A DNA stretch of 64,000 nucleotides, from positions 44,178-108,177 of the forward strand of contig CALVMV010000004.1 of assembly GCA_944349375.1 (NCBI GenBank), written 5' to 3'. Numbering within the stretch: the stretch's first letter is position 1; every line of letters begins with the position of its first letter. The position numbers were made by a program, and so were the translations under genes. Shown here piece after piece: positions 1 through 64,000 of this stretch. This stretch comes from an uncultured Clostridia bacterium (lineage in GTDB: Bacteria > Bacillota > Clostridia > Christensenellales > UBA1242). Below the pieces are notes generated by a model. The model worked only from the letters and a program-made list of their open reading frames with translations. It was not told the origin of the DNA and made no database searches.

Positions 1-572
1 AAAAAGTTTTACTTTTTGTCGGCAGATTGAATATTTTAAAAAACCTTATTTTCTTAGTTCAGAGTTTAAGAGCCTTAAAAGATAAGAACTTTAAATTCAA
101 AATGCTTTTTGTTGGAACGGGACAAGATGAAGAAGTGATAAAAAAAGAGGTTAAAAAGCAACAACTGGAAAATGAAATAATTTTTGTAGGTAAAATAACA
201 GACAGAATTGAGTTAGCAGCACATTATGCCTTAGCTGATTTATTCCTTTTTCCTTCTTTATATGATTGCAGTTCTTTGGTGCAAATTGAAGCTTCAAGTC
301 AAAAAACACCAGCTCTATTTTTAGAGGGAGCTGCTACTGCTGATACGATTACCCCAGAAGTTAATGGCTTTTTATCTAAGAACTCTATTGAATGTTATGC
401 CGATAAAATTATAGATATATTTAAAAGCGAAAAAAAATACTCCCAAGTTTGCCAAAATGCTTTTGAGCAATTATATCTTCCTTGGCCTAAAGTTATTGAA
501 AAAGCATACAATCGTTATTGCGAATTGATAGAAAAATTAAAAAAGGACAAAAATAAAAAGAACACATTATAA
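1..572 (+). CDS. Glycosyltransferase (GT-B, family 1/4-like), C-terminal part; the 5' end lies outside the window
   Basis: The frame is open from base 3 (KVLLFVGRLNILKN...). It shows a typical GT1/GT4 C-terminal region (FVGTG..., LFLFPSLYDCSSLVQIEASS). The TTG at 27 is probably internal. Confidence 0.6.
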   Translation, partial: KVLLFVGRLNILKNLIFLVQSLRALKDKNFKFKMLFVGTGQDEEVIKKEVKKQQLENEIIFVGKITDRIELAAHYALADLFLFPSLYDCSSLVQIEASSQKTPALFLEGAATADTITPEVNGFLSKNSIECYADKIIDIFKSEKKYSQVCQNAFEQLYLPWPKVIEKAYNRYCELIEKLKKDKNKKNTL

Positions 573-587
573 AAATATAATGTGTTT

Positions 588-1376
588 TTATTTACAATAA
601 AGTTTACGAACAATAAAGTTTATAACTCTTGTTGGCAACACTTTAGAAAGAAAACTTACAAATTTGTAAGACAATCCAACTGATTTTCTTAAAGGAGGGT
701 TCTTCTTTTTTGCAATTTTTTGCACTACTTTTGCAACACTATCTGCACTCATGCCTGTTTGCTCGTCTTTTTCTACTTTTTTTATACTGTTTTCAATTCT
801 TTCTCGTTTTTCTTTGTCATTAACATCATTTTGTATTATTCGAGAAGTTGTAAAACTAGTTTTTATATCGCCAGGTAAAATCGCTGTTACTTTTATTCCG
901 CTTTCTTTAACTTCATTGGCTAAAGCCCTTGAAAATATCTCTACTCCGGCTTTTGTAGCCGAATAAACTGCCTGATAAGGCAAAGGAATTATTCCCCCAA
1001 TAGATGAAATGTTAATAATCTTTCCTTTGGTCTTTTTTAAATAAGGGATAAAAATTGAAGATAATGTTATAACAGCCGAAAGGTTTGTGTTGACTAAAGA
1101 ATAAATGTTTTCAGCAGAACAATTTTCTACTGCTCCCGCTATGCCAAAGCCGGCATTATTAACAAGCAAATCTATTTGCCCTTCTTTTTCAAAAATTTCT
1201 TTAGCGATAGATTTGATTTTTTGATAATCGTTAACATCTACTTCATAACTTTTAAAAGGACTCTCTTCGACAGTTCTTGACAAGTTATATATTACATAAT
1301 CTTTACTTAACCTTATTCCACAGGCATAGCCAATACCTTTGCTAGCTCCAGTAATAACTGCAACTTTCTTTTTCAT
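588..1376 (-). CDS. Short-chain dehydrogenase/reductase (SDR) family oxidoreductase
   Basis: N-terminal TGASKGIG Rossmann motif, NNAG, and catalytic YSATKAG (YxxxK). Confidence 0.85.
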   Translation of the reverse strand: MKKKVAVITGASKGIGYACGIRLSKDYVIYNLSRTVEESPFKSYEVDVNDYQKIKSIAKEIFEKEGQIDLLVNNAGFGIAGAVENCSAENIYSLVNTNLSAVITLSSIFIPYLKKTKGKIINISSIGGIIPLPYQAVYSATKAGVEIFSRALANEVKESGIKVTAILPGDIKTSFTTSRIIQNDVNDKEKRERIENSIKKVEKDEQTGMSADSVAKVVQKIAKKKNPPLRKSVGLSYKFVSFLSKVLPTRVINFIVRKLYCK

Positions 1377-1378
1377 TT

Positions 1379-2251
1379 TTAGCCTATCACCCTAGAAGTT
1401 GCAATTGCTAATGCTCCATCTCCAATATGGCATGCTACCGATAAAGAAAGAGGATCTATAAAAGTGAGTTCGACATTAGGAATTTCTTTTCTAATCTGTT
1501 CTGCAAAAGCTTGGGCTTTGGCTAAACAATTAGTATGAGCAACGTATAATCTCATCTGGCCCTTTTTTACATAATCTTTAAATCTTGTTTCTAAATCTTT
1601 TTTTACAGCACTTATCATTTTGGCACAAGCAACTTTTTCGTTTAAAACTTTTGCAAATTGATCTAATTTTCCACCTTGAATTTGCAAAACTGGCTTTATT
1701 TTTAATAAAGTTCCTATAGCTGCTGCAGCGGGAGTTATTCTGCCACCTTTTTTCAAATATTTTAATGTTGAAACCATTATATAGATGCTGTTATTACTTT
1801 TGTTTTCTTCAAGCATCTTTTTTATTTCTTCAGCACTAAATCCTTTTTTTGCTAGTTCTATCGCATCCAAAACAGATTGCTTTAAAGTTACTGAAATTGC
1901 ATGATTGTCCACAACTTGAACTTTGCCTTCAAATTGTTTAGCAAAGTTTTTAGCAGTTTCACATGACATGCTTAAAGCGCTTGACATCGGCAAGTGAACA
2001 ATCTCATCGTATTTTTTTAAAATTTCTTCCCACATCTCTACTATTTGACCTATGGAAGGTTGGGATGTTGAGATGTTTTGATTCGACAAAAGCTTTTGAT
2101 AAAATTGCTCTTGTGTCAAATTTATATCTTCAAAAAATTCTTCTTCTCCAATCATAAATGGCATTGGAACTATGAACAAATTTTCTATTTGTTCTGCTTC
2201 CTTTCCTGTTAATCCTGAATTGCTATCTGTTATTATCGCTATCTTCTTCAT
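1379..2251 (-). CDS. DegV family fatty-acid-binding protein
   Basis: KIAIITDSNSGL start, a length of 290 aa, and the general DegV pattern. It lies 2 nt upstream of the SDR gene. Confidence 0.85.
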   Translation of the reverse strand: MKKIAIITDSNSGLTGKEAEQIENLFIVPMPFMIGEEEFFEDINLTQEQFYQKLLSNQNISTSQPSIGQIVEMWEEILKKYDEIVHLPMSSALSMSCETAKNFAKQFEGKVQVVDNHAISVTLKQSVLDAIELAKKGFSAEEIKKMLEENKSNNSIYIMVSTLKYLKKGGRITPAAAAIGTLLKIKPVLQIQGGKLDQFAKVLNEKVACAKMISAVKKDLETRFKDYVKKGQMRLYVAHTNCLAKAQAFAEQIRKEIPNVELTFIDPLSLSVACHIGDGALAIATSRVIG

Positions 2252-2276
2252 AAAATTTCCTTTTTTTATTATTTTT

Positions 2277-2927
2277 TTATCTATCTATATGGAAAATATT
2301 AAAATCTATAAATGAGCCTAAAAAGTGAGTGTATTGCAATCTTCCCGAATATCCTACTTTCATTCTAGATTTATGCTTATTAAAGTATGCTCTACATTTT
2401 TTATTCACACAAATATATCTTGGCTCTCTGGTTAATCCACACCAAGCCCATGCAATGTCCCTAAAAAGTTTTTCGTGGATTTGTTCCATATAAATAGATT
2501 TTTTCTCACAATAAGGACACTTCATATCGGTTTTTTGAAATGCCATCATCTTAAAAGCATTTACTCTGAATTTTATAGTGTCTAAAACAGAATCCTTCCC
2601 ATCAAAGTCTTCTTCACTAGTATCGGATTCTGTTTGTTCTTGCTCCTGCCCTTGATTCTCTGTGTCGTTTTCAGCTGTGCTTTGCTTTTGATCAGAGCCA
2701 TTATTATCATTGTCTCCATTAGCATAAGCACTCTGAGCACCTATATTGCCACCATATAAACTGCTTTGATCCTGACTTTCCTCGTTTATGCCATTTTCTT
2801 CTTCCGCATCTTCCCCTTGCATTCTGCTTCTAAACTTGGCTCGTAAATCTTTGTTTGCACCATCTCTTTGAGAAGTGGAAGAATTTTGATTCCTTCTTTT
2901 CTTATCATAATCTTTTGGTAATAACAT
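2277..2927 (-). CDS. Hypothetical protein with an acidic low-complexity N-terminal half and a C-terminal Cys4 zinc ribbon
   Basis: Start moved to the ATG at 2927, which follows AGAGGAAAT. CPYC...C(x4)KKC cysteine pairs are present. No family recognised. Confidence 0.5.
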   Translation of the reverse strand: MLLPKDYDKKRRNQNSSTSQRDGANKDLRAKFRSRMQGEDAEEENGINEESQDQSSLYGGNIGAQSAYANGDNDNNGSDQKQSTAENDTENQGQEQEQTESDTSEEDFDGKDSVLDTIKFRVNAFKMMAFQKTDMKCPYCEKKSIYMEQIHEKLFRDIAWAWCGLTREPRYICVNKKCRAYFNKHKSRMKVGYSGRLQYTHFLGSFIDFNIFHIDR

Positions 2928-2974
2928 ATTTCCTCTCGAGTTTATTATACACAAAAAATATTATTTTACAAAAT

Positions 2975-2999
2975 AAAAAGCGCTTTATATGCGCTTTTT
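2975..2999. terminator. Bidirectional intrinsic terminator hairpin
   Basis: AAAAAGCGC (2975-2983) pairs with GCGCTTTTT (2991-2999), with A/T runs on both sides. Confidence 0.5.
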
Positions 3000-3005
3000 A
3001 TTCTC

Positions 3006-3239
3006 TTAATCAATCCAGAGCACTTTACCTGTAATAAGCAAGCAGATAATATCTACAAGCCACATGAATGGAATTCCGATAACAATAAGAAGAACTGCTA
3101 AAACAATACCGATTACACTATTCTTGTTAATAGATCTAGCAAGACGGTAAATGTTCCAAACAATATCTAGAACTGGCAATGCAAGAATAATTTTGATCCA
3201 TAAAGCCAATCCTTCCATTCCTTTGATAAAACTTTTCAT
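3006..3239 (-). CDS. Small integral membrane protein (two hydrophobic spans)
   Basis: 77-aa ORF with two clear hydrophobic segments. AGGAGGG lies upstream of the ATG. Confidence 0.5.
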   Translation of the reverse strand: MKSFIKGMEGLALWIKIILALPVLDIVWNIYRLARSINKNSVIGIVLAVLLIVIGIPFMWLVDIICLLITGKVLWID

Positions 3240-3358
3240 AATCCCTCCTTAATACTTGTATTATATGCTAATAACGAAAAATAGACAATCAAAATAAGTC
3301 TTTTTTTAAATTTTTTTTATATTTTTTGTTGAATAAACATTTATATTATTTCTAAACA

Positions 3359-3387
3359 TTGACAAGCAAAACAAAAAATATTAAAAT
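3359..3387 (+). promoter_or_regulatory. Sigma-A type promoter for tRNA-Leu
   Basis: TTGACA (3359-3364), 17-nt spacer, TAAAAT (3382-3387), about 30 nt upstream of the tRNA. Confidence 0.5.
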
Positions 3388-3415
3388 AATCACATCTAGT
3401 TTGAAAACCAATTTT

Positions 3416-3501
3416 GCGGAAGTGGCGGAATGGCAGACGCGCAGGTTTCAGGTACCTGTGGTAGAAATACCATGTGAGTTCGACTCTCATCTCCCGCACC
3501 A
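3416..3501 (+). tRNA. tRNA-Leu (anticodon CAG), class II with long variable arm, CCA encoded
   Basis: Manual fold. The anticodon stem CAGGT/ACCTG encloses loop TTCAGGT. The long variable arm is TGGTAGAAATACCA, the T-arm is GTGAG-TTCGACT-CTCAT, and the 3' end is ACCA. There is one A-C mismatch in the acceptor stem. Confidence 0.9.
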
Positions 3502-3626
3502 AAACTATTTTGTTTTTTATTTTACAAATTTACTAAAAGAAAAAATATTATAAATACAATTAGTTAAATTATTTAATACATTTATTAAAACTTCGCAAAA
3601 ATACAAGAAAGATAAATGGGAGACTT

Positions 3627-3806
3627 ATGGAATATAGAGTCATAAAAATTAACGAACTTGATAAAGCAAACGAATTGTATCGCTATGTAATAAAATTTTG
3701 TAAAACTTGGGATTGGAACGAAAATTATTCAAGCTTAAAAATGATTGAGGAAGATATCGTAACTACTAAATTTTCATTCTTTATAAAACCGACAGAACCA
3801 ACATAA
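3627..3806 (+). CDS. Small hypothetical protein (59 aa), below the ORF-track cutoff
   Basis: ATG at 3627 preceded by GGGAG. Translation is MEYRVIKINELDKANELYRYVIKFCKTWDWNENYSSLKMIEEDIVTTKFSFFIKPTEPT. No family recognised. Confidence 0.3.
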   Translation: MEYRVIKINELDKANELYRYVIKFCKTWDWNENYSSLKMIEEDIVTTKFSFFIKPTEPT

Positions 3807-3968
3807 TAAACTACGACCAACTTGAAAAAGAACTAATAAAAGATCTTAAAAAACACAACAAATATTAAATCTTAACATTATTTTCTAAATAACTCATACA
3901 ATTATTATTTTACAATAACAATATAACAAAAAATAATATTTAAAAAGTTTGTATTATATATTTAACAT

Positions 3969-5546
3969 TTAAAATTTTTCAACTTCTTCATTATTTTCTA
4001 TAAAATTCTTTTTTTTTAACTCAATTTTTTTTAACCCTTCTTTATCAAGGTTATATACTTCATTACAAATTTCATTGATAAATTTTCTATCATGGGATAC
4101 GGTAATAATGACACCATTAAATTTTTTTAATACCCCTCTTATAATAGGATTAGATAATGGGCTTAAATTTCTAGTTGGCTCATCCAAAACTAAAACATTA
4201 TTTTTTTGAACTATTAATTTGGTTATTAAGATCTTAGCTTTTTGTCCTTCACTTAAATCAGATATTTTATGCTCCATTTCTTCTCTCGTAAATTTTAAGC
4301 ATCCTAACAATGTTCTAGGATTTAATTTTGAATTAGCCTCTTGTAATTCTTCAACTGGTGTTGCAGAATAATTTAAATTTTCACTATAATTTTGAGAAAA
4401 ATACCCTATTTTTAAACCACTTGTATTTTGTAAAACAGGCAAAATTGTTTTTAAAAATGTAGTTTTCCCGCAACCATTATTTCCAGTGATTGCAACTTTT
4501 TGTGGACCAAAAATTTTAAATTCTATATTTTGAGATAACTTTTTTCCACCTACTTTCAATTCTTTTATATTTACATCTATAACTTTCTTTTGATTTGGTA
4601 CTACAATATTTTTATCAACTATTAAATTAATAGCTTCCTCAACTTCAGGAATTTCCGTTAATTCTTCATCTTGTAATTTTTTTTCTTGAGCTTTTATATT
4701 TGCCATTTTTTTTGCAACTATGCGACCATTTGATGGATCCTTTTTAGATGCATTTAATGAATTTTCCACCTTTTGTTTTATTTGTCTTAATATTTCTTCT
4801 TGTTTAGCTTTCTCCCTTCTTTCGTTATAAGCTATTTGCGTTTGTTTCTCAATACCACGTCGTCGAGAGTCAATATATTCGTCATAGCTACATTTCGCTA
4901 AAGTAAACTTCGGTTTAGATTTTTTCATCAATTGTTCTATGTGTAATATTCTGTTTGCACAATTTTCAAGCAAAGTTTCATCATGAGAAATAAAAATAAT
5001 TGGCAACTCTGAACTTTTTATAAAATTTTCTAACCATTCTAAAGTATTTATATCTAAATCATTCGTAGGCTCATCTAAAAGTAAAACTGTTGGATTTTTA
5101 CATAATATTTTTACCATTTGCAATTTTACTTGCTCTCCACCAGAAAGATTTTTTATTAAAGTATTATCTTCGAGTATTTTTTTATCAAGCCCAAATTCTG
5201 TTAATTTTTTTTCTATCTTATCAAAATACTCATAGACCGCATAATCATCTTCTGAAGAGGGATTTTCTTTTAAAAAATAGTCTAAAATAGTAAACGCTCC
5301 CCAATTGTTAGATAGCTTTTGTTCCAAATATCCTAATATTTCACCTCTTGTGTCAATTGTGCCCTGCACATTACAATATGACGAAATAAGATCTTTATCA
5401 TAAATTGCCTTTAACAATGTTGACTTACCATTTCCCTCTTCTCCAATAATTGCAAGCCTATCTTCTTTATTTAATGAAAATGACAAATCTTCAATTAATT
5501 TCCTGCCCTTAATAGTTTCTATAGAAACATTTTGTAACTTTAGCAT
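3969..5546 (-). CDS. ABC-F family ATPase (two ABC cassettes, no transmembrane domain)
   Basis: Walker A GEEGNGKST and GNNGCGKTT, signatures LSGGEQ and LSEGQ, Walker B LLLDEPTNDLD and VLVLDEPTRNL. A charged K/E/Q-rich linker of about 100 aa joins the cassettes. The ATG abuts the stop of the upstream radical SAM gene (TAAATG). Confidence 0.85.
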   Translation of the reverse strand: MLKLQNVSIETIKGRKLIEDLSFSLNKEDRLAIIGEEGNGKSTLLKAIYDKDLISSYCNVQGTIDTRGEILGYLEQKLSNNWGAFTILDYFLKENPSSEDDYAVYEYFDKIEKKLTEFGLDKKILEDNTLIKNLSGGEQVKLQMVKILCKNPTVLLLDEPTNDLDINTLEWLENFIKSSELPIIFISHDETLLENCANRILHIEQLMKKSKPKFTLAKCSYDEYIDSRRRGIEKQTQIAYNERREKAKQEEILRQIKQKVENSLNASKKDPSNGRIVAKKMANIKAQEKKLQDEELTEIPEVEEAINLIVDKNIVVPNQKKVIDVNIKELKVGGKKLSQNIEFKIFGPQKVAITGNNGCGKTTFLKTILPVLQNTSGLKIGYFSQNYSENLNYSATPVEELQEANSKLNPRTLLGCLKFTREEMEHKISDLSEGQKAKILITKLIVQKNNVLVLDEPTRNLSPLSNPIIRGVLKKFNGVIITVSHDRKFINEICNEVYNLDKEGLKKIELKKKNFIENNEEVEKF

Positions 5547-6902
5547 TTACACCTCCAATTTTGATATTAATTGTTGGATTCTTTTTTTAATAATTTTTTT
5601 ACATTCATTATTTTTATAAATATTACGATCTATATTTTCAATTATATTTTTTCTAATACGAGGACACAGTCCTTGGCAATATTTTATATATTTACAAGAA
5701 AAACATTTTGAGTTATTTACATTCATTAAAGACATATTTTCAACAAAATCCAAGGTAATATCTGAATTGTCATAGGGGTCACAATTATTATTTAATCTTT
5801 CTTGAATAGTCCCAATTTTAAAATTTTCATCAAATACATTATTCCAACATCTATACAAATTGCCATTGCTATCTAAAACAATATCTTTTGTTAAACTTTC
5901 TGCTATACAAAATGTATTTAAATTTGAAACCATTAGATTTGCATTAACCAATTTTTGTTTGTAACAAATATCAAAAAGTTCTTCACGATATTTTTCATAT
6001 TCAAACAAATTAAAAGAATTTATCGAACCAAAAACTCTAGCTATATCAACAAATATGTATTGTCCAAAATATTTTTTTTCTAACAAATTTGTAATTTTTT
6101 CTAAAAATTGCTTTATACTTTGATAATTTTGTTTATCTACATTTAATCTAATTACAATTTTTATTTTATTTTCTGCACATTTATTAATATTATAAATTAT
6201 TTTATCAAATGTATTAATTTTACATTTATTTGTTCTTCGTGAATTATGGAACTCTTTTTCACCATCTATGGTAATTTGAATAAAATCACAATCTTCAAAC
6301 TGTAAATGCTTTATGAAATCTCCGTCAATTAAATAACCATTCGAAATAATATTAAAATGAAACTTTATATTCTTTTCAACGCATAAATTTTTAACTTTTT
6401 CATTAAATTTTATTATAAAATTTTTTTCTAAAGTTGGTTCTCCACCATAATAAACAATTTTTAAATCTTTAACATAATCTAAAGTAACTTTATCTATATA
6501 CTGGTATAAATATTCCGATGTTTTTATTAAATTTGAAGAACAATTTTCTTTTTTATTGAGATTTTCCCTTTCGAAACAATAAGGGCAGCAAAAGTTGCAT
6601 AAGTTTGTTATTGCAAAATCTATTTTTACACTTTCTTTTTCTGATGAGTATTTAGAAATATTATAAGTCAACTTATTTCTATTTTTTATTTCTTCATCAA
6701 AATTTGATTCAACTAAAAATTCTTGATCAATTAAAACAGCTATTTCATCTTCCGAAAATATTGCTATATCTTTGTTTTTTTTAAATAATATAATTTTTTT
6801 ATAACTTTCTAAATCTAAAACAATCAACGAACCATTATTTGTATTAAAGAGGAACTTTTTATTATTAATATTAAAAATCTCACAATAATTTGTTAATTCC
6901 AT
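5547..6902 (-). CDS. Radical SAM/SPASM-domain peptide maturase
   Basis: CNFCCPYC (CxxxCxxC) cluster plus C-terminal Cys-rich SPASM-like motifs (CFSCKYIKYCQGLCP, NECKK). Start set to the ATG at 6902 (MELTNYCEIF), which follows AGGAGTG. The longer track start at 6944 would run through a hairpin. Confidence 0.85.
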   Translation of the reverse strand: MELTNYCEIFNINNKKFLFNTNNGSLIVLDLESYKKIILFKKNKDIAIFSEDEIAVLIDQEFLVESNFDEEIKNRNKLTYNISKYSSEKESVKIDFAITNLCNFCCPYCFERENLNKKENCSSNLIKTSEYLYQYIDKVTLDYVKDLKIVYYGGEPTLEKNFIIKFNEKVKNLCVEKNIKFHFNIISNGYLIDGDFIKHLQFEDCDFIQITIDGEKEFHNSRRTNKCKINTFDKIIYNINKCAENKIKIVIRLNVDKQNYQSIKQFLEKITNLLEKKYFGQYIFVDIARVFGSINSFNLFEYEKYREELFDICYKQKLVNANLMVSNLNTFCIAESLTKDIVLDSNGNLYRCWNNVFDENFKIGTIQERLNNNCDPYDNSDITLDFVENMSLMNVNNSKCFSCKYIKYCQGLCPRIRKNIIENIDRNIYKNNECKKIIKKRIQQLISKLEV

Positions 6903-6921
6903 TTGCACTCCTATAAAATAA

Positions 6922-6946
6922 AGATGAGATAATATATATCTCATCT
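6922..6946 (-). promoter_or_regulatory. Intercistronic stem-loop between the precursor peptide and maturase genes
   Basis: Perfect 9-bp stem AGATGAGAT/ATCTCATCT with a 7-nt loop. On the transcribed strand it is followed by TTATTTTAT and then the maturase RBS. Confidence 0.4.
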
Positions 6947-6958
6947 AAATATCATGAC

Positions 6959-7051
6959 TTAACATCCACCATAATGAGAGCAAGGTCCACAAAGAAATTG
7001 TTTAGTAGATACTTCCTTCACTGATTTTTGTTTTTTTAAAACTACTTTCAT
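6959..7051 (-). CDS. Putative RiPP precursor peptide (30 aa): MKVVLKKQKSVKEVSTKQFLCGPCSHYGGC
   Basis: Not in the ORF track because it is too short. The ATG at 7051 is preceded by AGGAGGGAGAAA. A Lys-rich leader is followed by a C-terminal 10-residue core with 3 Cys. It lies directly upstream of the rSAM/SPASM gene. Confidence 0.6.
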   Translation of the reverse strand: MKVVLKKQKSVKEVSTKQFLCGPCSHYGGC

Positions 7052-7082
7052 TTTCTCCCTCCTTTATTAGAATTTTATCATA

Positions 7083-7664
7083 TTATATGTTATTTGTCAA
7101 CAAAAAAGATACAAGTTCTTTTTTTGTAATTTTTACATCCATATTTGACAAAATTAATTCTTTTAATATTTCTTTTTGGGTGACGTATAAATACTTAATA
7201 TATAACATTGCTGAATAATAGTAATCAATATTAAACTTAAAATATTTTTTTAATTTATTTAAAGGAATAATATTTATTTTGTTTGCTTTATCCTTTACTA
7301 TATTTCTTGCTAACAGTGTAGCTAATCCTTCAGATAACCATAAATCTATATTTTTATTAATATTATAAAGAATTGCATGTATTATCTCGTGATGCAATAT
7401 TTTACAAAATTCTAAATCAAAGTTTTTGAAAGAATCTTGATTTATGTATATATTGCCATCTTCCATAAACATAATCGCATAATTATTAAAATTTTCATCT
7501 AAACTCTTAATGAATTTTTTACGAGTTATTACAATTATTTTTATACTAATCTCTTTGTTAAAATTAATAATACACTTGATTTGTTTAATTGATAAATCAA
7601 GCAATTTTTTCGCTAATTCATATAACCTTTTGCTTTTATTTCCATTGACAATAATTTTATCCAT
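7083..7664 (-). CDS. Putative zinc metallopeptidase (HExxH...E gluzincin, peptidase-MA-like)
   Basis: HEIIH followed 15 residues later by the E of WLSEGLATLLA. It is the first gene of the operon, 31 nt upstream of the precursor ORF. Confidence 0.55.
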   Translation of the reverse strand: MDKIIVNGNKSKRLYELAKKLLDLSIKQIKCIINFNKEISIKIIVITRKKFIKSLDENFNNYAIMFMEDGNIYINQDSFKNFDLEFCKILHHEIIHAILYNINKNIDLWLSEGLATLLARNIVKDKANKINIIPLNKLKKYFKFNIDYYYSAMLYIKYLYVTQKEILKELILSNMDVKITKKELVSFLLTNNI

Positions 7665-7726
7665 ATTTCAGTCATTATAGCATACTTTGCTGAAATATAC
7701 AAAAATAAAAATAATAATTTATATCC

Positions 7727-7770
7727 TGGTGCACCTGAGAAGATTCGAACTTACGACAAACCCGTCTTAG
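7727..7770 (-). pseudogene. tRNA 3'-end-like fragment (T-arm, acceptor 3' strand, CCA), not a complete tRNA
   Basis: The minus strand reads ...GTAAGTTCGAATCTTCTCAGGTGCACCA. No matching 5' acceptor strand or anticodon stem could be folded from the adjoining sequence. Confidence 0.35.
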
Positions 7771-7818
7771 GCAGAAGAATTATCAAAAGCGTTCTCCCCT
7801 TATGAAAAAGTCTTTTAA

Positions 7819-8145
7819 TTAGGAGAAAAGCTCATCAAATTAAAAGATGAATATTCCAAGTCAGAATACAGCAAGGAAAAAGCTGATGAAATTAGTGATT
7901 TAGAAAAATTTATTGAACAAGAATGCTCAAAATTTGATCCCCAACTATTAATAGATGTGTCAAAATATAGAAAAGAATATTTTGTAAATAAAACAACTGA
8001 AGAGAAGTTATATAAAGATGGCGGTGTAACAATAAACATAACAAACGATATTGAAAATTCACCATATTGTCAAAGTGCCGATCTTATCAATTCTTCAGCT
8101 AATAAACTATTTTTAAAACAACTAGATGAAATTCTTTATAGTTAA
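7819..8145 (+). pseudogene. Open frame of 108 codons without an ATG/GTG/TTG until 7957; possible 5'-truncated gene remnant
   Basis: The frame is open from the TAA at 7816-7818 (LGEKLIKLKDEYSKSEYSKEKADE...). The only start candidate is the GTG at 7957. No family recognised. Confidence 0.3.
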
Positions 8146-8162
8146 ATATTAAAATTGATAAA

Positions 8163-8186
8163 AAAACGCGTTTGTTGACGCGTTTT
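8163..8186. terminator. Bidirectional intrinsic terminator
   Basis: AAAACGCGT (8163-8171) pairs with ACGCGTTTT (8178-8186) around a 6-nt loop. It lies immediately downstream of tilS and of the + strand frame. Confidence 0.6.
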
Positions 8187-9518
8187 TTATTTTTTTACTT
8201 CAATCATGTATGCTGTTGGCACATTATCAACTCTTGCTTTTTCAGAAATTTCAACTCCTGCTATCGCATACACTTCATTTCCATCTGCTAAAACTGGTAA
8301 GAGATTTCTTTGTCTAAGTGGTATTTTTTTGTCTATTAAATATGATTTAAGTTTCTTTGTTCCACCACCAAACTTTTCAAAAACATCTCCATCTTTTCTA
8401 AATCTCCAAATTGCTGTTTTAGGAACTTTTCTATAATCTAAGAATAGCACTCCATCTTTAGGTTCAAAATCTTTAACTCTTTTTGTTATAACTTTCCCAA
8501 ATCCCTCGACATCAAATTCGCCACACTTAAAAGGCTCGTTCAAAACCATTTCTTCTTTATTTTTGTTAGTAATAGAAATATAGTAGTACTCTTTAACTGC
8601 TGTAGCATTAAATGGCAAGGATACTTTTTTCCCATTCTCTAAGTTTTGTGCTAGATCCAAAATCATGTCAAAATGCTTTCTTTCAATATCCTTTGTTATA
8701 CCAATAGATTTGAATGCTTTAAAAAGTATTCTTGTTATAATTGGTCTATCATACAAAAAGTAACTTGTTGGTATTTTTACTTCATCGCCTTCAATTATAA
8801 TTGCATCATCATAAATGTTTTTGTTGATATATTCATCATCTTCACTTACAGCTTGCCCAAAAGATGCTATTGACTTTATAGCATTTGGCCACCTAGTCAA
8901 AACATTTTTCATAATAACATTTCTAACAAAATTTCGGTTATAAGTTATATCGACATTAGTTTCATCTTCTCTATAATCAAGGTTGTTTTCATCAAGATAT
9001 TGCAAAATTTCTTCTTTTGATGTTGTTAGCATAGGCCTTATGTAAACATTATCTCTTATAGGTTCCATTCCTTTTGCCCCTGCGACACCACTACCTCTAA
9101 AAATATGCATTAATATTGTTTCTGCCTGATCTTGCATATGATGAGCAAGTGCAATTTTGTCAACAACTCCCTTTTTTAATAATGTTTTGAACACGCCATA
9201 TCTGGCATCTCTTGCAGCAGTTTCAATACTTACATTTTTTTCTTTAGCTATTTTAGGTGCATCAACTCTAAACTTATAGAACCTAATCCCAAGTTCTTTT
9301 GCTTTTTCTTTTGCAAAATCAGCATCTATATAACTATTTTCTCTAATGCCATGGTCGATATGAATTGCAACAACTTCAATATCAAGTTTTTGCATATTAT
9401 TTGCTAAATAGTGTAAAAGAGCCATAGAATCACTACCACCGCTAAATCCTACGCCTATAACATCTCCTGCCGAAATCATATTTGTTTTTTGTATAAATTT
9501 TTCAATACTTTCAAGCAT
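8187..9518 (-). CDS. tilS: tRNA(Ile)-lysidine synthetase
   Basis: PP-loop motif SGGSDSMALL near the N-terminus. The 443-aa length and TilS-type C-terminal domain fit. Confidence 0.9.
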   Translation of the reverse strand: MLESIEKFIQKTNMISAGDVIGVGFSGGSDSMALLHYLANNMQKLDIEVVAIHIDHGIRENSYIDADFAKEKAKELGIRFYKFRVDAPKIAKEKNVSIETAARDARYGVFKTLLKKGVVDKIALAHHMQDQAETILMHIFRGSGVAGAKGMEPIRDNVYIRPMLTTSKEEILQYLDENNLDYREDETNVDITYNRNFVRNVIMKNVLTRWPNAIKSIASFGQAVSEDDEYINKNIYDDAIIIEGDEVKIPTSYFLYDRPIITRILFKAFKSIGITKDIERKHFDMILDLAQNLENGKKVSLPFNATAVKEYYYISITNKNKEEMVLNEPFKCGEFDVEGFGKVITKRVKDFEPKDGVLFLDYRKVPKTAIWRFRKDGDVFEKFGGGTKKLKSYLIDKKIPLRQRNLLPVLADGNEVYAIAGVEISEKARVDNVPTAYMIEVKK

Positions 9519-9646
9519 AATTATTTCCTGCCTTTTTTATTTGTTTTATTATTATACAATATAAAAATTTTATAGGCAATACTAATTTTAGAAAAATTTA
9601 TAATTTTTTTATAATTTTTAACATTTTTTCTTAATATTTTCTAGTT

Positions 9647-11923
9647 TTAAAAGATTTTGACTACAATACAAGTCATATCATCTACAGCATATCCATTATT
9701 ATTTGCCAATGCTCTGTCTATAATTGCTTGTGCGTATTCCTGTGGATTTGTGGTTTTAATGGTCAATAAAAAGTCTTTATAATCACTATCGCTTCCAAAA
9801 GCATCATTAACACCATCACTTGAAATAATGATAAAATCTTTTTCAGAAAGAACAACTTTTTTTATAAGTGGTTTCGCTTCTTGAATAACTCCTATAGGTA
9901 ATGCTCCGCTTTCTAAAATCTCGCAACCATCTTCTCTCCTTACAAATGAAGATGTTGCTCCCATTTTTACAAAATCAGCAAGTCCACTTTTTAAGTCAAC
10001 AACGCATATATCAATAGTAGAAAACATTTCGTCCTTTTCCAAATTTAAAAGTTTATTTACTGATGACAAAATAGTTTCATTGTCAAAGCCTGCTTTATAA
10101 AAATTCTCTACCAATCCAATCGCTGTTTCTGATTTTTCCCTTGCCTCGTTTCCGCTTCCCATTCCGTCACAAATCGCAAACATGAATTTTTCGCCGTCAA
10201 GTCTTTCAATGCTATGACAATCTCCAGATAATGAAGAACCTGATTTATTTTGTTGAGCTATACCAAATATACAATCAAATCTAGGGGCTGTCTTTAAATT
10301 TACTGTTGTCAAACCTGCTTTAACAGAAGGATAAATTTCATAAATAGACATTTTGTTTCCGCAAATTTTTGAAACGACACTTTGCAATTTGGTTTTTTCT
10401 ACATCTTCATCTCTAACGACAAGGGAAGTTACCATCGTTCTAGCATTTTTGTCATAAACTACTGCATCTGAACAGGCGATATTATTGAAAGCGAGTTCAT
10501 CTATCAGCTTATTCTCCTTGCTATTATCAAATGAAACAATTGGCTCTACTTCGTTTGCAAGTTCTTTCATTAGTCCTGCCATTCCAAATAATTGATCAGA
10601 AATTAAAAGTTTGCTAGTATCAACATTTCCAACTAGTTGTCTATAGTTTTTATATTGATTTGTCAAAGTGTTTATCTCACTTATTAACATATTTGCTCTT
10701 CCACATCTAGAAGATAGATAGCTCGGCAAGTCTAAAATTGTGATTTTTCCTTTTTCAAGAGCTATTGTAATCATTTCTTCAAAAACTTTTTTCGTATCAT
10801 TTGAAAAAGTTCTGTGGCAATGCTTTTCTTCTGGGCAATTTTTACAAATAGAATTACAGATTTCCCCATAAAGCATTTCTTTTACTTGCTCTGGGCTCAT
10901 TTCCGATTTAATTAATTTTTTAAACACACTATTCATTTCAAAAAAAACTTCAGACAAGTTTTCAAGCCTTCTATGTAAGATTTCTCTATTTCTATTAATC
11001 AAGTTTTTAACTGCTAGTTTTTGAGAACCACTAGAGAAAAGACAAGAAATTTCATCATAACATTTTTTAGGAATAAGATAAAATATCAAACTACCTATTA
11101 AAACGGGCAAAATCTCTATTATACCGAAGGAATAATAAAACTGGAAGTAGAACCCACATACCAACTCTGACAATACAAGAGCTATTAGTGAGAATATCCT
11201 TTGTTGCGTTTTGAAGATACCTGCACACATGGCCCAAATAATTAATGGAGCAAAATAAACTGGATTATTTGAACATACCGTGCTACCAAATGCAATCAAA
11301 GAAGCTATTAATAAAGAAGACTTAGCTGAGGATATGTAAACCGATGCAAGAATCATAAAACTAGCAAAAAGTTTTAGAAATGAAAAGTTATAAATATTAA
11401 AGTTATTTAGTCCCGAAGAAAATGCCGTAAGAATTATACACGAACAAATAATTTCAAAATTTGAAAATTTAAAGGCTGTCCCCCTTAATAGTAAAGGTTC
11501 GAAAAAAGAAATACAAATGAAACAAAATAAAAGTCCGGTGATTATATTAACAACGATTAATGCGGGATTAATTCCATTCAATGCCTGAAAACAAATTGTT
11601 GCTGTTTGGCTAATAACTGCACACACAAAGAGTTCCCACTTTTTCATACCTTTTTTACACATTACATGAATATAATACGGGAATATTAAAACAAAGATTG
11701 TAACTAAAGCACAAATCCCATTCACTACGCTAAAATTAACAACCATAGCACCTATCAAATAAGCAGGAGCTAATATCCATACCTTCTGATTTGCCCAAGC
11801 TAGTGCAAATAACATAGAGAATGCAAAAGGATATATTAATCCACCGATTGAAGCAAGATTTAATACATAAAATAAAATAATAAACCCTAAAAATTCAGAA
11901 AAATAAAAAAGTTTTGTTCTCAT
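9647..11923 (-). CDS. spoIIE: Stage II sporulation protein E (membrane-anchored PP2C phosphatase)
   Basis: A polytopic hydrophobic region of about 300 aa at the N-terminus, a central domain, and a C-terminal PP2C domain (ICDGMGSG, SSDGVNDAF, DDMTCIVV). The position next to tilS matches Bacillus. Confidence 0.85.
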   Translation of the reverse strand: MRTKLFYFSEFLGFIILFYVLNLASIGGLIYPFAFSMLFALAWANQKVWILAPAYLIGAMVVNFSVVNGICALVTIFVLIFPYYIHVMCKKGMKKWELFVCAVISQTATICFQALNGINPALIVVNIITGLLFCFICISFFEPLLLRGTAFKFSNFEIICSCIILTAFSSGLNNFNIYNFSFLKLFASFMILASVYISSAKSSLLIASLIAFGSTVCSNNPVYFAPLIIWAMCAGIFKTQQRIFSLIALVLSELVCGFYFQFYYSFGIIEILPVLIGSLIFYLIPKKCYDEISCLFSSGSQKLAVKNLINRNREILHRRLENLSEVFFEMNSVFKKLIKSEMSPEQVKEMLYGEICNSICKNCPEEKHCHRTFSNDTKKVFEEMITIALEKGKITILDLPSYLSSRCGRANMLISEINTLTNQYKNYRQLVGNVDTSKLLISDQLFGMAGLMKELANEVEPIVSFDNSKENKLIDELAFNNIACSDAVVYDKNARTMVTSLVVRDEDVEKTKLQSVVSKICGNKMSIYEIYPSVKAGLTTVNLKTAPRFDCIFGIAQQNKSGSSLSGDCHSIERLDGEKFMFAICDGMGSGNEAREKSETAIGLVENFYKAGFDNETILSSVNKLLNLEKDEMFSTIDICVVDLKSGLADFVKMGATSSFVRREDGCEILESGALPIGVIQEAKPLIKKVVLSEKDFIIISSDGVNDAFGSDSDYKDFLLTIKTTNPQEYAQAIIDRALANNNGYAVDDMTCIVVKIF

Positions 11924-12020
11924 AATTTCTCCACGAAATTATTATAAAAATATTAAAAAAAAGGGCATAGTCCTATTTTGTCGGACTTTGCCACCATTTT
12001 ACAAAAATTGTCAAAAAAGT

Positions 12021-12569
12021 TTATTTTCTCGAATCTAATATTTCGCAAATTTTATTTATAGTTTTTTCTAAAACAATGTTGTCTATAATATAATCATAAT
12101 CATTTTTAAATTTTCTTTCAAAAGGCGCTCTTGATAATCTTAAGGCAATATCTTCATCTTTGTCGCCTCTTAAAATCAATCTTCTTTTTAACTCATCATC
12201 TGGGACTTCTAAAAATATTGAAATAATTTTGTCTTTATCAAAATGGTTTCGTAATTTTTTATTGCCTTTCACATCTATATCTCTGATATAGTCATTAATT
12301 TCATCTTTTTCTATTTTTTCAATTTCTTCTTTTAATATTCCCCTATAATTTCCATGCACTAATTCATACTCAAATAATAAATTATTTTCTATTGCTTTCT
12401 TAAATTGTTGTGTAGTTATAAATTTATATGTTCCTCTTTCTTCTTCATTTTCTCTTGGTTGTCTATTGGTGACTGATGGAAAAATTTTTAAATTTTTTCT
12501 TTCTTTTAACAATCTATCAATTACAGTATTTTTCCCACTACCTGAAACTCCTGATATAACAATTAACAT
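12021..12569 (-). CDS. gmk: Guanylate kinase family protein
   Basis: P-loop GVSGSGKNT, TNRQPRENE (compare TTRxPRxGE), and YELVHGNYRG. Start set to the ATG at 12569 after AAGGAGAT. The longer track start would overlap cwlD. Confidence 0.6.
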   Translation of the reverse strand: MLIVISGVSGSGKNTVIDRLLKERKNLKIFPSVTNRQPRENEEERGTYKFITTQQFKKAIENNLLFEYELVHGNYRGILKEEIEKIEKDEINDYIRDIDVKGNKKLRNHFDKDKIISIFLEVPDDELKRRLILRGDKDEDIALRLSRAPFERKFKNDYDYIIDNIVLEKTINKICEILDSRK

Positions 12570-12624
12570 GAAAATCTCCTTAAAAAAGGATAACAAATTT
12601 TTAATAAAAAGTAAAATATTTAAA

Positions 12625-13314
12625 TTACATTTCAAAATAATTTATTACGCCTGCTAGAATACTGTAACAAAAATTTTTTCTATATTCTTCTGTCTGTAAA
12701 AGTTTTTCTTCTTCAGGATTTGACAAAAATCCACATTCTACTAAAATAGCCGGAATGTTTGAATAATTTAAAACAAAATAATCCCCAACTGTTACATAAT
12801 CTCTAGCGCTTTCAAAACTTTTACTTAAACTATTTTGAATGCTTTTTGCAAGATTAAAGCCCTGCTCTGAACCTTTTGCATAAAAAACCTGTGCACCTTC
12901 ACTAGAAGACAAAGGAAAAGAATTCATATGCAAACTTATCACTAAATCAGCATTGCTATTATTTATAATGTTTTTTCTTTTTTCCATTTCACTTTTTTTC
13001 TTATTAGAAGCACTTTCATCATAAAGCCCATCCATTGTGCTTCTTGTTAAAACAACATCAAACCCAAATTGCTCACAAGCTTCTTTTAGGCATAGTGCAT
13101 ATTGTAAATTTAATACACTTTCACTAATCCCTGTAGTTTTCCCAACAGCCCCTCCATCTCGACCACCATGCCCCGCGTCAATGACAATAGAGTATTCTGG
13201 TTTTGGTGATGCTGTCGCCTTAACTGCAAAGCAAGCCCCCACCACCGAACAAATCAAAATTATACTTACTAAAATAACACACAACGTCCGCTTTTTTATT
13301 GTTAAGAATTTCAT
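12625..13314 (-). CDS. cwlD: N-acetylmuramoyl-L-alanine amidase, CwlD-like (Amidase_3), membrane-anchored
   Basis: N-terminal hydrophobic anchor, VIDAGHGGRDGGAVG, LVISLHMNS, and LVECGFLSNPEE. See the finding on the chimeric 5' end. Confidence 0.8.
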   Translation of the reverse strand: MKFLTIKKRTLCVILVSIILICSVVGACFAVKATASPKPEYSIVIDAGHGGRDGGAVGKTTGISESVLNLQYALCLKEACEQFGFDVVLTRSTMDGLYDESASNKKKSEMEKRKNIINNSNADLVISLHMNSFPLSSSEGAQVFYAKGSEQGFNLAKSIQNSLSKSFESARDYVTVGDYFVLNYSNIPAILVECGFLSNPEEEKLLQTEEYRKNFCYSILAGVINYFEM

Positions 13315-13437
13315 ATTGTATTTTATTAAACAAAAATTTTTTATATAACAAAATTAAAAAAAGATGTCACAAAATATTGAAAACTCAAAATTTCAATGTT
13401 AATCTCTTTTTGTTTAAAAAATAAAAGGAGAATTAAT

Positions 13438-14175
13438 ATGATATATAACGAACAACTTGATTCGCTTTTTTCTAATACAGAAAGCACAACTGATTATGAA
13501 GAAGAAAAGCGAAAAAAGAAACAAAAACTTGTGAGGAATGAATTTGTAAAATGTGGAAAATATGGAATGCCGCTAATCAAGAAACAAAATATAGATTTAA
13601 ATAAGATTGAGTTATTAAGTTATTTAAAAACAAAAAATGATGATGAAGAAAACAAAAATAAAACAATTCATTTTTTCACTTATGATTGGAATTTTGAAGC
13701 AGTCTATGAAAAACCCGAACAATCACTTGAAAAACTAGACCAATATTATGCTTTGCTTACTCCTGAATTTAGCACATATAAGGATATGCCACTTGCTAGA
13801 CAAATAGATAGTGTTTTCAAAAATCGATGGTGCGGTGCTTTTTGGCAAAAACAAGGTATGCTTGTAATTCCAACAATTTCATGGGGTTCATATGATTGCT
13901 TTGAATTCTTTTGCGATGGTGTTGAAGAAGGTTCAGTTGTGGCGGTATCAACCTACACAAGAGAAGATAACAAAAAAGGTTTTATGGAAGGCTATGAAAT
14001 TATGATGGAAAAAATTAAGCCAAGTGCAATTATCTGCTATGGAACACCTTTTGATGAAATGAAAGGAAATATTAAAGCAATCGACCCATATAACCGAGAA
14101 GAACTTATCAAAAAAATTGGATTAAGTGAGTTTACTAGAAAATATTTTGCTGGCGAACTTTATCCGGAAATATAG
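13438..14175 (+). CDS. DUF4417-like protein
   Basis: Pattern HFFTYDWNFE...LLTPEFSTYKDMPLARQIDSVFKNRWCGAFWQKQGMLVIPTISWG is recalled as the DUF4417 signature. Start set to the ATG at 13438 after AAAGGAG. Confidence 0.6.
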   Translation: MIYNEQLDSLFSNTESTTDYEEEKRKKKQKLVRNEFVKCGKYGMPLIKKQNIDLNKIELLSYLKTKNDDEENKNKTIHFFTYDWNFEAVYEKPEQSLEKLDQYYALLTPEFSTYKDMPLARQIDSVFKNRWCGAFWQKQGMLVIPTISWGSYDCFEFFCDGVEEGSVVAVSTYTREDNKKGFMEGYEIMMEKIKPSAIICYGTPFDEMKGNIKAIDPYNREELIKKIGLSEFTRKYFAGELYPEI

Positions 14176-14184
14176 GAGCAAATT

Positions 14185-15003
14185 ATGGAAGATTTAAAAC
14201 TAACTATAAACATGCTCCCAAAAGGAGCTTGGAACAACGATTTCAGCAAAACGCTATCTAAAAAAGATTGGGATAAACTCCGCGAATTTGCACTTAAAAG
14301 AACAAATGGAAAGTGTGAAATATGCGGTTATGAAACAAGCGACCTTGATGTTCATGAAGAATGGGAATTTGATATTGAAAAGAAAACGCAAACTTTAAAA
14401 CAAATTATTGCGATTTGTTCAAAGTGCCACGGAGTTAAACATTTCAAAAACTCTGTTAGACTTGGCTATGGCGAAGAAGCACAAGAGCATTTTATGAACG
14501 TTAACAATGCTTCGGAAATGGAATTTGCAAGTCATCTCAACAAGTCATTGCTTGAATATAATGAAAGAAATTCAGTTTATCGCTGGAAGATAGTCGCAGA
14601 TTTAGAAAAATTTGGCGGAAACGGAATAGAAATAAAGCAAAACAATATTCCCCTAATAAAAAATCCGTATGAAAGTGTGGAGTGGGACAAACTGTCATTT
14701 GATGACATGAAAAATTTGTTTGAAATAAAAAGAAATGAAAACTTGATAGGCTCTCCGAAAATTGTTTCTATTGATGTTGACAATTATCAAGGCATTATTC
14801 AAATCAAAGCATTATTTGCTGACAGGATTGAATGGTATTTAGATGAGAAAAAAATAAAAACAAACTATAATACCGCTGGTCTATTCACAACTGAACTGAA
14901 AGTAAAAAACTTAATCGGCAAGAATATAAAATTCAAACTTACTGGCATAGGTGGAGAAACAATCTCAAAATACTTTGAAATTTTGCCACAGGAGGTGTTA
15001 TAA
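14185..15003 (+). CDS. HNH-type nuclease-like protein with an uncharacterised C-terminal domain
   Basis: CEICG...LDVHEEW...ICSKCHGVKH follows the CxxC / D-x-H / CxxCH..H arrangement of HNH zinc fingers. Confidence 0.5.
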   Translation: MEDLKLTINMLPKGAWNNDFSKTLSKKDWDKLREFALKRTNGKCEICGYETSDLDVHEEWEFDIEKKTQTLKQIIAICSKCHGVKHFKNSVRLGYGEEAQEHFMNVNNASEMEFASHLNKSLLEYNERNSVYRWKIVADLEKFGGNGIEIKQNNIPLIKNPYESVEWDKLSFDDMKNLFEIKRNENLIGSPKIVSIDVDNYQGIIQIKALFADRIEWYLDEKKIKTNYNTAGLFTTELKVKNLIGKNIKFKLTGIGGETISKYFEILPQEVL

Positions 15004-15299
15004 TGGGTATGTGTAAACCAAGTGGCGGAATCAGTAAGCAAATAGGAAGAGTAGGTGATCTAAAAACCACTGGAGAACCAAACACTAGAAAAGATTTATA
15101 TAACGAAGATGGTAAACTCATACAGCAAAGATGGTATGGTTCAGATGGAAACGCGATTTGGGACCGGGATTGGTCTCATGGAGGTGGAGAACACGAATGG
15201 CCACATGATCATAGTTGGGATTGGACTAATCCGCAACACCCAGATAGACCTGCATATGAAGACGAATATGGGAATAAAACAAATTCTAGTTATTGTTAA
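15003..15299 (+). CDS. Small His/Trp/Asp-rich protein with YD-like dipeptide repeats (possible orphan toxin module)
   Basis: Its start overlaps the upstream stop (TAATG). Features include LYNEDGKLIQQRWYGSDGNAIWDRDW and HEWPHDHSWDW. No signal peptide. Confidence 0.45.
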   Translation: MGMCKPSGGISKQIGRVGDLKTTGEPNTRKDLYNEDGKLIQQRWYGSDGNAIWDRDWSHGGGEHEWPHDHSWDWTNPQHPDRPAYEDEYGNKTNSSYC

Positions 15300-15310
15300 A
15301 AGGAGATATT

Positions 15311-15778
15311 ATGAAAAACAAAAGTATTTACGATGAAATTTTTGATAAACCATGCTCAGTTTGTGGCAAGATTATTAAAAAAGATATTTATGATCAAGGT
15401 TCCTGTCCTTATTGTAAATGGAAAAATAACCATTTTGCCGAGATAAATCCAAATAATGTGTTGTATCCCAACCTAATCTCACTAAATAAAGCAAGAAAAT
15501 TATATAACGAAGGCAAGCCTTTTGAGCCTAATCTAGACGAATTTATGGAAGCTTTGCACAATTATAGCGAAACGCAATTTGAATATAAAGGAGTTTACTA
15601 TGCTGTTGAACTTGTTTTTAATAATAACAGCGAACCAAAAATCAGTCTTTATAATTCTCAAACAAAAGAAACAACATTTTTCAACAATGATGAAGATTTT
15701 ATAAACAATGCTAAAATTGATGGTAAACTTTTAAAAGATATATGGGAAGAAACAACTGATAGATATTGGTTACAATAA
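15311..15778 (+). CDS. CPCC-type zinc-ribbon protein, paralog 1 (immunity-like)
   Basis: CSVCG...CPYCKW followed by the NLISLNKARKLY... domain shared with the next two genes. The ATG at 15311 follows AAGGAG. Confidence 0.6.
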   Translation: MKNKSIYDEIFDKPCSVCGKIIKKDIYDQGSCPYCKWKNNHFAEINPNNVLYPNLISLNKARKLYNEGKPFEPNLDEFMEALHNYSETQFEYKGVYYAVELVFNNNSEPKISLYNSQTKETTFFNNDEDFINNAKIDGKLLKDIWEETTDRYWLQ

Positions 15779-15788
15779 CAGGGTAAAA

Positions 15789-16244
15789 ATGAAAAATAAA
15801 AATATATATGATAAAATATTTGAAAAAAAATGCAATGTTTGTGGAAAAACTCTACTTGCTAGCAAAACAGGAAATGGGGAATGTCCTCATTGTGGCTGGT
15901 ATAACAATAGACTTGGAGAAATTAACGAGAATATGGTAATTTTCCCCAACTTAGTTTCACTAAACAAAGCAAAAAAATTATATAAAGAAAATAGGCTTAT
16001 AAAGCCTGACTTAAATGACTTTCTTGAAGCATTCGAGTTTTATGGCGAAACAGGATTTGAATATAAAAACCTAATGTTCTGTCTATTTAGACATGGCGAC
16101 AATGGAATTGAAATGGGTTGGGGACCAAACGATGATGAAGTTGCATATTTCAAAGACAAGGAAGATTTTATCAAAAACGCAAAGATAGACAATGAATATG
16201 TCCGAGATATTTGGAATAAAGTTGAAAATCCTTGCTATTTATAA
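15789..16244 (+). CDS. CPCC-type zinc-ribbon protein, paralog 2 (immunity-like)
   Basis: CNVCG...CPHCGW plus the shared C-terminal domain. The last 65 nt are nearly identical to the 3' end of paralog 3. Confidence 0.6.
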   Translation: MKNKNIYDKIFEKKCNVCGKTLLASKTGNGECPHCGWYNNRLGEINENMVIFPNLVSLNKAKKLYKENRLIKPDLNDFLEAFEFYGETGFEYKNLMFCLFRHGDNGIEMGWGPNDDEVAYFKDKEDFIKNAKIDNEYVRDIWNKVENPCYL

Positions 16245-16292
16245 AAACTAAAAATGTTTGTTTGTGCGGAAAAAATATGATATAATTTAATT

Positions 16293-17315
16293 ATGAAAAG
16301 AACAGTCAAAAATTTAAACAATATATATGAACCTGTATTTAAAAATGTTGATAAGATGACAAAATTCCTAAGCAAGAATTGTGTTGACCATGCATTAGAT
16401 TTTCATTATGGGCACAGAATCAAAATTGGCAATCAATCTACAAACGAATTATACCCAATTCCACTTTTTCGCTTTAAACTGAAAGGAATAAAAACAGAGA
16501 CTTTTTTTGATGTCTATACGAACAAAAACTATATTGGCTATATCAAACTTTATCCAAACAAAGAAGAGATTTTATCTCTTAATTTGGAAGTTTTTGCAAA
16601 TCTCAAATATCTTATATATGGTTATAATTATCAACAAGAACTTTATAACTCTGAAGATTTAAAAGAAACAAAAAACAATATCGAAAAATCAAAAGATACA
16701 AAATTTATTATCTATGCCGACTTTAAAAATCTTGAACAAATTTTTAGTGTAATAGAAAGTCTTACAGAAAAACCAACTCAAAGATTTTCAATGGCAAACT
16801 ATAAATGCAACTGCGGACATTATGTAACAATTGAATCATACAACGGCACTTGCCCAGTTTGTGGAAGGGACGGCCCATTTAAAAGAAAATACAAAACAAA
16901 ATGCCCTGTGTGTAAAGCAAATTGTTTAAAAGACCAATATGGAAATGGTGAGTGTGAAAACTGTGGTTGGAAATTGGATAAATACGCACATAAATTTAAA
17001 AACAGAGTTGTTTATACAAACCTAATCTCATTAAATAAAGCGAAAAAATTATATAAAGAAAATAAACCTATGAAACCCGATTTAGACGATTTTCTTGAAG
17101 CGTTTGAACATTATAGTGAAACAGGATTTGAATATAAAAATGTTGGTTTTTCCTTATTTAGAAATGGCGAGAATGGCATTGAATTTAGTTGGGGTCCTGA
17201 GCCATGTGGCACAATATATTTCAAAGATAAAGAAGACTTTATTCAAAACGCCAAGATAGACAATGAATATGTCCGAGATATTTGGGAGAAAGTTGAAAAT
17301 CCTTGCTATTTATAA
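16293..17315 (+). CDS. CPCC-type zinc-ribbon protein, paralog 3, with an extra N-terminal domain of about 190 aa and additional Cys pairs
   Basis: The C-terminal 140 aa align with paralogs 1 and 2 (CENCGW...NLISLNKAKKLYKENKP...IDNEYVRDIWEKVENPCYL). Confidence 0.6.
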   Translation: MKRTVKNLNNIYEPVFKNVDKMTKFLSKNCVDHALDFHYGHRIKIGNQSTNELYPIPLFRFKLKGIKTETFFDVYTNKNYIGYIKLYPNKEEILSLNLEVFANLKYLIYGYNYQQELYNSEDLKETKNNIEKSKDTKFIIYADFKNLEQIFSVIESLTEKPTQRFSMANYKCNCGHYVTIESYNGTCPVCGRDGPFKRKYKTKCPVCKANCLKDQYGNGECENCGWKLDKYAHKFKNRVVYTNLISLNKAKKLYKENKPMKPDLDDFLEAFEHYSETGFEYKNVGFSLFRNGENGIEFSWGPEPCGTIYFKDKEDFIQNAKIDNEYVRDIWEKVENPCYL

Positions 17316-17326
17316 AATAAAAAATT

Positions 17327-17355
17327 AAGCATATCAACCGATATGCTTTTTTTTA
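17327..17355 (+). terminator. Intrinsic terminator of the cargo operon
   Basis: AAGCATATC (17327-17335) pairs with GATATGCTT (17340-17348), followed by a T-run. Confidence 0.7.
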
Positions 17356-17399
17356 CACTTATAAAATATGTGTCTTTTTTCTATTAAAATTTTAAAAAC

Positions 17400-17576
17400 T
17401 TACTGTCCTAACTTGACATCTACTCCGCCGTACCCAGCGTCAATCACAATGGTATGCACCGCCTTCGGCGAACTTGTCGCTTTAACCACATAGCAAACAC
17501 CGACAATTAAACAGATTGCAACTAGAACAACCAAAAGAATGGCACAATGCGTCTTTTTTATTGTTAAGAATTTCAT
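17400..17576 (-). pseudogene. Displaced cwlD 5' fragment 1 (58 codons)
   Basis: Translation MKFLTIKKRHCAILLVVLVAICLIVGVCYVVKATSSPKAVHTIVIDAGYGGVDVKLGQ*. It parallels intact CwlD up to GG-x-D and then diverges into the junction string. The Zn-ligand His is replaced by Tyr. Confidence 0.7.
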
Positions 17577-17609
17577 ATAATAACATATTTTTATTCTTCG
17601 TTTTTTATA

Positions 17610-17635
17610 ACAAAAAAGAGGATATTAATATCCCC
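17610..17635 (-). terminator. Intrinsic terminator after the minus-strand gene pair
   Basis: The minus strand reads GGGGATATTAATATCCTC followed by TTTTTTG. Confidence 0.55.
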
Positions 17636-17760
17636 AATTTTCTAACTTAAACCCTTTTGAATTTATTTCTCCATAATCACCATATAATTTAAAATGCACA
17701 CTTTTCCCATTTAACCCAACAACAGAAAAATCTGATTTTAGAATATGGGCAAAATTAAAC

Positions 17761-18192
17761 TCAGTTTTCGCTATTGTTGTCTTTTCTTTTTGATTCTTCC
17801 TGCTGTCTTTCTAATTCTCTTTTTCTCCTATTTTCTTCTGCTCTTTGCATCTTTATATCATAATCAGGATCTTTCGATCTATAATAATCTAAATTTACTT
17901 TTTTAAAATTTTCTTTGTAAAATTCTCTTGCTTTGTCAATTGCGTAAAATCTATTTTTAGAAAGATTTTTTAATATATCATCTTTGTTTTTCTCCCAAAA
18001 CTGCTTGTATTGATTCAAGCTCATATCGTTTGCCCCACCGCTAAAATTAGGATTCTCATTTTGCAAATCATCAGCTTCCCAGCCACAATATTCACATATA
18101 TCAAAATCATGTGCAATATTACCTAAGCCACATACCTTACATTTATTTTGTACTTGTTCGATTAATTTTTCATTTTCTACTACTCTACTCAT
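17761..18192 (-). CDS. Cysteine-rich CPCC domain protein (immunity-like)
   Basis: CKVCG...FDICEYCGWEADDLQNENPNFSGGANDMSLNQYKQ matches the recalled Cys_rich_CPCC pattern. The tail is K/E/R-rich. Confidence 0.6.
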   Translation of the reverse strand: MSRVVENEKLIEQVQNKCKVCGLGNIAHDFDICEYCGWEADDLQNENPNFSGGANDMSLNQYKQFWEKNKDDILKNLSKNRFYAIDKAREFYKENFKKVNLDYYRSKDPDYDIKMQRAEENRRKRELERQQEESKRKDNNSEN

Positions 18193-18204
18193 TATTTTCT
18201 CCTT

Positions 18205-18516
18205 TTATAACCATTCATATCCATATTCCAAAAATAAGTTCTCAAAATATTCCCCATCAGCTCTTGGTGGATAATATGTGATAATTTTACCATCTCTAGA
18301 AACCATCATAAATTCATTTGTACTTTCTCTATATCGATATATCGTTCCATCCTTAGTAGTAAATTTTCGAATATTAGAGTCCTTATCGTTAAAAAAATCA
18401 ACTGCTTTTTTAGAATATTTGTAGGGATAACCCTTTAACCCAAATTGTGTTGCATGTTTAACTTCATTTTCTGGCGATGTCCAATATTTAGCATATTCAC
18501 TCGGTGCTTTTTCCAT
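18205..18516 (-). CDS. Small hypothetical protein, possible orphan toxin C-terminal module
   Basis: 103 aa with no signal peptide, 12 nt upstream of the CPCC gene. It contains DGTIYRY...DGKIITYYPP motifs. No family named with confidence. Confidence 0.4.
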   Translation of the reverse strand: MEKAPSEYAKYWTSPENEVKHATQFGLKGYPYKYSKKAVDFFNDKDSNIRKFTTKDGTIYRYRESTNEFMMVSRDGKIITYYPPRADGEYFENLFLEYGYEWL

Positions 18517-18559
18517 TATATCATCTTTTCTCCCTGTTTTATATAAATTTTCGACTTTT

Positions 18560-18597
18560 AATAAAAAAGTTTGTAAAGAATCTTCTCACAAACTTTT
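18560..18597 (-). terminator. Hairpin terminator placed just inside the element junction
   Basis: AAAAGTTTGT (18565-18574) pairs with ACAAACTTTT (18588-18597). A T-run follows on the minus strand. Confidence 0.4.
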
Positions 18598-18643
18598 ATA
18601 GAAAAATATTAAGCCAGAAATTTTGCAAATTCAAGTTTATATA

Positions 18644-18826
18644 TCAAAAAATTTCATACTGTCCTAACTTGACATCAACTCCACCATGCCCTGCATCTAT
18701 TACTATTGTAAATTCTGCTTTTGGCATACTATTTGTGTAAACGCTGGCAAAAGAAAATAAAATTGACAGCCCTACAATAACAGAAATAATTATTAATACA
18801 CTTTTCTTTTTTATAATAAAAAACAT
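18644..18826 (-). pseudogene. Displaced cwlD 5' fragment 2 (probably the native 5' end)
   Basis: Translation MFFIIKKKSVLIIISVIVGLSILFSFASVYTNSMPKAEFTIVIDAGHGGVDVKLGQYEIF*. The break point and junction string are the same as in fragment 1. Confidence 0.7.
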
Positions 18827-18961
18827 TTCAACTCCTACTTAAATATTTTATTAGTGAAAATTAGAAAATAAGACAAAAATTGATATTAATTTAATTTTAA
18901 TAGTTCTTAATTTTTCAGAAAAAAATATTTTAAAAATGCTGTATTTTTAAAAAATGTTTAA

Positions 18962-19016
18962 TTATCCACAGAGTTATCCACATTTTATCCACATTCTTGA
19001 ATAAAAATGTGGATAA
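18962..19016. promoter_or_regulatory. Cluster of four perfect DnaA boxes
   Basis: TTATCCACA at 18962-18970, 18974-18982 and 18985-18993, and the inverted TGTGGATAA at 19008-19016. Confidence 0.8.
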
Positions 19017-19067
19017 CTTTATTTTTGTTTTCTTGACAAAAATATTGTTTTGATTAATAATTATCTT

Positions 19068-19694
19068 ATGAGAATTTTTCTTTTCCTTTTATCACTGTTC
19101 TGCTGTTTGACATTATTTCAAAGCCAAAATAATGTTATCGCTTCGGACTCGAATATTGAACTTGAAGTAATTGCTACTGAATGTTTCTTATATGAAGAAG
19201 CTTCTTTTGAAAGTGAAAAAGTCCTAGAGAATGAAAAGCCTTTTTCTTTAATCTTAGGCGATAAATTAAGTCTTGTTAAGATTGGCGAAAAATTCTATCT
19301 TGTTGAAACAGAAAATGGAACAAAAGGTTATGTTTATAAATATTATGTTTGTGAAAAAAACGAGTTTTATATTTACCCTACTTTTAATGCTACCATAAGA
19401 ACAGATGATGCAATAATATACGATGTTAATAAAAAACCAACGACTCATACTGCCTATTCGGGACAAAAAGTTTATTTATATGAAGGGTATAGCTCTAATG
19501 ATTTTACAGCTGTTCAAATTGTTTTAGAAGATGGTTCTTTATATAACGGATATATGATGACAAAAGATATCGAACCTTCTGGTATAAGTTCAACCTTAAT
19601 TATCGGAATTTCGATTATTGCTGCAGTAGTTACAATTGTTCTATCTTTAGTATTCATCAAAAAGAAAAAGAAAACTTCTGGCAGTAAAGTTTGA
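19068..19694 (+). CDS. Secreted, C-terminally membrane-anchored protein with SH3-like repeats
   Basis: Signal peptide MRIFLFLLSLFCCLTLF, two segments resembling bacterial SH3 (…GTKGYVYKYYV, …GSLYNGYMMTKDI), and a C-terminal TM followed by KKKKK. TTGACA at 19033-19038 lies upstream. The start (19050 versus 19068) is uncertain and no clear RBS is present. Confidence 0.55.
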   Translation: MRIFLFLLSLFCCLTLFQSQNNVIASDSNIELEVIATECFLYEEASFESEKVLENEKPFSLILGDKLSLVKIGEKFYLVETENGTKGYVYKYYVCEKNEFYIYPTFNATIRTDDAIIYDVNKKPTTHTAYSGQKVYLYEGYSSNDFTAVQIVLEDGSLYNGYMMTKDIEPSGISSTLIIGISIIAAVVTIVLSLVFIKKKKKTSGSKV

Positions 19695-19740
19695 TTTCAC
19701 ACAATCTTCTTTTTAAAATTTGTAAAAAGGAGATTTTTTT

Positions 19741-20817
19741 ATGAATATTAACGACTTATTTGATGACTTAGAAAAATTAAAAAAAGAAGTGTGGTATCTT
19801 ATAAAAAAGGTAATCCCTAAAATAGAAGAAACAATTGAAAATTCTGCTCTAGGTGATATTTCAAATATAAAAAATCAGCTTTCCCAATGCTTAGAAGAAA
19901 TCGATGGTATAAAAACAGATATCTCAACTTTAACAAATTCAACAAACAATGTTACCTTAAAAGTGTCAGAGCTTGAATCTTCTTTTTCCAATCTTTCAAA
20001 CACTTTAAACTCATTGTCTTCAACAATCTCTTCTTTAAGCGAAATGACAGACAATCATTCTCAACAACTAGATTCTATAAATTCAGAAGTTTCTTCTTTA
20101 AAAAGTTCTTATGAAAACATTTCTCCCCAAATTGATCTACTAAATTCGATAGTTAACAAACACTCAGAAAATATTTTATCTTTAACCACTACTGTTGGTC
20201 AAGCAAAATCTCTTGCGACTGAAGCGAAAAGCGCAACTGAGAATTTTAGCACGAATTTGACTATGGTTTCTAATTCTGTTGCAAACAATACATCAAAAAT
20301 TAATGAATTAGAAAGTTCTTGTAGTTCCATAAACAACTCTATTTCTTCCATAAATTCTTCTATAAGCGCACTTTCAGATTCTCTATCTTCCTTAGAAACA
20401 GATGTGAATAATCTTAAAACTGAAAATTGCACTGTTATTTATGATATGTCAAGTGAAGATAGCTCTATTAATCTAGGTTTTACGACAGGTATGACGGGAA
20501 CAAAATATATAAGTCATGATTTTTCACAATACCACACTATAAGAATTTATGCAAGACTTTATGCTTCAAACTGTGTTCAAGAAATTCCTGTTAAAAATAG
20601 AAAAGTAGCGCAATCTGCGATGATTGTAACAGGAAGCAACCCAATCATTATTAGTTCTTTAAATATTTTATTTACTATTGAGCCTTTATTAAACAGATTA
20701 CAAGTAGGTGCTTACGGGAAATATACTTTCTCAAGTGCTACTGGTACATTTACTTTAGAAAGTGGTTCTAGCAATACTAACTTCTATGTTTATAGAGTTG
20801 AAGGTATAAAAAAATAA
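19741..20817 (+). CDS. Coiled-coil protein with a C-terminal globular domain (phage tail-fibre-like architecture)
   Basis: About 220 aa of Ser/Leu/Asn-rich repeat-like sequence (…SELESSFSNLSNTLNSLSSTISSLSE…), then a beta-rich tail of about 130 aa. No signal peptide. The RBS is AAAGGAG. Confidence 0.5.
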   Translation: MNINDLFDDLEKLKKEVWYLIKKVIPKIEETIENSALGDISNIKNQLSQCLEEIDGIKTDISTLTNSTNNVTLKVSELESSFSNLSNTLNSLSSTISSLSEMTDNHSQQLDSINSEVSSLKSSYENISPQIDLLNSIVNKHSENILSLTTTVGQAKSLATEAKSATENFSTNLTMVSNSVANNTSKINELESSCSSINNSISSINSSISALSDSLSSLETDVNNLKTENCTVIYDMSSEDSSINLGFTTGMTGTKYISHDFSQYHTIRIYARLYASNCVQEIPVKNRKVAQSAMIVTGSNPIIISSLNILFTIEPLLNRLQVGAYGKYTFSSATGTFTLESGSSNTNFYVYRVEGIKK

Positions 20818-20964
20818 TCATAAGAAATGTTTCTTTCTGACAAATTTCTATAGTAGTCAAATTTTACTATCTTTGAAACGATTTCCATTACTATTTTAAT
20901 ATTTGAAATCAAAAAATTTTACAATGATTGTAAAGCTTTTTAATCTAAATTATATATCTTTATC

Positions 20965-21267
20965 TTATAATCCTAACTGTCCTGATGTGATTCCGTAGGT
21001 TATGAGAAAAACTGCAAGGGCAAAGAAAATTACAGATAAAATTGCATTTAAAATAGGAAGTGGTTCTCCGTGCTTTATTTCTTGAACACTGGTATTTAAT
21101 AAAAAGATCATACCAATTAAGTAACTTTCAATAATTAAGCAATACCATGGTCTTATTATTCCTGTAAAATATAAAACAATGCTGGCTGCTACCAATAAAC
21201 ATAACAAGATAACTAAGAATCTATTTCTGTTTAAAACCGATCTAATCATTTTTTCTCTAATTTTCAT
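20965..21267 (-). CDS. Small integral membrane protein (three hydrophobic spans)
   Basis: 100-aa ORF with three hydrophobic segments. Confidence 0.5.
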   Translation of the reverse strand: MKIREKMIRSVLNRNRFLVILLCLLVAASIVLYFTGIIRPWYCLIIESYLIGMIFLLNTSVQEIKHGEPLPILNAILSVIFFALAVFLITYGITSGQLGL

Positions 21268-21329
21268 GTTTTCCTCTTTTAATAATTATATAAAAACAAA
21301 AAAATATAGTCAACTCTTATTTGCTACTT

Positions 21330-22166
21330 TTAAAATTTCGGAATGTAATCTTTTTTTGCACTTGCTAAATCTTGAAAATATCCATTATTTAGACCAATTT
21401 TCTGAGCATGCTCCAAAACAGCCTTGTTCTCTAATGGACTAAGTGTTCTAGATATTGAATCATTGATAGGTGTGAATTGTCCCATTATACTTATTATAGG
21501 ATTTGGAATATTGTTTTTGATTAAATCAAGAACATTATAACTATTTTTTATATATCCAGGCAAAATAAGATGTCTTATTAAAACGCCCTGCCGCATAACT
21601 CCTTTTTCAATAATATTTTTCTTTAACAAACTCATTTCTTTTATAGCTTGCAACGAAATTTCGCAATAATTATTTACCAAAGAGAATTTCTCAGCAAGTT
21701 TATTATCACTATATTTAAAGTCAGGTAAAAAGATATCTACAAAAGCTGAAATCTCTTTTATTTTTTCTACATTTTCATATCCCCCACTATTCCAAACGAC
21801 TGGTATTGAACATTTAAATTTTTTAAAAGTTTCGATTAAGAGAGAAGTAAAGTGAGTTGGCGAAATAAACTCTAAGGTATTATACTTTGAATAATCGAAT
21901 CGGTTTAAATATTTTGCAAACTCTTCAGGAGAGTATTCTTCGCCCTGTAAAGAATTTGATATTTTATAATTTTGACAATATTTACACTTTAAATTACATC
22001 CTGCAAAAAAGATAGCAAGAGTCCCTTTATCTCCAGTAATGCAAGGCTCTTCCCACATAAAGTTTTCTATAATTTTTGAAACTACAATTTTGTTTTTCGC
22101 CCCACAATAACCTGATGAGATTTTTCTATCTACTTGACAAAACCTTGGGCAATCTTTACACATCAT
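21330..22166 (-). CDS. Radical SAM protein, PflX-like (homolog of glycyl-radical activating enzymes)
   Basis: CNLKCKYCQN CxxxCxxC motif plus an N-terminal Cys cluster (CKDCPRFC). Confidence 0.7.
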   Translation of the reverse strand: MMCKDCPRFCQVDRKISSGYCGAKNKIVVSKIIENFMWEEPCITGDKGTLAIFFAGCNLKCKYCQNYKISNSLQGEEYSPEEFAKYLNRFDYSKYNTLEFISPTHFTSLLIETFKKFKCSIPVVWNSGGYENVEKIKEISAFVDIFLPDFKYSDNKLAEKFSLVNNYCEISLQAIKEMSLLKKNIIEKGVMRQGVLIRHLILPGYIKNSYNVLDLIKNNIPNPIISIMGQFTPINDSISRTLSPLENKAVLEHAQKIGLNNGYFQDLASAKKDYIPKF

Positions 22167-22218
22167 GATTTTATTATAATAAAAAATTTTCTTTAAAGCA
22201 ATTTATCTTTAAAAAAAT

Positions 22219-22572
22219 CTAACTTAAAATCACTATCGTAATACCAGGGTTATTTTTCCCTAGGTCTTCGTCTCCCGTTAACTTTTTATCTAAGTTTAAA
22301 ATTTCGCTAGTTGTCCTATCAAAATAATTCCACCTATCCCCAAAATAAAAATCCCTTATTTTTCTTTGTCTTTTTAAATTACTTAGATAATGTCTAGTTT
22401 CTAATAATATAGCTCCACCTTTACCATGCGAGCCGTAACCATGCAAAATTTTTATAGCTTTTTCTTTCGCAAATTTTGCTCTTTCTAGTTCTATTTCTAC
22501 TTTTGCCAAAGCAACATCTAATGGCGGCGATCCTTCTTTTAAATCAATAACCCACATTTTATCTCCTATCAT
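22219..22572 (-). CDS. Smr domain protein
   Basis: The ILHGYGSHGKGGAI motif is typical of Smr/MutS2 C-terminal domains. Confidence 0.65.
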   Translation of the reverse strand: MIGDKMWVIDLKEGSPPLDVALAKVEIELERAKFAKEKAIKILHGYGSHGKGGAILLETRHYLSNLKRQRKIRDFYFGDRWNYFDRTTSEILNLDKKLTGDEDLGKNNPGITIVILS

Positions 22573-22606
22573 TTATTATAATGATAAAAGAAAAATTTTC
22601 AAGTTT

Positions 22607-23347
22607 TTAACCCTCCATTATCATTTTGTCTGCAATTAAAGCAATCAATTCTCCATTTGTAGGTTTCTCATTGCTACTATAAATTTTTAAACCGAACAAT
22701 GTGTTTATATTCTCAATTTTTCCTCTGTTCCACGCAACTTCTATTGCATGGCGCATTCCTCTTTCAACTTTTGAAGAACTTGTTTCGAATTTTTCTGCAA
22801 TAGTAGGATATAATCTCTTTGTTATTGATCCTATAATTTCTGGTTCCTCAACAGCTAATTTAACTGCTTCTCTTAAAAACTGATAACCTTTTATATGGGC
22901 AGGAATACCAATGCTAATAAAAATATTTGATATTTTTTCATCAAGCTGTTTTTCTTCTTTGCTTTCCGTTACCTTTTCTTCCATAAGATTTTCAATTCTT
23001 TCTGCCAAATTTTCTGGCATAATTGGTTTAACCATAAAATAACTAGCGCCTTCTTTAATTGCTTTTGAAACAAAACCGCTATGTGAAAGATTGGAAATAA
23101 ATATAACCTTAGGCATAGCGCTACCTAAACTTTTCTTTAATGAAGAAAGAACTAAAAAGCCATCCATTCCTGACAACATGATTTCCATAACCAATACTTG
23201 AGGTCTTTTCTCTTCCACATCTTTTATCACTTCTGATGCAATAACACTGCTACCTATAAAATCGAACTTATCATTTTCTTTAAAATATTTTTCTAATTTT
23301 TTATCTTCGGAATTGTCTGCTAAATAAACTGAAATTTTGTTTTCCAT
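22607..23347 (-). CDS. spo0A: Sporulation master regulator Spo0A (atypical receiver domain)
   Basis: The C-terminal domain aligns with B. subtilis Spo0A (GIPAHIKGYQFLREA..., SSKVERGMRHAIEVAWNRG, KPTNGELIALIADK). The receiver domain has Glu in place of the phospho-acceptor Asp (VLVMEIMLSGMDG). Confidence 0.9.
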   Translation of the reverse strand: MENKISVYLADNSEDKKLEKYFKENDKFDFIGSSVIASEVIKDVEEKRPQVLVMEIMLSGMDGFLVLSSLKKSLGSAMPKVIFISNLSHSGFVSKAIKEGASYFMVKPIMPENLAERIENLMEEKVTESKEEKQLDEKISNIFISIGIPAHIKGYQFLREAVKLAVEEPEIIGSITKRLYPTIAEKFETSSSKVERGMRHAIEVAWNRGKIENINTLFGLKIYSSNEKPTNGELIALIADKMIMEG

Positions 23348-23498
23348 AAATTACTCCTTAAAATTCGCTTTCCTTTTTGCGACAAATAAAAGATATCACA
23401 ATTTTTTGTAAAAAAAAATCATAACTTGCGCTACTTTTTGGCGAGTTATGATTGTTTTTGTTGAAATTTGTCGAAGTCTTTGTTTAACAAAATTGTTG

Positions 23499-24836
23499 TT
23501 ATAATGTTTTTCCAATTAATTGATAATTCATAGTTCCATCTATTGGTGCTCTATAAAGATAATAATTTTCATCTGTTGATTCTTCTGTATCAGAACTTGT
23601 TTGATTTTCAAGTTTAGCAAAATAATAAATGTATCCGTCGCTGAATCCATAAGTTCCAGAAACTATTTCTGTCATAGTTACAACATTTTCTTCACTTAGA
23701 TCGACAACTGAGATTCTATTTATTTCAGTGGTTGTTGAATAATAAATCCAGCCATTGTTTTCAAATAATAAATCAAATGTTTCTTCTGAAGAAATGATTT
23801 TCTTTGATGATCCATCTAAAGTTTTATAAATTAAAGAACCGTTTGAAGATAAAAAGCAATACCCTTCTCCCACCTTCATCACATTTGAAATTGAATCTGC
23901 TGAATAAAATCTTTTATCTCCATCAAAGTGATTATCTGTTAAAGTTAAGTCTTTATAAAAAACTTCTATGTCCGCATTTAATTTGTCGGCTGTATAAAAT
24001 ACTATATCCCCACATCTATCAACTAAAGAAATTTCATTATTTTCTGAATAAGAAAAATCTTTTGTTTGAGAGTTTGCAAAATTAACTGACTTAATTTCAA
24101 TTTCTCCATCATCGTTAGTCGTTGTATATAATATTTCTTTGATTGTAGAATTTTCATCAGGCATTACAAAGCTTTCAACACTTTGTGCAAGAACTTTTCT
24201 CTCCCCTATATTATCACCTATTTTGATAGAAGAAAGTTCATATTCTTCATCACTATTTTGTGCACAAATAATGTAATAATAATTTCCGTCAGAACCTTTT
24301 TGAACAGTAATCTCTGATTTATCATCGTAACGAGTAGTATAAATTTCTTTTAGATTATCACCATTGAAAGCAACTCTGAACAATGTTACTCTTGAGTAAT
24401 CATATTCAAGAGAAGATGTTTTGTGAGTGTTTGTAGAAGTAAAATATAAATAAGAACCTAAAGCGAACATATCTTGATTTTGATATCCAACAAATCTATC
24501 AGAAACCTTTTCTATGTTTTCTGGGCTAGAATCTTTTTTGTTTGAATCTTCTATTTCAGAATCAAAAACAAAATCCTTGCTTAAATCTATTCTTGATAAA
24601 TACCCTGTTTTTGCTGCTTGGTCGTAGTCAAAAGAATCCCCACTAGCATCAGTATAGCCATTTGCATAATATAGATAATCACCAATTTTAGCAACCTGTC
24701 CTCCAAAATATGAGATTTCATCAAAATAAATAGGATTGCCATTTTTATCATAAACATTGCTAACTGTAGCACAACCAGTTAACAACAATGCAACCGAAAA
24801 TATAACTGCAAAAATTTTTAAAAATTTAGTTTTCAT
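23499..24836 (-). CDS. Lipoprotein, probably a beta-propeller-type repeat protein
   Basis: Lipobox LLLTGC after a signal peptide. Recurrent Y-rich blades (YLYYANGY, YLYFTS, YYYIICA, IVFYTA, WIYYST, YIYYFA). Confidence 0.6.
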   Translation of the reverse strand: MKTKFLKIFAVIFSVALLLTGCATVSNVYDKNGNPIYFDEISYFGGQVAKIGDYLYYANGYTDASGDSFDYDQAAKTGYLSRIDLSKDFVFDSEIEDSNKKDSSPENIEKVSDRFVGYQNQDMFALGSYLYFTSTNTHKTSSLEYDYSRVTLFRVAFNGDNLKEIYTTRYDDKSEITVQKGSDGNYYYIICAQNSDEEYELSSIKIGDNIGERKVLAQSVESFVMPDENSTIKEILYTTTNDDGEIEIKSVNFANSQTKDFSYSENNEISLVDRCGDIVFYTADKLNADIEVFYKDLTLTDNHFDGDKRFYSADSISNVMKVGEGYCFLSSNGSLIYKTLDGSSKKIISSEETFDLLFENNGWIYYSTTTEINRISVVDLSEENVVTMTEIVSGTYGFSDGYIYYFAKLENQTSSDTEESTDENYYLYRAPIDGTMNYQLIGKTL

Positions 24837-24909
24837 TCTCTCTCCAAGTTAACAAATTTTACAATAAAATACTTTAAAAGTCAAATAATTTTTCCCTCTA
24901 AAAATATTT

Positions 24910-25602
24910 TTAAACTTCATCTATTAAAACAAGTTTATGTTTTACCAAATCACAAGAAGTTAAAAAATATTCAATGCCGTTTTTAACATAAAAAAGCTCT
25001 GGATTCTTTTTTGCGTGTAGATGACCATATATAACTTTGCTTACATTATACTTTTCTAATAATTGACTAAATAAGCTATCTTTTTTGTAATACATAGGTG
25101 GATAATGCAACATACAATAAACTTTTTCATTGTTTTCTCTTAAACTTTGTGCTTTTTTTAAAGTCATTTCTAACCGTAAAACTTCTCGATCAAAAATCTT
25201 TTTATTTTCAACCGAAAAGTTTTCATCAGGCAGTATCCATCCTCTAGTTCCACAAAATATAGAATTTTCGATTTTTATAGCATCGTTTTGAATCGCAAAA
25301 AAATTTTTTGGTAAAATCTTTCTTACTGCAGAAATAGAACTCCACCAAAAATCATGATTTCCCCTGATAATAATCTTTTTCCCAGGCAAATCTTTTAGAA
25401 GATTAAAATCTTCTACAGCTTCTTCAAGTTTCATTGCCCAAGAAAAATCACCTGCCATCAGAACTACATCTTCATCGGACACTTTTTCTTTCCAGTCTGC
25501 GAAAACATTCTCTACATAATCATCCCAAGCAGGTCCAAAAATATCCATGGGCTTAGGATTGTTCACAGAAAGGTGCAAGTCGCTTATTGCAAAAATTTTC
25601 AT
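24910..25602 (-). CDS. Metallophosphoesterase
   Basis: MKIFAISDLHLS, GDFSW, GNHDFWW and GHLH motifs. Start set to the ATG at 25602, which overlaps the upstream stop (ATGA). Confidence 0.8.
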   Translation of the reverse strand: MKIFAISDLHLSVNNPKPMDIFGPAWDDYVENVFADWKEKVSDEDVVLMAGDFSWAMKLEEAVEDFNLLKDLPGKKIIIRGNHDFWWSSISAVRKILPKNFFAIQNDAIKIENSIFCGTRGWILPDENFSVENKKIFDREVLRLEMTLKKAQSLRENNEKVYCMLHYPPMYYKKDSLFSQLLEKYNVSKVIYGHLHAKKNPELFYVKNGIEYFLTSCDLVKHKLVLIDEV

Positions 25603-26024
25603 TGCATTCCTTTTAAAACTTCTTGAACCAATCTCATATCGCACTTTCCATTAAAATTTTGTTTAAAATGTTTCATGACTGCTGGCACGGATCTATCAGT
25701 TAAAGAATTAATTTCTTTTTCTATTTCTTCTTTACTCATCATTTTTGGCAAATAAGATTTTGCAATATCAATTTGTTTTTCAATTAATTCTGCTTCGCTG
25801 TTGTTTCCAACTTTAATATAATTTTCTTTTTCTTCACTTAATTCTTTTATAGTTTTTTGCAAAATGTTAGAAACATCGGCATCATCAACCTCTAAGCCTT
25901 TTTCCCTTTTTTTGATATTCTCAAGCATTATTTTATTTAAAAGAACACTATAAATACTTCTAGCTACAGCGTCTTTATCTTTCATTGCTTGAACATTTGC
26001 TTGTTTTATTTTTTCATATAACAT
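25599..26024 (-). CDS. GatB/YqeY domain protein
   Basis: The size (141 aa) and the pattern ...AMKDKD..., ...KELSEE..., ...SYLPKMMSKEEIEKEI... are typical of YqeY. Confidence 0.7.
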   Translation of the reverse strand: MLYEKIKQANVQAMKDKDAVARSIYSVLLNKIMLENIKKREKGLEVDDADVSNILQKTIKELSEEKENYIKVGNNSEAELIEKQIDIAKSYLPKMMSKEEIEKEINSLTDRSVPAVMKHFKQNFNGKCDMRLVQEVLKGMQ

Positions 26025-26163
26025 AATTCACCTCTACCTTATTATATAAAAAATTTTAAAGTTTTCAAAATAATAAATTGGTTAAAAATAACTTTTATTA
26101 ATTTTTTTATGTAAATTTAAATTTATTATCGCATTAATTTGAAAAAAATTTGTTTGAAATTTA

Positions 26164-26192
26164 TTGACTTTTAAATTGTTAATGATTATAAT
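26164..26192 (+). promoter_or_regulatory. Sigma-A type promoter for the tRNA gene
   Basis: TTGACT (26164-26169), 17-nt spacer, TATAAT (26187-26192). Confidence 0.55.
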
Positions 26193-26227
26193 AACATTCG
26201 TATCCTTATTTGGATATCCCTCTCTAT

Positions 26228-26304
26228 GGCAGCATAGCTCAGGTGGCTAGAGCGCAAGATTCATACTCTTGAGGTCACTGGTTCGATCCCAGTTGCTGCT
26301 ACCA
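26228..26304 (+). tRNA. tRNA with anticodon CAT (Met; an Ile2/lysidine identity cannot be excluded)
   Basis: Manual fold: acceptor GGCAGCA/TGCTGCT (G1-U72), D-arm GCTC-AGGTGGCTA-GAGC, anticodon arm CAAGA-TTCATAC-TCTTG, T-arm ACTGG-TTCGATC-CCAGT, and ACCA. Confidence 0.9.
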
Positions 26305-26407
26305 TAATGGCAAAGTTTTACTTTGTCTTTTTTTTATGATAAAAAACATCTTTTTATTTTCCTTGATATTAAATGGAAAATTTGATAATCTTTTATAAGG
26401 AGATTAT

Positions 26408-27289
26408 ATGAAGAAAAATAACATGAATGAAACAAATTTAGAAATTTTTAATTCAATAATTGAATCAAAAAAATTTTCTGCAATAGGTGAACATAATTCT
26501 ATTATAAAACAAATAAAATCTATTCAGACCAATTCTAAGTCTAATCCTGAAAAATTGTTTATTGCAGAAGGAATATGGGCACAGCAAAAAATTTTAGAAA
26601 CCAACACTAAAATTCAAAGTTTGATAATTTGCCCTGAATATATTTATACAGATGAAGCTGTTGTAATTATAGAAAAGTTAATGTGTTTAACAAACAATCT
26701 TTTTATTGTTTCATCAAAAACTTTTGATAAAATATCAGAAAGAGATAAGCCAGACGGTTTAATGTCTGTTGCTTATCTACCTAAATATGATATTTCCAAA
26801 TTTAATACTCCTGCCAAAAGTGTTATTTTGATTCTTGATGGGATAGAAATTCCAGGGAACATAGGCACAATGATAAGGATGTGTGATGGAGCATCTGTAG
26901 ATGCTGTGTTTATTTGTAATAGAAAAGCAAGACTAGCTAACCCAAAATTAATCAAAGGAAGCATGGGGGCTGTTCTAACTGTACCAATATTTGAGTTTAA
27001 CAGCGTTTCAGAATGCTATTCTTGGTTAAAAGAAAATAAATTTGATATTTATTTAGCTGACACTAGAGCCGAAAAAAATTACTTTGATACAGCATATAAA
27101 AACAAAACAGCTTTTGTTATGGGAAGCGAAAGATACGGAATTTCAAGAGAATGGTATAATTATGATTGCAAATTAATTTCAATACCAATGCTTGGCAAAT
27201 GCGACTCGCTAAATGTTGGAATTGCCGCAACAGTCCTTGTATATGATGCCACTATGAAAATAAAAATCAAAAATTCCTTTTGTAAATAA
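26408..27289 (+). CDS. SpoU/TrmH family RNA 2'-O-methyltransferase with an N-terminal extension
   Basis: LDGIEIPGNIGTMIRMCDG, FVMGSERYGIS and IPMLGKCDSLNVGIAATVLVYD are SpoU motifs 1-3. Confidence 0.75.
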   Translation: MKKNNMNETNLEIFNSIIESKKFSAIGEHNSIIKQIKSIQTNSKSNPEKLFIAEGIWAQQKILETNTKIQSLIICPEYIYTDEAVVIIEKLMCLTNNLFIVSSKTFDKISERDKPDGLMSVAYLPKYDISKFNTPAKSVILILDGIEIPGNIGTMIRMCDGASVDAVFICNRKARLANPKLIKGSMGAVLTVPIFEFNSVSECYSWLKENKFDIYLADTRAEKNYFDTAYKNKTAFVMGSERYGISREWYNYDCKLISIPMLGKCDSLNVGIAATVLVYDATMKIKIKNSFCK

Positions 27290-27313
27290 GTAAAAAATTT
27301 GTTTATAAAAGTT

Positions 27314-28021
27314 TTATTTGCAGAGCAACTTTTCTAACCTTTTGCATTTTTCTTCATCCATTTCTTCTACATCTTTTAATGGATAAGGCAAATTCAATTT
27401 TTCATATTTAATAACACCAATTGTTTTATAAGGCAAAAGTTCTATCTTTTCCACATTCTTTAACTTGTCTGCAAATTCTTTTAATTTTAATACATGTTCT
27501 TTGTCATCATTAAGACCAGGAACGATAACCTGCCTTAACCACAATTTGTTCCCATTTTTTTGAACTTGATTTAAAAACTCAAAAAAATATTTTATAGGTT
27601 GTCCTGTAAGTTTTAAATAATCTTCTTCATCTACAGCCTTTATATCTAAAATAACTAAGTCAACATATTTTAAAATTTCTTTATAATCACCAAACCCAAC
27701 ACCCGCAGTATCTATAGCCGTGTTGATGTTTTTTTCTTTGCAAATTTTTAAAGTTTCTAGTAAAAATTCAGGTTGCAATAAAGGTTCCCCGCCAGAAAAT
27801 GTTACACCACCGTCTTCGCCATAATAGTTTTTATATTTTTCTATCTTTAGAATAAGCTCCTGCGGGGTAAGTTTCTCGCAACATTTATTTTTATCCCAAG
27901 TTTCAGGATTGTGACAATATTTACACCTAAGTTTGCATCCTTGCAAAAACACAACGAACCTTATTCCTGGTCCATCTACTAACCCCATTGTTTCTATACT
28001 GTTTATATTGCCAAGAACCAT
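27314..28021 (-). CDS. pflA: Pyruvate formate-lyase activating enzyme
   Basis: GCKLRCKYCHNPETW radical SAM motif and GGVTFSGGEPLLQ. It lies downstream of pflB. Confidence 0.9.
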   Translation of the reverse strand: MVLGNINSIETMGLVDGPGIRFVVFLQGCKLRCKYCHNPETWDKNKCCEKLTPQELILKIEKYKNYYGEDGGVTFSGGEPLLQPEFLLETLKICKEKNINTAIDTAGVGFGDYKEILKYVDLVILDIKAVDEEDYLKLTGQPIKYFFEFLNQVQKNGNKLWLRQVIVPGLNDDKEHVLKLKEFADKLKNVEKIELLPYKTIGVIKYEKLNLPYPLKDVEEMDEEKCKRLEKLLCK

Positions 28022-28033
28022 ATCTTAAACCAT

Positions 28034-28690
28034 TTATCTTGCTTTTATAATATAATCTGCGCTTTTTAAACTTTTTTTATTTCTTTCACTTTCTATTCCC
28101 ACAACAAACATTCCCAAAGATTTTGCGCATTTTAGATATTTATCAACATCTTCAAATAAAACACATTGTTCAGGTTTCGTTCCAAGATTTTGGTAAATAT
28201 TAGAAAGAAATTCTTCTTTTTTTATTTTTAACTTAGGAACAGAAATAATTTCTTTAAAACTATCAATAATTTTCTTGTTCTCTAAGATGTCTTTTAAAAA
28301 TTCTTCTTCTTGATTTGAAACTATATAAAAGTCTGTGTTAATAAATTTTTCCTTCAGCTTGAAAAAATAGTTAAAAATTTTAACCTTTTTATCTTTTAAA
28401 AGTTGTCTTGATTTTTCAACCTTTAAATTAATCATTTCTTCTTTGTCAAAATTCACATCAAAGTCGGTTTTATACTTCTCAAAAATTATATCATCCGTAT
28501 TTCCAACATAATTGTTAAAGATCTTATATTTCATCTTATATTTTTTGTTTAAAATTTTGCTAAGTACAAACGAATGTGCTTTCATATGGTACTTCTCTGA
28601 GTTTAATAAGGTTCCATCAAAATCAAATAGAAATACCTTACGCTTGCTTAATTCGTTATAAAATTTTTTAGATAACATCTCTATTAACAA
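28034..28690 (-). CDS. HAD-superfamily hydrolase
   Basis: The [13 protein letters not shown] motif I is present. It sits between pflB and pflA and overlaps the pflB 3' end by 7 nt if the 28690 start is used. Confidence 0.65.
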
Positions 28691-30954
28691 CCTATTCTTT
28701 CATGGAATGTTCTTGCTATTACTTCTTCTTGGTGAGCTCTAGAAAGTTTATTAAAGTTCACTGCGTAACCAGAAACTCTTATTGTCAATGTTGGATATTT
28801 ATCAGGGTTGTTCATTGCATCTATTAACTTTTCCCTGTTCAATACATTAACATTTATGTGTTGTGCTCCCTGTTTAAAATATCCATCTAAAATACCTACA
28901 AGGTTTTTTATTCTGTCTTTTTCATTATTCCCTAAAGCATTTGGAATAATAGAGAAAGTATTTGATACTCCATCTTGACAACAATCACAGTAAGGTATTT
29001 TTGCAACAGAATTTAGAGAAGCCAAAGCTCCTGAATTATCACGACCGTGCATGGGATTTGCTCCTGGTGCAAAAGGACAACCAGCCTTTCTTCCATCTGG
29101 AGTATTTCCTGTTTTCTTTCCATACATAACATTTGAAGTTATTGTTAATGCCGATAAAGTATGTATTGCATTTCTGTAAAGTTTATTTTTCTTTAAACAA
29201 GAAATGAAATGTTTAACAATTTCAACTGCAATTTCATCTACTCTATCATCATCATTTCCATACTTAGGGAAATCCCCTTCTATTTTAAAATCTATTGCAA
29301 TTCCTTGTTCGTTTCTTATAGGAGTTACCTTTGCATATTTAATTGCTGACAAAGAATCTGTCGCAACAGAAAGACCTGCAACCCCAAAAGCCATTAATCT
29401 TTCAATGTGCGTATCATGGAGCGCCATTTGTCCAGCTTCATAAGCATATTTATCGTGCATATAGTGAATTATATTCATAGCATCAACATAAGTTTTTGCA
29501 ACCTTTTCAAGTATGTCGAAATACGATTTTTTTACTTTTTCAAATTTTAAAACTTTTTCTGTTAAAGGCTTTACTCCGTCAACAACTGTTTTTCCACTTT
29601 TTTCATCTTTTCCTTCATTGATTGAATAAAGCAAACTCTTCGCAAGGTTACATCTTGCACCAAAAAATTGCATTTGCTTTCCAACTTTCATAGCTGATAC
29701 GCAACAAGCGATAGCATAATCATGTCCATAAATTGGACGCATTACATCATCATTTTCATATTGAATACTATCTGTTAAAATTGAAATATTTGCACAATAT
29801 TTTTTAAAGTTAAGAGGTAGCTTGTTTGACCACAAAACAGTCAAGTTTGGTTCTGGCGATGGATCTAAATTTATTAAACAATGCAAAAATCTAAAGCTAT
29901 TTTTGGTAACCAAACTTCTCTTTTCATCAAGCATACCACCAATACTTTCTGTTACCCATGTAGGATCTCCAGCAAAAATTTCATCATATTCTGGAGTTCT
30001 TAAATGTCTAACAAGTCTTAACTTGATAGTAAATTGGTCAACAAGTTCTTGTGCTTTTTCTTCGGTCATTAAACCTTTTTTGAAATCTCTTTCAAGATAA
30101 ATATCTAAGAAAGTAGAAACTCTGCCTAAGCTCATTGCAGCACCATTGTTTTCTTTTACAGCAGCGAGATATCCGAAATATGTCCATTGGAATGCTTCTT
30201 GTGCATTTGTCGCTGGTTTAGAAATATCAAATCCATATTTCAAAGCCATATTTTTAATTTTATTAAGGGCTTTTATTTGCTCATTAACTTCTTCTCGTAA
30301 TCTAATTATTTCTTCATCTTTGATATTTAACATTTCTTTGCTTACAAGGTCTTTTTGTTTTTCTTCAATAAGTCTATCAATCCCGTATAAAGCAACTCTC
30401 CTATAATCTCCTATTATTCTTCCCCTGCCATAAGCATCTGGAAGACCTGTAATAAGCCCTGCGCTTCTTGCTTTTCTTATATCTGGTGTATAAGCATCAA
30501 ACACTCCATCATTATGAGTTTTTCTTATCCCTGTTGCAAAAACACTTTCTAGATTTTCATCAAACTTTCTTCCATAAGCTTTAAGTGATTGTTCAACCAT
30601 TCTTAATCCACCAAAAGGGTTGACAATTCTTTTAAGTGGGGCATCTGTTTGAAGACCTACTACAACTTCGTTCTTTTTATCTATGTATCCTGCATCAAAA
30701 TTATCAATTCCTGATACATGTTTAGTATCTACATCTAATAAACCTTTTTTGATTTCCTCCAGTAAAAGCTTTTCACATTTATTCCAAACTTTTGCAGTCT
30801 TTTTGCTTTTGCCTGCTAAAAAGGATTCATCACCTTTATATTCTTTATAATTGTTATCAATAAAGTCAGAAACATTAATTTCTTTTTTCCATAAATCTCC
30901 TTTAAAAGAGTCCCATTCTTTTGTTTCTTTTATCACTTTTTCAGTTGTTTTCAT
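28684..30954 (-). CDS. pflB: Formate C-acetyltransferase (pyruvate formate-lyase)
   Basis: 756 aa with the glycyl-radical motif TIRVSGYAV and active-site residues IACCVSAM. Confidence 0.95.
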
Positions 30955-31031
30955 AACTCCTCCAATACAAGAAAATTATACAATTCGCAATAGACAAAAG
31001 TCAAATGAAAACATATGTTATTTAATTGTTT

Positions 31032-31508
31032 TTATATTCTAATTCCTTCAATATGAAATCCCTGTGTTTTTAAAAACTTATAACTTGAAAAAGGTCTATC
31101 TAATGAATCATCTGAATGAGCACAAACGAAAATTTCTTTTCCTTCAATTTTAGAAATTATAAGAGAATGATTAAACCTGATTGGATTTTGTTGTAAAAAA
31201 ATTAAATCTCCAATCTCTAAACTTTCTAATTTTTCGATTCTTCCAAAAGGTCCAATTTCTTTATCTCTAAATAAAAAGTTTTGAAAGAAATTTACCGCCG
31301 TCCAACTTGGTGAACGATTATATGAATTTATATAAAACCAGCCATTATAAGAAAAGTTCATTTTAGCCCCACCTGCTAAAAGACATTGTGATACAAAATT
31401 TGTGCAATCGCCCCCTATTCCACCAAAATGATAAAAATTTGGATTTGAACTTAATGCCCATTTTTTTGCATATAAAACTGCTTCTTCTCTTTTATAATTT
31501 ATAACCAT
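31032..31508 (-). CDS. Putative amidase-domain protein (Amidase_6-like)
   Basis: YAKKWALSSNPNFYHFGGIGGDCTNFVSQCLLAGG matches the recalled pattern of the putative amidase domain. Confidence 0.6.
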   Translation of the reverse strand: MVINYKREEAVLYAKKWALSSNPNFYHFGGIGGDCTNFVSQCLLAGGAKMNFSYNGWFYINSYNRSPSWTAVNFFQNFLFRDKEIGPFGRIEKLESLEIGDLIFLQQNPIRFNHSLIISKIEGKEIFVCAHSDDSLDRPFSSYKFLKTQGFHIEGIRI

Positions 31509-31592
31509 ATAAATATATATTTTTTGCCTAATAACTTTGATATTGAAAATATTTTCTTTTTATGTTATAATTTGTTTAGAGGAGGGAAATAT

Positions 31593-31904
31593 ATGAAAGT
31601 TACTACAGCTATTGAAAAATCTAAAAAAGTGATAAATCAAATCTTGTTTAGTGCTCCAAATGGCTTTACTTTTGAATATTTGGTTCCTAAAATACAAAAA
31701 GTTTTTGAAAAAAGAAAAATTCGTTTGTCCAAAGAGAATATTGAAACTATTTTAAATGAAGTTTTAGATAATTTCTATTATGCTGGACTGCTACTTGGAA
31801 ATGAAAAAGATGGTTATTGGTTAAATTTACCTAACCACAACCCTAACAATAAAGAGTTTGAAAAGTTTATTAATCAAATATCTGATAAATCTAATCAATT
31901 ATGA
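31593..31904 (+). CDS. Hypothetical protein (103 aa)
   Basis: The ATG at 31593 follows GAGGAGGG. No family recognised. Confidence 0.45.
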   Translation: MKVTTAIEKSKKVINQILFSAPNGFTFEYLVPKIQKVFEKRKIRLSKENIETILNEVLDNFYYAGLLLGNEKDGYWLNLPNHNPNNKEFEKFINQISDKSNQL

Positions 31905-31953
31905 TGAATAAAAATAACTCCTTTTCTCAAAATAAGAAAAAGGAGTTTTTTTT

Positions 31954-32535
31954 ATGCACCGTATTTTTAGTTTTTTCTTCATATTACCTATATTGTTTTG
32001 TTTTCACTCTATTTCTATGGTAAATTTAGTTAGCGAGGCTGAAATGATAACTTTTTATAAAGAAGGAATTGAAATAGAACTTTCTAAAGAAGAAATAGAA
32101 ACAATTGATAATCTTTTTACCGAAACAATAAAAGATTCTATAAGTATGCCAGCTTATGGGGTAAGCATAGATAGTTTAACCAAAGAAGAAATGAAAAAAG
32201 GATTATGGATTGAGTTAACTTATCACAAAACATTTGAAATAAACGGAATGCCTTTTGATAGTTTGCTTTTTAAAGTTGAACAAAACTGCTACGGAATAAA
32301 TTTGATAAGAGGGCAACAAGGCATTTACGAAGGGAGATGTTTTTACTTAGATTTTGGAGAAAACACTTTTGATAAGTTGTATGACTACCTTATGTCAATA
32401 AATTTTGAAGAACAAGAAATAGAATTAGATAAAGAAGAAGAAAAAGAAATAGAAACAGTGGAAGAAAACATAGAAGAAGATAAAAAAGAAAAATTACTTA
32501 AAAGTCAAAAAACTATTTTAGAAAAACTAAATTAA
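31954..32535 (+). CDS. Hypothetical secreted protein with an acidic E/K-rich C-terminus
   Basis: N-terminal hydrophobic signal-like segment. The RBS is AAAGGAG. Confidence 0.45.
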   Translation: MHRIFSFFFILPILFCFHSISMVNLVSEAEMITFYKEGIEIELSKEEIETIDNLFTETIKDSISMPAYGVSIDSLTKEEMKKGLWIELTYHKTFEINGMPFDSLLFKVEQNCYGINLIRGQQGIYEGRCFYLDFGENTFDKLYDYLMSINFEEQEIELDKEEEKEIETVEENIEEDKKEKLLKSQKTILEKLN

Positions 32536-32598
32536 TTGTAAAAGAGAAGTCTTTTTTATTGAAAAAATAAAATAAATGTTATATAATAAAAAAGATTT

Positions 32599-34470
32599 AT
32601 GAAAGACTTTGATGCTATTGTAATTGGTGCTGGACATGCTGGCTGTGAAGCCGCTTTGGCTTTAGCACGAACTGGAAACAAAACATTGTTATTATCACTG
32701 AATTTAGATTCAGTGGCTTTTTTAGCATGCAATCCTTCAATTGGGGGAACTGCAAAAGGTCAATTAGTTTGTGAAATTGATGCTCTTGGTGGAGAAATGG
32801 GTATTAATACAGATAAAACATTAATACAACTGCGAATGTTAAATCAAGGCAAGGGCCCAGCAGTTCAAAGTTTAAGAGCTCAAGCCGACAAAATTGAATA
32901 TCACAACCAAATGAAAAAAACTCTTGAAAACACCGAAAACTTGTTTTTAAGACAAGGCGAAGCTGTTGAGATTATAGAAAACAATGATGGAACAAAAACT
33001 GTAAAACTTGCTGTTGGTAAAGATGTTAATGCTAAAGTAATTGTTTTTGCAACAGGAGTATATTTAAAGAGTAGAATCATAATTGGAGATTATACTAAAG
33101 AAGTTGGTCCTAACGGTTTTTCTAATGCAGAAAAATTATCTGACAGTTTAAAAAATCTTGGAATAAAATTATTGAGATTTAAAACAGGCACTCCTGCCAG
33201 GGTAAATGGAAGAAGTGTGGATTTTTCAAAACTTGAAGTTCAATGTGGAGAAGATAATATACAGAATTTTTCTTTTATGACAAAGTCGAAACCAAACAAT
33301 AAAGCTGTTTGTTATTTGACATATACAAACCAAAACACTCACGATATCATAAAAGAGAACTTAGATAAAGCTCCAGTATTTTCTGGACTTATTAAAGGGG
33401 TTGGTCCGAGATATTGTCCTTCTATTGAAACAAAAATTGTTAGATTTGCTGACAAAGAAAGACACCAACTTTTCTTAGAACCTGAAAGTCTTTCAACAAA
33501 TGAAATTTATATTCAAGGCTTTTCAACTTCTATGCCTGTTGATGTTCAAGAAAAAATGATACATTCGGTAAAAGGACTAGAAAACGCCGAAATAATGAGA
33601 GATAGTTATGCTATAGAATACGATTGTATTGAACCAACACAACTTTTGCCTACCCTTGAATTGAAAAATCATAAAGGGCTATTTTTTGCAGGTCAGATAA
33701 ATGGAACTTCTGGTTATGAAGAGGCGGCGGCACAAGGAATTATTGCTGGTATAAACGCAAGCCTATATTTGCAAAATAAAGAACAATTAGTTTTAAAAAG
33801 AAGTGATGGCTATATCGGAGTTTTAATTGATGATATTGTAACTAAAGGGACAAATGAGCCTTACAGAATGATGACTTCTAGAGCTGAATATAGATTGTTT
33901 TTAAGATCTGATAACGCAGATTTAAGACTAACTGAAATTGGAAGAAAAGTAGGTTTAGTTTCAGATGAAAGGTGGAAAATTTATAACGACAAAAAAGAAA
34001 AATTATCAGAAATTTTTAACCTTTTAAATACAAAATATAAATTATCAGAAATTAAAGATTTCTATATTGAAAATGGAGAAAATCCTCCTAAAGAAAGTGT
34101 TACTGTAAAAGATATGCTTAAAAGAAGCAATATTGATGCTTTTAAGATTAATAATCGTTTTAAAATTTTTGAAAATTTCGACTATGAAATAATCAATGAA
34201 ATGAACATAATGGTTAAATATGAAGGTTATTTAAAACAACAGGAAGAAGAGATAGAAAAATTTAAAAAGAACGAAAAGATTATAATACCTGAAAATTTTG
34301 ATTATAGAAAATATCATGGTTTAAGAATAGAAGCTGTTGAAAAACTAGAACAAATAAAACCTTTAAACATTGGACAGGCATCAAGAGTTTCTGGTGTATC
34401 CCCTGCTGACATTGCAGTATTAAGTGTTTTGGTAAAAAAATTTAGCAAAGAAAATATTGATAACAAATAA
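32599..34470 (+). CDS. mnmG: tRNA uridine 5-carboxymethylaminomethyl modification enzyme MnmG (GidA)
   Basis: FDAIVIGAGHAGCEAALALAR FAD motif. The 623-aa length and GidA-typical blocks (GPRYCPSIE, FFAGQINGTSGYEEAA) fit. Confidence 0.95.
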   Translation: MKDFDAIVIGAGHAGCEAALALARTGNKTLLLSLNLDSVAFLACNPSIGGTAKGQLVCEIDALGGEMGINTDKTLIQLRMLNQGKGPAVQSLRAQADKIEYHNQMKKTLENTENLFLRQGEAVEIIENNDGTKTVKLAVGKDVNAKVIVFATGVYLKSRIIIGDYTKEVGPNGFSNAEKLSDSLKNLGIKLLRFKTGTPARVNGRSVDFSKLEVQCGEDNIQNFSFMTKSKPNNKAVCYLTYTNQNTHDIIKENLDKAPVFSGLIKGVGPRYCPSIETKIVRFADKERHQLFLEPESLSTNEIYIQGFSTSMPVDVQEKMIHSVKGLENAEIMRDSYAIEYDCIEPTQLLPTLELKNHKGLFFAGQINGTSGYEEAAAQGIIAGINASLYLQNKEQLVLKRSDGYIGVLIDDIVTKGTNEPYRMMTSRAEYRLFLRSDNADLRLTEIGRKVGLVSDERWKIYNDKKEKLSEIFNLLNTKYKLSEIKDFYIENGENPPKESVTVKDMLKRSNIDAFKINNRFKIFENFDYEIINEMNIMVKYEGYLKQQEEEIEKFKKNEKIIIPENFDYRKYHGLRIEAVEKLEQIKPLNIGQASRVSGVSPADIAVLSVLVKKFSKENIDNK

Positions 34471-34519
34471 TTTTGGTTTACAAAAATTTTATGATATATA
34501 AAAGGTTTGAAAACACACT

Positions 34520-35230
34520 ATGATAAATAATGAAAATTTTATATCTGATATCTTTAATAAATACAATATTAACTTGTCAAAAGAACAAGTTGATAAGTTT
34601 TTGTTATATTATAATTTTTTAATTGAAGAAAATGAAAAATATAATCTAACAGCAATAACAGGTTTTGAAGATGTAGTTTTTAAACATTTTTTAGATAGTT
34701 GTTTGCCCTATCTTTATCTTAAAAAAGATTCAACTGTTATAGATGTTGGCTCTGGTGCTGGCTTTCCTGGTGTTCCTTTAAAAATTATAAGACCTGACTT
34801 GAAAATAACTTTATTGGACTCTTTAAATAAAAGGGTTAAATTTTTAAATCAATTAATTTTAAAATTAAATCTAAAAGATATAAAAGCAATTCATTTTAGA
34901 GTTGAAGATTTTGCTAAAACAAACAGAGAAAAATTTGATTATGCCCTTTCTAGAGCTGTCGCTCAAGTATCAACTTTAAGTGAATACCTTCTGCCTTTAG
35001 TAAAAGTTAAAGGTTTTGTTTTGATGTATAAATCTCAAAAACTTGAAGAAGAACTAGTTTCTGGTAAAAAAGCTATAAACATATTGGGTGGAAAAATTAA
35101 ATCTTGCAATGATTTTCAAATCAAAGAAATTGAATCAGATAGAAAAATCTTAGTTATAGAAAAAATAAAAAACTCACCTTTAATATATCCTAGAGGGAAA
35201 AATTTACCAAAAACTCAACCTTTACACTAA
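34520..35230 (+). CDS. rsmG: 16S rRNA (guanine527-N7)-methyltransferase RsmG (GidB)
   Basis: The DVGSGAGFPGVPLKI SAM motif is present. It lies downstream of mnmG. Confidence 0.9.
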   Translation: MINNENFISDIFNKYNINLSKEQVDKFLLYYNFLIEENEKYNLTAITGFEDVVFKHFLDSCLPYLYLKKDSTVIDVGSGAGFPGVPLKIIRPDLKITLLDSLNKRVKFLNQLILKLNLKDIKAIHFRVEDFAKTNREKFDYALSRAVAQVSTLSEYLLPLVKVKGFVLMYKSQKLEEELVSGKKAINILGGKIKSCNDFQIKEIESDRKILVIEKIKNSPLIYPRGKNLPKTQPLH

Positions 35231-35242
35231 AGTCAATATAGG

Positions 35243-35271
35243 TTGACAAAAATTAATAAAAATCTTATAAT
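35243..35271 (+). promoter_or_regulatory. Consensus sigma-A promoter upstream of dnaA
   Basis: TTGACA (35243-35248), 17-nt spacer, TATAAT (35266-35271). Confidence 0.6.
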
Positions 35272-35290
35272 CTTTTCAAAGGGGAAAAAT

Positions 35291-36646
35291 ATGCAAGACT
35301 TAACATCTTTATGGCAAGCAGTTTTAGATAAACTTGAACTTAATGTTTCAAATGTTTCTTTTATAATGTGGTTCAAACCATTAAAAGTTTTAGATTATTC
35401 TGAAGAAAATAAAAAAATTGTTATTTCTACAAACTCTACATCTGCAAAAAACCAGATTATGAGAAATTATTTTGAAAAGTTATCAAACGCAATAACTGAT
35501 ATTTTTGGTCAATCAATTGAAATTGAAATTTTAGATCCAAATGAAGAAATTGAATATATAAAAAAATTTGGTGAAAAAAACATTCAAAAAGAGGTAGAAG
35601 TTTCAAAAAATCCTTTCAATTCAAAATACACTTTTGATAACTTTGTTGTAGGAAAAAGCAATCAATTTGTTTATGCTGCTGCCAGAGCAGTTGCTGAGCA
35701 TCCAGGAGAAAAATTTAATCCTTTGTTTATTTATGGTGGTGTAGGGCTTGGAAAAACTCACCTTTTGCACGCAATTGGCAATTATTTGCATGAATTTAAT
35801 CCAAATTTAAAAGTAATGTATGTTACTTGTGAACAATTTGCAAATGATTATATTGAAAGTTTAGGTTCAAACACAAAAAATAAAGCTATTTTAGAGTTTA
35901 GAACAAAATACAGAAATTTAGATGTTTTAATGGTTGATGATATACAATTTATTTCTAAAAAGACTTCTACTCAAGAAGAATTTTTCCATACTTTTAATGA
36001 ATTATTCCAAAATAATAAACAAATTATAATTTCTTCTGACCGTCCACCAAAAGATATTGAAACCCTTGCAGATAGATTGCGCTCTAGATTTACTTGTGGA
36101 CTTATTCAAGATATACAATCTCCAGATTTAGAAACACGAATTGCTATTTTAAGAAAAAAATGTCAATTAGAAAAATATGTTATTGATGATGATGTAATTG
36201 ATTATATTGCTGAAAATATAAATACAAATATAAGAGAACTTGAAGGTATGCTTTCAAAAGTTTATTTTTTGGCTACTTTAATAGGCAAACGCTCTGCTTC
36301 TATGGATGAAGCAAGAGAAGCTTTTAACGGACAAATAGAAGAAGAAAAAAATGAAGGCTTAACACCAGAACAAATCATATCTACAGTGTGTCAATATTTT
36401 GATATATCTAAAGAAGATATAGTTGGTAAAAAGAAATCAAAAGAAGTTGTTGAACCAAGAATGATAGCTATTTATCTTATAAGTGAAATACTGGAAATAC
36501 CTCTTGTTTCTATAGGAAAATTGTTTGGTGGCAGAGATCACACAACTATTATGCACTCAAGAGATAAAATATCTGATGGACTAAAAACTTCTCATAAAAT
36601 TCAGTCCTTTGTTAGCGAAATAAAGAAGATGTTAACAAGTGGATAA
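35291..36646 (+). CDS. dnaA: Chromosomal replication initiator protein DnaA
   Basis: GGVGLGKTHLLHAIGN Walker A, MVDDIQF, and the domain IV motif GGRDHTTIMHS. Start set to the ATG at 35291 (MQDLTSLWQ) after AAAGGGGA. Confidence 0.95.
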   Translation: MQDLTSLWQAVLDKLELNVSNVSFIMWFKPLKVLDYSEENKKIVISTNSTSAKNQIMRNYFEKLSNAITDIFGQSIEIEILDPNEEIEYIKKFGEKNIQKEVEVSKNPFNSKYTFDNFVVGKSNQFVYAAARAVAEHPGEKFNPLFIYGGVGLGKTHLLHAIGNYLHEFNPNLKVMYVTCEQFANDYIESLGSNTKNKAILEFRTKYRNLDVLMVDDIQFISKKTSTQEEFFHTFNELFQNNKQIIISSDRPPKDIETLADRLRSRFTCGLIQDIQSPDLETRIAILRKKCQLEKYVIDDDVIDYIAENINTNIRELEGMLSKVYFLATLIGKRSASMDEAREAFNGQIEEEKNEGLTPEQIISTVCQYFDISKEDIVGKKKSKEVVEPRMIAIYLISEILEIPLVSIGKLFGGRDHTTIMHSRDKISDGLKTSHKIQSFVSEIKKMLTSG

Positions 36647-36800
36647 CTTGAAAATTATATCCACAACTTGTCCACATTAAAACAATCTAAATAATCTACA
36701 AAAAAAATTTTTTCGACAAAAAACATACTATATATAGTATCACAAAAAAGTTATCCACATTTAAACATTGCTTATTAAAATTATTATTATTTAATCAAAA
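36638..36800. promoter_or_regulatory. Candidate oriC (DnaA boxes plus an AT-rich unwinding region) in the dnaA-dnaN spacer
   Basis: Boxes: AGTGGATAA 36638-36646, ATATCCACA 36657-36665, TTGTCCACA 36668-36676, and a perfect TTATCCACA at 36751-36759. A 16-nt palindrome ATACTATATATAGTAT lies at 36725-36740 and (ATT)4 at 36780-36791. Almost pure A/T sequence follows. Confidence 0.7.
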
Positions 36801-36928
36801 AAATAATAAATAAGATATCTAAAAAATGGCGAGAAAATAAGGCGAAAAAATATTTTAAAAAATCGCTAAAAAATGTTGATAAAAAGTTTTAAATGTGTTA
36901 AAATTAATCTTGTTAAGGAGATTAATTT

Positions 36929-38029
36929 ATGTTAGTTAATTGTCAAGGTTTAGATCTTTCAGAAGCTTTCTTAAGAGTAAGTAAAGCTATTTCAAACAAG
37001 ACTACAAACCCTATCTTAGAAGGAATAAAAATTATTGCTGAAGATGGAACTTTAACTATGAGTGCAACTGATAGTGAACTCTCTATAGAAAAGAAAATTA
37101 AAGCAGATGTAAAGATAGAAGGAGAAACTGTTGTTCCTGGAAGATTTATAACAGAGTTCGTAAAGAAGTTAACTAATTCTGAAATAGAACTATCTTTAAA
37201 TGAAAAAAATCAATTGGTAATAAAATACGAAGATAGCCAAAGTATGATTCAATGTTATAATCCGATTGAGTATCCAGGTTTTAAAAAAATTGAAACTGAA
37301 GAATTTTTTGGAATAAGCAAAAAGGATTTTAAAACATGTGTAAACAAATCTATTTTTTCAGTTGCTATTGATGATTCAAGACCTATCCTTAAAGGTGTTT
37401 TATTTGATATTAACAATAATGAATTAAATACAGTTGCTCTAGATGGATATAGACTTGCAAGAGTAAAGAAAAATATTGTATCTAAAATAAAAAAATCAAT
37501 AGTTGTTCCAGCTAGAAGTTTAAGTGAATTATCAAAACTTATTGACGATAGTGATGATATGATTAATATTTATATCGACACTTATACAATAATGGTTGAT
37601 TTGGGAGATACTAAAGTAACATCTCGCTTATTAGAAGGAGATTACATTAATTATAAACAAATAATTCCTATGAATTATGAAACTTTTGTAATTATTAACA
37701 AAGAACAATTTGAAGAATCACTGGAAAGAGCTACATTGTTATCAAAAACATCTCAAAATAATTTTGTTAAATTTGAAATAAAAGAAAATAATATTTGCAT
37801 AACTTCAAATAGTGATTTAGGAAATATAAAAGAAAATATACCTGCAACTGTTTCTGGAAAAGATTTAATTATTTCTTTTAACCCAAGATATTTTCTTGAA
37901 AGCTTAAGAGTAAATACAAATGAATTTGTAAAAATTTGTTTTAATCAACCTTCTTCACCATGTGTTATTGTTCCTACAGAAGAAGATGAATTCTTGTATT
38001 TAATTTTGCCAGTAAGAGTTATTGGTTAA
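36929..38029 (+). CDS. dnaN: DNA polymerase III beta sliding clamp
   Basis: 366 aa directly downstream of dnaA. It shows typical beta-clamp blocks (NPILEGIKI..., SATDSELS, LDGYRLA, LLEGDYINYKQIIP). Confidence 0.9.
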   Translation: MLVNCQGLDLSEAFLRVSKAISNKTTNPILEGIKIIAEDGTLTMSATDSELSIEKKIKADVKIEGETVVPGRFITEFVKKLTNSEIELSLNEKNQLVIKYEDSQSMIQCYNPIEYPGFKKIETEEFFGISKKDFKTCVNKSIFSVAIDDSRPILKGVLFDINNNELNTVALDGYRLARVKKNIVSKIKKSIVVPARSLSELSKLIDDSDDMINIYIDTYTIMVDLGDTKVTSRLLEGDYINYKQIIPMNYETFVIINKEQFEESLERATLLSKTSQNNFVKFEIKENNICITSNSDLGNIKENIPATVSGKDLIISFNPRYFLESLRVNTNEFVKICFNQPSSPCVIVPTEEDEFLYLILPVRVIG

Positions 38030-38035
38030 AAAAAT

Positions 38036-38067
38036 GAAGACTGTGCTTTTAAACACAGTCTTTTTTA
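38036..38067 (+). terminator. Intrinsic terminator after dnaN
   Basis: AAGACTGTG (38037-38045) pairs with CACAGTCTT (38054-38062), followed by TTTT. Confidence 0.65.
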
Positions 38068-38086
38068 TAAAAATAAGGAGAAAAAA

Positions 38087-38614
38087 ATGAAAAATTTATT
38101 TAATAAAAATATTGTTTATTTTGCAAAAATGAAAGAAAATGCAAAAATTCCGAATAAAAAAGATGAAGATGCTGGGTATGATATTTTTGCTTGTTTTGAT
38201 GAAGATTTTATTTATTTAAAACAAGGGGAAACAAAATTAATTCCAACAGGTATTGCTTGGGCTTGCAATAAAAAATACTATATGCAAATTGAAGAAAGAT
38301 CTTCAACTGGCACAAAGGGGATTAAAAGAAGTGCAGGCATTTTAGATAGTGGTTATAGAGGTGAAATAAAAATAGCTATATTGAATTCTACTTGTAAAGA
38401 TTTATACATTTCAAATTTAAAAGAAGAAGAACTTTTGAGCAAATATCCAAAAATAAAAAAAGAAAGTATTATTTATAATACTGAAAAAGCAATAGCACAA
38501 GGAATTATACATAAAGTAGAAAAAATAAAAGTAAAAGAAATCCCTTTAGAAAAGTTATTAACAATTCCATCTGAAAGAGGAAATAAAGGCTGGGGAAGTT
38601 CAAACAAAAAATAA
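38087..38614 (+). CDS. dut: dUTP diphosphatase
   Basis: DAGYDIFA, GILDSGYRGEI and a C-terminal RG.KGWGSS motif. Confidence 0.8.
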   Translation: MKNLFNKNIVYFAKMKENAKIPNKKDEDAGYDIFACFDEDFIYLKQGETKLIPTGIAWACNKKYYMQIEERSSTGTKGIKRSAGILDSGYRGEIKIAILNSTCKDLYISNLKEEELLSKYPKIKKESIIYNTEKAIAQGIIHKVEKIKVKEIPLEKLLTIPSERGNKGWGSSNKK

Positions 38615-38692
38615 TTAATGCAAAAAATAAAACAATATATGACAAATTATTTGTATTGAAAAAAATGTTAAAATAAAAAAGCAATATTATAA

Positions 38693-38721
38693 TTGACAAA
38701 TTGCAATTTATTCTTTATAAT
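38693..38721 (+). promoter_or_regulatory. Consensus sigma-A promoter upstream of rpmH
   Basis: TTGACA (38693-38698), 17-nt spacer, TATAAT (38716-38721). Confidence 0.6.
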
Positions 38722-38752
38722 AAGGTAGTTACTAATTAAAAAGGAGGCATTT

Positions 38753-38887
38753 ATGAAAAGAACATATCAACCTAAGAAAAGACAAAGAAATAAAGTTCAT
38801 GGCTTTAGAAAAAGAATGCAAACTAAGAGCGGAAGAAATGTTTTAAAAAGAAGAAGAAATCGTGGAAGAAAAAAACTTTCTGCATAA
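38753..38887 (+). CDS. rpmH: 50S ribosomal protein L34
   Basis: Not in the ORF track (44 aa). Translation is [44 protein letters not shown]. The RBS is AAAGGAGG. Confidence 0.95.
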
Positions 38888-39245
38888 ATCAAAGATTAAG
38901 TCTGACCATAGATTAAAAAAAGATAAACAATTTAATTATATTTATAAAAAAGGTAAAAGAAAATCAACAGATAATTTTACATTATATTTTATTGAAAGTA
39001 AATTTGATAATTATAAAATTGGATATTCTGTTTCAAAAAAACAAGGTAAAGCTTGTAAAAGAAATAAATTAAAAAGAAGATTAAAAAATATTGTAAAAAC
39101 AAATCATCTTCCTGTAAACAAATATAATTTTGTTATTTTAGCAAGAGATGGTGCAAGTAATTTAGAATTTCATGAATTATCAAATCAAATAATATCTTTG
39201 TTTGATAAATTTTATAAAGAGGAAAAAATTGAAAAACATTTTTAA
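38862..39245 (+). CDS. rnpA: Ribonuclease P protein component
   Basis: Basic protein immediately after rpmH ([17 protein letters not shown]...). The start codon is uncertain. The GTG at 38862 overlaps rpmH. Confidence 0.8.
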
Positions 39246-39486
39246 AGAAATTATAAAAAGTCCTGTTTATTTTTATAAATACTGTTTATCTCCCCTTTTA
39301 CCACATCAATGTAGATTTACTCCAACTTGTTCAAATTATTTTTTAAATTGTATTGATAGTTTTGGAGTTATAAAAGGCTCTTTTTATGGAGTTAAAAGAA
39401 TTTTTAGATGTGTTCCCTGGAATAAAAATTGTGGTTATGACCCAGTTCCTATAAATATTAAAGGAGAACAAAAATGGCTAATTTAA
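39229..39486 (+). CDS. yidD: Membrane protein insertion efficiency factor YidD
   Basis: YKYCLSPLLPHQCRFTPTCSNY...RCVPWNKNCGYDPVP. The preferred start is the TTG at 39229 after AGAGGAAAAAA. The track start at 39202 is also possible. Confidence 0.85.
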   Translation: MKNIFKEIIKSPVYFYKYCLSPLLPHQCRFTPTCSNYFLNCIDSFGVIKGSFYGVKRIFRCVPWNKNCGYDPVPINIKGEQKWLI

Positions 39487-40760
39487 GTTTATTTTTGTCT
39501 GTAGCTGAGCCATCTGGTTTTTGGATAACAATTATAAAAGCGTTTGAAAATGTTACAAACAATTATGTTTTAGCAGTAATATTTTTAACAGTTGTTATAA
39601 AACTTCTGTGGACACCTATAGATATGTTTAACAGAAGAAATCAACAAAAAATGTCAGCTGTTCAAGCAAAAATGCAACCTGAACTTGACATTATAAATAA
39701 GAAATATGCAAAAGATCCTGTAACTTTAAAACAAAAGCAAAACGAAGTTTATAAAAAATATAACAGCAAAAGCATGGGTAGTTGCTTTATAATGTTATTG
39801 ATTATGGCTTTAAATCTTACCATATTCTTTACATTGTTTTCTGGATTAAATACAATGGGAGCTTATAAAATAAGCGAAAGTTATGATTCTATAAAATATA
39901 CTTATGCAAATTGTTTAAATGTTACTAAACATTATATTGATAACAATTCAACAGAAATTTTTAAAAATTATGAAAACATAAAATATAAAATAGATTTAGA
40001 AACAAACGAAATTGTTCTTTATAATGGAGAAAACGAAATAGATAGATATGAATATAAAAAAGATTTTTCATATACGACTGAAGAAGAAATTGATGGAGAA
40101 ATAAAAACTGTTACAAAATCAACTAATTTTTATTTAAATAATTTATTAGATGAGTTTAATAATATTATTTTATCTGAAGAGACAATAGAAGGTAGTGAAG
40201 AAACATTAAAACTTACTTTAAAAGATGCAGTAACAGAATCTTCTGCAAGCTTAATAGCTAAGCAATATGAATTAAACAAAGAATCTTTCCTTTGGATAGA
40301 AAATATCTGGATTTCGGATTCACCTTTTAATCAATCAATAGTTAGTTATAATTCTTATGTTTCACAAATAGGAAGTTCAAATGTTGAAGAAGGTGAAGAA
40401 ACTATATATAATGCTTTTATGCCAACATTACAAGCAAATAAAAGCAGAACAAATGGATATTTTATATTGCCAATTTTATGTATTTTAGCAAGTATTTTAA
40501 CAATATTTATTTCTTCTAAAAGTGGTAAAAATAAAAACACACAGACAAAACAAAATAAATGGTTGTTAATTATTTTACCTTTAATTTTTGGAATATTTGC
40601 ACTATTTTATAACAGTGTTTTTGCAATTTATATGCTAATTGGTCAAATTGTAACAGCAATAACAATTCCATTGCAAAACTTAATTTTAAACGCTATTAAC
40701 AAAAATAAAGAGAAAAAAGAAGATCAAAAAATAGAAATTGATTACACAAGAAAGTTTTAA
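39474..40760 (+). CDS. yidC: YidC/Oxa1 family membrane insertase with a large inserted hydrophilic loop
   Basis: Conserved blocks (MQPELDIINKKY, FLWIENIWISDSPF, C-terminal TMs plus a basic tail). At 428 aa it is much longer than the Bacillus homologs of about 260-280 aa. Confidence 0.85.
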   Translation: MANLSLFLSVAEPSGFWITIIKAFENVTNNYVLAVIFLTVVIKLLWTPIDMFNRRNQQKMSAVQAKMQPELDIINKKYAKDPVTLKQKQNEVYKKYNSKSMGSCFIMLLIMALNLTIFFTLFSGLNTMGAYKISESYDSIKYTYANCLNVTKHYIDNNSTEIFKNYENIKYKIDLETNEIVLYNGENEIDRYEYKKDFSYTTEEEIDGEIKTVTKSTNFYLNNLLDEFNNIILSEETIEGSEETLKLTLKDAVTESSASLIAKQYELNKESFLWIENIWISDSPFNQSIVSYNSYVSQIGSSNVEEGEETIYNAFMPTLQANKSRTNGYFILPILCILASILTIFISSKSGKNKNTQTKQNKWLLIILPLIFGIFALFYNSVFAIYMLIGQIVTAITIPLQNLILNAINKNKEKKEDQKIEIDYTRKF

Positions 40761-40774
40761 TATTGGAGGGATAT

Positions 40775-41566
40775 ATGATAAGTGTTGAAGGAGTAGGAAA
40801 AACAATAGAAAAAGCTATAGAAAATGCACTTTTAGAATTGAAAGCTCCTAGAGAAGATGTTGATATAAAGATATTGAGCGAAGGTGGAATTTTTAAAAAA
40901 GCAAAGGTACTTGTTTCTATAAGCGAAGATGCTCTTCCAAAATATGAAAAACACAAAAAATTTGTTGAAGAAGAAAAACAAGAGCAAAAAGAGGAAGAGA
41001 TAAAAGAAGATTTAGAAAAAGCTCTAAAAAAAGAAACTAAGGAAAAAGAAAAAGAATTAAAGAAAGAAATAAAACAAGAAGAAAAAAACGAGAAAAAAGA
41101 GATAAAGCAAGAAGAAAAAATAATAAAAAATTGTAATCCTGAAGATTTTTTAAAAGATTTATTCAATATACTTGGAAAAGATGTTGAAATAAATACTTTG
41201 GAAGATGAAAAGTATATAACATATATGGTTAATGGAGATGATTTAGGAGATGTTATAGGACATCGTGGTGAAGGATATTATGCTTTAAATACTCTAATAA
41301 AACAAATTACATCAGTAAAAGATAAAAAGATTTTATTAGACATTGGATCATTTAGAGAAAAAAGAGTTGAAAGTTTAACTCAAACGGCAAAAAGACTTGC
41401 GAACAAAGTAGCTAAAACGGGAAGATTTATTAAACTCGACCCTATGAATCCAAGCGATAGAAGAATAATACACACTGCCCTTCAAGATGATAATAGAGTT
41501 ACAACATTAAGTAAAGGATCTGAACCAAAAAGACAAGTAATAATATTTCCTAAAGGAGATGAATAA
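40775..41566 (+). CDS. jag: Jag/KhpB RNA-binding protein (Jag_N, KH, R3H)
   Basis: MISVEGVGKTIEKAIENAL start, a K/E-rich linker, and the R3H motif PSDRRIIHTALQDD. The ATG at 40775 follows GGAGGG. Confidence 0.85.
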   Translation: MISVEGVGKTIEKAIENALLELKAPREDVDIKILSEGGIFKKAKVLVSISEDALPKYEKHKKFVEEEKQEQKEEEIKEDLEKALKKETKEKEKELKKEIKQEEKNEKKEIKQEEKIIKNCNPEDFLKDLFNILGKDVEINTLEDEKYITYMVNGDDLGDVIGHRGEGYYALNTLIKQITSVKDKKILLDIGSFREKRVESLTQTAKRLANKVAKTGRFIKLDPMNPSDRRIIHTALQDDNRVTTLSKGSEPKRQVIIFPKGDE

Positions 41567-41594
41567 AATCTTACTATAACCAAATATTTAATAA

Positions 41595-41630
41595 AAAGAT
41601 GGAGGTTCCATAAGACCTCCATCTTTTTTT
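41595..41630. terminator. Bidirectional intrinsic terminator
   Basis: AAAGATGGAGGT (41595-41606) pairs with ACCTCCATCTTT (41615-41626), followed by a T-run. Confidence 0.7.
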
Positions 41631-41631
41631 A

Positions 41632-42195
41632 TTAATTCACATAAATATTTTTATCTAATATTTTAATTGCTACTTCTAATTTTGATATTAAAAAAGGATC
41701 TCTTAAAATGCTGGAAATATTAACAAAAATATTTTGCAATGAATGTGCTTCGAAACCTGAGATAGTTCCTAAAAATAATTTGTCTTTATATTTTTCTAAA
41801 ACTGTTTGAATTTCTTCATTAACTTCTCCCATACATAGAGATATAGCATTATTGATATCTTGATAATCAGACTCTGTTAAATTTAATCTATGTTTATATT
41901 TTTTATTTTCAATTGAAATTAATTTTGATCTATTAGGAAGCATTATTAGGTAAAAAAGAACAGAAGATAAAATATCACAAATTAGACAAACTGTAAAATT
42001 AAATATAATTCCTATAAAAGGAAGATAACTAAACAATGAAAATATAAAACCTATAATTTCAACAAATAAAAAAGGAATTCCAAATATTAATAAAAGTAAA
42101 AATTGTAATATGTTATTCCAAAAAGTATTATTAAACGTAAAAATCGATTTAATTCTAAAAGAAAAACTTTCAATTAATTTTTTTAAATTATCCAT
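41632..42195 (-). CDS. Hypothetical membrane protein
   Basis: Two or three hydrophobic spans in the N-terminal half. No family recognised. Confidence 0.45.
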   Translation of the reverse strand: MDNLKKLIESFSFRIKSIFTFNNTFWNNILQFLLLLIFGIPFLFVEIIGFIFSLFSYLPFIGIIFNFTVCLICDILSSVLFYLIMLPNRSKLISIENKKYKHRLNLTESDYQDINNAISLCMGEVNEEIQTVLEKYKDKLFLGTISGFEAHSLQNIFVNISSILRDPFLISKLEVAIKILDKNIYVN

Positions 42196-42301
42196 TATAA
42201 CTCCTTTGCATATTTAATAATATAGCATATTTTAAAAATAAATAACATACATTTTAATAAATTGTTACTGCTAATTTAGAGTATTTGATCTTTTTAAAAA
42301 A

Positions 42302-43639
42302 TTATTTACCTAAGCAAAATTTAGAAAATATTAAATTTATTATGTTTTCGTTTTCACATTGTCCTGTTATTTTTCCTAAACAATTCCATAAGTTTTTAAT
42401 TTGCATTGCTATAATATCCATACTTTGTTGCTTATCTTCAATTATTTTTTTACATAATTGATAACTTTCTTTTAATATAGAAGATTGTCTTTCGTTTACT
42501 ATCATTAATTTATTTAAATCTATATTTTTTGAAATAATTAAATCAAAAATTGACTGTTTAAGTTTTTCGATACCTATTTCTTCTTTTGCAGAAATAACAA
42601 TTTCATTTTTAAATGTTTGTAATTTTCTAGGACAATCTGATTTGTTTATTACGATAATATGTTTATAGTCTTTTATTTTTTTGATAATATCTTCATCATA
42701 ACTGTTTAAAGGACTAGAGCCATCTAATACACAAAGCACAATATCAGCATTCTCAATGCTTTTTTGACTTCTTTCAATTCCTATTTTTTCTACAACATCA
42801 TTTGATTCTCTAATGCCTGCAGTGTCAATAAAGTTAAATTTAATACCTTTATAAATTATTTGTTCGTTGATAATATCTCTTGTTGTTCCAGCAATATCAG
42901 TAACAATAGCTTTATCTTGCCCTACTAACGCATTTAACAAAGAACTTTTGCCAACATTAGGCGCCCCTATAATAGCTATATTAACCCCTTTGTTTACATA
43001 TTTTAAACTTTCTTCTTGATTAATAATGTTTAATAAATCATTTTTTATATTATAGATTTGATTAAATATGTTTTCTTTAGCAGATTTCTCAAAATCTTCT
43101 TCTGGATAATCCAAAGTTGCTTCAATTTGAGCAATTAAAGAAGTTAAATTATCCTGCATTTTTGTTATTTTTAGTTTAAGTTTGCCTTGTGCAAGATTTA
43201 AGTTTGCTATTAATTCACCTTCGCTTTCTGCGTTAATTTCTCCTATAATAGCTTCGGCTTCATCCAAAGATATTTTTCCGTTTTCAAAAGCTCTTTCAGA
43301 AAATTCGCCTGGATTTGCCAATTTAGCACCATTATTTATTAAAATATTTAATATTTTTTGAGATAACAAAACTCCGCCATGAACTTGAAATTCTATCATG
43401 TCTTCACCAGTGAAAGAATTGGGACCTTTAAAATAAACTAAAAAGCATTTTTCTTTGGTTTGTTGATTCAAAAAAAAGGAACCCAAATACAATTTATTTG
43501 GTTCTATGTTTTTATAATCTAGTTTCGAAGAAGAAAAAACTTTTTTAGCAATATCTAAAGATCTTTCTCCGCTCATTCTTATAATGCTGATAGCACCTCT
43601 ACCTAAAGGCGTTGAGATTGCGACTATTGTATTTTCCAT
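42302..43639 (-). CDS. mnmE: tRNA modification GTPase MnmE (TrmE)
   Basis: MENTIVAISTPLGRGAISIIRMSG, G1 motif GAPNVGKSSLLNAL, DTAGIR, and the C-terminal FCLGK. Start set to the ATG at 43639. Confidence 0.9.
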   Translation of the reverse strand: MENTIVAISTPLGRGAISIIRMSGERSLDIAKKVFSSSKLDYKNIEPNKLYLGSFFLNQQTKEKCFLVYFKGPNSFTGEDMIEFQVHGGVLLSQKILNILINNGAKLANPGEFSERAFENGKISLDEAEAIIGEINAESEGELIANLNLAQGKLKLKITKMQDNLTSLIAQIEATLDYPEEDFEKSAKENIFNQIYNIKNDLLNIINQEESLKYVNKGVNIAIIGAPNVGKSSLLNALVGQDKAIVTDIAGTTRDIINEQIIYKGIKFNFIDTAGIRESNDVVEKIGIERSQKSIENADIVLCVLDGSSPLNSYDEDIIKKIKDYKHIIVINKSDCPRKLQTFKNEIVISAKEEIGIEKLKQSIFDLIISKNIDLNKLMIVNERQSSILKESYQLCKKIIEDKQQSMDIIAMQIKNLWNCLGKITGQCENENIINLIFSKFCLGK

Positions 43640-43719
43640 AATTGAATTATAACATAAAAAAACAAAAAAGAAAACTATTTTTGATAAATTTAAAATAACA
43701 AAAGTTATTAAAAAATAAC

Positions 43720-44028
43720 TTAACAAATAATATTATCTTTTTCAATTTGATTTTTTACTTTATTAAACTTATCAATAGTTTCAAAGAGATATCTTTCTCT
43801 TCCTATTGAATCTAATTTCATTAATTTATTTTCATCCATTAAAAATTTCATTGGACTTAAATTAAATTCTTCGTTTTGTAACAAAGATCTAACTTTTTGT
43901 TCAAAGTCCTTATCATCTGCTGAAATAATTTTTATTTCAGTTGTTTCATTATTATAACTTCTATTGTTTCTATTAATTAGTCTGTTTTTTGCTTTTAAAG
44001 CTAATGCTTTTAATAAATCTGATTTCAT
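43720..44028 (-). CDS. Hypothetical protein (102 aa)
   Basis: ORF with an AGGAGAAAA RBS. No family recognised. Its 3' end overlaps the long version of the mnmE ORF. Confidence 0.4.
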   Translation of the reverse strand: MKSDLLKALALKAKNRLINRNNRSYNNETTEIKIISADDKDFEQKVRSLLQNEEFNLSPMKFLMDENKLMKLDSIGRERYLFETIDKFNKVKNQIEKDNIIC

Positions 44029-44341
44029 TATTTTCTCCTTTTATGACACGAATACATTTTATAATAAAAGCTTATAATTACAAAGAAGATTTTTGACTAA
44101 AAAGAAAATTTTGTGTCGAATAATAAAACAATATATGCAAATAGCTACATATGTTTTAATTATTTTTTAATGTTTATAGTCTTTAAAAATAAAGCATTTA
44201 TCACATTTTCGACAATAATAACTATTTATTTACATAAAAAGAATTGACAAATTTTAAATAAAAAAATAACTAAATAGCTTTATCAATTTTTTATGAAATG
44301 TATTTAAAATAGATATGATATTTTACTTAACAAAAGACAAT

Positions 44342-44372
44342 AAAAAATACGACTTAAAAAAGTCGTATTTTT
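44342..44372. terminator. Bidirectional intrinsic terminator downstream of rubrerythrin
   Basis: ATACGACTT (44347-44355) pairs with AAGTCGTAT (44360-44368), flanked by A and T runs. Confidence 0.65.
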
Positions 44373-44395
44373 AAATTGTTAATAAACAATATTTT

Positions 44396-44938
44396 TTAAA
44401 ATTCTTCAGTTAAAATTTGGAAATAAGCTTGAGGATGGTTACATACCGGGCATACTTTTGGTGGTTCATTTCCAACATATACATGACCACAGTTTCTGCA
44501 AATCCAAACTTTTTTCTTTGTCTTTTTAAATACGGTATTGTTTTTAACATTTTTTAACAATTCATTATATCTTTCTTCGTGTCTTTTTTCAATTGCAGCA
44601 ACGCCTTCGAATTTTTTAGCTATTTCTTCAAATCCTTCTTCTCTAGCTTCTTTTGCCATTCTTTTATACATTTCTGTCCATTCGCCGTTTTCACCTTGAG
44701 CAGCATCGGCTAGATTTTCTATTGTTCCGGGGACAGCTCCTCCGTGTAATTCTTTAAACCACATTTTTGCATGTTCTTTTTCATTGTTTGCGGTTTCTTC
44801 AAAAATTGCAGCAATTTGCTCGTAACCTTCTTTTTTGGCTACAGATGCATAATAAGTATATTTGTTTCTTGCTTGGCTTTCTCCAGCGAAAGCTTCCATT
44901 AAATTTTTTTCTGTTTTTGAACCTTTCAAGTTTTTCAT
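44396..44938 (-). CDS. rbr: Rubrerythrin
   Basis: Di-iron ferritin-like domain ([26 protein letters not shown]) plus a C-terminal rubredoxin-type CRNCG...CPVC. The ATG at 44938 follows GGAGGTAAAC. Confidence 0.9.
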
Positions 44939-45293
44939 GTTTACCTCCGTTAATATTATACCATAAATTGCAAATAACACAAAACAAAACGATAAAAATT
45001 ACTTATAAAAGATGATTATCAAATCGTTAGATGTTTAACAAATATAAATGGTAAATTTTAAAAGAGATTTTGTTTTATAACCAATTAAATTGTATTTATG
45101 CGAAAGAACGAATGTGAACGATAGAAGATATTTGTATATAAAATTACCTATGCGTAGATTTGATGATTTTAATATTTAGCACAAATTAATATAATATTCT
45201 TGTTTTGATTTTTGTTAAACTATTATTGTTTATTAAAAAAAGAGAAAAATTTGATTTAAAACGAAGTCTGTAACCTATATTAGTATTTTAAAA

Positions 45294-45309
45294 TGTTCCA
45301 CGTGAAACA
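45294..45309. promoter_or_regulatory. parS centromere site 1
   Basis: TGTTCCACGTGAAACA exactly matches the Firmicute parS consensus TGTTNCACGTGAAACA. Confidence 0.85.
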
Positions 45310-45396
45310 ATTTTTAAAATTTTCTGTGTTTAAAAATGTTTTAACACAAGTTGATTAAGCAAACAATCATTTTCTTATTTTTATTACCGAACGGAA

Positions 45397-45412
45397 TGTT
45401 TCACGTGAAACA
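45397..45412. promoter_or_regulatory. parS centromere site 2
   Basis: TGTTTCACGTGAAACA is a perfect 16-bp palindrome matching the parS consensus. Confidence 0.85.
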
Positions 45413-45448
45413 TTTTTAGTTTTTTATTATAAAAAATTGTTAGTGCTA

Positions 45449-45483
45449 ATAAAAAAACACGCTTTAAATCTTAAAACGTGTTT
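45449..45483 (-). terminator. Probable terminator after parB
   Basis: AAACACG (45455-45461) pairs with CGTGTTT (45477-45483). A T-run follows on the minus strand. The loop is long (15 nt). Confidence 0.4.
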
Positions 45484-45488
45484 ATAAT

Positions 45489-46436
45489 TTATTGAGGATG
45501 TCTTTTGTTGTAATTTCTTAAATCACCTAATGTTATTTCTTTTTTCTTTAAAAGTTCTATTAAGTCTGATAACCTATCTAAATCATCTCTAGAATAATAG
45601 TCAATATAAATTCTTCCTTTATTATCATTTCCTATAGCTGATACTTTTGTAGAGAAAACTCTTTGCATATCTGAAATTAATTCTTTTAGTTCTAAAGATT
45701 GCTCATTTGTTTTAGCAGGTTTTGTTTTTGATGGATTTAAATAATTTCTTACTGCCTTTTCTAAATCTCTTACAGACATCTTTCCGTCACATGATTGTTT
45801 AGCAAGTTTAATTTGTGTTGTTGTATCATCAATTGAAACTAAAGTTTTTGCATGACCGCTAGATAATCTTCCGTCTTCTACCATTTTTATTACTTCTGGA
45901 TATAATGATAATAGTCTTAAGGTATTAGCGATATTAGAACGACTCTTTCCAATTCTTTCAGCAACTGTTTCTTGCGTCAAATTATATTCTTCCATTAATT
46001 GTTTTATAGCACGTGCTGCTTCAATAGGATTTAAATCTTCGCGCTGTAAATTTTCTATTATCGAAATTTCTTTTATTTGTTTATCTGTGTAATTTTTAAT
46101 AACGACAGGAACTTTTTCTAAACCAGCAATCTTGGAAGCTCTCCATCTTCTTTCTCCGGCAATTATCATGTAGTTGCCATTATCTAATTTATTAACAACT
46201 AATGGTTGAATTACACCATGCACCTTTATCGAATTTGCCAATTCTTGCAAGGCGCTTTCATCAAAGTGTTTTCTTGGCTGATTAGGATTAGGTGTTATCT
46301 TGCTTAATTCTATTTCATCAACACCTTTTATTTGTTCATTAGTAGTCTTTTTTGTAGCATTGGTCTCTGCTTGCTCGTTGTCATAAAAAGCAAATAAAGA
46401 TTCTAACCCTCTGCCTAAGCCTTTTTTCTTTTCCAT
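45489..46436 (-). CDS. parB: Chromosome partitioning protein ParB/Spo0J
   Basis: ParB box motifs (GVIQPLVV, IIAGERRWRASK, IENLQREDLNPIEAA) and an HTH region. Confidence 0.9.
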   Translation of the reverse strand: MEKKKGLGRGLESLFAFYDNEQAETNATKKTTNEQIKGVDEIELSKITPNPNQPRKHFDESALQELANSIKVHGVIQPLVVNKLDNGNYMIIAGERRWRASKIAGLEKVPVVIKNYTDKQIKEISIIENLQREDLNPIEAARAIKQLMEEYNLTQETVAERIGKSRSNIANTLRLLSLYPEVIKMVEDGRLSSGHAKTLVSIDDTTTQIKLAKQSCDGKMSVRDLEKAVRNYLNPSKTKPAKTNEQSLELKELISDMQRVFSTKVSAIGNDNKGRIYIDYYSRDDLDRLSDLIELLKKKEITLGDLRNYNKRHPQ

Positions 46437-47255
46437 TTATTTATCTCCTCTTAACTTTATTTTTGTGTCTTTAGTAATTTGCTTGTATTTGATTTTATTT
46501 CTATCTAAAAATTCTTCAGCTAATGACAAATATGCTTCAGCGCCCTTAGAATTAGGCTCATATATCATAATCGGTTCTCCATGACTAGGAGCTTCTGCAA
46601 GTCGAATATTTCTTGGTATATATGTAAAGAAAACTTTTTTACCAAAAAACTTTATTATTTCATCACTAACTTGAGCTGTTAATTTTGACTTTTTGTCTTT
46701 CATTGTCATTACAACACCTTCAACATCTATAGAAGGATTTAGATGATATTTGATCAGTCTAATAGTATTCATAAGTTGAGTGATGCCCATTAATGGATAA
46801 AATTCACATTGCATAGGAATAATAACTGAATCACATGCTGTTAAAGCGTTTACAGTGATTAAGCCTAAAGATGGCGGACAGTCAATCATTATGAAATCAT
46901 AACTTTCCCTTAATGGATCAAGGATTTGTTTAATTATTTTTTCTCTCTGAGGCATTTGAACCATTTCTATTTCAGCCCCTGCAAGATCAACCGTAGATGG
47001 TAAAACATCTAAATTTTCAAGAGATGTATGTTGTATAACTTCTTGAGCAGAACAATCTCCAGATATTAAGTCATATACCGTTTTCATCTCGCTGTCTTTA
47101 TCTATGCCCAAGCCACTAGTTGCATTTCCTTGAGGATCTAAATCTACTACTAGGCATTTTTTTTCCATTGCACAAATGTATGCGGCCAAGTTAATACAAG
47201 TTGTGGTTTTTCCAACTCCACCTTTTTGATTTGCAAAAGCAACAATTTTTCCCAT
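46437..47255 (-). CDS. parA: Chromosome partitioning ATPase ParA/Soj
   Basis: The deviant Walker A KGGVGKTT is present. Start set to the ATG at 47255 (MGKIVAFANQ). It abuts parB. Confidence 0.9.
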   Translation of the reverse strand: MGKIVAFANQKGGVGKTTTCINLAAYICAMEKKCLVVDLDPQGNATSGLGIDKDSEMKTVYDLISGDCSAQEVIQHTSLENLDVLPSTVDLAGAEIEMVQMPQREKIIKQILDPLRESYDFIMIDCPPSLGLITVNALTACDSVIIPMQCEFYPLMGITQLMNTIRLIKYHLNPSIDVEGVVMTMKDKKSKLTAQVSDEIIKFFGKKVFFTYIPRNIRLAEAPSHGEPIMIYEPNSKGAEAYLSLAEEFLDRNKIKYKQITKDTKIKLRGDK

Positions 47256-47450
47256 TTTTATTTTCCTTTTATTTTCTTCTTTTAATAATAATAGCACAAA
47301 AATAAAAAAAATTAAAGAAAAAATATAGAAAATTAATATAATTAAGTGAAAAACAAGTAAAAACTAATTAATTTTTTGTTTAAATAACAAATGAAATTAA
47401 TAATTTAATTATAATTTGAAAAATTTTAAAATTGTGTTATAATAATAAAA

Positions 47451-48524
47451 ATGAAAATAAAAAGTTTAAAATTGACAAATATAAGGTCTTATTCAAATGC
47501 TTTTTTTGAATTTGAAGACAATTTAAATGTATTAGTTGGAGAAAATGCTCAAGGGAAAACTAATGTTCTTGAGGCTATTTTTTATTCAGTAATAGGAAAA
47601 AGCTTTAGAACAAATAGAGAAAAAGATTTAATTTTATGGGGATCAGATATAGGTAAAATAGAAGCTTTGTTTGATAATAATTATAGAGATATTAAAATTG
47701 AAATTATTATTAAAAAGGAAGGGAAGAAAGTTGTACTAGTCGATGGAGTGTGTTTGCATAAACTTGGAGAATTATTAGGAAGAACAAATGCTGTATTTTT
47801 TTCTCCTAATGAATTAAAATTAGTAAAAGAAAGTCCTGATGATAGAAGAAAATTTTTAAATATTGCTATTTCACAAACAAATAAAAGATATTTTTATTTA
47901 TTAAGTCGTTATGACAAGGTTTTGGCAAATAGAAATAAGTTATTAAAATCTACTCATGATCTTAATGTTATAAGAGAGACTATAGATATTTGGGATAGAT
48001 CTTTATGCGAAATTGCAGAGAAAATATTCTTAGAAAGAAAAAAGTTTGTAGAAGAATTAACTCCTTTTGCCGAAAAAGCTCACGAATATCTTTCTAATAA
48101 CAAAGAAATATTAAAAATTGAGTATAAAAGCGATTTTAAAGAAAATTATAAACAAAATATGCTTAAGGCTCTGCAAAAAAATTTTGAAAAAGATTATAAA
48201 TTAGGTTTTACAAGTGTAGGAGTTCATAGAGATGATTTAAATCTTTTTATAAATGACAAAGAAGTTAAAATTTTTGGCTCTCAAGGTCAGCAAAGGACTG
48301 TTGCACTTTCATTGAAGTTAGCCGAACTTGAATGCAATAAAAACAGAATTGGTCAATATCCAATTTTATTGTTAGATGATGTTTTTAGTGAATTAGATGA
48401 AAATAGGAGGAATAAATTACTAAATTTTACTAAAAAAGCACAAACAATATTAACAACGACTGATATAAATGAAAAAATAAAAGCAAAAATATTTAAAATT
48501 AAAAAAATAATTAAAAATTATTAA
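47451..48524 (+). CDS. recF: DNA replication and repair protein RecF
   Basis: LKLTNIRSYSN...VLVGENAQGKTNVLEAI and the C-terminal LLLDDVFSELD. Confidence 0.9.
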   Translation: MKIKSLKLTNIRSYSNAFFEFEDNLNVLVGENAQGKTNVLEAIFYSVIGKSFRTNREKDLILWGSDIGKIEALFDNNYRDIKIEIIIKKEGKKVVLVDGVCLHKLGELLGRTNAVFFSPNELKLVKESPDDRRKFLNIAISQTNKRYFYLLSRYDKVLANRNKLLKSTHDLNVIRETIDIWDRSLCEIAEKIFLERKKFVEELTPFAEKAHEYLSNNKEILKIEYKSDFKENYKQNMLKALQKNFEKDYKLGFTSVGVHRDDLNLFINDKEVKIFGSQGQQRTVALSLKLAELECNKNRIGQYPILLLDDVFSELDENRRNKLLNFTKKAQTILTTTDINEKIKAKIFKIKKIIKNY

Positions 48525-48625
48525 AAAATATTAAAAATTATAAAAAATTCATTAAATAATATAAAATTTTAATATTTTTTTAAAAATAAAATAAAAAAGA
48601 TAAAAAAATACTATTTCATAATAAA

Positions 48626-48662
48626 ATAAAAGACAATAACATTTAAATTGTCTTTTATTTTT
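48626..48662. terminator. Bidirectional terminator between recF and trpS
   Basis: AAAGACAAT (48628-48636) pairs with ATTGTCTTT (48647-48655), with flanking A/T runs. Confidence 0.6.
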
Positions 48663-48697
48663 TATTTATTTTTTATTTTTCAGTTTATTTTTTTGTT

Positions 48698-49756
48698 TTA
48701 TAAAATTTTATAATTAATTCCCATTGCTTTTTTTACATTTTTTAAATTTTCTTTAGCAAATTTACTAGCTTTTTCGCTACCATTAAATAAAATTTCGTAA
48801 ACAGAATCAATATTTTGTTCTAATTCTTTTCTTTTATTCCTTATTGGAGTTAACAAATCATTAATTATATTGTTTAAGAATAGTTTTACTTTAACATCTC
48901 CAAGTCCACCTCTTTTGTAATGAGATTTTAGTTCGTCCAAATTTTTGTATTCTGGCAAATATTTTTTAAAATGTTCATCATTAGCAAAGGCATCAAGATA
49001 ACTAAAAACTATATTTCCTTCTATTTTTCCGGGATCAGAGACCTTTATATGTGTTGGATCTGTATATGCAGACATAATTTTTTCTTTTACCGTTTTTTCA
49101 TCATCACACAAATAGATAGCGTTTCCGGCAGATTTAGACATTTTTACTTTACCGTCAAGCCCCGGAAGTCTTGCGCAAACTTTAGATTTTGGGACAAAAG
49201 GCTTTACTTCGTTAAAAATTTGAGAGTAAGAACTATTAAAAGATTTGACTATTTCGTTTGTAACTTCTATTACAGGTAATTGATCTTCGCCAACGGGAAC
49301 AACATTTGCGTTAAAAGCTAGGATATCTGCTGCTTGAGATACAGGATAATTTAAAAAACCTATTGGTAAAGATGTTGAAAAGCCTCTTTGTTTTATTTCT
49401 TCCTTAATAGTTGGATTTCTTTGAAGTCTTGAAACTGTTACAAGATTCATAAAATAGGCAGTTAATTCAAAAAGTTCGGGAACCATTGATTGAATGAATA
49501 TGCAAACTTTGTTGGGATCAATGCCTGCTGATAAATAATCAATTGCAACTTGAATAATATTGTTGCGAATTTTATTGATATCATGTGCATTATCTGTTAA
49601 AGCTTGCGTATCTGCTATCATTATAAAATATTTATCATATTCGAAGTTATTTTGCATTTCAATTCTTGTTTTTAAACTTCCAACATAATGTCCTAAATGC
49701 AAATTGCCAGTAGGACGATCTCCAGTTAATATAATATTTTTCATTTTTTTCTCCAT
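48698..49756 (-). CDS. trpS: Tryptophan--tRNA ligase
   Basis: HIGH-type motif GNLHLGHY and the KMSKS motif. The second ATG at 49744 has the better RBS (GGAGAAAAAA). Confidence 0.9.
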   Translation of the reverse strand: MEKKMKNIILTGDRPTGNLHLGHYVGSLKTRIEMQNNFEYDKYFIMIADTQALTDNAHDINKIRNNIIQVAIDYLSAGIDPNKVCIFIQSMVPELFELTAYFMNLVTVSRLQRNPTIKEEIKQRGFSTSLPIGFLNYPVSQAADILAFNANVVPVGEDQLPVIEVTNEIVKSFNSSYSQIFNEVKPFVPKSKVCARLPGLDGKVKMSKSAGNAIYLCDDEKTVKEKIMSAYTDPTHIKVSDPGKIEGNIVFSYLDAFANDEHFKKYLPEYKNLDELKSHYKRGGLGDVKVKLFLNNIINDLLTPIRNKRKELEQNIDSVYEILFNGSEKASKFAKENLKNVKKAMGINYKIL

Positions 49757-49885
49757 AAACTTGTTTTTTATTATAAATTTTTAATCTGATATTGTCAAGC
49801 GATAAAAGCTTTTTTGGTTTTTTATAAAAATGAAAAACGAAAAAAAGCTTCTCTTATTCTTGATAATTTTTTAATTCAAAAATTG

Positions 49886-49983
49886 AAAAAAAATTAGAAA
49901 ATATAAAAAATTTTATAAAAAATGTAAAAAATTATAAAAAATCATCAAAAAAACAATAAAAAATCAAAAAAAATGTTAAAAAA
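49886..49983. repeat. Helically phased A-tract array (probable intrinsically bent DNA)
   Basis: A5-8 tracts start at 49886, 49905, 49917, 49926, 49936, 49947, 49958, 49966 and 49978. From 49905 onward the spacings are 8-12 nt. Confidence 0.6.
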
Positions 49984-50184
49984 TAATTTTTTTTAAAAAA
50001 ATAAGACTGAAAAAGTCTTGTTTTATGTAAAGAAAAAATGTTTTATTATAAATTAAATAAAAAATATTTTTGTCGTAAAAGATCAAAAAATGTTTGATTT
50101 TAATTTATGAAAAAGATATAATATTCTATGTATTAAACTTAAATAAAAAAACAAAATAAAATTGTCGAAAAAAGGGAGTTTATT

Positions 50185-53100
50185 ATGTCAAAGAAAATAA
50201 TTAAAAAATTATCAACTCTTGCTCTTGCAATTCTTAGTTTGGGAGTTGTTTTTTTGATGTTAGGATTGGTTAATTTAAATTCTAAGGCAGAAGAATCTTT
50301 ATCTGATAATTCTGTTAACTTTGATCAGTCAGAAGCTTGGGTTGATGAAATTGTATTAGGTGCGGCTTCAATTACAAATGAAAACCATTTTGGTAAAACT
50401 TGTATGGTTATTGATAGTGCTGAGGATTTAGCGCAGGTAGCATATGAAGTTTCGCAAGGGACAAACTCATCTTATACGAATGGTTATTTTTATTTGGCTC
50501 AGGATATTAATTTGCGAGGGAAGTTGTGGACTCCTATTGGAACGACAACCCATCCTTTTTCAGGGACTTTTTTCGGTAATGGATATAAAATTTCAAATGT
50601 TGTGATTTCTCAGGCATCCATAATTTCTGGCAACGATATTGGTTTGTTTGGTGCCGTTACTGGTTCTATTGTTGATTTAACTGTAGAAGGGGCGTTTGGT
50701 GTATCCTCATTAGTAGATTCTTCAACAAATAATATTGGACATATTGCAGGAAGTTTGCAAAGCTCGGGAGAAATTATAAACTGTTTTGATGAAATGATTG
50801 TTTCACTTCAAGATGGATTTAAATCTATTGGTAATACGGCTTCTTCGGCTAAAGTAATTTATCCTTCAAGCAAAAATGGTATCGAAGAAGGATTAACTAC
50901 CGTCGAAGATATGCAATCTAAAATATCTTTTAATGGAACTCCACAAACAGGATATTCAGTTTATTACAATACAAATGTAGCTGCAACTAGTGGCGATATA
51001 GAGGGAACTGGTGTAGGATTTTATCAAAATGGAAATTATATTTTTTCAGGAAATAAAGAAGAATCTCAACAAGTAAGAGTAGCTTTTGCAAATGTTTCTG
51101 AAGATACATATTCAAGTATTATTACTTTAAATAATCCTTTATATTTTTCTCAAACACCTTTACTTAGAGAATCTGCCGTTGGAAGCCAAGTTTATGTTTT
51201 AAGAACGGGTTACAAAGCAACATTTTCTGCGCCTTCATTAGAAAATAGTGGAATTGTAAACATTTCATGGAATCAAGCGACAGTCAATGTTTCTTACAAT
51301 TATGGCTATGGCTCAAGAACGGTGAATTTTGAAACTCCTTATGACAATCCTTGGACTAACGTAATTGCTACAAAAGAAATTGTAAGGCTTGGTTATCAAT
51401 CTAATACTTTATATAGTGAATCTTCAATGCAAACTCTTCTTAATACAACTGATAGAGCGAATTATGTTTCTTATTATGCAAAGAACGGAGATTGCGTTTA
51501 TATAAAATGGTCAGATCCAAAAAATTTGACAGGTAAATTATATGTTGGTGCAGACACTAACGAAGGTGGCTCTTTTAAAAATCCTTCTGCAAGCAATGCT
51601 TATTCAAATTTAAATGTTTCTGGTGCAGATGTTCTTAGTCAATCTTCAAATTATAGCGATCTTTCTAATATAATTGCTGGGCAAGATGTTGTTATCAATT
51701 TCTCATTAAATTCAGGTTATACATTCCAATTAGCAGGATTAGGAACAAACTTGCTTACAAAAAGTTCTTGGGACGGAACAGGGATTACTAATTTGACTAC
51801 TGGAGCTTATACATATTACCCTAATTCGACCGGAAAGGATAGCGACGGTCAAAGTTATATTATCGGTACAGATGGAGGATATTATGATGCATATACTCCT
51901 ATAGAAATTAAGGTGGAAAAATCAGATAGTAATTTCACTATTACAATTAAAAACATCGTTGATAACGGTGGAGAAATAGTTTTATTGTTCGGAAGAGAAC
52001 AGAAAGAAATATCTATTCAAGGAACAGGTTTGGATAGATTAAGCAGTGCCACTATAATTAATCACGAGGCGAGCCAAACTTCTTTAGATTGGGAAAGCAA
52101 AACAATAACTACCAAAATTGGGGAATCTTTTGATTTTGTTGTTTCATCAGTAGGGCAAGATTATTTTATCTTATCTAGATCGGTAAATGGTTTTGTTTGC
52201 GACAATATCATTGAAGAAGAAGAGACCCCTGTTGGAGAAAGTAAGTTTTATCAAAAAATTACATTTGAAATAAATGCCTTTTCTCCAGAACCAGCTGTAG
52301 AAGATTATTATATAACACTAAATATTAATAGATTATTAACTTATATAAAAGTTCAAATCGGTGAAGAAGGAAAATTTTTTGATAATGTTGCAGAAAACAG
52401 AAAGGCGACTGTTTCTGTTTCAAGTTCGGGAATAGAAAGTATGTCAACTAATAGTCAAGTTACATTACAGGTCCCTATGACAACAAACACGACTATTACT
52501 TTTAATGCAAATGGATTTTATTCTTTAGCTTCTGTGGACGGAGTAAGTGTTCCTTTTGAAAACAATGCTATATCTCAAACTTTTTCAAAATTTTCTAATG
52601 ATCCTTCAGCTCCAGCTTATATCATAACATTTAATCCAACAAAGAATTATTATAATTTAAACATAGTTTATATGATAGATGGGATAGAAGTTTCTAAAGA
52701 AATCGCTGAAAAATTTGTAAAATTTAATGGAAAAACTTCAAGCTTAGACTTTGAACAAACAGAAAATTACTCTTTAAAACTCACAGAATCAGCGAAAACA
52801 TGGTTAAAATATGATTTTTCTATCCAAGCTAGCGATTTAGGAAACAATTCAACAGGATATCAAGCTTCTGTATTAGAAGGGGCAAGTTCTGGTCTGTTAA
52901 ATGCTTCTTTCGATTCTGAAAACGCAACAAGTTCTTTTAATTACAAACCAGGAACTTTTAATTCAACTTTAACTATTAATTTGTCGAGAAAAGAAATTAA
53001 TGTAAACTTTAATAACTTAACACTAAATGATGATAAAACAATTCTTCCAGATTCTAGTTCTCTTTATGGGAGTATGACTTTAAAATATGATTATAACGGA

Positions 53101-56100
53101 ACAGGATCTTTAAACATTACAGGAGGTGGATTCAGTTCTATTTCAATTGAAAATGGATACTATCTTGTTGGGTGGTATTTGACTGGTGGAAAAACAATTA
53201 CTGCATTTTCAAATAACGACCTTATACAAGATGTAGAATTCAGGAATTTTATATCACAGTCAGCATCTGGTAATAAAAATTCTCCTATAACAGTTTCGGT
53301 TAGTCCACTGGTTGAAAAGAGAGTAGTTAGATTATCTTATAGTGCTAATGGTGAAGGTGAACAACAAGGAGTAAGTTCAGATGATTTAATAACTGCTCCA
53401 GAATATGTTTATGGAAGTGCTCCAATTGCTTTAAGCACTGAAAAATTTAAGAAAATCGGTTATAGATTTAATAGTTGGTCAACAGAATTTGGAACAATTT
53501 CCGATAATCAATACTCTTTGACAGGTAATGCATGGAATACATTGTGGGAAAATAGTGCAGGGCAGTCTAAACATTCTTGGACAAGTTTTGCAAGTTCTGA
53601 TGAAGAAAAATATAAAGATGTTATTTTAACAGCACAATTTGAAGCTTTAGTTTATACTATTTCAGTAGATTCGTTATCAGAAATCAATATTTCAATAGGA
53701 CAAACAATCAATTTTGTTGCCGCTGGCAATGGAGAATATGCAACTTATACAAATAACGAGACACAAGCCACAGTAACAGGTTCATCACTTGCAGGTTACA
53801 CTGCAATATCTTTTGTGATAAAAGGGAACATTACACCTGAAGTTACTGAAAATAGTTTAACAAGTTTTGTGTTAAGCTTGGATAATATTAAAAAATTTAT
53901 TTCTGTAGAGAATTATTATTCAGTATCAGAAACTGCAGAGTTGACAATTAATACAGAAAGAGAAGCGAATACTTACAAAATTTATATTCAATCAAACTCT
54001 AACAAATATTATACTGTTTCTTTAGCTGAAGGGACTACAGCAGAACAAGGTGGAATTGATGCAACAGGAACTTATGTCCTTGTAAAATATAATGAGCTAC
54101 CTGCCAACTTAGATAAAGTTTCAGTAGTGCGTAATGGTTACAATCATGTTGGTTTTACTTATAACTCAACAGATTTTGATGCGTCACAAAAATACACTAT
54201 AACAAGCGATATTACAATAATTCCTAAATTTGAGAGAGATGAAAAAAGTGATTTTGTTAAAAATCAAATTGTTTTAACTGAAAGTGATGTTTTTAAAACC
54301 CAAAACAAGGTTACTGGAAAAAACTATGAATTTTATTTAGTAAATGGAACTACAGAAACAATTATTAGTGCAAACAATATAAGCAATTTTGGAAATGGGG
54401 ACATTGTAAGCGAACAACTTTTTAAAAGCAAAAATTCGGAAGTAAGTAGAATTGGCAGAGACATATCATTTGATTATATTATTAATAAAGTTATGGAAGG
54501 GATCCTTGACGGGACAAATATTGAACTTCAATATGTTGTTACAATAATAGATTCGTTATCCGGTGAGACTTATGATTTAACATATGATGTTCATGCTTTC
54601 TCAATCTTGCCTAATGAAATCGTTTTTGAAAATTTATCTTTAAAAACATATTATACAGGAACTAGCGATTATCTTGCTACTGAAGATTCTAATTTTGGAA
54701 ATGTTTTAGATTTCAAATACGATTTAAATGGAGAAGTTCTTTTAAAAGAGGAACAAAACACTGAATTAATTAATGACTTTATCAACACAAATCAATATCA
54801 GGTGAATGTGTCTGGAGATGATTATAATGTTGGAACAAAAAATGTTAGGATTATTTTCAATGGAACAGATGTCGGAAATAACGTGGAATATATTTGGTCA
54901 AATGTTAAATCAGAATCTAAAGATAGTTTCTATGTTGATATTGAAAATGGAATTGAAATAGTTGAGAGTCCTGCTGTTATTACTTTTGATTCTAGCACAG
55001 GTATTTATGTTGAAGGGCTTGTTCAAACTATTGCGCAAAATGTTTCTAATCAAACTTTTAATGTTTTATCAAATCCTAAATATCAATTTACTTATTCTTT
55101 TGACAGCTTAACATTAAAAAATAATGCTGTAGGAACATACACAGGTTCAGAAGACCATACTTTAGATCAAGAAAAATTTGAAGTAACGAATTTTGTAGTT
55201 AAAAATGGTCAAGAAGTGGTAACTGGCAACTTTGAATGGGTTATCTCTAAAAACTCTACATATCAAGTTGTAGGTGGTGAAGGTTTTAATGCCGTTGAAT
55301 ATAGATATGAACCTAGGTATTTTACAGCTTCTAATGGTTCGTTAACAGGTATTACAGAAGGTTGGGGTGAACTTGGAAGAGAAAACATTTTCACTATTTC
55401 GGAATTGATGTTTGACGGTGTAAAAGTAAAACCAAACAATGGCGCAAATTTTGCATCACAATATAACCACATAGTTGATGGACAGATTTATTTTACTATT
55501 ATTGGAAATAATTCTTCAAAACTTGTTATTAAGTTAAACAATGATTTGATTGGTGGTCATACAATAACATTTAACATAACTGTAAGTGATGCACTTGAAG
55601 AAGGGCTTGTATTGTATAGCTGGCAAAATAATTTTGATATTGATGACTCTATCTTTGGTTCAATTGTTGCGACAAAGACTATTGATTTTGAATATGGCAC
55701 TACAACAGAAGGTAGCCATTATGCAATTTATACAAACGCAACAAAGGTAAATGTTGACTATAATTTGTCAGGCATTAAAAATGAAACTATTTATGTTGCA
55801 TATGGAGAAAATTACGATTTAAGCAACCCTATAGACAGTACAAGCGAATTAACTTTCAATGGATACCAATTAACAGGAAGTGGGCTTTCTATTGCAGATA
55901 GTGAAGGCAAAAAAGTTTTAAGCAACACAAATTCTGGTAGTTTGGCAAGCTTAAAAGCAAAATGGACTCTTTCAAATGTTTCTGTGTCGCAATTAGAAAC
56001 AGAATTTACAATTTCTCCTTTAGGAGTTGCTCCTACTAATGATTTTGATTTTACTACTATCTTTAGTACTTCTCCACAAAGAGCAAGTTTATCTTCTGAT

Positions 56101-59100
56101 CCATACACTGTAGTTAAAGTTGTGGCAGAAGGTGAAGATGTTGCCCTTGTTTTAAAAGGAAACAAAGCAACATTGCCTTATGTTGATAGTGAGTCTCAAT
56201 TAATAAATGTAGCTTCTAACCAAGGAGAATATAAGATTTCAATTACTTTTGCTTATAATGATAGTTTTGAAACTTCGTATTTTACAAAAGAAATTACATT
56301 TACTATCAATGTTGTAAAAGATGAATTAACAATAAATAATTTAAATACTCTTAATGGTTCTTTAACTTTTGCTAACATTGATTACGCCGATACATTCAAA
56401 GTAGGATATTCTTTAACAAGTCGATCATTCTCTGAAGAAACAACAACTCCTATAGAAAAAACAATTTCTCAATTATCAGATAATGCAATTTTCAATCCAG
56501 AGGAAATTGTTCAAAAAGATTGGGAAAATCAAACTAACTACTTCAATGTGTCTATCACTACTCCATATTCTGCAAATGATATGTATTATGCGGGAGAGTA
56601 TAGTTTTGACTTTGCTCTTTGGGATATTTGGAGTGGCTATATTTCGATAAAAGCAAATACTGACACATCTTTAACTCAAACTGTAAATATTGCAAAATAT
56701 ACAATCAATCTTGCTAAATATAATAACGACATTAGTACAGGTAAACTTTTAGGATTGAATGATCCAGATGTAATATCTGATACAATCACTATTACAGAAA
56801 CAAACAATGATGAAGTTGTTATAACATTTAGTGGCAGAGAAAATGAAGATGTCGATGTCGTTGGTAGTTATAAATTGCTTATTAATAAAGAGAGTGCTTT
56901 AAGTGAAGAAGATAAGAAAAATTATGATTTAAATATTGATGGTTTTGAAGCATACTTTGTTATAGCTAAAAACGAAAATGGTCAAGTAGTTGTAACTTTA
57001 CCTAATGGTTTCCACATGACTTACAATGGAAGCGAAATAAATTCTTTTGAAGTTGCTGTTGTAGATGGAAAATTTGTTTTAAAAGCAATGTCTTCTACAG
57101 AAGCGAAACAAACTATAGACTTGCAGGTTAAAATCTTGGTTGGAGATCAGCAATATGATGTAGCACAAAGCGCTATGGAAACATTAGCAGGTATGATAAA
57201 GATTGCGTTTGCAAGTGATCCTTTTGCTAAAGATTATAAAGAAGGCGGTTACTTATTAAATGCTAGTTTAAGTGGTGATGCTACGGGAGATTTTAAATTT
57301 ATTGCATTTGGCGAAACATCTGATAGCAAGTTCTATATTGACAAAGCCCCTATCACTTTAAAACAAGTTGAAAAGACTTTTGATAAAACAACTGATTTTA
57401 CAAAAGAAACGGTTAGATCATTCAATGGAGCTATTGGTGATGAAGTTTTAGATATAGAAGGAAGATTTGCTTCAGCTCATGCAGGCAGTCAATCTCTTGA
57501 AAGCCTGTCTATTACTGGAAATACTAGTCAAAACTACTATATTGAAAATGCAGATTTTAAAGGAACTATTTTAGCAAAAGCAGTTTCATCTGTAACTATT
57601 GAAATAGGAAAAGATGAATTTGTTTATGGTCAAATTTCACAAAGAATAACGCTTGAACAGTTGCTCGAAATGTTTGGAACTGTTACTGTGAATATTGATG
57701 GAGATATTTTAACAATAGGTTCTAACGAGTTTGTTGATATTCAAGATTTTACAATAGAAAATGCTAAATATTCTACAGCTAAAAAATTGTCAGCAAATCA
57801 AGATGGTTATAATTTCTTCTTAACATTATCATCTACTGATTACACTGGGCTCAATGGAGCAGAAGGCAAAGGACAATCGGTAAATGTTGTTATAAATCAA
57901 AAAGTTTTAGATTTGTCAGCAACTGAAATTTCTAAGGTTTATGATGGAACAACAAAATTGCCTATAGATATTGATTGGGTTGGTTTTGAAGATGTTGAAA
58001 GTGGAGATGTTGTAAGCGTTGATACTTCTTTATCTCAATTTGTAAGCAAAGACAAAGGAACAGATATTGCAATTAATATTGTCTTTACAGGTGCTGATGC
58101 TTCTAACTATAGAGAAAAAGGTTCTGTAGTTGGAGACATAACTACTGTAAGAATAACCTTGAAAGTTAATGTAACCGATAACTTACCAAATGATAATGAT
58201 GGAAGCGAAGGTTTCATTGATGGAGATAAAGAAATAATCAATAGCGGCTTAGAGATTGTTATAAATTATCCATTTGATGAAGGACAAGACTTGCAATCTA
58301 TTATTGATTCTTGGGCAAAACCTTCAAGAGTTGGTTACAATGTTACAGGTTATAGTTATAAAACTGAAAGTGGCTCTTTTGAAAAGTTGACTGAAACAAA
58401 CTTGCCTGATTTCTTAGAAAAAATTGCTGTAGCTGAAGGCGAAAAATCAGCTTACATTTATCCTAATTGGGAAAGACAATCATTTACTGTTACTATAAGT
58501 GGAAATAATATTGCAAGTTTGGATAGTTTAGAAGGATTATCATCTGGGGTAGGTGATATAACTTCAGGATCTATAACTTATAATATCGGTTATTATGAAA
58601 GTTTCAGTTTTACAGTTAAGACAAAACAAGGATATAAAGTTTCTGAATTTGTTATTTCTAACACTTATGTTTCAAAAGAAGAAGGAGAGAAAGGAACAAA
58701 CTCTTGCTCTCTTGCTATTACCAATGTAACAGGTAATACAACTATTGAGATTAAAACAGTTTCAATAACTATTTCATTTGTTATAGACAAAAACATTCCT
58801 GTTGTGGAAGGGGTGAATATTGTTGAAACTTCTTCTGACACATGGACTAACAAAACAATCAATTATTCCGAAATTTTAGATGATCAAAAACTAGTTGATT
58901 TCTTACCTAAATTTACTGTTACTGATTGGACTTTTGATTTGGTAGGATTCAAAAACGGTGAAAATTTAGTTAATGTCGATAGTGAAAAATTGTTGAAAGC
59001 ATATATTGATGCAAATATTGATTATGCTACAGATGCAATTATTAATTTGACTGCACAATGGCAAGGTCAAACATATACAATTCATTTTGATGCAAACGGT

Positions 59101-62100
59101 GGAAGAATAAGTGATAATTATGATGCAACAGCAGTTTTTGGAGGAAAGATAACTTTACCTGAAGACAAATCTGATTTCCCTGTTGCAGTTATGGAAGGAA
59201 AGGTTTCTTCTTACTATGATGCTTTGCAAGATGGCAAGCCATATACTAAAGACACAACATTTACTACAATTGGCGCAAATAACGAAGTAACATTCTATGC
59301 TATTTGGTCAGATGGTATATTTGATATTACATTTGATATTGACAGTAAAGTAACTGTAAAACTCGATGGAAATCCTTTACAAAACACAACAAAACAAATT
59401 TCTTACAGCGAAACTTGGACTTTTGAAATATCTTCAAATGAAGGTTATTCATTCAAAGTAGATTTATCAGATTTCCACGGCAGTTCAAGTTCTGAAACTC
59501 AATCACCTTTTACAATTAATAATGTTATTGCTGATTCGACTATCAAATTTGTTGCTGTTCCAAAAGAAAATACTTTGACTATAACTTACGATAGTTTGCA
59601 TATTGAAAGCGTTGTTGTAGATGAAGTAGAGTATTCTGAGCCAGTTAAAAAATTGACAGGAACAGAAGTAACTATTGTTGTAACTGCTAAAGAAGGATAT
59701 GAATTTGATAACAGCAGTGCATCATTAATTGGAAATAGCACAGGTAAAATCGACAAAGTATTAAGCGAAGAAAATACAGTTTTAACATTAACTTGGAAAG
59801 ATTTTACTACAGATGGAACTATTTCTTTAAGTGCTAAACCAAAGAGTATAAATGTTTCTTGGGAAAAACTATCTAGTTATGCATCTGATATATCAATAAA
59901 CAATCAAAGTTTAACTTTAGATGATGGTTCATTCTCTACTAGAGTAGGACAAGAATTGTCAGTAACAATTACTCTTAAATATGGTTATGAAAATGCAAGT
60001 CTTACAAGTCAAAATGCAACTATTGAAAATGAAAATAATTCTAGTTTAGATTCTAATAAAATAATAACATACACTGCGACAATTAAAGGCTTTACTCAAG
60101 ATTTTGTTATTTCTTTGACAGCTGATGCTAGAAAATGGACTGTTTCTGTTTCTGTTGCCGATTATGGAGAAGAAAACAGAGGGCAAGCACAAATTTCTCC
60201 AAGTGGAGAGAGCAATTTAGTATTCGGTTCTTCTGTAACGCTCACTGCTAGTGCAAGTTCGGTAGCTTATAGATTTATTGGCTGGTATCAAGGAGATGTT
60301 TTATATAATGAAAATGCTTCATTTGTTATAGATGCAAATATTGATAATAAATCATTACTAGAAAGTGGAAATCTTAATTTTGAAGCCAGATTCGATTACA
60401 ATGCTGTAGATTTAACTTTCTCTTCTGGCGTAAATGGGAAACTTGAAGTAAGAGTAAACAATGGACTTCCTTTTGTTGTAGAAGAAGGAACTTCACAAAC
60501 AAAAACAGTATTTGTAAGTGATAAAGTTGTAATTGTTTTCTTCCCTAATTCCGGTTATGAGTTAGACACTTTTAAAGCCGATGAAGACGATAAAACTTCA
60601 GATATCAGTGGAAATTCTTATACTTTTGATGTCGTGGCTAATAGCTATTCTTCATTTAGTGCAACTTTCAAAGCAAGTGAAGTTTATGTAGATGTTAAAG
60701 TTGCTGTGCAAGTTAACTTTGTAAACTATGAAGGTCTTGAAGATGGTGGCAAACTTTATCTTGTAGATAATTTAGGAACTATTCTTGAGGAAGGATATTT
60801 ACAACCTTCTAGTGGAGACTTGATAGAAGGTATAAACTACAAAGTTTTAACTTATACTGATCAAAGTTTCTATTTGATGGCTGAATCTAACCCAGGATAT
60901 AGTTTCTCCTTAGATGTTAAATCTGGCTTTGCTTCTATTGATCAAATAACTCTTTCTAATGGAAAAACTATCTACAAAGTTTCAAATGCACAAGACTTGT
61001 CTTCTCTTATGGGTATCTTTAAAGCAGAAGAACAACGAGTTGAAATTATGTTCGTGACCGATGAAGAATCATCGACAATAGCTGCTGCAGGAAAAATTCA
61101 ATTAACAAATAACACTGTACCAGCTAATGCAAGTGGAAACAACTCGGAACACCTTACTATAGTTACTATAACTGGTGCTAATATTGAGTTAGCTATTTCG
61201 ACTAATTTCTACTATAAGTTAATTAGTGATGAAGATGGAAATGTTTCTGTAGTTGTAACAGGTTCTCAATCTGGATTTGAATTTAGTAAAGGAATTGTTC
61301 AAGAAATAGATGCAGAAGAAACAATGCTCACTGGATTTACTTACACTTCTACATTGTCTTTAACAGGCGTAAATTCAAATATAACAATTAAAATATTAGT
61401 AGAACCTATTTCTTACAATTTGAAATTCTTTATAGATGAAGATGACAGTGGCGTTTATGATCCTATTACTATCAACAATTTGATTTATGGTCAAAATATA
61501 GATTTATCTTCGCTTACATCAGAAGAGCGTAATAGGCTAACAAAAAGCAGAGATGGCTTTACGCTTATGGGCTATTACACAAAACAACTAATGCAAGGAA
61601 CTCAATATTTAGATAGTCAGTTAATGGCTACAAACATTTGGCTTGAAAAACCTTACATCTTTGATGGATCTAAGTATAAAGAAAATTCTAATTTTGATGC
61701 AGAAACCAAAACATTTACTTTATATGCAGGTTGGTCTTACGATAAAGCAAAGGTTACTGTGGACTTTATCCCTGATGCTTTAAAAGATTTGTTAACAGAA
61801 GTGTCTATTTCTGATATCATTACAAACATCAATCAAACAATTTCTTGGGTTAGCCCAGACAATGTTTGGGTTGGAGAATTTTCTGTAGCTTCTCCTTTAA
61901 CACTTGAACTTTCAGCTTTCGTATCTGATGGATACCAATTCGCTTATTGGGTTGTTGAAAATGAAGATAAGACAATTGAATATACAAATGCTAAGTTGTC
62001 TTTAACAGAAATGAACAAAGGGGATTATACTATTACAGCAATTTATTATCCTAAATATTCGATAACTATTGAAAGTAATAATACAACCGACCCTAGTCTT

Positions 62101-63465
62101 GTTGGAGATTCTTACATTATGCAAGAAGGTGTAAGAGTTGAAAAAGATTGCTTCGATTCTACATTACCTATAACATTGGTTGCTGAAGAAGGCAGGGGAT
62201 ATTCATTTGTTTACTGGACAGACAAAGAAGGCAATATTTATCAAGGAACAGAAACTAGCAATGGTCACTGGGAATATTCTCTTGGTTTAAGAGAAACACC
62301 AATTTATCTCACTGCAGTTTTCGAAGGCGATAATGTTGGCATGAAATTAGATTTAACAGGTTTCTCTCATGGAACTATTAACAGAGTTCTTCATTCTGGA
62401 CAAGAAATTGAAAATTACTTAGAAGAATTTACTGTAAAGATTGGTGATAAAATCGAAATTGAACTTCTGACAGAAAATGGTTATGGCGTTGATTTTGAGG
62501 GAGCTAACTTCACATATGATATAAACACTGATAGATATTATTATGTTGTAAGAGCAGAAGATTTACAAGATGGTTCGTCTGTTCATGAAGGCATAATTAT
62601 AATAAAACCAATTTCTACCGAAAAAGAAATAACATTTACTTTTGAATTAAAGGTTGAAGGCTCTGCTTACTTAGAAGATGCAACCATAAATAGTTTAATT
62701 AGATTTACATATACATTAAACAATCAAATTTTGGCAAATACTACCGTTAGTGAAGGAACGGTAATTGAAAATCTCTTGTTTGGTGGAACTGCTACTTTGA
62801 ACATTGTTTCTGCAACAAATTATACAGTTGGAAGATTAATAATCTCTGTTGGCTCTAGCTCTATAGACTTAACAGACAAACTTAACAAAGGGCTTGTATA
62901 TATTCAAATAGATGTTTTGTCTGAATTATTTGAAGAAAATACACCTTATGTTATCACTATTGATTTTACAAAAATGATTTGGTCTGAAGAAGCTTATCGT
63001 TCTCAATCCTTAGAAGGTGAAGGCTCTATGGCGGATCCATACTTAATAAAGAATGCTGCTGATATGGGATTTGTTGCTTGGGCTGTAAACAATGGAATTA
63101 GAGATGCTTTCGATAATCTTTACTCAGAATGTAGATTCAAAGTTGTTGCTGACATAGATTTCCAAGGAAAATTTTGGGAGCCTATCGGAACAAAAGAAAA
63201 CCCATTTAATGGAACTATGGATTTGGGTGACTATAATATTTCAAACATTAACTTAGTTTCTGAATACATTAATCCTTCTCCTTCTTACAATAAACTTTTC
63301 TGGATATTAGGAGAAGATGCAGTAATCATTCAGATTAACAATGTTTTGGTAATCGTATTATCAATCGTTGGAGGTGTTCTATTATTGGTAGCTATAATCA
63401 TAATTTCTTTCATTATTGCTAGAAGAAGAAAGAAAAAGAGATATGAAGAATTAGCTAATGGCTAG
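50185..63465 (+). CDS. Giant cell-surface protein (4426 aa) with an N-terminal signal/anchor, a C-terminal TM anchor, and many InlB B-repeat (Listeria-Bacteroides repeat)-like modules
   Basis: A single uninterrupted 13.3-kb ORF in AT-rich DNA, with RBS AAGGGAG. The signal-like segment is LALAILSLGVVFLMLGLV and the C-terminus is VLVIVLSIVGGVLLLVAIIIISFIIARRRKKKR. G-Y-x-F-x-x-W type motifs recur (GYRFNSW, AYRFIGWY, GYQFAYW, GYSFVYW, GFTLMGYY). No LPXTG was seen. Confidence 0.85.
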   Translation: MSKKIIKKLSTLALAILSLGVVFLMLGLVNLNSKAEESLSDNSVNFDQSEAWVDEIVLGAASITNENHFGKTCMVIDSAEDLAQVAYEVSQGTNSSYTNGYFYLAQDINLRGKLWTPIGTTTHPFSGTFFGNGYKISNVVISQASIISGNDIGLFGAVTGSIVDLTVEGAFGVSSLVDSSTNNIGHIAGSLQSSGEIINCFDEMIVSLQDGFKSIGNTASSAKVIYPSSKNGIEEGLTTVEDMQSKISFNGTPQTGYSVYYNTNVAATSGDIEGTGVGFYQNGNYIFSGNKEESQQVRVAFANVSEDTYSSIITLNNPLYFSQTPLLRESAVGSQVYVLRTGYKATFSAPSLENSGIVNISWNQATVNVSYNYGYGSRTVNFETPYDNPWTNVIATKEIVRLGYQSNTLYSESSMQTLLNTTDRANYVSYYAKNGDCVYIKWSDPKNLTGKLYVGADTNEGGSFKNPSASNAYSNLNVSGADVLSQSSNYSDLSNIIAGQDVVINFSLNSGYTFQLAGLGTNLLTKSSWDGTGITNLTTGAYTYYPNSTGKDSDGQSYIIGTDGGYYDAYTPIEIKVEKSDSNFTITIKNIVDNGGEIVLLFGREQKEISIQGTGLDRLSSATIINHEASQTSLDWESKTITTKIGESFDFVVSSVGQDYFILSRSVNGFVCDNIIEEEETPVGESKFYQKITFEINAFSPEPAVEDYYITLNINRLLTYIKVQIGEEGKFFDNVAENRKATVSVSSSGIESMSTNSQVTLQVPMTTNTTITFNANGFYSLASVDGVSVPFENNAISQTFSKFSNDPSAPAYIITFNPTKNYYNLNIVYMIDGIEVSKEIAEKFVKFNGKTSSLDFEQTENYSLKLTESAKTWLKYDFSIQASDLGNNSTGYQASVLEGASSGLLNASFDSENATSSFNYKPGTFNSTLTINLSRKEINVNFNNLTLNDDKTILPDSSSLYGSMTLKYDYNGTGSLNITGGGFSSISIENGYYLVGWYLTGGKTITAFSNNDLIQDVEFRNFISQSASGNKNSPITVSVSPLVEKRVVRLSYSANGEGEQQGVSSDDLITAPEYVYGSAPIALSTEKFKKIGYRFNSWSTEFGTISDNQYSLTGNAWNTLWENSAGQSKHSWTSFASSDEEKYKDVILTAQFEALVYTISVDSLSEINISIGQTINFVAAGNGEYATYTNNETQATVTGSSLAGYTAISFVIKGNITPEVTENSLTSFVLSLDNIKKFISVENYYSVSETAELTINTEREANTYKIYIQSNSNKYYTVSLAEGTTAEQGGIDATGTYVLVKYNELPANLDKVSVVRNGYNHVGFTYNSTDFDASQKYTITSDITIIPKFERDEKSDFVKNQIVLTESDVFKTQNKVTGKNYEFYLVNGTTETIISANNISNFGNGDIVSEQLFKSKNSEVSRIGRDISFDYIINKVMEGILDGTNIELQYVVTIIDSLSGETYDLTYDVHAFSILPNEIVFENLSLKTYYTGTSDYLATEDSNFGNVLDFKYDLNGEVLLKEEQNTELINDFINTNQYQVNVSGDDYNVGTKNVRIIFNGTDVGNNVEYIWSNVKSESKDSFYVDIENGIEIVESPAVITFDSSTGIYVEGLVQTIAQNVSNQTFNVLSNPKYQFTYSFDSLTLKNNAVGTYTGSEDHTLDQEKFEVTNFVVKNGQEVVTGNFEWVISKNSTYQVVGGEGFNAVEYRYEPRYFTASNGSLTGITEGWGELGRENIFTISELMFDGVKVKPNNGANFASQYNHIVDGQIYFTIIGNNSSKLVIKLNNDLIGGHTITFNITVSDALEEGLVLYSWQNNFDIDDSIFGSIVATKTIDFEYGTTTEGSHYAIYTNATKVNVDYNLSGIKNETIYVAYGENYDLSNPIDSTSELTFNGYQLTGSGLSIADSEGKKVLSNTNSGSLASLKAKWTLSNVSVSQLETEFTISPLGVAPTNDFDFTTIFSTSPQRASLSSDPYTVVKVVAEGEDVALVLKGNKATLPYVDSESQLINVASNQGEYKISITFAYNDSFETSYFTKEITFTINVVKDELTINNLNTLNGSLTFANIDYADTFKVGYSLTSRSFSEETTTPIEKTISQLSDNAIFNPEEIVQKDWENQTNYFNVSITTPYSANDMYYAGEYSFDFALWDIWSGYISIKANTDTSLTQTVNIAKYTINLAKYNNDISTGKLLGLNDPDVISDTITITETNNDEVVITFSGRENEDVDVVGSYKLLINKESALSEEDKKNYDLNIDGFEAYFVIAKNENGQVVVTLPNGFHMTYNGSEINSFEVAVVDGKFVLKAMSSTEAKQTIDLQVKILVGDQQYDVAQSAMETLAGMIKIAFASDPFAKDYKEGGYLLNASLSGDATGDFKFIAFGETSDSKFYIDKAPITLKQVEKTFDKTTDFTKETVRSFNGAIGDEVLDIEGRFASAHAGSQSLESLSITGNTSQNYYIENADFKGTILAKAVSSVTIEIGKDEFVYGQISQRITLEQLLEMFGTVTVNIDGDILTIGSNEFVDIQDFTIENAKYSTAKKLSANQDGYNFFLTLSSTDYTGLNGAEGKGQSVNVVINQKVLDLSATEISKVYDGTTKLPIDIDWVGFEDVESGDVVSVDTSLSQFVSKDKGTDIAINIVFTGADASNYREKGSVVGDITTVRITLKVNVTDNLPNDNDGSEGFIDGDKEIINSGLEIVINYPFDEGQDLQSIIDSWAKPSRVGYNVTGYSYKTESGSFEKLTETNLPDFLEKIAVAEGEKSAYIYPNWERQSFTVTISGNNIASLDSLEGLSSGVGDITSGSITYNIGYYESFSFTVKTKQGYKVSEFVISNTYVSKEEGEKGTNSCSLAITNVTGNTTIEIKTVSITISFVIDKNIPVVEGVNIVETSSDTWTNKTINYSEILDDQKLVDFLPKFTVTDWTFDLVGFKNGENLVNVDSEKLLKAYIDANIDYATDAIINLTAQWQGQTYTIHFDANGGRISDNYDATAVFGGKITLPEDKSDFPVAVMEGKVSSYYDALQDGKPYTKDTTFTTIGANNEVTFYAIWSDGIFDITFDIDSKVTVKLDGNPLQNTTKQISYSETWTFEISSNEGYSFKVDLSDFHGSSSSETQSPFTINNVIADSTIKFVAVPKENTLTITYDSLHIESVVVDEVEYSEPVKKLTGTEVTIVVTAKEGYEFDNSSASLIGNSTGKIDKVLSEENTVLTLTWKDFTTDGTISLSAKPKSINVSWEKLSSYASDISINNQSLTLDDGSFSTRVGQELSVTITLKYGYENASLTSQNATIENENNSSLDSNKIITYTATIKGFTQDFVISLTADARKWTVSVSVADYGEENRGQAQISPSGESNLVFGSSVTLTASASSVAYRFIGWYQGDVLYNENASFVIDANIDNKSLLESGNLNFEARFDYNAVDLTFSSGVNGKLEVRVNNGLPFVVEEGTSQTKTVFVSDKVVIVFFPNSGYELDTFKADEDDKTSDISGNSYTFDVVANSYSSFSATFKASEVYVDVKVAVQVNFVNYEGLEDGGKLYLVDNLGTILEEGYLQPSSGDLIEGINYKVLTYTDQSFYLMAESNPGYSFSLDVKSGFASIDQITLSNGKTIYKVSNAQDLSSLMGIFKAEEQRVEIMFVTDEESSTIAAAGKIQLTNNTVPANASGNNSEHLTIVTITGANIELAISTNFYYKLISDEDGNVSVVVTGSQSGFEFSKGIVQEIDAEETMLTGFTYTSTLSLTGVNSNITIKILVEPISYNLKFFIDEDDSGVYDPITINNLIYGQNIDLSSLTSEERNRLTKSRDGFTLMGYYTKQLMQGTQYLDSQLMATNIWLEKPYIFDGSKYKENSNFDAETKTFTLYAGWSYDKAKVTVDFIPDALKDLLTEVSISDIITNINQTISWVSPDNVWVGEFSVASPLTLELSAFVSDGYQFAYWVVENEDKTIEYTNAKLSLTEMNKGDYTITAIYYPKYSITIESNNTTDPSLVGDSYIMQEGVRVEKDCFDSTLPITLVAEEGRGYSFVYWTDKEGNIYQGTETSNGHWEYSLGLRETPIYLTAVFEGDNVGMKLDLTGFSHGTINRVLHSGQEIENYLEEFTVKIGDKIEIELLTENGYGVDFEGANFTYDINTDRYYYVVRAEDLQDGSSVHEGIIIIKPISTEKEITFTFELKVEGSAYLEDATINSLIRFTYTLNNQILANTTVSEGTVIENLLFGGTATLNIVSATNYTVGRLIISVGSSSIDLTDKLNKGLVYIQIDVLSELFEENTPYVITIDFTKMIWSEEAYRSQSLEGEGSMADPYLIKNAADMGFVAWAVNNGIRDAFDNLYSECRFKVVADIDFQGKFWEPIGTKENPFNGTMDLGDYNISNINLVSEYINPSPSYNKLFWILGEDAVIIQINNVLVIVLSIVGGVLLLVAIIIISFIIARRRKKKRYEELANG

Positions 63466-63486
63466 TAAACATTTCTAAATAAATAA

Positions 63487-63517
63487 AGGCAGGAAAATTC
63501 CTGCTTTTATTTTTTTT
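63487..63517 (+). terminator. Intrinsic terminator after the giant gene
   Basis: GCAGGA...TCCTGC hairpin (63489-63504) followed by TTTTATTTTTTTT. Confidence 0.65.
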
Positions 63518-63659
63518 ATTATCCATTTATCAAATTATGGGCAAAAAAATTCTTGACAAAAAAAATTTTTAATGTTATTATAATGCCAGCAGTAAAAAAA
63601 ACTGTCCTTGTTTTTTTGTGGAAAACAAAAAAACCATTTAGTCCAAAAGGAGGTAATGT

Positions 63660-63941
63660 ATGAACAAGTATGAAATTCTGTATATCATTTCTGCAGATGT
63701 GCCTGAAGAAAAAAGAGAAGAATTAATTAACAAATTCTCTTCTTATGTTGAAAGCAAAAAAGGCAATGTTCTCGGAATTGATAAATGGGGTATGAAAAAA
63801 TTTGCTTATCCTATCAATTTCAAAAACGAAGGCTTCTATGTTCTTATGAATGTTGAACTTGAACCTGCCGAAGTTGATGCAATGGCAAAACTTATGAATA
63901 TTACAGAAGGCATTGTTAGACAATTGTTTGTTAGAAAATAA
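63660..63941 (+). CDS. rpsF: 30S ribosomal protein S6
   Basis: MNKYEILYII...KWGMKKFAYPI...GFYVLMNVE is the typical S6 sequence. The RBS is AAAGGAGG. Confidence 0.95.
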   Translation: MNKYEILYIISADVPEEKREELINKFSSYVESKKGNVLGIDKWGMKKFAYPINFKNEGFYVLMNVELEPAEVDAMAKLMNITEGIVRQLFVRK

Positions 63942-63958
63942 TGCTATAAGGAGAAATT

Positions 63959-64000
63959 ATGAATAAAGTTATGTTAATCGGAAATCTTACAAGAGATCCA
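63959..64000 (+). CDS. ssb: Single-stranded DNA-binding protein, 5' end only (runs off the window)
   Basis: MNKVMLIGNLTRDP is the canonical SSB N-terminus. It follows rpsF and has the RBS AAGGAG. Confidence 0.8.
   Translation, partial: MNKVMLIGNLTRDP

Follow-up and report, generated by a model that had tools for sequence, protein, structure and literature searches.

Phosphorylation of Spo0A is treated as the universal entry into endospore formation, and all Spo0A proteins that have been studied depend on phosphorylation of an Asp (bioRxiv 10.1101/2022.02.07.479450). Among response regulators at large, ALR/pseudo-receivers most commonly carry Glu in place of the acceptor D and Asn in place of the pocket residue DD2, and they usually retain DD1 and the conserved Lys (PMC4395418, PMC12632262). 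ChxR of Chlamydia trachomatis, with Glu at the acceptor position, dimerises and binds DNA constitutively (PMC4395418, PMC12632262), and in many response regulators Glu partially mimics the phosphorylated state (PMC12632262, PMC4395418), the engineered NtrC D54E being an Asp-to-Glu 'phosphomimetic' of this kind (Klose et al., 1993, as cited in PMC4395418). One of the two surveys of such receivers contains no Spo0A examples (PMC12632262), and the other mentions Spo0A only as an example of a mutant (PMC4395418). Orphan atypical response regulators of the NarL/FixJ type are also described as running sporulation or differentiation without conventional phosphorylation control, although these descriptions concern an unrelated output family, a different phylum and another kind of spore, and point to control by heterodimer formation. 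An Asp-less Spo0A was not described in the literature that we searched, in which subscription-journal papers were only sparsely represented.

The spo0A gene analyzed here is an ATG-to-stop ORF of 246 aa plus stop at 22607..23347 on the minus strand of the window (the whole 64-kb stretch of DNA under study), precisely where the original prediction had placed it. Its identity, which had been deduced from the C-terminal domain, was borne out by family, domain and structure comparisons. The protein matched the NCBIfam model TIGR02875 'sporulation transcription factor Spo0A' over residues 4-244 with 226.8 bits, which exceeds the equivalog cutoff of 200 bits, and it contained the Pfam domains Response_reg (PF00072, E 2.9e-13) and Spo0A_C (PF08769, residues 139-241, E 9.5e-39), the latter being an output domain that is discussed in neither ALR survey (PMC4395418, PMC12632262). 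The two-domain architecture is the same as that of canonical Spo0A from B. subtilis, G. stearothermophilus and C. difficile (PDB 1qmp, 1dz3, 1lq1, 1fc3), although the linker is short, with a total length of 246 aa compared to 267 in canonical Spo0A. The receiver domain (REC) comprises residues 1-123 (22979..23347, minus strand) and is classified here as a pseudo-receiver with the active-site residues D11, N12, E55, S85 and K107. In the AlphaFold2 model (pLDDT 86.6) it adopts the canonical (beta/alpha)5 fold of five strand-helix units, with strands b1, b3, b4 and b5 at residues 5-10, 51-55, 80-85 and 103-106, and it resembled the Spo0A-N structures 1qmp and 5wq0 with TM scores of 0.84-0.87 (Foldseek). 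The C-terminal DNA-binding and transcription-activation domain (DBD; residues 130-246; 22610..22960, minus strand), delimited by phmmer and Foldseek matches, was similar to 1lq1 and 1fc3 with an E of 1e-37 (phmmer), and its model superimposed on solved Spo0A-C structures with TM scores of 0.88-0.92 (thus about 0.9), an rmsd of 1.3-1.7 A and 54% identity (Foldseek). As in canonical Spo0A, the recognition-helix signature SKVERxxRHAIEVAW is present, the motif TGTCGAA occurs in the gene's own promoter, and the gene is linked with spoIIE and cwlD.

Unlike in canonical Spo0A, however, the acceptor Asp56 is replaced by Glu and the pocket Asp11 by Asn or, in relatives, by variable residues; likewise, the canonical segments MPHLDG and TAFGQE correspond to LSGMDG and SNLSHS. 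In phmmer alignments with the solved Spo0A receivers 1dz3 and 9phz, the segment LVMEIMLSGMDG paired with LLLDIIMPHLDG and LVLDIIMPHLDG, respectively, and LADNSED paired with IADDNRE and VADDNRE, so that Glu55 takes the place of the phospho-Asp and Asn12 that of the second pocket Asp, and Ser85 and Lys107 correspond to Thr86 and Lys108. The three active-site features put forward in the original prediction, a Glu for the phospho-acceptor Asp, an Asn for the second acidic-pocket Asp and a retained Lys, were accordingly recovered: Glu55 kept the same register whether aligned by sequence, profile or structure model, Asn12 was supported by the same alignments and by its codon AAT, and Lys107 faced Lys108 of the solved receivers. 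The Glu55 codon, at the position of Asp56 of B. subtilis Spo0A, occupies 23183..23185 on the minus strand (ttc on the plus strand) and reads GAA in this DNA instead of the GAT or GAC that had been suggested as a check. The Asp11-Asn12 codons GAC-AAT lie at 23312..23317 on the minus strand, where the DNA reads GAC for Asp11 at 23315-23317 (plus strand gtc) and AAT for Asn12 at 23312-23314 (plus strand att), so that the DD1 Asp is kept and the DD2 Asp is lost. The phospho-acceptor of a receiver is always found at the C-terminal end of beta3. Since beta3 spans residues 51-55 in the AlphaFold2 model, Glu55 sits at exactly this end, and the sole Asp in its vicinity is D62, the conserved 'DG' of helix 3 that is present in canonical Spo0A as well. 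An alignment shift bringing an Asp to the acceptor position could be ruled out, because phmmer, MAFFT with B. subtilis, the full-length NCBIfam match and the AlphaFold2 strand boundaries were concordant, and so could a sequencing or assembly error, because Glu recurs in over 120 independent sequences, taken from several sources, and is encoded by either of its codons. A Spo0A with Glu55 at the acceptor and Asn12 at DD2 is therefore a confirmed observation.

Glu occupied the acceptor position in all 120 of the closest database proteins, in 77 of 81 species-level sequences and in 76 of the 78 species that constitute one monophyletic clade in a neighbour-joining tree, in which two Asp forms, regarded as revertants, sit nested within the Glu clade and the outgroups P0124, P0126 and P0141 are canonical. 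Judged from these sequences the substitution is lineage-wide across the clade of 78 species, a point that the original prediction had left to be checked, and it is of single origin. The acceptor codon in the 81 species was GAA (55), GAG (22), GAT (2), GAC (1) or AGC (1), and the use of both synonymous codons, GAA and GAG, suggests that the Glu is maintained by selection. While DD1 was Asp in 78 of the 81 species and the DD1, S/T and K positions were retained in 78-81 of them, DD2 was occupied by N (18), K (17), T (14), S (13), A (5), D (4), G (4), E (3) or V (2). With nine different residues this position of the metal-binding pocket is hypervariable and drifts freely, and the occurrence of so many residues, including Lys in 17 species, argues that phosphotransfer chemistry is not maintained. 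The Spo0A of the clade matches the modal ALR/pseudo-receiver pattern, in that the PF00072 fold is preserved, the acceptor is Glu, DD2 is lost, and DD1 and Lys are kept, although ChxR was tested biochemically while the function of the clade Spo0A is inferred.

These results suggest that the canonical phosphotransfer input has gone while the regulator has remained functional, a conclusion that is strengthened by the hypervariability of DD2 together with the purifying selection on the receiver and the 0A boxes described below. We consider it rather probable that the clade possesses a natural pseudo-receiver (aspartate-less) Spo0A, which continues to regulate sporulation but has ceased to be switched by His-Asp phosphotransfer. 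Given the exchange of the acceptor Asp for Glu in about 80 uncultured species, sporulation in this clade probably begins independently of the usual kinase signal, and we infer that its Spo0A may be unphosphorylated altogether, that Glu55 may render it constitutively active, and that the genome may lack sporulation kinases, Spo0F and Spo0B. Alternatively, the protein might still be activated covalently, on a different residue or through a different reaction, for instance by phosphorylation of Asp11, by phosphorylation of Ser, Thr or His of S85-x-L-S-H-S through a Hanks-type kinase, or by formation of an acyl-phosphate or methyl-ester at Glu55. In favor of this, Asp11, Ser85, His89, Ser90 and Lys107 show no or almost no variation, many of the residues substituted in ALRs might bear other modifications, and Glu phosphorylation or methylation is possible in principle (PMC4395418). 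However, there is no known case of Glu phosphorylation in bacterial signalling (PMC4395418), the DD2 position required for Mg2+-dependent chemistry is hypervariable, and no kinase gene is located near spo0A in the window or its flanks, which makes this explanation very unlikely. In CheY D57N the residue preceding the acceptor is an alternative phosphorylation site. The corresponding residue varies in this clade (M, S, T, I or L), which also speaks against alternative modification.

Decay of the receiver as a whole was ruled out by a receiver dN/dS of ~0.20 in the clade, indicating purifying selection, and by an REC/DBD identity ratio of 0.64 in the Glu clade compared to 0.57 in canonical relatives. 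The DBD itself showed a dN/dS of ~0.03 and a mean identity of 92% across the clade. Relative to the DBD, the beta4 loop, alpha4 and alpha5 were more constrained and the active-site loops of beta1 and beta3 less. The REC regions most conserved relative to the DBD fell into the Ser85-to-Lys107 stretch (beta4-loop/alpha4/beta5; 23027..23095, minus strand, with the Ser85 codon at 23093-23095 and the Lys107 codon at 23027-23029), which bears the clade-specific motif S-x-L-S-H-S-G-F...K-A-x-K-x-G-x-S-Y-F-M-V-K-P. Of these residues, S85, L87, H89, S90, G91, F92, K95 and A96 as well as K98, G100, Y103, F104, M105, K107 and P108 were invariant in 62 aligned relatives. A specific relaxation of helix alpha1, the kinase-docking surface, was unsupported, its conservation relative to the DBD being 0.37 in the clade and 0.26 in canonical relatives.

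This distribution of constraint bears on the possibility that the pseudo-receiver is not constitutively on and is instead switched by a partner or small ligand on the alpha4-beta5-alpha5 face, which would preserve control by a signal without phosphorylation; a kinase-like protein without phosphotransfer or an anti-activator would be candidate partners. Such a mode of action would agree with the purifying selection on the receiver (dN/dS ~0.2), with a conservation that peaks at a surface (beta4 loop, alpha4 and the invariant L-S-H-S-G-F) and not at the active-site loops, and with the diversity of pseudo-receiver mechanisms, the idea of Glu as a phosphomimic having been disproved for some proteins (PMC12632262). 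On the other hand, a constitutive dimer would need the same conserved face, so that conservation cannot separate the two readings, and no candidate was apparent among the conserved neighbours (DUF5050 lipoprotein, weak Smr-like protein, radical-SAM enzyme). We therefore regard a switch by a partner or ligand as rather unlikely.

A perfect Spo0A box, TGTCGAA, was found at 23469..23475 on the plus strand, 128 nt upstream of the spo0A start codon, where it reads TTCGACAAA in gene orientation and is likely to be an autoregulatory site. A perfect box at -100 to -145 of spo0A occurred in 30 of 80 related species, to which the perfect upstream box is confined, compared to 3.4% of background 260-nt windows. 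Overall, 41% of TGTCGAA boxes were intergenic, compared to a median of 9.8% for 630 7-mers of the same composition (rank 4 of 630), and in the window five of the nine boxes fell within the 12% of the DNA that is intergenic. The promoter region of spoIIE harbors a degenerate 0A box, TGTCGGA, at 11979..11985 on the plus strand (TCCGACAAAA in gene orientation), ~36 nt upstream of a TATAAT hexamer. In 18 sequences taken from upstream of spoIIE, GACAAA occurred at 7.8 per kb compared to 1.2 per kb in the background, and these half-boxes were oriented (21 sense, 1 antisense) and spaced by 10 or 20 nt. Further perfect 0A boxes were located at 36712..36718 on the minus strand, in the dnaA-dnaN spacer of the origin region, which also contains TTATCCACA-type DnaA boxes, and at 50163..50169 on the plus strand, downstream of a TATAAT hexamer and 22 nt upstream of the ATG of a 4426-aa ORF; in seven related loci a predicted surface protein likewise has a box ~29 nt upstream of its start. 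A scan for sigma-70 promoters around spo0A was uninformative, as sites were no more frequent there than in shuffled sequence. The near-invariant DBD, the intergenic enrichment of the boxes, the box upstream of spo0A and the phased spoIIE half-boxes together argue that the regulator is working, and Spo0A is predicted to bind 0A boxes and to regulate early sporulation promoters as well as its own gene.

According to the mechanism that we propose for this aspartate-less Spo0A, kinases or a phosphorelay would no longer activate it via His-to-Asp phosphotransfer. Glu55, held by Ser85 and Lys107, would bias the receiver to an active, dimerisation-competent conformation, and clade-specific changes around beta3-alpha3 and beta4-alpha4 would act alongside Glu55 in this bias. 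The situation is comparable to that of NtrC D54E, with a Glu acceptor and a Thr/Ser and a Lys available to hold it, from which partial activation without phosphorylation would be expected. However, proteins of the NtrC D54E type are laboratory point mutants of canonical receivers, whereas the change in the clade is natural and old (78 species) and comes with numerous further substitutions in the receiver. In B. subtilis Spo0A the Asp-to-Glu exchange alone is reported not to make the protein constitutively active (Green et al., 1991, as cited in PMC4395418), and a simple reading of Glu as a phosphomimic hence needs the other clade-specific substitutions to matter. Moreover, ChxR was not inactivated by replacement of its Glu (PMC4395418), so that activity may have a cause other than the Glu. 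With the receiver biased to the active conformation, Spo0A activity would be set mainly by the amount of protein made, and the 0A box upstream of spo0A would close an autoregulatory loop. The first to respond would be perfect boxes of high affinity, while weak boxes, such as that of spoIIE, would respond at high Spo0A concentrations only. Control of Spo0A would thus operate through abundance and autoregulation or through a partner, a protein bound to the conserved alpha4-beta5-alpha5 face being the main alternative. The more specific proposal that this family-level clade sporulates without kinase or phosphorelay, with a locked-on Spo0A whose concentration is the sole decision variable and is set by the 0A-box loop and promoter drive, is one that we put forward tentatively.

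The presence of spoIIE and cwlD in the window, on which the original prediction had based its view that the sporulation program is retained, was corroborated, since both are intact and also occur in relatives wherever the fetched flank reaches them. The spoIIE gene (9647..11923, minus strand) encodes the sporulation-specific membrane PP2C phosphatase and matched TIGR02865 end-to-end (E 1e-122, 410 bits, under the 490-bit cutoff); precomputed Pfam assignments gave SpoIIE_N and SpoIIE, and the translation contains the motifs DGMGSG, SDG and DDMT. Homologues of 60-79% identity occurred in 17 related loci, and several of these homologues were full-length. The cwlD gene (12625..13314, minus strand) encodes the spore-cortex N-acetylmuramoyl-L-alanine amidase and matched TIGR02883 end-to-end (E 2e-53, 181 bits, under the 221-bit cutoff), with homologues in 27 related loci, again several at full length. 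Together with these two genes spo0A lies in a conserved syntenic block near oriC, in which its conserved neighbours are a DUF5050 lipoprotein, a weak Smr-like protein, a radical-SAM enzyme and YqeY, none of which was suggestive as a candidate partner. No recognisable kinase was found within the 64-kb window and ~20 kb of flanks (~84 kb of genome), and the ~10 kb on each side of the window held housekeeping and glycosyltransferase genes only, with no further sporulation genes.

In most spore formers spo0A adjoins spoIVB. The gene described here is not adjacent to spoIVB, a difference from canonical spo0A that, together with the frequency in metagenomes of Spo0A-like proteins with degenerate receivers, some of them possibly paralogues, would be compatible with a Spo0A-like paralogue in genomes where a canonical Asp-type Spo0A elsewhere runs kinase-controlled sporulation. 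However, the score above the TIGR02875 equivalog cutoff, a DBD 54% identical to that of Bacillus Spo0A-C and 92% conserved in the clade, the gene's own upstream 0A box and its place in the syntenic block near oriC with spoIIE and cwlD all speak against a paralogue. In addition, the 80 GTDB species matches each come from a different assembly, and duplicates of a regulator are unlikely in a family with genomes of ~1 Mb or less (PMC12306168), so that this explanation appears highly improbable.

The host lineage is most likely the family UBA1242 of the Christensenellales, an assignment based on the position of the Spo0A in the same clade as a genome of the genus UBA11517 (family UBA1242, Christensenellales; locus L015), the one relative whose GTDB placement has been published, and not on marker genes. 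Membership of this low-GC organism in the order TANB77 was unsupported in view of that placement. UBA1242 comprises uncultured gut bacteria with genomes of ~1 Mb or less, inferred to be obligate symbionts or parasites, in which the presence of sporulation genes across the family was termed 'quite unexpected' and pseudogenes do not accumulate (PMC12306168). In a host-dependent lineage of this kind (PMC12306168), sporulation might have been lost or be in the process of being lost, with Spo0A repurposed as a general regulator, for example of surface proteins or replication; the perfect 0A boxes of the oriC spacer and immediately in front of the ORF for the giant surface protein, the boxes upstream of surface-protein genes in seven related loci, and the scores of SpoIIE and CwlD under their NCBIfam equivalog cutoffs would fit such a scenario. 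We consider it extremely improbable, however, because spoIIE and cwlD are full-length with catalytic motifs and 60-80% identical across species, a conservation unexpected for decaying genes, because the degenerate 0A boxes in front of spoIIE are conserved, and because sporulation genes occur throughout UBA1242 without accumulation of pseudogenes (PMC12306168).

If the preferred reading of a functional, aspartate-less Spo0A is true, the decision to sporulate can be rewired to run without two-component signalling. Under the more tentative proposal of a locked-on Spo0A, the protein would be the first master regulator of endosporulation to act independently of phosphorylation, and its circuit a pared-down natural version of the sporulation decision. 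With genomes of ~1 Mb or less, the lineage offers a minimal natural circuit in which to ask what information commitment to sporulation needs. The finding also bears on the host-to-host transmission of these very abundant uncultured gut bacteria, and on MAG surveys in which simply finding spo0A is taken to indicate a potential for kinase-controlled sporulation. The acceptor Asp is also missing from about a quarter of the closest cluster representatives of the Spo0A family, and the phenomenon may therefore extend far beyond this clade. An Rfam scan of the window returned two tRNAs only.

The spo0A open reading frame (22607-23347, minus strand) runs from ATG to stop, and by architecture and score its 246-aa product is a member of the Spo0A family. 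Pfam detected a receiver (E 2.9e-13) and Spo0A_C (E 9.5e-39), the NCBI equivalog model for Spo0A (TIGR02875) scored 226.8 bits against a cutoff of 200 with residues 4-244 aligned, and in a PDB search the C-terminal half was similar to Spo0A-C of B. subtilis and G. stearothermophilus (E about 1e-37), confirming the predicted identity of this domain, which is 54% identical to the Bacillus proteins. The N-terminal half matched the Spo0A receivers 1dz3/1qmp, 9phz and 5wq0. These alignments paired LLLDIIMPHLDG and LVLDIIMPHLDG with LVMEIMLSGMDG of the window protein, and IADDNRE and VADDNRE with LADNSED, placing Glu55 at the phosphorylated Asp, Asn12 at the second acidic-pocket Asp (DD2, the first being DD1), Ser85 opposite Thr86 and Lys107 opposite Lys108. 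Read directly from the minus strand of the DNA, the Glu55 codon is GAA (23183-23185) and the pocket codons are GAC-AAT (23312-23317). An AlphaFold2 model built with 62 relatives as input (pLDDT 86.6) showed a textbook (beta/alpha)5 receiver in which beta3 comprises residues 51-55, so that Glu55 lies exactly at the usual acceptor place; Foldseek with this model gave TM values of 0.88-0.92 for Spo0A-C and 0.84-0.87 for Spo0A-N. The original prediction of an acceptor Glu, a pocket Asn and a retained Lys is therefore upheld, and a shifted alignment that would restore the Asp was examined and is contradicted by the PDB alignments and the model, which agree on Glu55. Judged by its residues, the protein lacks one defining functional feature of Spo0A, the phospho-acceptor, and the sequence criteria for pseudo-receivers place it among these as well. 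Our literature searches turned up no account of a Spo0A that naturally lacks the Asp. The Glu-bearing Spo0A is not categorically new, since pseudo-receivers with exactly the same substitution pattern are common in other families. Spo0A is not mentioned in a review of pseudo-receivers (PMC12632262), and according to a C. difficile mutagenesis study (bioRxiv 10.1101/2022.02.07.479450) phosphorylation controls every Spo0A that has been studied.

The substitution is not an oddity of one sequence. In a search of 5.8 billion proteins, the closest 120 (73-100% identity, from NCBI, ENA, JGI and Logan assemblies) all had Glu at the acceptor position; each retained DD1, Ser and Lys, and DD2 was never Asp. 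Among GTDB species representatives, a scan yielded 80 loci, each from a different assembly and all from uncultured Clostridia MAGs of human, mouse, rabbit, ruminant and other guts. Together with the window, the acceptor residue is Glu in 77 of 81 sequences, Asp in three and Ser in one (codons GAA 55, GAG 22, GAT/GAC 3, AGC 1), and the use of both GAA and GAG indicates that Glu was kept across synonymous turnover. A neighbour-joining (distance) tree of the GTDB loci and 50%-identity cluster representatives placed the window within a 78-species clade in which 76 species carry Glu (the Glu clade), and the trait is thus lineage-wide. As the nearest outgroups (cluster representatives P0124, P0126 and P0141; 50-55% identity) show the canonical DD...D...S...K set, the tree points to one origin of the acceptor Glu followed by long retention. 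The two Asp species (loci L043 and L053; GAT/GAC) are nested within the clade and hence are apparent single-nucleotide reversions, in which DD2 is still non-acidic (Thr, Lys) despite the Asp acceptor; they suggest that Glu and Asp are nearly interchangeable at this site within the clade. Loss of the acceptor Asp also extends beyond the Glu clade: 24 of 92 Spo0A-like 50%-identity representatives (from P0121-P0270, the nearest clusters, with well-aligned Ser/Thr and Lys; putative orthologues or paralogues) carry E (10), G (6), N (4), S (2), Q (1) or a gap (1) instead. Only 27 of the 92 retain the strict DD-D-S/T-K set, and Fitch parsimony on a neighbour-joining tree gave about 35 changes of state.

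In canonical receivers the second pocket position helps to hold the catalytic Mg2+ and is invariant in working receivers. Across the 81 species DD1 is Asp in 78 and the Ser/Thr and Lys are kept in all, while nine residues occur at DD2 (N, K, T, S, A, D, G, E, V). The Lys found at DD2 in 17 of the 81 species is reminiscent of CheY D13K, which Bourret and colleagues are said to have described in 1990 as an activating mutant. The canonical acceptor and metal site are, by alignment, gone lineage-wide, and the free drift of DD2 provides the strongest sequence evidence against continued selection for phosphotransfer chemistry. The receiver as a whole, as judged from two measures, is not decaying: over the 49 pairs in which dS was unsaturated (for most pairs it is near saturation), dN/dS was about 0.20 in the receiver and about 0.03 in the DNA-binding domain, and the receiver to DNA-binding domain identity ratio was 0.64 in the Glu clade compared to 0.57 in canonical relatives. 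Both the fold of the receiver and one of its surfaces are conserved. Compared with canonical relatives, the Glu clade shows relatively higher conservation of the beta4 loop, alpha4 and alpha5 and relatively lower conservation of the active-site loops at beta1 and beta3, and the invariant clade-specific residues include S85, L87, H89, S90, G91, F92, K95, A96, K98, G100, Y103, F104, M105, K107 and P108. The same comparison did not support a specific relaxation of the kinase-docking helix alpha1, which had been expected.

The DNA-binding domain (mean identity 92% across the Glu clade) and its DNA motif are likewise conserved, and motif matches place the 0A box (TGTCGAA) in putative promoters, including that of spo0A itself. 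The window contains nine copies compared to 4.05 expected, a number reached in only 3 of 100 shuffles, and five of the nine are intergenic, intergenic DNA making up 12% of the window. Over 81 regions (1.34 Mb), 41% of 0A boxes are intergenic compared to a median of 9.8% for 630 7-mers of identical composition, among which the box ranks fourth by intergenic fraction and second by intergenic count. The commonest intergenic 7-mer of this composition, TGTCAAG (130 hits; CTTGACA on the other strand), is probably an extended -35 element (cTTGACA) of housekeeping promoters of the clade. In the window a perfect intergenic box lies 128 nt upstream of spo0A, and 30 of 80 species have one 100-145 nt upstream of the gene, compared to 3.4% of background 260-nt windows. 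Another (36712-36718) lies in the dnaA-dnaN spacer (36647-36928), recalling the binding of Spo0A at oriC in B. subtilis; this spacer is origin-type, with several DnaA-box-like sequences (TTATCCACA / TGTCCACA). Two further perfect boxes, oppositely oriented and 94 nt apart (44114, plus; 44208, minus), occupy an unusually long AT-rich spacer (44029-44395) between a 102-aa ORF and rubrerythrin; the spacer has no Rfam match. A perfect box at 50163-50169, downstream of a TATAAT hexamer, precedes by 22 nt the ATG of a giant 4426-aa ORF (50185-63465, plus strand) with no Pfam match on record, and in seven related loci the start of a predicted surface protein is likewise preceded, at a distance of about 29 nt, by a perfect box; these genes possibly represent Spo0A-repressed surface or host-interaction machinery. 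In B. subtilis, spoIIE is a classical Spo0A-activated gene. In 18 species the DNA upstream of spoIIE is rich in GACAAA, which forms the 3' part of the extended box TTYGACAAA: the density is 7.8 per kb compared to 1.2 per kb in the background, with 21 sense copies and one antisense. Many copies form pairs with a spacing of 10 or 20 nt, and they lie 36-50 nt upstream of a TATAAT hexamer. At the motif level, this arrangement is like that of the weak, high-threshold sites known from sporulation promoters.

All functional statements made here rest on sequence, from which we infer that Glu-clade Spo0A is no longer switched by His-Asp phosphotransfer. Two reviews of aspartate-less receivers and pseudo-receivers (PMC4395418, PMC12632262) give Glu at the acceptor and Asn at DD2 as the commonest substitutions, with DD1 and the Lys usually retained in a salt-bridged pocket, and describe Glu as able to mimic phospho-Asp through contacts with Thr/Ser and Lys. 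Because of this substitution pattern and mimicry, we favor a receiver biased to the active, dimerising state. The chief reservation is that in B. subtilis Spo0A the Asp-to-Glu change reportedly does not suffice by itself (Green et al. 1991, as cited in PMC4395418); other clade-specific changes would have to contribute. A pseudo-receiver controlled by a partner represents a serious alternative. With a receiver biased to the active state, Spo0A activity would be set by its own concentration via the autoregulatory box, and the order of response by graded 0A-box affinities.

The predicted presence of spoIIE and cwlD was borne out. The NCBIfam model for spoIIE (9647-11923) matched end to end (E 1e-122, with a score below the equivalog cutoff), precomputed Pfam matches include SpoIIE_N and SpoIIE, and PP2C motifs are readable in the translation; the model for cwlD (12625-13314) also matched end to end. 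Where the 10-kb flank extends that far, the same syntenic block also contains SpoIIE homologues in 17 related loci and CwlD homologues in 27; several are full-length ORFs, and the best SpoIIE matches are 60-79% identical. The analysis covered about 84 kb of the genome, and apart from these genes the window holds an origin region (mnmG, rsmG, dnaA, dnaN, rnpA, yidC, jag, mnmE, parAB, recF).

The Glu-clade member L015 (Spo0A 74% identical to that of the window) is isolate UBA11517, which defines GTDB genus UBA11517, Candidatus Caccovivens (family UBA1242, order Christensenellales), with a type genome of 1.1 Mb and 34% GC (PMC8035907). According to a 2025 study (PMC12306168), UBA1242 genomes are mostly under 1 Mb, without biosynthetic pathways and parts of glycolysis, and the organisms are probably partner-dependent; the study calls their sporulation genes 'quite unexpected' and is silent on the active site of Spo0A, on kinases and on two-component systems. 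The GC content of the window (28.5%) fits this picture, with the probable assignment drawn from the Spo0A tree.

Regarding the neighborhood, spo0A in the window is not preceded by spoIVB, as it is in most spore formers; the preceding gene encodes a predicted 445-aa lipoprotein (23499-24836, minus strand; DUF5050, E 2e-8), and 60 of 80 related loci have this neighbor upstream of spo0A as well. On the downstream side, 39 of 80 share a weak Smr-like protein (22219-22572) and a radical-SAM activase-like gene (21330-22166). Between cwlD and spo0A, four paralogous small proteins (15293-18192) have CxxC...CxxC zinc-ribbon-like N-termini and a common C-terminal segment (NLISLNKAKKLYKENKP...FEYK...), one of them (16293-17315) being a longer fusion; as homologues occur in almost none of the related loci, this segment looks like a variable or mobile island. 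Elsewhere in the window, a 465-aa radical-SAM/SPASM-like protein (5547-6944, minus strand) is encoded directly upstream of an ABC-F type ATPase (3969-5546, minus strand), and its Cys-rich C-terminus suggests a peptide-maturase-type enzyme.
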